From positions 10,985-47,529 of the forward strand of contig JBBFKW010000020.1 of assembly GCA_037481835.1 (NCBI GenBank): DNA of 36,545 bases, given 5' to 3'. Under the pieces are notes generated by a model, which was not told the origin of the DNA, did no database searches, and was given only the letters and a program-made list of their open reading frames with translations. This stretch comes from Desulfosoma sp. (lineage in GTDB: Bacteria > Desulfobacterota > Syntrophobacteria > Syntrophobacterales > DSM-9756). The first letter of the stretch is position 1, and every line of letters begins with the position of its first letter. Below are positions 1 to 36,545 of this stretch, piece after piece. The position numbers and the translations under genes were made by a program.

Positions 1-36
1 GTCTCAATCCCCTCAAAGCGGGGCCTGCCTTCGGAC
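1..36 (-). CRISPR. Single CRISPR repeat, likely the leader-proximal end of an array continuing left of the window: GTCCGAAGGCAGGCCCCGCTTTGAGGGGATTGAGAC
   Basis: 36 bp; ends in ATTGAGAC (ATTGAAAC-type 8-nt handle) directly after a CCCC-N7-GGGG hairpin; lies about 300 bp downstream of cas2. Only one copy is visible, so array status is inferred. Confidence 0.8.
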
Positions 37-340
37 TCTTACTTCCCAAAGCGGCGCCCTGTCAAGGTCGACGCGGCCGTTGCGGAGCATCCCCCTGAGG
101 GGTAACCCCTTTTACGGACCTGAAACCGCCGCCACGGGGCCCCTTTTCCCCCAATGCATCGATATCATTCCCATATTGCGATGCGGCGCACCGGTTTTCC
201 CCGTTTGCTGCATTTTCAATGGGTTAAATCTAAAAGCCCATCCCGGGCCCAGGTGCTCCGCAGGCCGCCGCGCTCTTTTAAAACCCAGAAACGGCTTTCT
301 CGGATCCGCGTCTTGCCCCATCTTCCCCTTGGCCACCGTC
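37..340 (-). promoter_or_regulatory. CRISPR leader
   Basis: Apparently non-coding stretch between the cas2 stop and the repeat, with A/T tracts and a TTGACA at 65-60 on the minus strand. Confidence 0.6.
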
Positions 341-625
341 CTAAAGCGCCCCGTAACTCTCCCGCTTGGGGGCTTCCCCCAATCCGATGTGCTCAAACGA
401 TCCCAAACACACTTCGCACTGGCGGTAAAACCGTACCGTGTCCGTCGTATGATCGATCAAACGGTCCAGCCGATCCATGAGCGTCAAGAGCTTCTTTTCA
501 GTCAGTCTCGGGCACTCGAACACGGATTTTTGCACCCGGTACCCGTAGCCCTTGAGCACTTTGACCACTCGGTACCGCGTCCTGTCATCGCTCACATCAA
601 AACAGACCACATAAAACATGGACAT
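341..625 (-). CDS. cas2: CRISPR-associated endonuclease Cas2
   Basis: 94 aa, YVVCFDVSDD...GYRVQKSVFEC signature; adjacent to cas1. Confidence 0.97.
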   Translation of the reverse strand: MSMFYVVCFDVSDDRTRYRVVKVLKGYGYRVQKSVFECPRLTEKKLLTLMDRLDRLIDHTTDTVRFYRQCEVCLGSFEHIGLGEAPKRESYGAL

Positions 626-658
626 GCCCCCCCAGCTCCAAACGAAGCAGCCTCTCCT

Positions 659-1705
659 CTAAAAACGCCGCCATGGAAACGGCTCGTACGATTGGGCCTC
701 GCCCATGAGGAATCGCAAGAAACGGCGCGCCTGATCCCGAACGATACCTCGGTAGGTTGTCATCGTGCCCGCAAAGGGACACTGGATGGGCGTCTTCATC
801 CATCGTTCGTAGGCATCCACAAATGCCCGAGCGATCTTCGGTTTCATCTCCACGGGACGGTGGGCTCGAAGATCCTCCTCATCCACCCCGTCGGCCGCCG
901 TCACCTCGCGCCGGATAAAATCATCAGGGCCCACCACTCGGCGGTTGATTAGCCCCAGGACCAACCGATCGCCCAAGTGCACGCGCCATTCCTCCACAAG
1001 ATCGCAGGCCAGGGAGGGACGTCCGTAATCTTCGGCGTGCAAGGTGCCCAGATAAGGATCCAAACCCACGATCTTCACGGCCGTGAGAACTTCGTTGGTG
1101 AGCAACGTGTAAGTGAAAGACAACAGGGCATTGACCGGATCCAGCGGCGGCCTCTTGGTCCGGCCGGAAAAGGGAAAGCCGGGGACACGGATGAGATCCT
1201 GAAACACGCCGAAATAAAGATGGGCGCCGCGTCCTTCAAGCCCGCGCACCAGATCCAGGTCCTCTTCCCAGGCCGCCATGCGGGCAAGCCCGAGGATCTG
1301 TGCCGACGCGTCCCGAAGCTTCTCCGCACCGTATTCGCCCGCCCGCCGCGAAAGAAAACGCGCCGCGTTTTTCAGTTTGGCCTCCACAAAAAGACGGGCG
1401 ATCCGCACGGCCTCCTTGGGATCGGTGAATTTCAAGTACTGGGCTTTGCGCCGCGCCACATGCTTGTGTTCATCCACCACGATCCGCCCTCGAAAATGAC
1501 CCCACGGGCTCAAAAGCACCGTTTCCACCCTGCGGCGCACCAGTTCGTCCACCACCGCCCCGCTCAGGGACGCGCCCACCAAGACCAATTGTTCCAAACC
1601 TTCCAGGGGAATCTGTCCCACCGGCTCGTTGTGGCGCCACACCACGAGGTGGTTGCCTTGCTTGCGTAAATGTGTGCCCGGTTCCAAGATGTAGTAGCGC
1701 TCCAT
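659..1705 (-). CDS. cas1: CRISPR-associated endonuclease Cas1 (no RT fusion)
   Basis: 348 aa; RGLEG, RPPLDPVNALLSF, GLDPYLGTLH and SLACDLVEEWR motifs carrying the catalytic E/H/D. Confidence 0.97.
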   Translation of the reverse strand: MERYYILEPGTHLRKQGNHLVVWRHNEPVGQIPLEGLEQLVLVGASLSGAVVDELVRRRVETVLLSPWGHFRGRIVVDEHKHVARRKAQYLKFTDPKEAVRIARLFVEAKLKNAARFLSRRAGEYGAEKLRDASAQILGLARMAAWEEDLDLVRGLEGRGAHLYFGVFQDLIRVPGFPFSGRTKRPPLDPVNALLSFTYTLLTNEVLTAVKIVGLDPYLGTLHAEDYGRPSLACDLVEEWRVHLGDRLVLGLINRRVVGPDDFIRREVTAADGVDEEDLRAHRPVEMKPKIARAFVDAYERWMKTPIQCPFAGTMTTYRGIVRDQARRFLRFLMGEAQSYEPFPWRRF

Positions 1706-1748
1706 GGGCCCCTCGCTCTGTTCTCTCCGCCCCCTCAGCCTGACCTCG

Positions 1749-2040
1749 CCCCCTCACCCTACCCTCTCCCCCTAAAGGGGGAGAGGGGAAAGGCATGGGC
1801 CTTGTGTCATCCTGCCCTTGCCCCCTCAGCCTGCCCTCTCCCCCTAAAGGGGGAGAGGGGAAATGCTTGGGCCCTGTGTCTGAAGGGGCAACTCTTAGGC
1901 TGCCCTCTCCTGAGGGGACAACCTTTCAACTGACCCTGCCCCTCTCCCCCTAAAGGGGGAGAGGGGAAATGCTTGGGCCTTGTGTCTGAAGGGGCAACTC
2001 TTATACTGACCTTCTCCCTTGAACGGGGGAGAGGGGGACC
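1749..2040. repeat. Cluster of four BoxC/REP-like palindromes
   Basis: CCCTCTCCCCCTAAAGGGGGAGAGGGG at about 1762-1788, 1834-1860 and 1940-1966, and a degenerate copy at about 2010-2037. Copies 2 and 3 share a further ~35 bp downstream (AAATGCTTGGGCC...GGGGCAACTCTTA). Confidence 0.85.
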
Positions 2041-2169
2041 TGGCTTCTTTTCCCAGCCGTGCGGCTTTCCAATGGGCAAAAGCCGAACAGTCCTGGAGTC
2101 GGCCTCTCGGTTCCTGGTGAACTATCCAGCTATAGATTCAGGAATGGCGAGGGCCGAAGAGGCCGGGAG

Positions 2170-3828
2170 TCAGCCTCTCGGTTCCCCCTTGGCGCCTTCG
2201 CGCTCCAAGAAGTGTTCCACCATGCGAAGGGCCTCCTTGAGTTCGTCCAGGGCGTCCCGCAGGTTTTCCACACGTTCCGCTTTGGCCGCCCCTTGAGGGT
2301 CGCGCCATTCGGGCCAATGGAGCAGGGGATGGGCGTAACGGATATCCCGGCCGAAAGGGCACCACGTGAGATCCAACCCCAACAGTCGATGAATCTTTCG
2401 ACACCCCAACGGGGTGCCTCGAATCCGCGACAGCTGGTAGTCCACGTAATGGGGATTGTATTCCGGCAGCGCTTGCAGCACATGGTGCAGCAAAACCCGG
2501 GCCCGCGGAAGGAAGCCGAGGGTACCGAAAAGGATCTTCTCCGCTCGAACCGTCAGCGTTCGCTGATGCCGGCATTCCACGAAAATCCGCCCCAAGGCCG
2601 GGCAGCGCTCCTCCAACACGGCCAGTTCGGGATAGTCGGCCGCCCACTTTTCCCGGCGCGGGTGCACAAGGACCGCCGCCCCGTCCGTGGACGCTCCGGC
2701 CTCCTGAAAGACCCGGGCCGGGATCCGCCGCACCTTTTCCAAAAGAGAAAGCTGGGCGTCCATGGTTCGGTCTTTGATATGAAGAAAATACGACGGTCGA
2801 CCCGTCAGCCGGTGGACCCCCAAGGGCAGTTTCACCAAATTGCCCAGTCCCTTGCCCTCCAAGCGATCCTGCTTGGGAAACACTTCCAGCTGGAAACAGG
2901 TGAGATCCGGTTGTATCCGGGAAACCAACCGCTGCAGCACCGACCGGACCAGCCCCGCCTCAAGAGGCTCCTCCAAAAAGAACCAAAAATGAAACCCCTT
3001 CCCCCCGCTGAATTCCACAAGACAGGAAAGATGCCGCTCCCGCGCCAGCTCGGAGAGTCTGCTCACAAGGTAACGCTGCTCGCGGCGCAGAAGATCCCGC
3101 TTGTGGGCACGCTCCTCCGAAGAACGCAGGGCTGCGTGGAGGTCCGCATCGATGACGCCGAGGCGCACCCGGCTGTCTCGCTGCAAAAGGTAGATGCCGT
3201 AGGTCTTCCGCCCCTGGAGATGGTCCAGGACATCGGCCGGCTCCATCGGACGCCGCACGGGCACATAGCCCTGGGTTCCTTCCTTGCGGTCCACCCACTG
3301 CCTGGCGAAACAATCCTCACGCCCTTGAAACAAGGCCATGTAGCGCGCCAACGCAGCCTCCCTCCGTCGCCATTCATAAAAGGGACCTTCCACCTGCGAG
3401 AAATCCTCTTCCGCCACTGAGGAACCCCCGCGGGGCGTTTCGGCCCAGGGAACCACGAGCGTGTCGGCTTCCGGGGCCGAGTCCCCCGGACCCCCTCCGG
3501 AAGTGGAAACCTCAGCCTGGCCTCGTCCCAGAAGTTCCAGCAAGGCCACGCGTTCCCGCCAGGCATCCACAAAATCCGGCATCCGGGTCGTGAGCCATTC
3601 CAGCACGGCGAGCCCCGCTGCCGCATCGCCCGCCGCCTGAGCCAGGCGTGCACAACGCAGGGCGTCCTGGGGAGGGAGTTTTTGCCAGAATTCGGGGCGG
3701 CGCACGATGCGCAACACCGATTCCAGGTCCCTGTTTTCAGCCACCCGCTTTTCCAAGTTCCGAAGCACCAGGGCGTAGTCCACCTTGGCGTCGGACAAGG
3801 GTTTGGATGAGGCTTTCGGCTTTTCCAT
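2170..3828 (-). CDS. CRISPR-associated primase-polymerase (CAPP, AEP superfamily) with short N-terminal TPR-like region
   Basis: FQGREDCFARQW, GIYLL, VIDAD (motif I), EFSGGKGFHFW (motif II), EVFPKQD and GLGNLVKLPLG; Cys-containing C-terminus; directly upstream of cas1-cas2. Start moved to ATG 3828 (AGGAGA RBS). Confidence 0.9.
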   Translation of the reverse strand: MEKPKASSKPLSDAKVDYALVLRNLEKRVAENRDLESVLRIVRRPEFWQKLPPQDALRCARLAQAAGDAAAGLAVLEWLTTRMPDFVDAWRERVALLELLGRGQAEVSTSGGGPGDSAPEADTLVVPWAETPRGGSSVAEEDFSQVEGPFYEWRRREAALARYMALFQGREDCFARQWVDRKEGTQGYVPVRRPMEPADVLDHLQGRKTYGIYLLQRDSRVRLGVIDADLHAALRSSEERAHKRDLLRREQRYLVSRLSELARERHLSCLVEFSGGKGFHFWFFLEEPLEAGLVRSVLQRLVSRIQPDLTCFQLEVFPKQDRLEGKGLGNLVKLPLGVHRLTGRPSYFLHIKDRTMDAQLSLLEKVRRIPARVFQEAGASTDGAAVLVHPRREKWAADYPELAVLEERCPALGRIFVECRHQRTLTVRAEKILFGTLGFLPRARVLLHHVLQALPEYNPHYVDYQLSRIRGTPLGCRKIHRLLGLDLTWCPFGRDIRYAHPLLHWPEWRDPQGAAKAERVENLRDALDELKEALRMVEHFLEREGAKGEPRG

Positions 3829-3898
3829 GGCCTTTCTCCTGAGGCTCATCGACGGTCGCAAAGGCCGGCACGCCCGCCAGGTCCAGGCCCCGCCGCCG

Positions 3899-5287
3899 TC
3901 ATTTCTTTGCGCTCAGAGCCTGGGCGATCTTCTTTTTCAGTTCCGCCAAATGGGGATAGCGAGGGCGCAAGGCGTTCAGGTCTGAGGCCGCTTTCCAGGC
4001 CTCCTTGTGCCGCCCCAGCCGATAGTTGGCCGCCGCTTCCCAAAAGAGGGCCTCGTCATGGGGGTTTTGATACGTCTGGCGGCAAAAATCGTTGGCTTCC
4101 CGGGCCCACTGGAGGCATTTTTCCAGGGCGTTTTCCCGAAAGGCGATCTTGGCCAGGCGCACCAGGGCCTTGTGACGCCCGCGGCGATCCTTTTCGGCGG
4201 CCTTTTTCAGCACTGCCTTGGCCTGCTCCAGGCGGCCCCGGGCCGCCAACACATCGGCTTCCGTCCACAGGACATAGGGACGGCGCCGGTGGGCCGGTAT
4301 GCGCGCCAAGGCTTTTTCCGCATCGTCAAACCGGCGCTGGGCCAAGGCCACCCGGGCGCGCAGTTCGAAGACGTAATCGTGGTCGGCGGGATCGGCCTGG
4401 ATCGCCGCAAAGTCCAAAGCCTTTTCGGCATCCTGCAGATTCCCCAAGGCGTAGTGGACCTTGCCCAAGGCGAAATACTTGTGCACCACCGAAAGATATT
4501 GGGAGGTGTCATCCTCGTGCAGGCACCGGGTGAGCACGGCCAGGGCGTCCTTGGCCCCGCCCAGGGCGAGGAGGCACGAAGCCCACTGATAAAGTGCCTT
4601 GACCACGTTCTTGCGTTCTTGGTGTCGCGCCTTTTTCTCCTCTTCATCCAAGGCGTCCCAGTTTTTGACCGCCGTCCGGAAAAGGGGCAGCGCCCGGTCG
4701 GGCTTGCCCTGGATGGCTTTGTAGAGCATGCCCTGCCGGTAGAACTGGGTGACGTTGTCCGGCTTCAAGGCCTGGGCCTTGGCAAAGTGCTTGTGCGCCA
4801 GTTCCATGCGGGCTTTTCGCTCTTCCGGGTGCAGGAGCACTTCCCGGTTTTTCGCCGCATAGAGGCTGTCGTAGGCCGTGTAGGCGAGCCGCCCGTGGGC
4901 GTGATAGTCCTCGGGGTTTTCCTGAACGCAGCGACGCGCCAGATCCAGGGCCGTGTCATGCCTTTTGAGATGACACAGGGCAAAGGCGATTTCCCCCCAA
5001 AGAGCCGGGCCGAAGCCCGCCTCCACGAGTTCGGGGAACCGCTCTTCCGCCGGGTGGAGCATATCCACCAGTTCCTGCCAGCGCGCTTCACCTCGCAGGA
5101 TCTCGATTTCGCTCCAGAGGCGACCGAAAGCCTTTTGCAGGTCCTTCGAACTCACCTCTTGGGCCGCCAGCTGGTCCAGAAAGGCGCTGTCCTGGTGCGC
5201 CGCCTCCGTGTCCGGCTCCTGCCCGTCCCCGGCAAAATCCTCCGGATCAAGTCCTTTCGGGTGTGCGGGTTTTTCCACCATGATCAT
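3899..5287 (-). CDS. Tetratricopeptide-repeat protein heading the adaptation operon
   Basis: 462 aa with repeated TPR-like helical units (e.g. YFALGKVHYALGNLQDAEKALDFA); GGAGG RBS; co-oriented with CAPP-cas1-cas2. Confidence 0.85.
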   Translation of the reverse strand: MIMVEKPAHPKGLDPEDFAGDGQEPDTEAAHQDSAFLDQLAAQEVSSKDLQKAFGRLWSEIEILRGEARWQELVDMLHPAEERFPELVEAGFGPALWGEIAFALCHLKRHDTALDLARRCVQENPEDYHAHGRLAYTAYDSLYAAKNREVLLHPEERKARMELAHKHFAKAQALKPDNVTQFYRQGMLYKAIQGKPDRALPLFRTAVKNWDALDEEEKKARHQERKNVVKALYQWASCLLALGGAKDALAVLTRCLHEDDTSQYLSVVHKYFALGKVHYALGNLQDAEKALDFAAIQADPADHDYVFELRARVALAQRRFDDAEKALARIPAHRRRPYVLWTEADVLAARGRLEQAKAVLKKAAEKDRRGRHKALVRLAKIAFRENALEKCLQWAREANDFCRQTYQNPHDEALFWEAAANYRLGRHKEAWKAASDLNALRPRYPHLAELKKKIAQALSAKK

Positions 5288-5344
5288 TCCTCCGTCCGAA
5301 AGCCGTTTTTAAGCCTGCCGAAAATCTTCGGCGCTCCCTAAAGA

Positions 5345-5373
5345 TCTACGGCGCGGAAGCCGAAATTTACAAA
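5345..5373 (-). promoter_or_regulatory. Putative alternative-sigma promoter, copy 1 (TPR-CAPP-cas1-cas2 operon)
   Basis: Minus strand TTTGTAAA-tttcggcttccgc-GCCGTAGA, ending about 58 bp before the TPR start. Confidence 0.7.
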
Positions 5374-5453
5374 AGGGGCTCGGCCGGGTCCGAGCGCCGG
5401 GGAAGGGGTTGACAAGAGGCCCCCGTTCATACGAAAAGTTTCACAATCCATGC

Positions 5454-5482
5454 TTTGAAAAACCCGGTATCGATGCCGTTAT
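5454..5482 (+). promoter_or_regulatory. Putative alternative-sigma promoter, copy 2 (cas6-csm operon)
   Basis: TTTGAAAA-acccggtatcgat-GCCGTTAT, same 13-nt spacer, about 95 bp before cas6. Confidence 0.55.
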
Positions 5483-5577
5483 GAACAGGCGAGGCCGTGG
5501 AAACCGAACCGGCAATGTCGGGACGCTTTCGGCGGGACCGGCCGTTTTTCCACACCCCAGGGTATTGAGAGGCAACC

Positions 5578-6555
5578 ATGACGACCGCACACCATGCTTT
5601 GCGCTGTGTCCGGGTGCGCTGGTGGATCCGGGCGCGAAAGACCATTGAACTTCCGAGCTACAAGGGAAGCACGCTCCGGGGCGCTCTGGGCATGGCGCTC
5701 AAGCACAGCTGCTGCGCCGCGCGCCAGCGGCCGTGCGAGGCCTGTCTCCTGCGCTTTTCCTGTTTGTACGTCTACCTTTTTGAAACGCCTCTTTTGGGCG
5801 AATCCCCGAATGATCTACGGTATCGCAACGCCCCCCACCCCTTCGTGCTCCAGATCGGCATGGACGGGCCGCTGCGCCTGGAACCCGGGGCGTCTTGGTC
5901 CTTCGACATGACGCTCATCGGGCGTGCCATCCAGTGGACGCCGTACCTCGTCATGGCCGCCCACCGCATGGGCGAGATGGGTATCGGCAAGGGGCGGGGC
6001 ACCTTCGACCTGGAACGGGTCGTTTCCTTGGACGCCCAGGGGAACCCCTGGGAAGACGTCTATGCCGACGGCATCCTGCGCCTGCCGGAAAGGAGCCTCC
6101 CCTTGACCGACGGCATGGACCGGGAAGAGCCGGCGCGGGGCGAAGCTTTCACTCTTCGGTTCCTGACCCCCGTACGGCTCATGGCCCAAGGGGAACCCGT
6201 GCGGGTTCCGGAGTTTTCCGTTCTTTTGGCCACACTCCTGCGACGTTTGGAAAACCTGCAGCGCTTCCACGGGGAAGACCACGGCGCCTTCTCTGTGCCT
6301 TTCATGGAACTCATGGAAAAGGCGCGCTCGGTTCCCATCGTGGAAAACCGCACCCGGTGGTTCGACTGGGAACGGTATTCCCACCGGCAGGGCCGAAAGA
6401 TGCGCTTGGGAGGCCTTGTGGGGGAAGCGGTTTACGGCGGGGACGCCCGGTATTTCGAACCGTATCTCAGCGCCGGCCGCTGGATCAACGTGGGCAAAGG
6501 CACCAGTTTCGGTCTCGGCCGATACGAGGTGCGTCACGACACGGAGGGGGAATGA
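5578..6555 (+). CDS. cas6: CRISPR pre-crRNA endoribonuclease Cas6
   Basis: GSTLRGALG, PHPFVL, FLTP and C-terminal VGKGTSFGLG glycine loop; Cys cluster near the N-terminus. Confidence 0.95.
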   Translation: MTTAHHALRCVRVRWWIRARKTIELPSYKGSTLRGALGMALKHSCCAARQRPCEACLLRFSCLYVYLFETPLLGESPNDLRYRNAPHPFVLQIGMDGPLRLEPGASWSFDMTLIGRAIQWTPYLVMAAHRMGEMGIGKGRGTFDLERVVSLDAQGNPWEDVYADGILRLPERSLPLTDGMDREEPARGEAFTLRFLTPVRLMAQGEPVRVPEFSVLLATLLRRLENLQRFHGEDHGAFSVPFMELMEKARSVPIVENRTRWFDWERYSHRQGRKMRLGGLVGEAVYGGDARYFEPYLSAGRWINVGKGTSFGLGRYEVRHDTEGE

Positions 6556-6558
6556 TCC

Positions 6559-9084
6559 ATGTTTTCCCGTGAACGGCGACATTCTTTGTGTTTGGCGGGG
6601 CTTCTTCACGACGTGGGGAAGTTCAAACAGCGGGCTGGCTCTTCCGAAGACCGGGGGCTGACCCACGGGGAAATCGGCTACCGGTGGCTGCGGGACCGCT
6701 ACGGCGAAAGCCTCATCGCTCTGGGAGCCAAGAACCACCACGCCTGCGACGAGGATGTGTGGTCCGACAACAAGTTGCTTGTTCTTTACGAGGCCGACAA
6801 CTGCTCCGCCTCCGAGCGGCGTTCCGTCTACGACAAGGCCCGGGATGTTTCCGCATCCTGGCACAAGGACGTGCCCCTGGCGTGTGTGTTTTCCCGGGTG
6901 CGGAACCCCCACGAGGACATCCCCACATCGGAGCCTCCCAAGGCCTACTGGGAACTTCCGTCCGAAGGCGACGCCGTTTCGGGATGGCATCCGCCGAAAA
7001 CAGAGGAAGGGAAAAATCCTCCGAAGGCTTACCAGGCCTTGTGGCAGGCCTTCCATCGGGAATTCGACGCTTTAAAAAGCCTGAATAATCACGAGAACGT
7101 CGACGCCGTGATGCATCTTCTGGAAAAATACACCGGATCCGTCCCGGCCATGACGCTGCGGGTCACAGGCGTCAACGACAGGCAAACCTACCGCAAACAC
7201 CCGGACGTTTCCCTCTTCGACCACTTGAAAACCACGGCGGCCTTCGCCCTGTGCCTGGCGGATTTTTACTGGGAGAAATACGGCGAGGAGTGGAACCGCC
7301 GCCCGCTCAAAGAAGAAATCACCGGGGCCGACACCTGGGCCGAAAATGCCCAATGCCCTTTTTTGCTGGTGGGCGGGGATCTTTCCGGCGTGCAGCGGTT
7401 TCTCTACACCATCTCGTCCAAAGGAGCGTTGAAGTCCCTCAAGGGCCGGTCGTTTTTCCTGGAACTCTTCTTGGAACACGCCGTGGACGCCGTCCTGGAC
7501 GCCCTGGGGCTCTTCCGCTGCAACGTGATCTTTACGGGCGGCGGCCATTTTTACCTGGTGGCGGCAAACACCCCAAAAACCGAAGCCGCCCTGCGGGAGG
7601 TCGGGGGCCGCCTGAACCGGTATCTCCTCCATGATTTCAACGGAGCCCTGGAATTGTTCCTTCGGTGGGTCCCTTTGCGAAAGGCGGACCTCAAGGACGT
7701 GACGGGACCCTGGCAGCGATTGTCCGGGGCTCTCGAGGACGCCAAGAAGAGAAAGGGAGAGGATTTTCTTCAAGAACTTCTCGCCGAACCCCGAGATCCG
7801 CACCCCGATTGCTACACCGACAAGTGCCAAGTGTGCGGCCGAGAAGACCGCCCCTTGGAGGTTTTGACCATCAAGGAAACGGCCATCCCGGTTTGTGAAC
7901 CGTGCCGTGACCAATACTTCTTGGGGGATCTGCTCCAACAGGCGGCTCGAAAAGGGCAGGCGCCGGTCATTTACCGATGGAACCGGGAACCGGAGGGAAT
8001 TTCCCGGGACCGCTACGTCCGCATCGAAAACCGCTTCTACCAGCCGGCGACGGGCCTCTTCGGGCGAAAGCACGAGGCATTGAACCGGGATGCCGACGCC
8101 GTTTTCCACCTGAACGATTGGGATTTGTCCCACTTTCAACATCCCGGAAGCCGCCCTCTTTTTGCGGGCATCTACCTTCCCCCCGAAGACGCGCCGCGGG
8201 ATCTGGAAACCATGGCCGAAAAGGGATTCGGCATGGGCCGTGTCGGGGTGGTGCGCATGGACGTGGATCGGCTTGGAAGGATTTTTTCCATGGCCCTTCC
8301 CGAAGGCGAGAGGACCTTTTCCCTGACGGCCTCCCTGTCCCGGCAGTTGAGCCTCTTTTTCAAGTACCACATCAACGGCGTTTTGGAAGGAGAGGACGGG
8401 TACCCGAAAAAAACGCGCCTGGCCGATCGCCCCGACGGGCCGAGGCTGGCCACCGTGGTGTATTCGGGCGGGGACGACCTTTTTCTCATCGGCCATTGGC
8501 TCGATGTCCTCGAGGCGGCGCTGGACATCCAAGGGGCTTTTGCAACCTTCACGGCCAATCCCCACATCACCGTTTCCGCGGGCATGGCCCTGGGAGGCCC
8601 CCACGAGCCGGTTTACCGCTTGGCGGACGAGGCGGGAAAAGCGGAAGACATGGCCAAGGCCCCGCGGCGGGACGGCATGAAAACCGTTCCAGGGCGCAAG
8701 GCCTTGACCCTCTTTGGGCGCCACGTCTTTCCCTGGAAGGAGCCCCGGAGGCCCGATGTGACCAAGGTCTTGGAGGCCCTGGGGCATTTGCAGCCTTTCT
8801 TGCAGGTCGACGGCGGGAGCCTGAAGACCCGGCCCAACGGCCTTTCCAAAGGCTTCTATTACAGGCTGCTGCAGCTCGTACGGCGCCAGCGCCGAGACGG
8901 CGTCTGGGTATTGCCCAAGCTGGCTTACCTGTTCGGCAGAACCCGGGTGGACGGCGCCTTGGAAAAGGATTGGATCGCCCTGAAGCACTACATCTTTTCC
9001 AGCAAGGCCGATGGGTGGCGCCACGTGGAAGCGGCGCTCCTCATCCTATTGATGATGATGCGCGAAGGAGGGTCGAAAACATGA
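6559..9084 (+). CDS. cas10: Type III-A Cas10/Csm1 with HD nuclease and cyclase motifs intact
   Basis: LLHDVGK (HD), PDVSLFDH, GGDLSGVQRF (Palm1), CQVC...CEPC Zn finger, RMDVDRLG and YSGGDD (Palm2). Confidence 0.97.
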   Translation: MFSRERRHSLCLAGLLHDVGKFKQRAGSSEDRGLTHGEIGYRWLRDRYGESLIALGAKNHHACDEDVWSDNKLLVLYEADNCSASERRSVYDKARDVSASWHKDVPLACVFSRVRNPHEDIPTSEPPKAYWELPSEGDAVSGWHPPKTEEGKNPPKAYQALWQAFHREFDALKSLNNHENVDAVMHLLEKYTGSVPAMTLRVTGVNDRQTYRKHPDVSLFDHLKTTAAFALCLADFYWEKYGEEWNRRPLKEEITGADTWAENAQCPFLLVGGDLSGVQRFLYTISSKGALKSLKGRSFFLELFLEHAVDAVLDALGLFRCNVIFTGGGHFYLVAANTPKTEAALREVGGRLNRYLLHDFNGALELFLRWVPLRKADLKDVTGPWQRLSGALEDAKKRKGEDFLQELLAEPRDPHPDCYTDKCQVCGREDRPLEVLTIKETAIPVCEPCRDQYFLGDLLQQAARKGQAPVIYRWNREPEGISRDRYVRIENRFYQPATGLFGRKHEALNRDADAVFHLNDWDLSHFQHPGSRPLFAGIYLPPEDAPRDLETMAEKGFGMGRVGVVRMDVDRLGRIFSMALPEGERTFSLTASLSRQLSLFFKYHINGVLEGEDGYPKKTRLADRPDGPRLATVVYSGGDDLFLIGHWLDVLEAALDIQGAFATFTANPHITVSAGMALGGPHEPVYRLADEAGKAEDMAKAPRRDGMKTVPGRKALTLFGRHVFPWKEPRRPDVTKVLEALGHLQPFLQVDGGSLKTRPNGLSKGFYYRLLQLVRRQRRDGVWVLPKLAYLFGRTRVDGALEKDWIALKHYIFSSKADGWRHVEAALLILLMMMREGGSKT

Positions 9085-9485
9085 ACGGAGGAAGGGAACA
9101 CGCCAACATTGGTCAGTTCAGGGGAGAACTGAGCGATCTCAAAAAGCTCAGCATGGAACGACTGGTAGAAATCGCCGATGCCGTCGGCGCCGCCATCGCC
9201 CGACGGGTGAAAATGAATCAGATTCGCCGGTTTCTCGACGGCACCCGCAAGGTGGAAGCGGAGCTGAAAGGCCAGAGAAAGTTTGAAGAAATCAAGGACC
9301 AGATCATTCTCCTTCGGCCCAAACTGGCCTACGCCGCCGGGAGGCATCAGGATGTAAAGGATCTGGCGGAAATTTTGGATGCCGCCGTGAAATCGGCGGC
9401 TCAGACCCAAGACAACTTCATGAAGTTTTTGCGGTTCATGGAAAGCATCATCGCCTACCACCGCTTCCACGGCGGAAGAGATTAG
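9081..9485 (+). CDS. csm2: Csm2 small subunit
   Basis: ATG 9081 overlaps the cas10 stop (ATGA); 134 aa with NQIRRF, LRPKLAYAAGR and FMESIIAYHRF. Confidence 0.95.
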   Translation: MNGGREHANIGQFRGELSDLKKLSMERLVEIADAVGAAIARRVKMNQIRRFLDGTRKVEAELKGQRKFEEIKDQIILLRPKLAYAAGRHQDVKDLAEILDAAVKSAAQTQDNFMKFLRFMESIIAYHRFHGGRD

Positions 9486-9500
9486 AAGGAGGAGACGACC

Positions 9501-10334
9501 ATGGCACCGAAGACCTATCGCAAGATTCTCGGGAAAATCGCCTTGGAAGGGGTCATGGAATGCCTGAGCGGGCTGCACATCGGGGCCTCCAAGGAAAACC
9601 TGGAGATCGGGTCCCTGGACAGTCCCGTAGTGCGGGATCCCATCACGTCCGAACCCTACGTGCCGGGCAGCTCACTGAAAGGGAAACTCCGAGCCCTCTT
9701 GGAAAAGGCCCATCCCGAACTCCTCCCCAACCGGGACGGCGGCAGCGGCATCAGCCGCCATGAATGCAACGACTGGGAGCCCGGGAAAGGCCGCAACAAG
9801 AACTACAATGCGGATTTGCCCTACCCCGGGGCGCTGTACTGCCCCGTCTGCCGTTTGTTCGGCTCCACGGGACCGGGGGAAGGCCAAAATTTCCCGGCCC
9901 GACTGAAGGTGCGTGACATGCGCCTTACGGCCGAAAGCTTGGAAGAACTCAAAAAGATCGACACGGGACTTCTCTATACCGAATGGAAGTTTGAAAACGG
10001 CATCGACCGGATCACATCGGCGGCCAACCCGAGGAACCTGGAACGGGTGCCTCGCGGCACCAAGTTCGATTTCTCCCTGGTCTACGATGTGGAGGACTTG
10101 GAGACCCTGAGCGAAGACCTTCGCAACCTGCAGCTCGCCCTGGCCTTGCTCCAGGACGATGCCCTGGGGGGCCACGGATCGCGCGGATACGGCCATGTGC
10201 GCTTTGAGTTCACCAAGATCGAAGCCCGCAAGGTCGATTACTACCGAGGTGAACCCGGTCAGTCCACCGCCGTTCCCGGCCTGGAGAAGTTGGCCGAGCT
10301 GGCTGGGTTCTTCAACGGCCGAGGGGGCGCTTAA
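9501..10334 (+). CDS. csm3: Csm3 (Cas7-group RNase)
   Basis: GLHIG...IGSLDSPVVRDP (catalytic Asp present), PYVPGSSLKGK, ENGIDR, LGGHGSRGYG. Confidence 0.97.
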   Translation: MAPKTYRKILGKIALEGVMECLSGLHIGASKENLEIGSLDSPVVRDPITSEPYVPGSSLKGKLRALLEKAHPELLPNRDGGSGISRHECNDWEPGKGRNKNYNADLPYPGALYCPVCRLFGSTGPGEGQNFPARLKVRDMRLTAESLEELKKIDTGLLYTEWKFENGIDRITSAANPRNLERVPRGTKFDFSLVYDVEDLETLSEDLRNLQLALALLQDDALGGHGSRGYGHVRFEFTKIEARKVDYYRGEPGQSTAVPGLEKLAELAGFFNGRGGA

Positions 10335-10349
10335 CACGGAGAAGGGTCA

Positions 10350-11372
10350 ATGAAAACCTATCTCTATCATTTGGAATTTCCGGCCGGAGCCCACTTCGGG
10401 CGGCAGGGCATCGGGCTGGAAGAAACCGGGGAAACCGTTCCGTCGGATTCCCTCGTGTCGGGGATCGTCAATGCCTTCGCCCTCATGGGGGAGGCGGAGG
10501 AAGTCCTCCAGGCCTTGGCGTCACCCACCCCGCCCTTCGTGCTGAGTTCTCTCTTTCCCTTCGGCCCTGAAGGCGGCAAAGGCGGGCGCCGACTCTACGC
10601 CCTGCCCCGCCCTTTGACCTCGCCCCCCGTAAAGGACCCGGCCATCCTTCAGAGCGCCGGAAAGGACTTGAAAAAGATCCCATACCTCCAGCCTGGAGAC
10701 GCACTCCGCTGGCTCGACGGCACCCCTTTCAGCGCCGAGGCTCTGGAAGCGGTCCAAGAGCGGGCCCGCCGGCTCGCCCGCCCGTGGGACCCCGAATCGG
10801 AAGAAGGGTGGATGAGCTCCTCGCTTCGGCCGCGGGTGGCCTTGGATCGTAGCGCTCAAAACAGTGTCATCTGGTGGTGCGGCGAGGTCCACTTCAGTCC
10901 CGGAGCCGGCCTTTATGGTCTTGTGCGCTTTCGGGACGCTGCTTGGAAGAAGCGGGTCGAGGCGGCCTTCCGGCTCTTGGGGGATATGGGCCTTGGCGGG
11001 GAGAGAACCTACGGCCTGGGCACCTTCCGTTTCGGCGGCTTCGCGCCTGTGGAAGAAGCCTGGTCGGATGTGAAACGACCGGCAAAAGCCGCTCGGTATG
11101 TTCTCCTGTCGCGATACGCGCCCGCGCCTGAGGAGTTGGATCGGCTCCGGGACGTGCTCACCGCCTGGAATATGGAAGAGAGCCGAGGGTTTGTCGTCTC
11201 CGGCCGGCACGCCACAACGCTCAAGAGAAAGCGGGTGCGATTTCTCACGGAAGGCTCAGTGGCGACGACGCCCCTGGCGGGCCGCTTGGTGGATGTCACC
11301 CCGGAACACGGCCCCGCCTTGGGGCTTGCCCACCGCGTCTATCGCAGCGGCATGGGCTTTTGGTTTCCTTAA
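10350..11372 (+). CDS. csm4: Csm4 (Cas5-group)
   Basis: HFG, PSDSL, SSLFPF, RPRVALDR and GLGGERTYGLG motifs; operon position. Confidence 0.93.
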   Translation: MKTYLYHLEFPAGAHFGRQGIGLEETGETVPSDSLVSGIVNAFALMGEAEEVLQALASPTPPFVLSSLFPFGPEGGKGGRRLYALPRPLTSPPVKDPAILQSAGKDLKKIPYLQPGDALRWLDGTPFSAEALEAVQERARRLARPWDPESEEGWMSSSLRPRVALDRSAQNSVIWWCGEVHFSPGAGLYGLVRFRDAAWKKRVEAAFRLLGDMGLGGERTYGLGTFRFGGFAPVEEAWSDVKRPAKAARYVLLSRYAPAPEELDRLRDVLTAWNMEESRGFVVSGRHATTLKRKRVRFLTEGSVATTPLAGRLVDVTPEHGPALGLAHRVYRSGMGFWFP

Positions 11373-11393
11373 AGGGTTGTTTGGAGGCGTCTT

Positions 11394-13085
11394 ATGGTCA
11401 TCCAGGCGGTGCCATCCCATGGGGCGGAAAGACCATTGGAAAAAATGATCATCAATTTGACCGTCCTTTCTCCCATCCACATCGGGACGCGGGACGGCGC
11501 CCTGCTCCCCATGGAATTCCTCTTCGACGGGGAACAGGTCCACGTGGTGGACGAGGCCAAACTGGGCCGCTTCCTCATGCAAAGGAACCTCTTGGACGCC
11601 TTCGTCCAGCAGGCCTTCTCCGGGAACCTTCGCAGGCAAGGCCTGGGCGGTTTCCTCAAAGAAAGAGCTCGGGACACGGACTTCAAAAAGATCGGCCCGG
11701 CCGTGGCGGCCTATTCCGTCCCGGGAGGGGGTCCAGACATGTCGGATTTCCGGCCGCTTGTGCGAGACGGCTTCGGGAAGGTGTACCTTCCCGGCACCTC
11801 CATCAAGGGGGTTTTACGCACGGCTTTCCTCTACGCTGTTTTGAAGAATGAACCGGCCGGCTCGGGGCACGCACCGAAACCTTCTCGCCAGGCCCAGGTG
11901 AAGAGCTTGATCCAAAAACTCCGCGGTGAACCCAACAAGGAACGCGCTAAGAAATTCCTGTCGGCGCAGCTCCAAAAGGAGATCCTGCAAGAATGGAAAA
12001 TTCAAGGAGGCGGCCACGATCAGAACCGGGACATCCTTCGCTGCCTCAAGGTGCGGGACGCCTACCCCCTGAACGGCAAGGTCCAGACCCGGGTCATTCC
12101 CATCCGGTTTCTTTCCAAAAGGGCCGACGGGAGCCATTACTGGAGTCAAAGGCCCAGAGGTGGGGGAGACTTGGTCGTTTGGGTGGAGGCGGTGGTGAGC
12201 GGCACCTTTCAGACGGAAATCCTGTGGGATCACGACCTTTGGGAAAAGTTTTCAAAAGAAAACCCCGGGAAAAGGATTCCGGCGGCTTCCGCCAAAGGTG
12301 TTCTTCTTCTCGCCGATCGGATGAACCGGGACCTTTCGGCCCACGAAAAAGCCTTTTTCACCGAGAAAGGCATCCCTCAAGGCGGCCAGCTCAAAAGCTG
12401 GTACGATGCGCTGGGGTCATCCATTTTCCGCATCGGGTTCGGCTCGGGAATGCTTTCCACGACGGTGAACCTGCTCTGGAGCGAATCGCTGCGCCAGGAG
12501 ATCCGAAACATTTGCGGTCTGGACAGAGGAACGGACCCGGCGCCCAAGTCCCGAAGGGTCTGGGCGAGGAACGACCGGGAGTGCCTTCCCATGGGCTGGG
12601 CCCGCATCACAATCGCCGACGGTGCCGGAACGATGGAAGCGCCAACGAGGTCGGCTCCCTCCGGCGAGAGGCCCGCAAAGCCGGGGGACAGGGAAAAGCC
12701 TTCAGAAGCGTCCCAGGCCGGTCCAGGGCCGGCCCCGAGAAAGGAAGAGAGCCCGAGGGCTCCGTCGGCTCATACCGGCGCTCCGGTCAAAACGCCTTCC
12801 CCACCCCAAAAAATATCGATGCCGACGTCCGAGAAGCCGATGTCCGCGCCTTCCGGCCCCGCTGCGCCGGGCACACCCCCGTCCGGTTCCCTCGGCCTGG
12901 TCGATAAAGCCAAGGCCGTTCCCCTGACGGACAAGATCGCCATGGAGCGATTGTTCAAGGACATGGAGCGGGCCGAAGAAGAGCTGGCTCGAAAGGCGGC
13001 GGAAGTGTTGAAGGAACGCATGGAGCGGCAAAATCTCTGGAAGAAAACGCCGTATCGGGTCACCATTGAAGAGTTTCTCTGGTGA
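11394..13085 (+). CDS. csm5: Csm5 with long C-terminal extension (alternative start 11445)
   Basis: LSPIHIG, YLPGTSIKGVLRTA, RIGFGSG, PKSR and PMGW motifs, then a ~100-aa Pro/Ser/Ala-rich linker and a ~65-aa helical tail. Confidence 0.92.
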   Translation: MVIQAVPSHGAERPLEKMIINLTVLSPIHIGTRDGALLPMEFLFDGEQVHVVDEAKLGRFLMQRNLLDAFVQQAFSGNLRRQGLGGFLKERARDTDFKKIGPAVAAYSVPGGGPDMSDFRPLVRDGFGKVYLPGTSIKGVLRTAFLYAVLKNEPAGSGHAPKPSRQAQVKSLIQKLRGEPNKERAKKFLSAQLQKEILQEWKIQGGGHDQNRDILRCLKVRDAYPLNGKVQTRVIPIRFLSKRADGSHYWSQRPRGGGDLVVWVEAVVSGTFQTEILWDHDLWEKFSKENPGKRIPAASAKGVLLLADRMNRDLSAHEKAFFTEKGIPQGGQLKSWYDALGSSIFRIGFGSGMLSTTVNLLWSESLRQEIRNICGLDRGTDPAPKSRRVWARNDRECLPMGWARITIADGAGTMEAPTRSAPSGERPAKPGDREKPSEASQAGPGPAPRKEESPRAPSAHTGAPVKTPSPPQKISMPTSEKPMSAPSGPAAPGTPPSGSLGLVDKAKAVPLTDKIAMERLFKDMERAEEELARKAAEVLKERMERQNLWKKTPYRVTIEEFLW

Positions 13086-13222
13086 GTCCGCGCATGCGGC
13101 GGGGTCGTCCCCACGACCCCGCCCGCACGGGAAGGCCTCGATCCACCGTGAAGGCGGGCTTTACGCGGCCCGGCCGAGATAGACGAGCGGACTGTGCACG
13201 GGAGCGGGCTCACCTGCAATGG

Positions 13223-13849
13223 TCAAACAAGGAGAGAAAGGGCCAGGCGGGACCAGAGCTCCAAGGGGCGGGCCAAAACCTCATCCAAAGGTCGCCAGCA
13301 AAATCCCCCCAGTTCCTTTCCGGGGACCATGCCCTCCGGGGCGAGCACGTGGAGCCGGAAAACCAAACCCAGATGCACCTCGCCGACGGGGCTCCTCTCT
13401 TCGTTGATCACGCCGCAAAAAACGGGGCCGGCAAAGCCGGCCAGCCGTTCAAATTCCTCTGAAATTTCACGCATCATCCCGTGACGGACGGCGGCGTAGG
13501 GATTCCCGGAAAAGCCCCGGGCATCGCCTTCGGTCACGTGCCCGCCGATGCCCACGGATTCCAAACCGTGGAGCCTCGTCTCGCTTCCCTTGCGGCGATA
13601 ACACCCCACCGTGTTGTCCTTCGGGACCCAGGCCAACACATAAGGGATGATCTGTTTCCACTGCGGGTCCCGCTCCACCCGGGACCGGTCCAGGAAGGCA
13701 CACCCAGCCGCCTCCAGAACGGCGAAACACACTTTTTCGGGCATGCGCAAAGCCGCTTCCTCAGCACGCCATGGCTCGGGCAGGGCCGCCCGCGGCACAC
13801 ACAGCACCTTTTCCTCTTTCGTGTCGAACCGTTCTTTACAAGGATTCAT
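13223..13849 (-). CDS. NUDIX-superfamily phosphoesterase (YmaB/COG4112-like)
   Basis: E-x-DP-x-x-KQIIPYV, SVGIGGH, GMMREISEE (Nudix box) and GVINEE...VGEVHLGLV; start ATG 13849 overlaps the end of csx20. Confidence 0.8.
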   Translation of the reverse strand: MNPCKERFDTKEEKVLCVPRAALPEPWRAEEAALRMPEKVCFAVLEAAGCAFLDRSRVERDPQWKQIIPYVLAWVPKDNTVGCYRRKGSETRLHGLESVGIGGHVTEGDARGFSGNPYAAVRHGMMREISEEFERLAGFAGPVFCGVINEERSPVGEVHLGLVFRLHVLAPEGMVPGKELGGFCWRPLDEVLARPLELWSRLALSLLV

Positions 13850-14255
13850 GGGGCTCCTTCCTCGGGGTTTCGTAACGGCGAAAGCGCACGTGGCGGAACA
13901 CGCGCTTTTGGAGCACACTGCCGTCCGGCTGCACCGTTTCTTCGAGGAGGCGCTCCGTTGTGGCGTAGACAGGCACGAGCCCTTTGGAAAGAGCCCATGA
14001 GACGGTTAAAAAGGTGGCCCCGTAGTCTCCCTGCACAAGGATCACATCCCCCGGGGCCGCTTGACCCTCAACCCATTCCAGAACCGGTTGAACCCACTCG
14101 CCAATGGATGGGGTATCGGGCGGGACGTTCCCCCAGAGTTTTTTCAAAGCCTCCGGCATGGGCCGCATCAGGGGGGCGCGCCAGTCCTGGGCCAACTCCT
14201 TCTCCTGAGCCGGGCTCAAAGCATGGGAAAGAAGAAGAAAGGCGCGGTGCATCAT
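13836..14255 (-). CDS. csx20: CRISPR-associated protein Csx20 (ring-nuclease family)
   Basis: 139 aa; SH-x-L...Q, WGNVPP, GDVILVQGDYGAT, VYATTER and FRHVRFRRY; ATGA overlap with the csx1 stop. Confidence 0.85.
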   Translation of the reverse strand: MMHRAFLLLSHALSPAQEKELAQDWRAPLMRPMPEALKKLWGNVPPDTPSIGEWVQPVLEWVEGQAAPGDVILVQGDYGATFLTVSWALSKGLVPVYATTERLLEETVQPDGSVLQKRVFRHVRFRRYETPRKEPHESL

Positions 14256-15616
14256 CGGTCCCCTTCCCCGCCGTGGCGATGCCCATGAGCCCAGGGCGCA
14301 CATCCTTCGGCCCTGTAGGCCTCCCACGCCGTCCGAAGCGACGTCAGCCCTCCTTTCCGGAGGAAATCCACCAGGCTTTCCGCGGACGCCGTGTCTTTCT
14401 TCCAGCCGCCGTGGAGGAGGTCGTTTCGTCTGTCTCGAATCTTTTCAAATTCTTGAGCGAGCTTCTTGATGGACTCGCCCCCTTGGCTGATCACGCGCTG
14501 GGCTTCTTCCCGCCTTTCCCGCACAAGGCCCTCCCATTGGTCCATAGATTTTTTCGTCGCCACAACATGAAGAAGGCCGCTCCAAAACCCTTCCCGTGTC
14601 GCTTCATCCAAGGGATCGTGCCCCCAGCATCGACACAAGCCGCTCAAAACCGTCTCCCGGGCAATGGCGTACGCCTGGAAGATGAGTTCATGTTCCAGAC
14701 ACCACGCCGCCGCTTCAAACCCCTTGGCTTCCGGATCGGGTGTTTCGAACCGTTGGAGTTTGTCCCTGAGGAGTTCAAAAAGGGGAGTCAGAGGGGCGAT
14801 GAGATCCTGATCCTCCACCTCGGTGATTTCCTCACCAAGGCCTTTGGCCTTGGCGAGTTTCGGCCCTCGGACTGCAGCCAGATCCTGGCACAGTGTCTCC
14901 AGGGCCTTCGCGAAACGGGACAGCCGCTCGGCCACGGGATTGGCGCTTCGACTCTCTTTGTGTGCGAGAATGGGCCCCACATTCCTGGAAACGAGCCTTT
15001 TGATTTCCTGCGGCCGGCCCGCTTTCCGAAAAATATCGACGGCTCTGGCCCAATCGAGAAGGGCGTCGTAGGGGGTGAGGTCGAAGACCGGGGCGAGCCG
15101 TTCTTCCAGCGGCATGTGCTGGACCTCTGCGGCCGTTCCCAGGGTTTCGAAAGCGCCGTAAACGATGCGCTCGACCTGTATGTTTTTGAGCACCTTGGCA
15201 TAATTGACGATGACGGTCTGGAGAAGGGGAAGGGACCGAAAGGAATGGGTGATATCTAGAAAGACCTGGTCGCCGGGGCGAAGTTGTTCGATGAGGATCA
15301 TGAAGATGTCCATCATCTCTCTTTCGTTGCGCCCGTCGGGGATGGGCACCATGGTGCACGGCGCCCGAAGGCCCAGGGCATCGATCCGCGAGCACAAACC
15401 CCGCTCGAAGTTTCCGCCGTCAAGCCAGTTTTTTTCCTTCGCCTTCTCGGTGCAGAAGATGAGAACGCGGTCTTCCTCGCCCCACTCCTTGCAAAAGTGC
15501 GCCAAGAGCGCTTCCTGCACGAAGGGGACGGCCTCTTCCGATTTTGTGCCCTCAATGACGTAATGCGATGGATGATATTTGTTCGTGCCCAGGGGACTCA
15601 TGAAAACCCTGCCCAT
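14252..15616 (-). CDS. csx1: Csx1-family CARF-HEPN cOA-activated RNase (TM1812/TIGR02221-like)
   Basis: N-terminal S-x-LG...Y, DITHSFRSLP (DxTHG-type CARF motif), YGAFE and C-terminal RNDLLH (HEPN RxxxxH); GGAGG RBS. Confidence 0.92.
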   Translation of the reverse strand: MGRVFMSPLGTNKYHPSHYVIEGTKSEEAVPFVQEALLAHFCKEWGEEDRVLIFCTEKAKEKNWLDGGNFERGLCSRIDALGLRAPCTMVPIPDGRNEREMMDIFMILIEQLRPGDQVFLDITHSFRSLPLLQTVIVNYAKVLKNIQVERIVYGAFETLGTAAEVQHMPLEERLAPVFDLTPYDALLDWARAVDIFRKAGRPQEIKRLVSRNVGPILAHKESRSANPVAERLSRFAKALETLCQDLAAVRGPKLAKAKGLGEEITEVEDQDLIAPLTPLFELLRDKLQRFETPDPEAKGFEAAAWCLEHELIFQAYAIARETVLSGLCRCWGHDPLDEATREGFWSGLLHVVATKKSMDQWEGLVRERREEAQRVISQGGESIKKLAQEFEKIRDRRNDLLHGGWKKDTASAESLVDFLRKGGLTSLRTAWEAYRAEGCAPWAHGHRHGGEGDR

Positions 15617-15724
15617 GGAAACCTCCTTCCGCCGTGTGCCGCAGCTCGCCCATGCGGCACACCTTATACCGGGAAGACCATGACACCGTCAAAACCCAAC
15701 CCACCCCACCCGTTCTGATGGGCT

Positions 15725-15753
15725 TCTACGGCACTGAAGAGCGGTTTTGCAAA
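15725..15753 (-). promoter_or_regulatory. Putative alternative-sigma promoter, copy 3 (csx1-csx20-NUDIX operon)
   Basis: Minus strand TTTGCAAA-accgctcttcagt-GCCGTAGA, about 109 bp before csx1. Confidence 0.7.
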
Positions 15754-15888
15754 AAAGCCTTCTTCGACCTTCAGCCAAAGGCCGGCCAAACCTCATGGTT
15801 TGTATTGTCAATCTTTGCAAATTTTGCTTCTATGCCGAGGTATTCCTTGGGCTTCGGTGCGCGGCGCTCCACACACGGCGGCGGATCC

Positions 15889-16959
15889 ATGACGTGGGAC
15901 CAATGGCTCCATTCGGAATCCTGCAACCAGGTTTTGCTTCGCTCAGCGGCTAAGGTGGTGGATAAGGCTCGGGGATACGGGCTGCCATGCCGCATCCTTT
16001 TCCCTTCGGCCCCCGAAGCTTCCGCGGGGTCCGGCGTATCCGCCGGGTGCTTTGAGGACTTGGCCCATGACTTATGGCTTTTCGTGAATGATCATGCCGT
16101 GAACTGGGAAAAGTCCCGTCCCTTTGACATCCTGCTGGCTCAGGGAACGGATCGTATCGCTGAGCACATCGCCTCCTCCTACACGCGCACCCTCCTGGAT
16201 CGGGTGAGAACTCAAGAAGTCGATCCCCAAAAGGCCTTTTACCGGCGGCTTCGTCAGGTGATCGCCAAAGACCCCCGGTTTCTGTACCGTGCGCAAAAAA
16301 GAGCGACTTTTTACGCCTGCGCCGAGGGAGCACAGCCTGATCCTTCGGCTCCAATGAACGCACCTCCTGCAGACTATGCCCAATGGCCCGATCCCCCGTC
16401 CATCCCCCGTAAGTCGGCCCCTCCCGATGCCCGAACGCTTGGAGACATGGCGCTTTTTTTCTGCCGTGAATATCAAAAACGCATGGGAGGCCCCGTCTGG
16501 GTGCCCGTCCGAGAACTCACTCGATATCTCGCACCGCTGTTAAAGATCCCGAGAGCCGTGCGGCTTGAACCGCTCGAGAGGCCTTCGTCCGAGCACGATG
16601 ACGAACTGGGCAAAGACCCAACGCAGGTGGCTCCGACGCAGGAAACGGCGCTGACACGGATACGGTTGTTCGAGCTGGCTCGGAGCGCCACGGCCTCGTG
16701 GAGCCCCCGGGAGAAGAAGGCCTTTGCCCTCCGCTGGGGCGATGAAGAAAACCTGGAACGGATCGCCCAGGCCCTGGGATACGGCGGGCCCTCAGGCGCC
16801 CGATATTTGCTGGAAGGGCTTCGGCAGCGCCTGCTGGATTTTTGTCTGCTCTGGCCGGGCCTATCCCCGCCCGACCTGGACGAGACCCTTTTTAAGGAGT
16901 TGTTTGAGGCTTTGGTGAGCGTTTGTAAAGAAGAGGGCGAAGGCCGTAGAGAAGGGTGA
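15889..16959 (+). CDS. Atypical ECF/sigma-70-like factor (start uncertain, 15889 preferred)
   Basis: Region-2-like EDLAHDLWLF...TRTLLDRVR and region-4-like WSPREKKAFALRWGDEENLERIAQALG HTH, separated by a long insertion; precedes an anti-sigma-like gene. Confidence 0.7.
   Translation: MTWDQWLHSESCNQVLLRSAAKVVDKARGYGLPCRILFPSAPEASAGSGVSAGCFEDLAHDLWLFVNDHAVNWEKSRPFDILLAQGTDRIAEHIASSYTRTLLDRVRTQEVDPQKAFYRRLRQVIAKDPRFLYRAQKRATFYACAEGAQPDPSAPMNAPPADYAQWPDPPSIPRKSAPPDARTLGDMALFFCREYQKRMGGPVWVPVRELTRYLAPLLKIPRAVRLEPLERPSSEHDDELGKDPTQVAPTQETALTRIRLFELARSATASWSPREKKAFALRWGDEENLERIAQALGYGGPSGARYLLEGLRQRLLDFCLLWPGLSPPDLDETLFKELFEALVSVCKEEGEGRREG
16922..16950 (+). promoter_or_regulatory. Putative alternative-sigma promoter, copy 4 (anti-sigma + protease)
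   Basis: TTTGTAAA-gaagagggcgaag-GCCGTAGA inside the last codons of the sigma gene, about 155 bp before GTG 17106. Confidence 0.7.
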
Positions 16960-17105
16960 GAAATCGAAAGAGCCCTCTCAGCCTTTACACTCGAAGCCGC
17001 ACGGGGAAGATCTCACCGACGGCACCTGCGCCACGGGGGCTCCCCGCACGGAAGCGTCACAAGGACGGCACCGGCTCGACGTTCTTTTGGGAAAGGCGGT
17101 AAGGC

Positions 17106-18311
17106 GTGACAGCGAAGCCGGCACACAAAGGGTCAAGCCATCCAAAGAAAAAACTGGAACAACGCTTAGCCCTGCAAGAAGCGCATCGGGTGCGAGGCTG
17201 CCCACCGCATGATATGCTCTTGCAGGATCCCCCGGACGACGCCCTTTGTCGGCATTTGGACTCGTGCCTCTTTTGCCGGGAGGACCGTGCCGCCCTGGCC
17301 GTTCACACCGGGGATGGGCCTTCTCGTGCGGCGATGGCTCGGAAACCGGACCCGCCGGAAGCCGATGAGGCAGCTTCAGTGGGAGACCTGCGTCGAATAA
17401 GGGAAGACTTTGGAGGGTGGGGACCCCGGGGGCGATACTTCAACCCGCCGTTGGTCTTTCTCGTGGAGGAGGTCAAGGGGCGAAAGGACGTGTTTCGAGC
17501 GGCCCAAGTCCATGACTTTCCGGCTTTGAAAGGCCCTGGAGACACGCCCCTCTTTGCGGAGGTTTTCGCCGAATCATGGAACGTATACCCGGTGGCCCGG
17601 TGGCGCCTGGGGCCGCTGGTGCGCCGCATGGATCAGGCGGTGACGGCCCGGGTTCTCAAAAACGCCCGCCGCCGACCCCACGAAAACAAACAGGCCACAT
17701 GGGCGAAAGGCGTTGAAAGGGATCTTCGCTCCCCCGCCTATTCCGAGACGTCCTTTCTTGAAGCCTTCCGGCGCTTGGAAAAAGAAACGGCCGCCTTTTT
17801 CACATCCTTGGCCCTTTCGGATCTTTCGGAAACCTTCGCCACAAGCCGCCTTCGGCGCGCCTTGATGGAGAAATTCACCGATTTCGGCGCTTTGGAAGAC
17901 GCCTTCGGCTCCGCCGTCATCCTTGAAGACGATCCCTACGAAGACCCCCTCCTGCGCCTCGTGCTTTCATCCTGGATGCCGCCCTCTCTGCCCATGGCCG
18001 CCGCAGGGCCTGCCCAAGGATTTTTTGTCAAAAAAATCCGATGGGCTCCTTCTCCTGCTTTGGAACCCGTGTGGGCGGAACTGAGAGCCTTTGAAGAAAC
18101 CGAAGACGGATTTCTCGTGGCCGGAAAAATTCATGAGCGTGTTTGCGAGGAGGCGGAAATTCACGCGGTGTGGCGCATTCCCGCCGGCCGGGCCCTGGCG
18201 CGGGAGGCCGTCATCGATCCCAACACGGGCTATTTCAGGCTCCTTTTCCCCGAAGTGACAAAGAAAACCGCCATCTTGGCATTCCTGGAAGTGCTCATCG
18301 GCCGTCCATGA
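17106..18311 (+). CDS. Putative anti-sigma factor: ZAS-type Zn finger, MazF/PemK-like barrel, beta-rich C-terminal domain
   Basis: C32...H50-x3-C54-x2-C57; central GDLRRI...PPLVFLV...AAQV...GPGD...AESWNVYPV pattern resembles a MazF-like fold (by eye); lies between the sigma and protease genes. Confidence 0.6.
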   Translation: MTAKPAHKGSSHPKKKLEQRLALQEAHRVRGCPPHDMLLQDPPDDALCRHLDSCLFCREDRAALAVHTGDGPSRAAMARKPDPPEADEAASVGDLRRIREDFGGWGPRGRYFNPPLVFLVEEVKGRKDVFRAAQVHDFPALKGPGDTPLFAEVFAESWNVYPVARWRLGPLVRRMDQAVTARVLKNARRRPHENKQATWAKGVERDLRSPAYSETSFLEAFRRLEKETAAFFTSLALSDLSETFATSRLRRALMEKFTDFGALEDAFGSAVILEDDPYEDPLLRLVLSSWMPPSLPMAAAGPAQGFFVKKIRWAPSPALEPVWAELRAFEETEDGFLVAGKIHERVCEEAEIHAVWRIPAGRALAREAVIDPNTGYFRLLFPEVTKKTAILAFLEVLIGRP

Positions 18312-20449
18312 TCGAACCCGCCCTGTGGTCGCTAGACGAGCTTATCGTGTGGCACTCCTGGGGGCGCCTCAGGGAACGCCTCCCCCACGTGGCCGATCCT
18401 CGAGGCTTCATGCCGCCCGAAGACCCCGAAGCGGCACGGGATGCATTGGAACGCCTCCAAGCCTGCGTGGATCCCGTATCCTTGGGGCTCGTCCTCGCCT
18501 CATGCCTGGCGGCCGTTCTCACCCGAGGCCAAGGTCCCTCGGAGGCAAAAGATCCCGCCCTCTTTCGGCACCTGGCAAACGCCATGCCGGGCTTTTCGAC
18601 CCGGGACCGGGCACGGCTCCTCCAAGCCCCATGGACCCTTGTCCCCATCTTGGTCGATGCCAGGGGGAAGAGGGACACCGTCTGGTTCGCTGGAGGACTC
18701 CTCGAGGGTGACGAGACGCTGCTTACGCCCTGCTGGTGGCCGTCCGTCGCCGACGGCCAGGCGCAAAACGGAGCCGCCGTGGCCGGCACGCTGGTGCAGG
18801 CCAGAATCCGGCGGGGCCTTGTCATTCTTCCTGTTGTATCTCCCTGGGGCCCTCAATGCGTTTTCGGCCCCTCCCTCGCTCTTCCCCTCTACCTCGCCGC
18901 GGTCGGTCTTGCGCGAGGAAGACGGCCCGAACATCTGGCCGCCACCGGGGCCTTGGAAGAAAGCGGCGCCGTGGGAGCGGTTTCCGCCGTGATGAAAAAG
19001 GCCCGAGCCGCCCGAGTATTGGGCCGGCGCGCTCTGATCTGCCCGGATCAGGGGGTCGAGCTTGAACGAAAAGGCAGCGCGCCGCTCACCCTGCTTCCGG
19101 TGAAGGACCTGGAAGCTGCCGAATATCTTTGGGAAACCTATGAGGATCAAAGCGGCCGAAACGCCTTGGCGGATTTCCAGCGCCTTTCGCACCCCGAAGA
19201 ATTGGCGCATACGCTGCACCTCGTGGATGCCCGGGCCCGAGGCTGGCATGGTTTTCAACCCCGGTATCGGGAGGCCGTGGAAAAGATCGCCCGAGAGCCG
19301 GCACTGACCATGCAAGCCTTGGAACGCCTGGCCAAAATCGTTCGCGATCCCCAGGCGGACCCCGCCTGGATCCAACGCCTCCTGGAACCCTGGGACGCCT
19401 CGTGCTTCCAATCCGTGGCCGAAAAGAACGCACTGGCGGCGTTTCAACTCGCCCAGATCCGTTGGGCCGCGGCGACCCGCCGGGGCGACCCGGGTGAGGC
19501 CGCCCAGTGGGCCCAGTGCTGCGAGGCGCTCCAGGACCGGCTGCTCCAGTATCCGGACGGCATCTACAAGGTTTGCGACTTTCTCAATCGGCGCCTTGTC
19601 AGCGAGCGACAGGCCCTTTATCGGTTCGATCCTTACCTTCCTCAAGACGTTCAAGACATGGTCCGAAGTCTGGAAGAAGAACGCCGCCTTCGAGCCCGTG
19701 ACGGTCGAAAACCCGCAGCCCCGGCCCTGGGAAAACTCTACGGCACCATCGCTCAAAATTACGGCTTTTGCGGCCCCGCGTACCTCGATGAGGTCCGCCG
19801 GGTTGTCTCGGCGGCGCAGGATGCCTTCGGTTTGGGAGAACTTCCCGAGTACCGGGCGGATTGGCGCCGCCAATTCCATTATCGGCTCTATGCCGAGTTG
19901 GACGCCGAGGCCTGGGAGGCGGCCCAATTCACCCTGCAGGCCTATTTGGGGTCTTCCGGGCCGGCTCAAAGGCGCGGAGAGCCTTGGGCCGTGCCGCCGG
20001 AGCGATGGTCTCCCTTTGAGCATGCGGCCATGGCTCGCTTTGGGGCGGAAACGGGCGCCGTCGATCCCGCCTACGACGCCTGGGCCCGGGATCGCCTCAA
20101 AAGGCCCTTTTCCGGACACCCCTGGCCGCTCTGGCTGTGGAACATGGGAAGAATTTTCTCCACGAAAGAAGAGAAAAGATCGGCCTGGTGGAAAAGCGCG
20201 GAACTCTCCCTCATGCTCGGTCCGACGGCCCAACCCATGGCGCTTCTTCCCCTGGCGTGGCTGCACCGAGAGGGACTGGCGACGGCCGCGGAGCTGGAAC
20301 CTCACGTGGAACGCGTTGTAAATCTGCTGACCCGCGGTCCTCTGTGGCGTCCCCACTTTGAAAGTCTCCTCGCCTGCCCCACGGCGATCGGGCTGCTGGA
20401 GGAAACGATCCGCCGCGCCTCCGCTCTTTTTCCTTTCACATATCGGTAA
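18308..20449 (+). CDS. Lon-type (S16) Ser-Lys protease domain fused to a long alpha-helical/TPR-like C-terminus
   Basis: ATGA overlap with the upstream gene; 713 aa; GPS189LALP, AATGAL...GAVGAV and MKK231ARAA...ALICP match the Lon proteolytic pattern; no Walker A or AAA+ module visible. Confidence 0.75.
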   Translation: MIEPALWSLDELIVWHSWGRLRERLPHVADPRGFMPPEDPEAARDALERLQACVDPVSLGLVLASCLAAVLTRGQGPSEAKDPALFRHLANAMPGFSTRDRARLLQAPWTLVPILVDARGKRDTVWFAGGLLEGDETLLTPCWWPSVADGQAQNGAAVAGTLVQARIRRGLVILPVVSPWGPQCVFGPSLALPLYLAAVGLARGRRPEHLAATGALEESGAVGAVSAVMKKARAARVLGRRALICPDQGVELERKGSAPLTLLPVKDLEAAEYLWETYEDQSGRNALADFQRLSHPEELAHTLHLVDARARGWHGFQPRYREAVEKIAREPALTMQALERLAKIVRDPQADPAWIQRLLEPWDASCFQSVAEKNALAAFQLAQIRWAAATRRGDPGEAAQWAQCCEALQDRLLQYPDGIYKVCDFLNRRLVSERQALYRFDPYLPQDVQDMVRSLEEERRLRARDGRKPAAPALGKLYGTIAQNYGFCGPAYLDEVRRVVSAAQDAFGLGELPEYRADWRRQFHYRLYAELDAEAWEAAQFTLQAYLGSSGPAQRRGEPWAVPPERWSPFEHAAMARFGAETGAVDPAYDAWARDRLKRPFSGHPWPLWLWNMGRIFSTKEEKRSAWWKSAELSLMLGPTAQPMALLPLAWLHREGLATAAELEPHVERVVNLLTRGPLWRPHFESLLACPTAIGLLEETIRRASALFPFTYR

Positions 20450-20470
20450 AGGGTTTCGTGCAGCGACAGG

Positions 20471-20500
20471 TTGACGAACCCCGAACCCATTCTGTATAAG
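20471..20500 (+). promoter_or_regulatory. Possible sigma70 promoter of the ABC/hut operon
   Basis: TTGACG-N18-TATAAG about 41 bp before the permease start. Confidence 0.4.
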
Positions 20501-20541
20501 GCACAAGCCCCAGGACAAGAAAGCTTCGGGAGGAAAAGCGC

Positions 20542-21405
20542 ATGGGCCTTCTTTTGGAGCAGCTTCTCAACGGCGTGGCCATGGGATCCATTTACGCCCT
20601 GGTGACCTTGGGGCTCGCCCTGGTTTACGGCATCTTGCGCATCCTCCATGTGGCCCATGCCGCCGTCTATACCGTCGGGGCTTATCTCGGCTTGCTTTTT
20701 TTCCACACGACGGGAAGCCTGTGGCTCGCGTGCCTCGGGGCCATGGCGGGCTGCGCCGCCTTGGGTGTGGCCATCGAACGGCTGGTCTACTTTCCTCTGC
20801 TCAAATACCCGCCGTACGTGCCGCTCATCGCAAGTATCGCCATTTTGCTGGGCCTTGAGGAAATCTGCCGCCTCATTGCCGGCCCCTATATCCTCACCTT
20901 TCCGGCCGAACTTCCCTTCCCGCCGCTGCATGTCCTCGGGCTGGATATCCCGTCCCCCGTTTCGGCCATCATCGGCATCACCGCAGTGATTTTGCTCTTT
21001 CTGTGGTTTCTCACCACCCGCACGGAAACCGGCTTGGCCATGCGGGCCGTCTCCCAGGACCTGACCATCGCGGGCGCCATGGGGATCAACAGTCACGCCG
21101 TGGTGACTTTCACCTTCGCCGTCGGATCGGCCATCGCCGCTCTGGCGGGCATCCTCGTGGGCATCTACTACAACCAGGTCTATTCCACCATGGGTTCCGT
21201 CCCGGCTTACAAAACCTTGGCCATCATCGTCGTCGGCGGACTGGGCTCCGTTCCCGGCGCCGTAGCCGCCTCCCTCTTGCTCGGCGTTGCGGAAACGCTC
21301 CTCATCGGCTACGCCCATATCCCCCTTCCTCGGGACGCCTTGGCTTTCATCGCCATGATCGCCGTGCTCATGTGGCGTTCCGAAGGCCTGTTCGGATCAC
21401 GATGA
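20542..21405 (+). CDS. Branched-chain amino acid-type ABC permease (LivH-like)
   Basis: NGVAMGSIYALVTLGLALVYG, GLAMRAVSQD, IVVGGLGS; hydrophobic. Confidence 0.93.
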   Translation: MGLLLEQLLNGVAMGSIYALVTLGLALVYGILRILHVAHAAVYTVGAYLGLLFFHTTGSLWLACLGAMAGCAALGVAIERLVYFPLLKYPPYVPLIASIAILLGLEEICRLIAGPYILTFPAELPFPPLHVLGLDIPSPVSAIIGITAVILLFLWFLTTRTETGLAMRAVSQDLTIAGAMGINSHAVVTFTFAVGSAIAALAGILVGIYYNQVYSTMGSVPAYKTLAIIVVGGLGSVPGAVAASLLLGVAETLLIGYAHIPLPRDALAFIAMIAVLMWRSEGLFGSR

Positions 21406-21412
21406 GGGGCCC

Positions 21413-22300
21413 ATGAACGATTACGTCATCACGGTAGCAACCTTTGCAGCCATTCAGGCCATCGTGGCGTGCGGCTTGAACGTCATTGTGGGCTATGCGG
21501 GCCAGATTTCCCTAGGCCATGCGGCCTTTTTCGGGATCGGAGCCTACGCCTCAGCCCTGCTGACCACCAAGGCCGGCCTCTCCTTCTGGGCGGCTTTGCC
21601 CATGGTCGTCGCCGTCACGGGCCTGGTGGGGCTGCTCCTGGGCATTCCCAGCCTGAGGGTCCGGGACGATTTTTTGGCCATCACCACCATCGGTATCAAC
21701 TTCATCGTGGAAGCCGTCTTCCTCTACGTGCCCTTTTTCGGCGGCGCCCTGGGCATCGGAAACATCCCTCGGGTGACCCTTTTCCACATGAGGATGAAAG
21801 GCCCCTCGTACCTGATCCTGTGCCTCATCTTCTTGGCCCTGGTGCTCCTTTTGTGCCGATGGTTCACCCGAAGCTGGGCCGGCTTGGCCTGTTTCGCCTT
21901 GAGAGAAGAAGAGACGGCGGCGGGCGGCATGGGCATTTCCCCCGTGCGATTCAAGCTCCTGGCTTTCGTTGCGGGCACCGCCACGGCCGGGCTGGGCGGA
22001 GCCCTTTATGCCCACTTCATGCGGTTCATCAGCCCGGGCGATTTCAGCTTTCCCGTCTCGGTCATGCTCCTTTCCATGATCGTTTTGGGCGGCATGGGCA
22101 CCCAGTGGGGCCCCGTGTTGGGCGCCATGATTCTGGTGAGCCTCCCCGAACTGTTTCGCCCCCTCATGGAAATCCGTTTCCTGCTCTACACGGCGATTCT
22201 GCTCGTCATGATCCGGTTCCAGCCCGCCGGCTTGCTCGGCGAAGCCAGCCTGGCACGCCGTGTGCTCGCCAAGGCGGCGCCCAGGGGGACGGGCCGATGA
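21413..22300 (+). CDS. Branched-chain amino acid-type ABC permease (LivM-like)
   Basis: GLNVIVGYAGQISLGHAAFFGIGAY, IVLGGMG. Confidence 0.93.
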   Translation: MNDYVITVATFAAIQAIVACGLNVIVGYAGQISLGHAAFFGIGAYASALLTTKAGLSFWAALPMVVAVTGLVGLLLGIPSLRVRDDFLAITTIGINFIVEAVFLYVPFFGGALGIGNIPRVTLFHMRMKGPSYLILCLIFLALVLLLCRWFTRSWAGLACFALREEETAAGGMGISPVRFKLLAFVAGTATAGLGGALYAHFMRFISPGDFSFPVSVMLLSMIVLGGMGTQWGPVLGAMILVSLPELFRPLMEIRFLLYTAILLVMIRFQPAGLLGEASLARRVLAKAAPRGTGR

Positions 22301-23064
22301 AGGAAATCCTCCTCAGGGTGCGGGATCTGGCCAAGCATTTCGGCGGCCTTCGAGCGGTGGACGGCGTGAGCTTCGACCTGCACGTGAAGGAAATCCTGGG
22401 GCTTCTCGGGCCCAACGGGGCGGGAAAAACGGTCTGCTTCAATGTCATTTCCGGCGTCTACGCCCCGACTTCCGGCGAGATTTACTTTGCGGGACGGCGC
22501 ACCGACGGCCTGCCGCCTTATCGCATGGCCGCCCTGGGATTGGGCCGAACCTTTCAGATCGTCAAGCCCTTCGCGAACCTCACGGTCCTCGACAACGTAA
22601 TCGTGTCGTGCGGCGTGGACCGTTACAAAAACCTGCTTCGATCCTTCGGGTCGTGGACCGACGCCCGGACACGGCACAGGGCCATGGAACTTTTGGAAAA
22701 AGTCGGGCTGGAGCGCGACGCGGATCGCAAGGCGGGTCTTCTCCCCTTGGGGCATCTGCGCCGCCTGGAAATCGCTCGCGCCCTGGCCGTGGGGCATCGG
22801 CTCCTCTTGCTGGACGAATGCTTTTCCGGGCTTCGAGAAGAGGAAATCGTCCCGCTGATGGATCTCGTCTCGGCCATCCGCCGTGACGGCCTTTCGGTCC
22901 TGCTCATCGAACACAACATGCGCGTGGCCATGAAACTGTCGGATCGCATCGTCGTGCTGAATCACGGGCGAAAGATCGCCGAAGGTTCCCCGGCCGACAT
23001 TGTGCGGGATCCTGTGGTCATCGAAGCTTACCTGGGGCGGGGAGGCCACGGGCATGCTGCTTGA
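22297..23064 (+). CDS. ABC ATP-binding protein (LivG-like)
   Basis: Start ATG 22297 (ATGA overlap); GPNGAGKT, LLLLDE, IEH, VIEAYLG. Confidence 0.93.
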   Translation: MKEILLRVRDLAKHFGGLRAVDGVSFDLHVKEILGLLGPNGAGKTVCFNVISGVYAPTSGEIYFAGRRTDGLPPYRMAALGLGRTFQIVKPFANLTVLDNVIVSCGVDRYKNLLRSFGSWTDARTRHRAMELLEKVGLERDADRKAGLLPLGHLRRLEIARALAVGHRLLLLDECFSGLREEEIVPLMDLVSAIRRDGLSVLLIEHNMRVAMKLSDRIVVLNHGRKIAEGSPADIVRDPVVIEAYLGRGGHGHAA

Positions 23065-23791
23065 GGTGCGTGGACTGCACATCGCCTACGGGGATGTCCG
23101 GGCCGTCTGCGGCGTGGATTGTGCCGTGGCCCAAGGGGAATTGGTGTCCATTATCGGCGCTAACGGAGCCGGAAAGACATCCATCCTGAACGGCCTCATG
23201 GGCCTCGTGCCCATCCAGGCCGGGACCGTCCTCTTCCGGGGGCAGGACATTTCGGCCATGCCGGCTCACCGGCGCGCCCACCTGGGGATTCGAATCGTTC
23301 CCGAGCGGGCCAGGGTCTTCCCGCGCCTTTCCGTTTTGGAAAACCTCATGACGGGAGCTTACCGCATCAAGAAGAAAATCCCGCTCCACGACCGCCTGGA
23401 ATGGCTCTACGAGCTTTTTCCCATCCTCAAGGAGCGGCGGCATCAGCCGGCCCGGACCCTTTCGGGCGGCGAACAGCAGCAGCTGGCCATCGCCCGGGCC
23501 CTCATCGCCGATCCCCAACTGCTCCTCGTCGATGAGGTGTCCATGGGCCTTATGCCCAAACTGGTGGACCAGGTTTTTGACCTTCTCCAGAGCCTGCACC
23601 GCGACCACGGGCTGACGATCCTTCTCGTGGAACAAAACGCGCGGGCTTCCTTGGAAATTTCACAGCGCGCCTACGTGCTGGAAACGGGAACCGTGGTCAT
23701 GGAAGGACCGGCCGGGGAACTCATGGACCATCCCCAAATCCGCAAAGCCTATCTGGGGCTTGCCGGAGAAGATCCGGACGGGCGACAATGA
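23054..23791 (+). CDS. ABC ATP-binding protein (LivF-like)
   Basis: GANGAGKT, LSGGEQQ, LLVDE, VEQN; start ATG 23054 after GGAGG. Confidence 0.93.
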   Translation: MLLEVRGLHIAYGDVRAVCGVDCAVAQGELVSIIGANGAGKTSILNGLMGLVPIQAGTVLFRGQDISAMPAHRRAHLGIRIVPERARVFPRLSVLENLMTGAYRIKKKIPLHDRLEWLYELFPILKERRHQPARTLSGGEQQQLAIARALIADPQLLLVDEVSMGLMPKLVDQVFDLLQSLHRDHGLTILLVEQNARASLEISQRAYVLETGTVVMEGPAGELMDHPQIRKAYLGLAGEDPDGRQ

Positions 23792-23865
23792 GGCCTTACA
23801 AGGCGGGCCGCTCGGCGGCCTACGGCGCAACATTTACACAAACTGTCTTGGTGGAGGTGGCTGTC

Positions 23866-25017
23866 ATGAATAAAATCGCCTTATGGACCCTGGTCTTGGC
23901 TCTGGTGCTTGTTCCCACGGCCGCCGTTCGGGCGGCGGACGCCGTCAAAATCGGCCTCCTGGCCCCGCTCACGGGCCCCGCCGCCGCCGATGGGGCGAGC
24001 GTTCACAATTCGGTGCAGCTTGCCGTGGAAAAGGTCAACAAGGGCGGCGGGATTTTGGGAAAGCCGGTGGAACTGGTGGTCTATGACGATCGCGCCGACG
24101 GCAAGGAAGCCGTGGGACTCGCCCAGAAGCTCATCCAGAAAGACAAGGTGGTGGGCGTGGTCGGCGGATCCTACAGCACGCCCAGCCGGGCCGTGGCCTC
24201 CATCTTTCAGGAGGAAAAAATCCCCTTCATCGCCGCCTATGCCGTCCATCCGGACATCACCATCGCCGGAGAATACTGCTTCCGTAACGGCTTTCTCGGC
24301 ATGGTGGAAGGACGTGCGGCCGCCTATACGGCCGTCAATACCCTAAAAGCCAAAAAGATCGCTCTGCTCGTGAGCGACAACGATTTCGGCCGCACACTGG
24401 CCGCCGGCTTCAAGGAATACCTGAAACAAAAGGCCCCTGAGACCGAATTGGTCTATGAACAAGCCTATCCCTTCCAGGAAAAGGATTTCAAACCGTATCT
24501 CGCCGCCGTCAAGGAAAAGAACCCGGACCTCCTGTTCGCCAGCGGCTACTACTTCCAGACCGGACCCATCGTGAGCCAAGCGCGTGAACTGGGGATCACG
24601 GCCACCATCTTCGGCGAGGAAGGGGCCGACTCACCCAAGTTCCTGGAAATCGCCGGCAAAGCCGCCGAAGGCTTCCTCATCGTCACCAACCTGAACCGGG
24701 ACGACCCCCGACCGGAAGTGCAGGAATTTCTTAAGCAATACCGGGAGCGCTACCGCATCGAACCCGACATGGTGGGGGCTTCCGCCTATGATGCCTTCAT
24801 GATCCTGTGCGACGCCATCCGCCGGGCGGGAAGCACCGACGGACCCGCCGTGCAAAAGGCTTTGGCCGCCACCAAGAATTTCAACGGCCTGACCGGGATC
24901 ATCCAGGGATTCACTCCCGTGGGTGAAGTGGTCAAGGACGTGCAGGTGCAGATCGTCAAAGACGGCTCCTTCCGGTACTTCGGTGTGGTCAAAGACCCGA
25001 GCGTCATCACGCCTTAG
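23866..25017 (+). CDS. ABC substrate-binding protein (LivJ/K-like)
   Basis: Signal peptide MNKIALWTLVLALV...; KIGLLAPLTG, INxxGG-like VNKGGGILG, AYDA; GGAGG RBS. Confidence 0.92.
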   Translation: MNKIALWTLVLALVLVPTAAVRAADAVKIGLLAPLTGPAAADGASVHNSVQLAVEKVNKGGGILGKPVELVVYDDRADGKEAVGLAQKLIQKDKVVGVVGGSYSTPSRAVASIFQEEKIPFIAAYAVHPDITIAGEYCFRNGFLGMVEGRAAAYTAVNTLKAKKIALLVSDNDFGRTLAAGFKEYLKQKAPETELVYEQAYPFQEKDFKPYLAAVKEKNPDLLFASGYYFQTGPIVSQARELGITATIFGEEGADSPKFLEIAGKAAEGFLIVTNLNRDDPRPEVQEFLKQYRERYRIEPDMVGASAYDAFMILCDAIRRAGSTDGPAVQKALAATKNFNGLTGIIQGFTPVGEVVKDVQVQIVKDGSFRYFGVVKDPSVITP

Positions 25018-25122
25018 AGGGGAAAAAGCCGAGGCGGGAAAGGCCAAGCGTCCGGCGGCGGAACCGAAGCCGCCCCGGACGCCGGGCCCCGCCCGCACCG
25101 AAAGCACAGGGAGGACCAAGGG

Positions 25123-26832
25123 ATGAGCACGAGTCCGAAGGAAAGGCTCCTCAAGGAACTGCAGATCGGCTGCGGCAAGGCTCGGCCGGTCCGGGCGCCT
25201 CGAGGCACGGAACTCCATTGCAAGGGCTGGCACCAGGAAGCGGCCCTGCGCATGCTCTGTAACAATCTGGATCCCGAAACGGGAGAAAAACCGGACGAGC
25301 TCATCGTCTATGGCGGCACGGGAAAAGCCGCCCGAAACTGGGAATGTTTCGACGCCCTGGTGCGATCGCTGCTCGAGCTGGAAAACGATGAAACGCTCCT
25401 GGTTCAGTCGGGAAAGCCCGTGGGGATCCTCCGAACCTACCCCGCTTCTCCCCGGGTTCTTATCGCCAACGCCAACCTCGTTCCCGCCTGGGCCACCTGG
25501 GAATACTTCCACGAACTGGAAGCCAAGGGGCTCATCATGTTCGGCCAAATGACGGCCGGATCCTGGATCTACATCGGCACCCAGGGAATTCTCCAGGGAA
25601 CCTACGAGACCTTCGCCGCCTTGGCGGAAAAACACTTCGGCGGCTCCTTGGCCGGCAAGATCACGGTCACAGGCGGCTTGGGCGGCATGGGCGGCGCCCA
25701 GCCGCTGGCCGTCACCATGAACGAAGGGGTGGCCCTGTGCGTGGAAGTGGACCGGGCGCGCATTCAAAGACGCCTGGATACACGATACCTGGACCTCATG
25801 GTGGACGATTTGGACCGGGCCGTGGCCATGGCCCGGGAGGCTGCGGCCGCCAAGAAACCGCTTTCCATCGGGCTTTTGGGAAACTGCGCCGAAATCCTTC
25901 CCAAGATGATCGCCATGGGCTTCATCCCCGACGTGGTGACCGACCAGACGAGCGCCCACGACGAACTGAACGGGTACGTCCCGGCGGGCATCCCGTACGA
26001 AGAGGCCCTGGCCCTTCGAAAAGCGGATCCCAAGCGCTACATCGACATGGCCATGGATTCCATGGCCGTCCATTGCCGAGCCATCCTGGAGATGCAGCAG
26101 CGAGGGGCGGTGGCCTTCGATTACGGCAATAACCTGCGGGGCCAGGCCCTGAAACGGGGCGTCTCAAACGCCTTCGATTATCCCGGCTTTGTGCCCGCCT
26201 ACATCCGGCCCCTGTTTTGCGAAGGCGAAGGCCCCTTCCGATGGGCGGCCCTGTCCGGAGACCCCCAGGACATCCTCGTGACCGATCAGGCCCTCATGGA
26301 AGCCTTCCCGGAAAAAACGCGCATGGTGCGGTGGCTCCGCATGGCCGAACAGCGGGTGGCCCACATGGGACTTCCCGCCCGAATCTGCTGGCTCGGCTAC
26401 GGGGAACGGGACAAGGCCGGCAAGATCTTTAACGACTTGGTCCGCACAGGGGCCGTGAAAGCCCCCATCGTCATCGGCCGAGACCATCTGGACTGCGGCT
26501 CCGTGGCCTCCCCCAACCGGGAAACGGAAGCCATGAAGGACGGGTCCGACGCCATCGCCGACTGGCCCCTGCTCAACGCCATGGTCAACACGGCCTCGGG
26601 AGCCAGCTGGGTGAGCTTCCATCACGGAGGCGGCGTGGGCATCGGCTACGCCCTCCATGCCGGCCAGGTCACCGTGGCCGACGGCACGGACGACGGAGAA
26701 CGGCGGGTGACGACGGTGCTTCGAAACGATCCCGCAACGGGCATCATCCGCCATGCCGATGCGGGCTACGAACGGGCCATTGAAGTGGCGCGGCAGCGGG
26801 GCGTGAAGATCCCCATGCTTCCCGCCGTGTGA
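25123..26832 (+). CDS. hutU: Urocanate hydratase
   Basis: [54 protein letters not shown]. Confidence 0.98.
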
Positions 26833-26850
26833 GGCCGAAGGGGAAAATGC

Positions 26851-27768
26851 ATGGGTCCCATCATTGAATGTGTCCCCAACTTCAGCGAAGGCCGGCGCCG
26901 AGAGGTGATCGAAGCCATCGTGGAGCCCTTCCGACGAAGGCGCGGGTGCGCTCTTTTGGACTACCGGGCCGACGCCGACCACAACCGGCTGGTGGTGAGC
27001 CTCGCCGGGGCGCCGGAACCCATCCAGGACGCTCTTTTGGAAGCAGCCAAAACGGCTGCGGCCGCAATCGACCTCAACCGGCACCAAGGGGCCCATCCTC
27101 GGATCGGCGCCGTGGATGTCATCCCCTTCGTGCCGCTTCGCAATATCTCCATGGAAGAATGCGTCGCCTTGGCCCATGCCTTCGGGAAGCGCTACTGGGA
27201 AGAAACCGGCATCCCCGTCTACTTCTATGAAGAAGCGGCCCTTCGGCCCGAACGACAACGCCTGGAAGCGGTGCGCCGAGGCCAGTACGAAGGGTTGAAG
27301 GCGGCTGTTTCGGATCCGGACAGGCACCCGGACGTGGGCCCGCCGAGGCTGCATCCCACAGCCGGGGCCACGGTGATCGGAGCCCGAAAAATTTTGGTGG
27401 CCTTCAATGTCAACTTGGGCACCTCCGATGTGCGCATTGCCAAGGAAATCGCCAAGGCGGTGCGCGCCTCCAGCGGCGGCCTGGCCCACGTGAAAGGCAT
27501 CGGGCTGGCGCTGGAAGACCGGGGCCTGGTGCAGGTCAGCCTGAACGTGACGGATCACGAGAAAAACGCCCTCTACCGGATCACGGAACTCGTTCGCCTG
27601 GAAGCCAAACGCTGGGGCGTGCCCGTTGTGGAAACGGAAGTCTACGGGATGGTTCCCGCCGCCGCTTTGCTGGACAGCACGGCCTACTACCTCCAGATCG
27701 CGGATTTTTCCCCGGACCAGGTCATCGAATTGAAGATGCTGGAAATGCTTGGCGGTGAGACTCAATGA
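26851..27768 (+). CDS. ftcD: Glutamate formimidoyltransferase
   Basis: IECVPNFSEGR, DADHNR, HQGAHPRIGAVDVIPF, HPTAGA. Confidence 0.95.
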   Translation: MGPIIECVPNFSEGRRREVIEAIVEPFRRRRGCALLDYRADADHNRLVVSLAGAPEPIQDALLEAAKTAAAAIDLNRHQGAHPRIGAVDVIPFVPLRNISMEECVALAHAFGKRYWEETGIPVYFYEEAALRPERQRLEAVRRGQYEGLKAAVSDPDRHPDVGPPRLHPTAGATVIGARKILVAFNVNLGTSDVRIAKEIAKAVRASSGGLAHVKGIGLALEDRGLVQVSLNVTDHEKNALYRITELVRLEAKRWGVPVVETEVYGMVPAAALLDSTAYYLQIADFSPDQVIELKMLEMLGGETQ

Positions 27769-29015
27769 TCACGAAGCTCTTTCGAAACGCCGCCGTCTTC
27801 ACGCCCCAGGATGCCGGAAAGCCTAAGGCCGGATCGGACCAAGGGCGGATTCGGGCCTGGGAAAGGGGAGCGCTCCTGTGCCGTAACGGGCTCATCCAGG
27901 CCGTGGGGCCGGAAGAGGAGGTCCTCAAGGGCCTTGCGGACGACGAGGTGGACCTGGAGGTGGATCTGGAAGGTCGGTGCGTGATTCCGGGTTTTGTGGA
28001 CCCGCACACGCACCTCTGCTTTGCCGAAACGCGGGAACGGGAATTTTCCCTGCGTCTCCAGGGGGTGGAATATCTGGAAATCTTGCGCCGGGGCGGAGGC
28101 ATTCTTTCCACCGTGCGCTCGGTTCGGGCAACCGACGAAGAGGCGCTCTTTCGGGCGACGCGGGACAGGGCTTCGGCGGCGCTTCGCTTCGGCACCACCA
28201 CGATGGAAATCAAGAGCGGCTACGGGCTGGATACGGCCGCGGAACTTAAAATGCTTCGCGTCATCCGCCGCATCGGCCGAGAAACCCCTTTGGATGTCGT
28301 CGCGACCTTCATGGGCGCCCATGCTGTCCCCGAAGAATACCGCGATCGAAGCGACGATTACGTGGGTGTGATCCTCGGGGAGATGCTCCCCGAGGTGGCC
28401 CGCCAGGGAATCGCCCGGTTCTGTGACGTTTTTTGCGAAAAAGGGGTTTTTTCCATGGAGCAGAGCCGAAGGATCCTCACGGCGGCCCGGGAGGCCGGAC
28501 TTGGGGTCAAGATCCACGCCGACGAAGTGCACGATCTGGGCGGAGCCGGCCTTGCCGCCGAATTGGGCGCCGTTTCCGCCGAGCACCTCCTGGCGGCTTC
28601 GGAACGCAACCTTCGGGCCATGGCCGAAGCGGGCACCATCGCGGTCCTTCTTCCCGCTACGGCCTACAGCCTGCGCAAACCTTTCGCCCAAGGCCGGACC
28701 ATGATCGATCTGGGTGTCCCGGTGGCCTTGGCCACCGACGGGAACCCCGGGTCTTCCTATACGGAATCCATGCCTTTTGTCTTCGGCCTGGCCGTGCTCA
28801 TGATGGGCCTTTCCGTGGAAGAAGCCCTGAACGCTGCCACGCTGAACGCCGCCTACGCCGTCGGCATGGCGGAACAGGTGGGGAGTCTGGATGTGGGAAA
28901 GCAGGCGGACTTTGTTGTGCTCGAGGCCGAAACGCCGGCGGGGATCGCCTACCACGCAGGGGCGAACCCCGTAGTCGCCGTGTATAAGAAAGGGGAACGG
29001 GTTTTCGGGCCTTAG
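27765..29015 (+). CDS. hutI: Imidazolonepropionase
   Basis: PGFVDPHTH, GGGILSTV, EIKSGYGL, DVFCE, KIHADE, ALATD-x-NPG. Confidence 0.97.
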   Translation: MITKLFRNAAVFTPQDAGKPKAGSDQGRIRAWERGALLCRNGLIQAVGPEEEVLKGLADDEVDLEVDLEGRCVIPGFVDPHTHLCFAETREREFSLRLQGVEYLEILRRGGGILSTVRSVRATDEEALFRATRDRASAALRFGTTTMEIKSGYGLDTAAELKMLRVIRRIGRETPLDVVATFMGAHAVPEEYRDRSDDYVGVILGEMLPEVARQGIARFCDVFCEKGVFSMEQSRRILTAAREAGLGVKIHADEVHDLGGAGLAAELGAVSAEHLLAASERNLRAMAEAGTIAVLLPATAYSLRKPFAQGRTMIDLGVPVALATDGNPGSSYTESMPFVFGLAVLMMGLSVEEALNAATLNAAYAVGMAEQVGSLDVGKQADFVVLEAETPAGIAYHAGANPVVAVYKKGERVFGP

Positions 29016-29155
29016 AGCTGAAAGCCGCAAAGGAAACGGAACACCCGCCCGTGAACCCAGGCAAGTCCTCATGAAACCGCGCAATCCCACATGAATGCAC
29101 GCACCCGTGTATGTCTCTGACACGCACGCATCGCCCCCCCACAGCCCTCAGCCCC

Positions 29156-29229
29156 CTAAGAGCTTGTCCGAGAATGGCATATTCCTGGGAGCGCGGGCGT
29201 CTCGCTCGCTTCTCGTGCGGGCCGGAGGC
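29156..29229 (-). mobile_element. Truncated copy of the MITE/REP-like element
   Basis: Reverse complement of the right ~74 bp of the element at 36317-36442. Confidence 0.8.
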
Positions 29230-29320
29230 ATCAAACGCATAAAAAGGGCGCAACGCCCCCCGGGCATCCACTCCGGGTGATGATGCCGCAACGAGACCAC
29301 AATTCTAAGGAGGTTACCGG

Positions 29321-29956
29321 ATGCACGAACTCACCCAATTGACCCTGGACGCATTCCTTGACGAACTGGCCTCGGAAAACCCCGTTCCCGGCGGAGGCAG
29401 CGTGGCCGCCCTGGCGGGCGCCCTGGCCGCGGCCCTCACCACCATGGTTGCCCGCCTCACCGTGGGTAAAGAAAAATTCAAGGACCGATGGGCCGCTCTG
29501 GAACCCGCCGAAAAAGACGCCGCTCTGCTCATGGAGAAGTTCCAAACGCTCGTGCAACGAGACACCGACGCTTATCGGGCCGTCGTGGAAAGCCTTCGAC
29601 TCCCCAAGGACACGGCGGAACAGAAAGCCGCGCGCATCGAAGCCATGCAAAAAGCCTTCAAAGAGGCGGCCCGTGTGCCCTTGGAAACACTCCTGAACCT
29701 GGAGCGGCTCATGGACCACGCCGCCCAAGCGCTCCGCTCGGGAAACCCCAACGCGGCCAGCGACGCCGGAGCCGCCGTGCAAATGATCCGGGCGGGCGCC
29801 GCCATCGCCGCCTACAATGTGTGGATCAATCTCCCTTCCATCCAGGACCCCGCCTTTGTGGGCGAAGCCCGAGCCACGGCCGCCGCTGCACTCCAAAAAA
29901 TCGAAGACGTCGCTTCCCAATGCCACGAAAAACTCGTCAAGGAGCTCACCGCCTGA
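29321..29956 (+). CDS. Formiminotetrahydrofolate cyclodeaminase/cyclohydrolase family protein
   Basis: FLDELAS...PGGGSVAAL, GNPNAASD, NVWINL; AAGGAGG RBS. Confidence 0.93.
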   Translation: MHELTQLTLDAFLDELASENPVPGGGSVAALAGALAAALTTMVARLTVGKEKFKDRWAALEPAEKDAALLMEKFQTLVQRDTDAYRAVVESLRLPKDTAEQKAARIEAMQKAFKEAARVPLETLLNLERLMDHAAQALRSGNPNAASDAGAAVQMIRAGAAIAAYNVWINLPSIQDPAFVGEARATAAAALQKIEDVASQCHEKLVKELTA

Positions 29957-30050
29957 GCCCCTGAGCCGCCACACCGGTCGCCCTCTGCGGGCGGGAACGG
30001 CGCTCTGTGTTTCACGGAATCGGCACGCGGTTCAAACCCTCTGTATCATG

Positions 30051-30851
30051 TTACAAAAAAGACGCGCGATACCAGAGAGGGAACTCGTTCTCTTGGCGTT
30101 TCAGTTGAGCCTCCAGGCGGCGCGCGTCGGGTTCGAAGCGCTCAAGGAGGCGATGGAAGGCGCCGTCGTGATGGAGATGTTTGCTATGGCACAGTTCGTG
30201 GACAATGACCAAACGCGCCAGCTGAGCCGGCAGAAACAAAACCGCCGCGTTGAGGCTCAAATGTCCGCGGCTGGAGTAACTTCCCCAGCGGGTTCGTGGG
30301 CAGCGGATGGTGAGCCGCCCGTATGAAAGCCCCGTTTCCCGGCCGATTTTTTCCACCCACGGGGGAAGCCGCAATTTTCCCTGGGCCTGAAGCCAGGTTC
30401 TGAGGAGGCGGCAGCAGCCCGGAACTTGCAAGACATCCCCCCGGATCCGGATGTGCGGCTTGGGCTCCGCGATCCACGTAGCCTGCAGGCGAGCGTGAGG
30501 CTCGAGATCGTAAAAGACATCCCAAGTTTCATCGACGGCCCTAAGAGAGATCTTCTCGGGGAGAATCTCGGGGGAAAGGATTTTATCGGGGTGTTCCTGC
30601 GCAGCGGTCAGGTTTTTTTGGATCCAGAGGCGGTGGACCTCCAAAATGCGGGGAAGCTCCGCCCGGTCGAACCCCTTGGGGACTGTAAGCACCAACCCCG
30701 CATCAGGCCGAATGCGCAGGATCACTCGTCGAGCGCGGCTGTTTTCCTTGAGGCGGTATGGCGGAGGCCAATCGGTCGGTTTTTTTCGTTCCATGCCTTT
30801 CCAAGAATGCGCGCACGTCTTCCGCAGCCACCCCAGGTTCATCGCCCCCAT
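30051..30851 (-). CDS. YgjP/DUF45 (M48/SprT-like) zinc metalloprotease-family protein (start uncertain)
   Basis: TRWGSYS, VIVHELCH...H...F motif. Confidence 0.88.
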   Translation of the reverse strand: MGAMNLGWLRKTCAHSWKGMERKKPTDWPPPYRLKENSRARRVILRIRPDAGLVLTVPKGFDRAELPRILEVHRLWIQKNLTAAQEHPDKILSPEILPEKISLRAVDETWDVFYDLEPHARLQATWIAEPKPHIRIRGDVLQVPGCCRLLRTWLQAQGKLRLPPWVEKIGRETGLSYGRLTIRCPRTRWGSYSSRGHLSLNAAVLFLPAQLARLVIVHELCHSKHLHHDGAFHRLLERFEPDARRLEAQLKRQENEFPLWYRASFL

Positions 30852-30883
30852 GAATTTTCATTTGCGCATAGCACATCTAAAGT

Positions 30884-31951
30884 TTGCATGCAATTTCACC
30901 GATGAGGGGTTCAGAAGAAGACATGCCCACGGGAGGGCCCCAGGTGATGCTCACCCCCCATAGGAGGCTCGGTCTCCACAAGACGATCGGATGTTTTGTA
31001 GGCCCCTTTGTTTTGACGATTTGCATCATCCTATCTCTTTTCAGCCAACGGGTTTATGGTTCTCCACCCTCAACATCCCCCGAGTGTGCCCCTGAAAGTC
31101 AAGGGCCCTCAGGTCGGCAGGGAGAGCCCGGAGCCCTTTCCGACAAGGCAGACGGCCCCCCCGTGCCTTGGAAGCTTCCACCGCTTCCTCCGGAGCGACA
31201 GAACTCCATAAGACGTGTGGAGGTCTCCGAGCCTTTGAAAATGATTTCCTTGACTTTCGATCTTTGTGAAACCCAAAGAGAAACCTCGGGCTATGATCGG
31301 CGCATCGTCTCCGTACTCAAGGAACACAACGTCAAAGCGACGTTTTTTGCGAGCGGCAAGTGGATGCAGTCGCATCCCCGGGAAAGCTTGGAAATCATGA
31401 CGCATCCCTTGTTCGAACTGGGGGCTCACGGCTGGGCCCACGAGAATTTCCGGCATCTGCGCCGTGCCGAGGCCGAAAAGATACTCATTCGGACCCAGCT
31501 GTTTTACGATACCCTGTTTCGTGAAATCCAAAAGCCGCAAAGTGTCGCCGATCATGGCGCAACGCCTGATCGCCCGCACTCGGCTTTGTCCTTGTTCAGG
31601 TTCCCTTACGGCACGTGCAACACCGAGGTCCTTCAGCTCCTTGCCGATTACGGCATCGCAGCCATTCAGTGGGACGTGGTCAGCGGGGATGCCGTGAAGG
31701 GCCGGACGGCGAAAGAGATCACCAGAGTCGTCTTGGGGCAATCCAGGCCTGGATCCATTGTCGTATTCCACGCCAACGGCAAAGGACACGGAACGGCCGA
31801 GGCCTTACCGGGATTGATCTCCGCCCTGCGAAGGCAGGGCTTTGAGTTCGCCAAGGTAAGCGAACTCCTTGATGCGGGAAAGCCCGTCACCACACCGGAC
31901 TGCTATGAACTCCACCCGGGGGACGACAAGCGCTATGACCGATTCCGCTGA
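30884..31951 (+). CDS. Polysaccharide deacetylase family protein (start uncertain)
   Basis: SLTFD, KATFF, HGWAH, FRFPYG, WDVVSGD and GSIVVFH NodB motifs; N-terminal hydrophobic segment. Confidence 0.9.
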   Translation: MHAISPMRGSEEDMPTGGPQVMLTPHRRLGLHKTIGCFVGPFVLTICIILSLFSQRVYGSPPSTSPECAPESQGPSGRQGEPGALSDKADGPPVPWKLPPLPPERQNSIRRVEVSEPLKMISLTFDLCETQRETSGYDRRIVSVLKEHNVKATFFASGKWMQSHPRESLEIMTHPLFELGAHGWAHENFRHLRRAEAEKILIRTQLFYDTLFREIQKPQSVADHGATPDRPHSALSLFRFPYGTCNTEVLQLLADYGIAAIQWDVVSGDAVKGRTAKEITRVVLGQSRPGSIVVFHANGKGHGTAEALPGLISALRRQGFEFAKVSELLDAGKPVTTPDCYELHPGDDKRYDRFR

Positions 31952-32484
31952 GAAACGGCTTTCTTGAACTCCGACAAGGGCGCAATGGACTTTCTCAAAA
32001 GGATCTCGGACTCGCCCCGAAAGAAATAATCGCAGAGCTCACCAACGACCTCATACCCAAGTTTCTTGTAGAATCTTTGCGCATCGCCATTGAAAGACGA
32101 GACGAAAAGAAACACATTGGGAGCCTCGGAAAATATGCGTTTTTCCGCATAATTCATAAGCTGGCGCCCGATGCCTTTGTTTCGCCATTGCGGGGCCACG
32201 CAAATCGACTGAATGTATCCGGTAAGAGCCCCTTTCATGAGGATAATGACGACGCCCACGGCCTGTTTACCCGTATATCCCACATAGACTTCTCTCCACG
32301 GATCGTTCATGATTTTCAATAAAACGTCGCGATGGATCTTCAGCGTGAGCCAAGGTTCCGAGGCGGCCATGAGTTCGGCACACCAAAGGGCTTCTTCAGG
32401 AGTGGAGAGCTTCTTGATGTCTACAGAGTGGCCTGGGGGGCCTTCAAGGCGCCCCGAGGAAAGGACTCGTTCCTTGCGTTCCAT
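31933..32484 (-). CDS. GNAT-family N-acetyltransferase
   Basis: ICVAPQWRNKGIGRQLM acetyl-CoA motif and N...FYKKLGY; TGATG coupling to the upstream gene. Confidence 0.9.
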   Translation of the reverse strand: MERKERVLSSGRLEGPPGHSVDIKKLSTPEEALWCAELMAASEPWLTLKIHRDVLLKIMNDPWREVYVGYTGKQAVGVVIILMKGALTGYIQSICVAPQWRNKGIGRQLMNYAEKRIFSEAPNVFLFVSSFNGDAQRFYKKLGYEVVGELCDYFFRGESEILLRKSIAPLSEFKKAVSQRNRS

Positions 32485-33278
32485 CAAAACAGATCCTTTC
32501 GGCGGTTTTGAAGGGACGGGAGCTTTTGGCGGACCGACCGAACCCGCTGCGAAGAAATCCGAGCGCTCACAAGGTCTTCGCCTTCACCGGCGGAGGCGAC
32601 GGGAACCCCGAAGGGATCGAAGATGGTGCTCCGCCCGCAAAAAGATGCCCCGATGAGATTGCACCCGGCCACGTAAAAGGTGTTTTCAATGGCGCGGGCT
32701 CGAAGCAGCGTGAGCCAGTGATCTTCCTTCATGGAACCCTGATACCAGGCCGATGGAACGAGGACCGCCTCGGCCCCTTGGTCGGCCAGATAACGGAACA
32801 GTTCGGGAAAGCGAAGATCGTAGCAGATCGCCAAGCCCACACGGAGCCCATGGATGGAAACCACAGGCGGAGGCTGGTCTCCCGCAACCATGGTCTTGGA
32901 TTCACGGACGTTGAGCGCATCAAAAAGGTGAAGCTTCCGGTAGGCGGCAAGGGTTTCGCCTTCAGGGCCCAAGATCACGGCCGTGTTGTAGACCCGATCC
33001 GGGTCGGGAGACGGTTCCCAGATGCCGGCGACAATGCTCATGCCGAAGCTTTGGGCCGTGCGCGCCAGTTCGTCGACAAAGTTCACCGCAGTGTCTCGAA
33101 GGAGCCGGACCGGCGGATGCCCGGGAGAAGGAAGCCCCATGAACATTTCGGGCAAAACGAGGATCTTCGCGCCTTCCTCGGCGGCGGCTTGAGCGTGGCG
33201 GCGGGCCGTTTCCAGATTGCGAGCCGGGTCCGGGCTTCCTTCCACCTGCGCCACTGCCAGGGTCACGACGACGTCCAT
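32484..33278 (-). CDS. Carbon-nitrogen hydrolase (Nit1/YbeM-like amidase)
   Basis: E-K-C triad motifs VLPEM, YRKLHLFD and ICYDLRFPE, plus RARAIEN; start ATG 33278 with an AGGAGG-like RBS. Confidence 0.93.
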   Translation of the reverse strand: MDVVVTLAVAQVEGSPDPARNLETARRHAQAAAEEGAKILVLPEMFMGLPSPGHPPVRLLRDTAVNFVDELARTAQSFGMSIVAGIWEPSPDPDRVYNTAVILGPEGETLAAYRKLHLFDALNVRESKTMVAGDQPPPVVSIHGLRVGLAICYDLRFPELFRYLADQGAEAVLVPSAWYQGSMKEDHWLTLLRARAIENTFYVAGCNLIGASFCGRSTIFDPFGVPVASAGEGEDLVSARISSQRVRSVRQKLPSLQNRRKDLF

Positions 33279-33483
33279 GTGGAATCCCCCTCCTTGAGCT
33301 CTCTGTCTACGGGAAGCCATTTCGCTTCCACAAGATATGGGGCGGCGACCTCTGCAATACCCTTTTCCAAAAGCGCCCATGGAGCGATGGATACGGCGGA
33401 TCGCATGACACTTGCCCCGAATGGGCCGTGATAAACGATACAAGGCACTGCAACAGCCCGCCGGCCGGACGGCCTCTCATCGC

Positions 33484-33951
33484 TTACGAGTTAAGCCGCC
33501 ACAGGTAAAAATTAAGCACAGCAGCAAATCCCACCCAACAGAGGTACGGCACCATCAGGACTCCCGCCGGAGCCGTAACGCGCCAGAAACCTATGGTCGT
33601 TGCCAAGATCATCACCCAGAGCACGACGATCTCGATGAAGGCAAGTCCCGGCTGGTGCGCTCCGAAAAAGAGAAACGACCAGAGCGAGTTTAGAACCAAC
33701 TGGGCGACGAACAGTCCAAGAGCCACAGGGGCGCCGGAAAAGCCCGCTTTGCGCCACACCAGCCACGCAGCGATGCCCATGAGAACGTAAAGCGTCGACC
33801 ACACAGGGCCGAACACAGCGTTGGGGGGAGTCCAGTCGGGCTTGACCAGGGATGCGTACCATTCCCCAGGCGTAAACCGGGATCCGACCCACCCGGCAGC
33901 CAGGGAGACAATGAGGCAGATCACAAGTCCCACTGCCCGGCTCTTCATCAC
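33484..33951 (-). CDS. tspO: TspO/MBR tryptophan-rich sensory protein
   Basis: WYASLVKPDWTPP, FGPVW, LNSLWSFLFF, PYLCWVGFA. Confidence 0.95.
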   Translation of the reverse strand: MMKSRAVGLVICLIVSLAAGWVGSRFTPGEWYASLVKPDWTPPNAVFGPVWSTLYVLMGIAAWLVWRKAGFSGAPVALGLFVAQLVLNSLWSFLFFGAHQPGLAFIEIVVLWVMILATTIGFWRVTAPAGVLMVPYLCWVGFAAVLNFYLWRLNS

Positions 33952-34059
33952 CGATGTCTCCTTTTTATAGTCCTTATTCTACCGGTTTTGTGGACTTGGC
34001 ACCCTGGAGGACACACCGCTTCTTCTCCAATCCTGCCATGGACAACTTTCGTCAGCAGT

Positions 34060-34570
34060 TTCAAAGACATCCGCCGCCGCGTAAACGTTCTTGCAGTGCC
34101 CATTCAAAATAGACTATCTCGGAGAGTACGAAAAGTGCGTGAGCCGCTCCTGCCACCCCAAACCGGATCCGATGACGCTTTGGCTTTCCAGGCGCACATC
34201 CCGGCCGGCGCCCGGACTCCGGCGGATCCCAAAAGCTCGCAGCCCAGGACCCCCAGCGGAGCGTAGAACACGGCGCCCATCGGGTTTTCAACCGGCCTCA
34301 AGGCCTGCCAATGACCTCTCATGCGCTCCTCCACCGGCTTCCTTGCTGAACGGAAATCCCGGGATTCGGCGCAAAAGGCCGCACAGCCCGCCTCCAAGTC
34401 GGCCCGGCTCTCTCCCACCACCCGCCTGCATACAGGAAACGGGAATGGGGATTTCCCGCCCCGCCGGCACCAGGATGGTCGTGTTGACGGTCCGGTTCTG
34501 CTTGCCGCCCAAAAACTCCTCCCCCTCCAGGATGAGCACCCGAAATTGCCCCCCGTTTACCCCCCGACAG
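34060..34570 (-). pseudogene. Degraded ARPP-1/DUF6569-like gene remnant (boundaries approximate)
   Basis: VLILEGEEFLGGKQNRTVNTTILVPAGREIPIPVSC at about 34540-34430 resembles the family core. The apparent continuation (LRPVENPMGAVF...GVLGCEL) is in another frame, and the 5' end abuts the repeat element. Confidence 0.6.
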
Positions 34571-34582
34571 CCCGAAACAGAA

Positions 34583-34691
34583 AACGAACCCGAAGGCCTC
34601 TTCTCCTGGGAGCGCGGGCCTCCGGCCCGCACGAGAAGCGGGCGAGACGCCCGCGCTCCCAGGAATATGCCATTCTCGGACAAGTTCTTAG
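34583..34691 (+). mobile_element. Near-complete copy of the MITE/REP-like element lacking the left terminal repeat
   Basis: About 109 bp almost identical to 36334-36442. Confidence 0.85.
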
Positions 34692-35117
34692 GATGATTCG
34701 ACATACAAGTTTTGTCTCCATGCCGTCCTCCGTTCTCCTTTCGGCCCTTATGCCCGCCCCGCTCGAGCCGACCCCGTCGACCGCGGGGGTATCCAATGGG
34801 CGGGCTTCGTTGCGGGTGTGACCTTAGCCTCAACCCTTGTCATTTGGGGGACGGCCGGATGCATTTTTTCGAAAAACCTAATCTTTATGGAATTGCATAG
34901 AGTTAGCCATCGGCCAGGGCCTGGGGGATGCGGCATCATGCACATTTTTCTCAAGGCGATATCCCTTTGGGCCGATTCTTCGACCAAGAGCGGACCCCCG
35001 CCCCTTTGCACCAGATGGGGCGCAGGGAAAGGGTTTTGGTCGGTCAAGGTCTCATGCCATCCCAGGCTTTTGGGAGCGCCGGTTTCGGTCAGGCTCGTGG
35101 AATCGGGGAGGGAAAAC

Positions 35118-36206
35118 ATGTCGGACGGTTATTTCCAGCAGCTGGGCAAACTCTTGAAGATGGTGGACTGCCTGGCGAAGCCCCAGGGCGCCCGGATCCA
35201 GGATCTCCGGAAGGTCCTCGAGTGCGAAGAAAGAACGGTTTATCGCTGGATCAACACGCTGGAGGAGTTGGGTTTTCCTCTGGAAGAGTTGGACGGGGAC
35301 CGGCACAAGCGGTACCGCCTTATCGATACTTACGTGAAAAAGATGCCCAATATATCCATCCCCGACTTTGGTCTCTCATTGTCGGACATCCTTTTGCTTT
35401 ACGTGGTCTTGTCCCAGGACCGTGTCACGCGCGGCACACACATGGAAGAACGCAGGAACAACCTGATCCGGCGCCTTTCCGCCATGCTCTCCGACGAGGA
35501 GCGAAAGCTGGCGGATGCCGTGGAAGGTCTGGTGGTCCCCAATCTCAAACCCCAGAAAGACTATTCCGATAAAGAACAGATCATCGACATCCTGACGGAA
35601 GCCATTCTTCTAAGGAGGCGGTGCGTGGTGCAGTACCGCTCGTTTTCCAAGAAGAAAGATGTTCGTTTTCAGATTCATCCCCTGCACTTTTTTGAAAGCC
35701 AGGGCGGTCTCTACGTCATGGTGCAGCTCGCCCGGATGGCGGAGTCCTTCGAAGACGTGGCGGACACCCTTCGCGTTTTGGCCGTCGAACGGATCCTCGA
35801 CATCCATAAGACCGGAGAAACCTTCGAGTACCCGAATGGCCTGAAGCCTGCCGAACTGCTTTCCCAGGCGTTCGACGTCGTTTGGAACGATCCCATCGAA
35901 ATCACGGTGTGGTTTTCGGCACACGCAGCGCCTTACGTCAAGGAAAGGGTTTGGCCCGGTAAATACTCATGGACGGAAAACGACGACGGAAGCCTTTTAT
36001 TTCATCTCAAGACTTCCGGCTACGACGATGTGAAGCGCTGGGTGCTGTCCTTCGGAAGGGATGCCAAGGTGCTGAAGCCCAAGCGACTCCGAGCGAATCT
36101 GGCGGCCGTCTACCAGGACATGGCCCGAGAATACGCAGCCCCTTCGAGGCGGCCGGCACGCAAAACGGCGCCTCCTCGTGGAAAGCCCATGCCGCAAACC
36201 GCTTAG
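35118..36206 (+). CDS. WYL-domain transcriptional regulator (wHTH-WYL-WCX)
   Basis: ERTVYRWINTLEELGFPL HTH; IHPLHF...GLYV...RVLAVERI WYL core; WVLSFG...VLKPKRLR WCX; start ATG 35118 after GGAGG. Confidence 0.93.
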   Translation: MSDGYFQQLGKLLKMVDCLAKPQGARIQDLRKVLECEERTVYRWINTLEELGFPLEELDGDRHKRYRLIDTYVKKMPNISIPDFGLSLSDILLLYVVLSQDRVTRGTHMEERRNNLIRRLSAMLSDEERKLADAVEGLVVPNLKPQKDYSDKEQIIDILTEAILLRRRCVVQYRSFSKKKDVRFQIHPLHFFESQGGLYVMVQLARMAESFEDVADTLRVLAVERILDIHKTGETFEYPNGLKPAELLSQAFDVVWNDPIEITVWFSAHAAPYVKERVWPGKYSWTENDDGSLLFHLKTSGYDDVKRWVLSFGRDAKVLKPKRLRANLAAVYQDMAREYAAPSRRPARKTAPPRGKPMPQTA

Positions 36207-36316
36207 TAACGGGACTGTTGGCTTTCGTCTTCCGCGGCTTCTCTCTCGGCTATCGACCGAAGCCGAGCGGCGACCACGCCTTTTCCGTCTTGCGGTCCTG
36301 GAGACAGGGAATCAAT

Positions 36317-36442
36317 CTAGGAGCTTGCCTGAGAACGAACCCGAAGGCCTCTTCTCCTGGGAGCGTGGGCCTCCGGCCCGCACGAGAAGCGGGCGAGACG
36401 CCCGCGCTCCCAGGAATATGCCATTCTCGGACAAGCTCCTAG
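36317..36442 (+). mobile_element. Full-length non-autonomous MITE-like element with an internal REP-like palindrome
   Basis: Ends CTAG-GAGCTTGCCTGAGAA and TTCTCGGACAAGCTC-CTAG (15-bp imperfect TIR flanked by CTAG); internal CCTGGGAGCGTGGGC...GCCCGCGCTCCCAGG stem. Confidence 0.8.
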
Positions 36443-36545
36443 CCCAAGTTTGTCACATGTATGTTGAAAAAAAGGGATTGTCGCAATTTGGTCCTTGAAA
36501 AGAGGTTTCCGAACCGCCGAAAAAGCGGTTGTAGTGGTAGAGAGT

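Follow-up and report, generated by a model that had tools for sequence, protein, structure and literature searches.

Oriented ECF-type promoter-like sites across a type III-A CRISPR locus and their probable link to a locus-encoded sigma-like protein

Type III CRISPR loci driven by sigma factors are already known, namely those of DdvS, CASP-sigma and Calp. [quoted passage not shown] In the CalpL-CalpT-CalpS system, a type III CRISPR-associated SAVED-Lon protease is accompanied by an anti-sigma and an ECF-like sigma, whose targets are given as 'specific genes' (bioRxiv 10.1101/2024.05.08.593097). In the CASP-sigma/Csx30/Csx29 system of type III-E, which comprises Cas7-11 and the directly RNA-activated TPR-CHAT protease Csx29, the sigma is freed when its inhibitor is proteolysed (Strecker et al. 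2022, PMC10028731). Matches to the CASP-sigma motif ahead of cas1 and two other genes were validated with reporters in E. coli, and induced spacer acquisition was the proposed outcome (PMC10028731).

The locus considered here lies within a stretch of 36,545 nucleotides from Desulfosoma sp. (the window) and resembles each of these systems in part. As with DdvS, a sigma-like factor is encoded beside a type III locus with several promoters, predicted in our case, spread across it, and two of these (copies 1 and 4, below) fit GTAA-n16-CGT exactly. In contrast to DdvS as described, the factor measures 356 aa, contains an insert and shows no recognisable region 2, its putative partner lacks a strongly hydrophobic segment, an ATPase-less Lon protease completes the set of three genes, the CRISPR system is of subtype III-A and includes CAPP-cas1-cas2, and the motif does not stand ahead of the sigma gene. 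The likeness to Calp lies in the trio of Lon-type protease, anti-sigma and sigma-like protein adjoining type III CRISPR genes, and in a proposed logic by which the protease would cut the inhibitor to release the sigma; moreover, CalpL (7qda) gives a marginal match to the profile of the Lon domain (E 0.013). Unlike in the described Calp system, neither a CARF nor a SAVED sensor domain was recognised in our 713-aa protease by domain and profile searches, and the sigma-like and ZAS-motif proteins are much larger, whereas a concrete candidate regulon is mapped here. The features shared with CASP-sigma are a CRISPR-associated sigma(-like) factor, inhibitor proteolysis (proposed here) and motif matches within the locus. 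What sets type III-E, by its description, apart from our locus is that the latter encodes a multi-subunit Csm system with Cas10, a TPR protein that shows TPR repeats only, and a protease of the Lon type.

The motif combines a -35-like block, TTTGNAAA (core TGNAA), with a -10-like block, GCCGTA (core CGT), in the geometry GTAA-n16-CGT. A sequence-only reading of this DNA had claimed four copies of TTTGNAAA-N13-GCCGT, every one facing its downstream operon, and all four are found in place and so oriented (distances below run from the 29-mer to the start codon of the downstream gene). Copy 1, TTTGTAAA-N13-GCCGTAGA (5345..5373, minus strand), stands 57 nt ahead of the ATG at 5287 that opens the adaptation operon (341..5287, minus strand), composed of genes for the TPR protein (3899-5287) and a CAPP primase-polymerase (2170-3861), cas1 (659-1705) and cas2 (341-625), with a large CRISPR array behind it on the same strand, just beyond the window. 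Copy 2, TTTGAAAA-N13-GCCGTTAT (5454..5482, plus strand), is found 95 nt ahead of the cas6 ATG at 5578, which starts the interference operon (5578..13085, plus strand) with cas6, cas10 (HD and GGDD present), csm2, csm3, csm4 and csm5; it is the weak copy. Copy 3, TTTGCAAA-N13-GCCGTAGA (15725..15753, minus strand), precedes by 108 nt the csx1 ATG at 15616 and thereby the ancillary operon (13223..15616, minus strand), with csx1 of CARF-HEPN type (14252-15616), csx20 (13836-14327) and a TM1382-like ORF (13223-13918). Copy 4, again TTTGTAAA-N13-GCCGTAGA (16922..16950, plus strand), falls within the final 13 codons of the sigma-like gene, where its TGT-AAA makes up codons Cys346-Lys347, and 155 nt ahead of the GTG at 17106 of the ZAS-motif gene. 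The close agreement asserted for three of the copies was borne out, since copies 1 and 4 match at 16/16 specified positions and copy 3 at 15/16, and the labels given to TPR, CAPP, cas1, cas2, cas6, csm2-5, csx1 and csx20 were likewise confirmed. Two intergenic regions yielded no site resembling a sigma-70-type promoter. A weak near-copy, TTTGCAAA-N12-GCCGAGGT (15814..15841, plus strand; score 12.6 at spacing 12), lies 47 nt ahead of the ATG of the sigma gene and is probably non-functional; it has no counterpart in the orthologues (0/18), and the motif was found ahead of the sigma gene in 0/18 of them.

These sites are rare. In the window, the four matches to TTTGNAAA-N13-GCCGT compare with a mean of 0.02 expected from 100 dinucleotide shuffles, none of which reached four, and allowing one mismatch added no further match. 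Both strands of the genome (3,629,418 bp) together hold eight strict matches, four of them inside this 11.6-kb stretch, against a chance expectation of ~2.6 by arithmetic from 921 TTTGNAAA and 20,844 GCCGT sites. A scoring matrix was built from 13 sites in other genomes, leaving the window out, and scanned over ~7.26 million positions of the genome holding the window (G000). The top five were all CRISPR-linked, as are all matches scoring at least 20: copy 4 (25.7), a CRISPR spacer (23.9), copy 3 (23.7), copy 1 (21.9), and a site (21.1) ahead of cas6-cas10 in a second type III operon, which lies on a different contig. Four Markov genomes yielded 0, 1, 1 and 1 matches at 20 or above and none at 22 or above, compared with 5 and 3 in the real genome. 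Copy 2 scores 15.2 (rank 20 genome-wide), within the chance range of these Markov genomes, each with 19-25 matches at 14 or above, and this copy therefore rests on its position and on its conservation in orthologues. As an origin of the motif, chance is excluded by the shuffles, the genome matrix ranking and the Markov genomes.

The same motif recurs ahead of the orthologous TPR-CAPP-cas1, cas6-csm and csx1/csx20 operons in several genera. In other genera, sites outside the training set, with scores of 19-27.5, precede TPR or CAPP, cas6, csx1/csx20 and a Cmr1-like gene. Among 61 genomes, 21 (G000 included) carry the three-gene module of sigma-like, ZAS-motif and Lon genes, and the TPR protein occurs in 14, all of them with the module; an orthologous site lies upstream of its gene in 11 of these 14 and is absent in three. 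Upstream of cas6, 14 of the 18 loci from genomes with the module have a site scoring at least 14.6 and four do not, whereas none of 11 loci in genomes without the module reaches that score (maximum 9.7); these counts are not independent, as the genomes are related by kinship, and the cas6 genes of module-less genomes are more distant homologues (at most 43% identity), so that lineage is confounded with module presence. For csx1, a site 135-150 nt upstream was found in all four genomes of the genus, with scores of 23.7-26.7, against a maximum of 9.0 in four loci lacking the module. The site at the 3' end of the sigma-like gene is kept in 17/19 loci and absent in two; it is also absent from 4 of 13 named records. 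Among the 17 loci that keep it, the stop codon shifts, falling between the blocks in eight and past the second block in most others, which means that the GCCGTA block is retained whether coding or not, and judged from these sequences the motif is conserved at the DNA level and not at the protein level. Altogether, the sites exist, are rare and oriented, are conserved as DNA in different genera, and occur together with the three-gene module.

The order sigma-like, ZAS-motif, Lon is constant in 18/18 loci as far as contigs extend, and the ZAS-motif gene is always flanked by the other two. In the 356-aa sigma-like protein (15889..16959, plus strand), a sigma2-like helical N-domain (1-111) is followed by an insert of ~110-140 aa and by region 4 (~246-328), the whole being roughly twice as large as an ECF sigma. 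A profile built from 121 family members matches sigma region 4 of FliA (E 1.7e-8), SigF and ECF sigmas; among the members, 44 match Pfam Sigma70_r4 and 31 Sigma70_r4_2, and none of the 121 matches Sigma70_r2, so that region 2 is not found by sequence. A comparison by hhalign with two canonical sigmas encoded in the genome likewise gave no match. Comparison of a structural model agrees for region 4, since residues 246-328 superpose on sigma4 of the ECF sigmas 3hug_A (Z 8.1, rmsd 4.7, 80 aligned) and 6dv9_F (Z 8.0, rmsd 3.6, 75 aligned). For residues 1-111, sigma2 domains of ECF sigmas are the best-represented neighbours (10 of the top 33 rows), but the best of these fold matches (CnrH, 4cxf_A; Z 5.2, rmsd 3.5, 80 aligned) is weak and within helical-bundle noise. 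The claim of a locus-encoded sigma thus stands for region 4 and not for region 2, which leaves the status of a true sigma only half shown. The 401-aa anti-sigma-like protein (17106..18311, plus strand) bears an N-terminal C-x17-H-x3-C-x2-C of ZAS type, with C32, H50 and C54 invariant and C57 present in at least 90% of members; its conserved C-terminal domain of ~300 aa has no family match, and a Pfam anti-sigma family was matched by 0/17 members. The ATPase-less Lon-family protease of 713 aa (18308..20449, plus strand) has its proteolytic domain at ~148-277 (E 1e-11), with Ser189 and Lys231 invariant, followed by ~430 C-terminal residues matching no family. In view of the ZAS-type motif and the Ser-Lys core of the Lon domain, the label 'anti-sigma/protease' for these two genes is plausible. 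By analogy only, the protease may be linked to cyclic-oligoadenylate signalling.

We give a probability of about two in three to the reading in which the four sites are alternative-sigma promoters read by the 356-aa protein, with an inhibitor/protease switch and five targets. Most likely, the sites let the locus-encoded sigma-like protein turn the whole immune system on together. At rest, this protein is probably sequestered by the ZAS-motif protein encoded next to it; when the type III CRISPR system raises an alarm, the ATPase-less Lon-type protease from the adjacent gene would cleave that inhibitor, and the freed factor would direct RNA polymerase to the adaptation genes TPR-CAPP-cas1-cas2, perhaps along with the array behind them, to the interference genes cas6-cas10-csm2-5, to the ancillary effectors csx1-csx20-TM1382-like, to its own inhibitor and protease, and to the second type III locus on its separate contig. 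In this scheme we infer the direct recognition by a true sigma, the sequestration, the cleavage and the triggering signal. The predicted promoter for inhibitor and protease, set in the final codons of the sigma-like gene, would provide feedback; induction of the inhibitor by the sigma had been proposed before, and the expected site does lie ahead of the anti-sigma-like and protease genes, but inside the 3' end of the sigma gene itself. The central proposal, that oriented bipartite sites resembling ECF-type promoters form a single set linked to the locus sigma, is supported at the level of sequence by rarity, the independent matrix, the orthologues, the DNA-level conservation at the sigma 3' end and co-occurrence with the module.

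With the same sites and regulon, the 356-aa protein might instead be a transcription factor that contacts DNA with a further domain besides its sigma4-type helix-turn-helix and either activates or represses promoters read by another holoenzyme. The significance of region 4 alone, the failure of region 2 in all 121 members, a sigma2-like fold match with Z of 5.2 at most, and the atypical size and insert speak for such a protein. We consider it rather unlikely, given a motif that is asymmetric and always oriented to the downstream gene, blocks in the validated ECF geometry as described for DdvS and not in a dyad or direct-repeat operator, the prominence of sigma2 domains among the neighbours of the N-domain, and a ZAS-motif protein and Lon protease next door that suit a sigma/anti-sigma switch.

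Another possibility is that the promoters belong to a canonical ECF-type sigma encoded elsewhere, the module of the locus being only a modulator or a target. Bipartite AA...CGT promoters are generic for ECF sigmas in the published description (PMC6061681), and two small canonical sigma genes are present in the genome (G000:C9 and G000:C5). This is made quite improbable by the site embedded in the sigma-like gene's own 3' end in 17/19 loci, by the presence of the motif ahead of cas6 and csx1 only in module-carrying genomes, and by the CRISPR linkage of every high-scoring match, since a general stress sigma should have further targets. It is hardly credible that the sites are a chance or compositional pattern, or that they serve as operators for some unrelated regulator, of which the WYL-WCX HTH protein encoded in the window (34818-36206) would be an example. 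Regulators of the WYL family often accompany defence loci, but the gene of this one lies 18 kb off, past transport and histidine-utilisation genes, and at E 1e-20 or better its homologues were found in 7/61 genomes and in just 3/21 module carriers, G000 included, on which grounds this protein, the alternative named in the sequence-only reading, was rejected as the motif's regulator; they were not found in the strong-site genomes G001, G002, G003, G005, G006, G008 and G058.

The predicted regulon comprises the four units of the locus, as first claimed, but is not confined to it, in view of the high-scoring site at the second type III locus on another contig. As for the last ORF of the ancillary operon, earlier labelled 'NUDIX', it has no Pfam, NCBIfam or PADLOC match, but it does match TM1382 (3e57, E 5e-15) and carries REISEE.

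Four copies of a bipartite motif, TTTGNAAA-N13-GCCGT, stand in the window at the coordinates proposed by the sequence-only reading, and reading of the window together with a pattern scan returned exactly these four, each facing the next gene, as had also been claimed. Copy 1 (TTTGTAAA...GCCGTAGA, 5373-5345, minus strand) precedes TPR-CAPP-cas1-cas2, copy 2 (TTTGAAAA...GCCGTTAT, 5454-5482, plus strand) precedes cas6-cas10-csm, copy 3 (TTTGCAAA...GCCGTAGA, 15753-15725, minus strand) precedes csx1-csx20, and copy 4 (TTTGTAAA...GCCGTAGA, 16922-16950, plus strand) precedes the genes for a ZAS-motif (anti-sigma-like) protein and a Lon-type protease, with distances to the start codon of 57, 95, 108 and 155 nt, respectively. 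Allowing one mismatch in the pattern scan added no further site in the window, and 100 dinucleotide shuffles of the same DNA held a mean of 0.02 matches, none of them reaching four. The whole 3.63-Mb genome contains eight strict matches, four of which fall within this 11.6-kb CRISPR stretch.

The minus-strand operon behind copy 1 is headed by a stand-alone TPR protein (3899-5287; PADLOC 'TPR' profile, E 1e-169), which may be part of the switch, of sensing or of an adaptation link, and comprises the CAPP primase-polymerase (NCBIfam equivalog, E 3e-167), cas1 and cas2. On the plus strand we find cas6, cas10 (HD at residues 17-18, GGDD at 637), csm2, csm3, csm4 and csm5, and back on the minus strand csx1 (CARF-HEPN), csx20 and an ORF whose 231-aa product aligns with TM1382 (3e57, E 5e-15) and contains REISEE. 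The sigma-like 356-aa ORF (15889-16959, plus strand), with a weak Sigma70_r4 match, is directly followed in gene order by ORFs of 401 and 713 aa on the same strand, these three forming what is here called the module.

Promoters of the ECF type are bipartite, with AA(C) in the -35 element, CGT in the -10 element and a fixed spacing between them. The consensus of the motif, TTTGNAAA-N13-GCCGTA, in which AA and CGT are invariant across 13 training sites, has the same elements at fixed spacing and is thus a predicted promoter of this type, as judged by sequence. A scan for sigma-70-type promoters in both divergent intergenic regions gave 0 sites.

For a genome-wide view, a position matrix was built from 13 of the sites that other genomes carry at the 3′ end of the sigma-like ORF, leaving out the window, one near-duplicate, two loci with a spacing of 14 and two more whose site is degenerate or absent, and about 7.26 million positions of the Desulfosoma genome (G000) were scored with it. 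The top five positions are all CRISPR-linked: copy 4 at the sigma 3′ end (score 25.7), a site in a CRISPR spacer on contig C12 (G000:C12:27929, 23.9), copy 3 before csx1 (23.7), copy 1 before the TPR gene (21.9) and a site before a second cas6-cas10 operon on contig C14 (G000:C14:11647, 21.1). Rank 7 is taken by another site of this second type III locus, after a CARF gene (G000:C14:13805, 18.2), and rank 20 by copy 2 before cas6 (15.2). Altogether, 5 positions of the real genome score at least 20 and 3 at least 22; in four first-order Markov genomes the lower threshold was reached at 0, 1, 1 and 1 positions and the higher one at none. High scores within long ORFs remote from any CRISPR gene (G000:C4:235601 and the loci L079, L080 and L081) were treated as chance. 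A looser pattern, YYTGNAAR-N13-GCCGTA, counted per genome did not separate genomes with the module from those without it, its background of about 1-6 per genome being similar to that of a reversed control, so that only position and the full matrix discriminate.

The second type III locus (G000:C14:5000-20000, fetched as L039) contains cas6, cas10, csm3-like and csm5-like genes, and also a divergent unknown gene and a CARF-DUF2103/RelE-type gene. Two motif sites are present in it, C14:11647 on the minus strand, 224 nt ahead of the longest-ORF start of the cas6-cas10 operon, and C14:13805 on the plus strand; the gene after the latter gave no family match. The C12 site (27929-27957; L040:7929-7963) reads TTTGGAAA-N13-GCCGTAAG and falls entirely within a spacer, the last one of a CRISPR array that has a different repeat of 37 nt, adjacent to the degenerate terminal repeat. 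No protospacer of this spacer was found in the Desulfosoma genome or the fetched loci.

Similar sites were obtained before the corresponding operons of other genomes, all of them outside the training set of the matrix. Upstream of the TPR gene (or CAPP), same-strand matches scoring 13.5-27.5 occur within about 90-260 nt in 11 of 14 TPR-carrying genomes, and the remaining three have no match there. Sites upstream of cas6 reach 19.2-21.1 in several genera, those upstream of csx1 reach 23.7-26.7 at 135-150 nt in all four genomes of the genus, sites in front of csx20, or of a small gene that precedes it, score about 22 in four further genomes, and a Cmr1-like gene of one relative is preceded by a site scoring 20.2. 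Moreover, the divergent pair of sites between TPR and cas6 recurs in five other genomes.

The presence of these sites goes along with that of the module. A scan of 29 cas6 loci, from which second pieces of split matches and one Desulfosoma copy with no returned locus were dropped, gave a best upstream score of at least 14.6 in 14 of the 18 loci from genomes with the module and a maximum of 9.7 in the 11 from genomes without it, in a comparison where the genomes are mutually related and the cas6 genes of those without the module are also more distant homologues. Likewise, csx1 loci without the module (n=4) score at most 9.0, and the TPR protein is encoded in 14 of 61 genomes, every one of which carries the module. 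It is very probable that the sites are real, functional-looking cis-elements that belong to the module. In two other genomes, sites scoring about 20-21 (L072:5477 and L076:1792, both minus strand) are found inside orthologous coding sequences of a Card1-like CARF nuclease, just ahead of a Cas10-like gene, and may represent an internal promoter or a coincidence preserved by the protein sequence.

A detailed view of the sigma 3′ end shows TG(T/C)AA(A/G)-N13-(G/A)CCGT, or the same elements with a spacing one base longer, in 17 of 19 loci. The first block of copy 4 coincides with the codons of Cys346 and Lys347 (Cys invariant and Lys in at least 90% of 18 sequences), and the second block keeps its place 13-14 nt further on, whatever its coding content. 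The stop codon falls between the blocks in eight loci, where GCCGTA is consequently non-coding, and overlaps the second block in one; for the remaining loci it is mostly further downstream, with tails of varying sequence and length. Since the second block is kept regardless of coding, the constraint acts on the DNA, and it may itself be the reason for the invariant Cys-Lys. In one sub-lineage (L033, L034, L150, L152, L154 and L155) the sigma-3′ site is degenerate or lost, and two of its genomes (G024 and G040) keep the TPR and cas6 sites; the feedback arm seems to be dispensable. No motif precedes the sigma-like gene in any of 18 orthologues, with only weak near-copies there in the window, and the predicted circuit would thus feed back on the inhibitor and the protease, not on the factor.

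Homologues of the 356-aa protein were detected in 21 of the 61 genomes of the order (the present one counted) and in 11 of 21 genera. The gene order sigma-like, ZAS-motif and Lon-like is the same in all 18 ortholog stretches within the limits of the contigs; the match to the protease is full-length in 15 of them and partial in 1, and in 2 it is truncated by the contig end. Of these stretches, 11 also contain csx1, csx20 and/or csm genes, and more type III genes are found nearby in others. Thirteen module loci are labelled as Desulfosoma, Desulfacinum and Syntrophobacteraceae. In the 401-aa protein, C32, H50 and C54 are invariant and C57 is present in at least 90% of sequences, a C...H-x3-C-x2-C arrangement that we take to be the signature of a zinc anti-sigma (ZAS) protein; 0 of 17 members matched zf-HC2 or another anti-sigma family of Pfam at E values up to 5. 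Its best 19-residue hydropathy window is 1.26, and the search for membrane-protein families gave nothing besides a sub-threshold DUF2270 match. A predicted complex of the sigma-like protein with ZAS-motif residues 1-100 scored 0.00, which speaks neither for nor against binding. The 713-aa protein (18308-20449, plus strand) has a Lon proteolytic domain, whose profile matches solved Lon domains (E 1e-11 for 1xhk) and reaches CalpL (7qda, E 0.013), with Ser189 and Lys231 unchanged across 15 sequences. Searches of Pfam, PADLOC, NCBIfam and PDB sequences gave no ATPase, CARF or SAVED match, the region outside the Lon domain, with its roughly 430 C-terminal residues, had no sequence match, and the Atlas neighbours of the protein carry Lon_C only. 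One strongly hydrophobic 19-residue window of this protein (about residues 53-71, Kyte-Doolittle 2.06) could be a membrane anchor or a buried helix.

The 356-aa protein, the candidate reader of the motif, belongs to a family of 388 clusters at 50% identity (E ≤0.001; 306 at ≤1e-10), most members being 330-380 aa long. In sigma factors, region 4 reads the -35 element and region 2 binds the core polymerase and reads the -10 element. For region 4, a 121-member profile matches FliA (E 1.7e-8), SigF, ECF sigmas (one at 3.9e-5) and others, and Pfam finds Sigma70_r4 in 44 and Sigma70_r4_2 in 31 of the 121 members. In the AlphaFold model of the full protein (pLDDT 78.5), residues 246-328 align with sigma4 of the ECF sigmas 3hug_A (Z 8.1, rmsd 4.7, 80 aligned) and 6dv9_F (Z 8.0, rmsd 3.6, 75 aligned), and nearly all top rows of this fold comparison are sigma factors, so that a sigma region 4 can be assigned to the protein.

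The main rival to a sigma factor is that the same 356-aa protein acts as a transcription factor of another kind. This reading draws on the N-terminal half, as Sigma70_r2 was detected in 0 of 121 family members and hhalign against two canonical sigmas of the same genome gave a probability of 0.1 and no match. Foldseek with the full model returned nothing at E ≤0.001, although most of the weak rows are sigma chains. The N-domain modelled alone (pLDDT 89.7) aligns through residues 1-111 with sigma2 in 10 of the top 33 rows, at Z values of at most 5.2 that lie in the noise range for helical bundles (CnrH 5.2, AlgU 4.5, SigH 4.0, SigR 4.0, and also SigL, SigE and SigC). An ECF sigma is a compact two-domain protein of about 170-220 aa, and that architecture is not found here: the protein has 356 aa, with about 110-140 residues between the domains that gave no match and are modelled as a helix, a beta hairpin, a long loop and two helices. 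On the side of a sigma factor stand region 4 and the ECF-like layout of the sites. The sequence-only reading had named a further alternative, an operator of the WYL protein, which was rejected as the WYL gene is not linked to the motif; this HTH-WYL-WCX regulator is encoded at 34818-36206 (plus strand), with a partial second copy on contig C32. The best reading is that the sites are promoters read directly by the 356-aa protein as a sigma factor, to which we give a probability of about two in three.

Control of type III CRISPR loci by a sigma factor has been described in single model cases, namely DdvS of Myxococcus and CASP-sigma of type III-E. The ECF sigma DdvS of Myxococcus xanthus drives four GTAA-n16-CGT promoters across a type III-B locus, which were validated by reporters, 5′-RACE and ChIP-qPCR (PMC6061681). 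The motif consensus has this geometry too; copies 1 and 4 match the pattern exactly, whereas copies 2 and 3 have GAAA and GCAA in place of GTAA, and the anti-sigma of the DdvS/DdvA system is described there as membrane-bound, a feature not seen in the 401-aa partner. For CASP-sigma, three matches to a reporter-validated motif are reported in its locus, before cas1 and two unknown genes (PMC10028731). That system works with Cas7-11, the TPR-CHAT protease Csx29 and the inhibitor Csx30, whereas here we find Cas10 with Csm2-5 and a Lon-type protease, and a TPR protein that, unlike Csx29, matches TPR families only and no CHAT. With CalpL-CalpT-CalpS the present module shares an ATPase-less Lon domain with a Ser-Lys dyad and an association with type III CRISPR-Cas genes; the protease of that system is fused to a SAVED sensor, and released CalpS transcribes 'specific genes', unnamed in the consulted part of that report (10.1101/2024.05.08.593097). 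Our literature search found no paper on the sigma-like family or the motif, which is not proof of absence.

Altogether, these data can be assembled, tentatively and with the odds somewhat against the scheme as a whole, into a transcription programme for 'type III alarm' that acts across the genome and is controlled by an undescribed family of about 350-aa sigma-like proteins with an unusual N-domain. Infection would trigger the Lon protease, in which neither SAVED nor CARF was recognised by sequence, and the ZAS-type inhibitor would be destroyed, a trigger and a proteolytic step that we infer by analogy. Once free, the factor would step up spacer acquisition, by way of TPR-CAPP-Cas1-Cas2 and possibly also of the array, together with the CARF effectors and all type III interference complexes that the cell encodes, those in trans included. 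The inhibitor and the protease would be induced as well, from a promoter that has its -35 element in the invariant Cys-Lys codons at the C-terminus of the factor itself. If the sites are read by this protein as proposed, type III immunity would be able to boost its own expression and spacer uptake on alarm, and a sizeable uncharacterised family would be added to the catalogue of sigma-like proteins. Comparative genomics alone yields a defined regulon, open to testing, for a sigma/inhibitor/Lon module that resembles Calp yet is distinct from it. The predicted regulon is unusually complete, with targets in adaptation and interference, among the ancillary effectors, in feedback and at a second locus in trans. 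Reporters and mutants can be designed directly from so sharp a motif. The module is also present in a locus (L146) labelled as the cultured strain Desulfacinum infernum DSM 9756, where the sigma-3′ site and a divergent site are both found, and this makes start-site mapping and induction feasible.

With regard to the surroundings of the locus, a very large CRISPR array (G000:C20:414-10596, L041) lies just upstream of window position 1, behind cas2 on the minus strand, with many 36-nt repeats at a period of about 72 and a masked N stretch inside. Its leader of roughly 330 nt has TTGACA about 30 nt ahead of the first repeat, and the motif was absent at low thresholds from this cas2-array leader and from beside the C12 arrays; the array could be read through from the predicted promoter of copy 1. 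Between cas1 and CAPP (1735-1880), a 72-nt unit is duplicated in tandem (89% matches). The segment 20542-29015, downstream of the CRISPR module, holds branched-chain amino-acid ABC transporter genes and a histidine-utilisation set (urocanase, formiminotransferase and an imidazolonepropionase-like amidohydrolase), and with these genes of ordinary metabolism the edge of the locus is reached.
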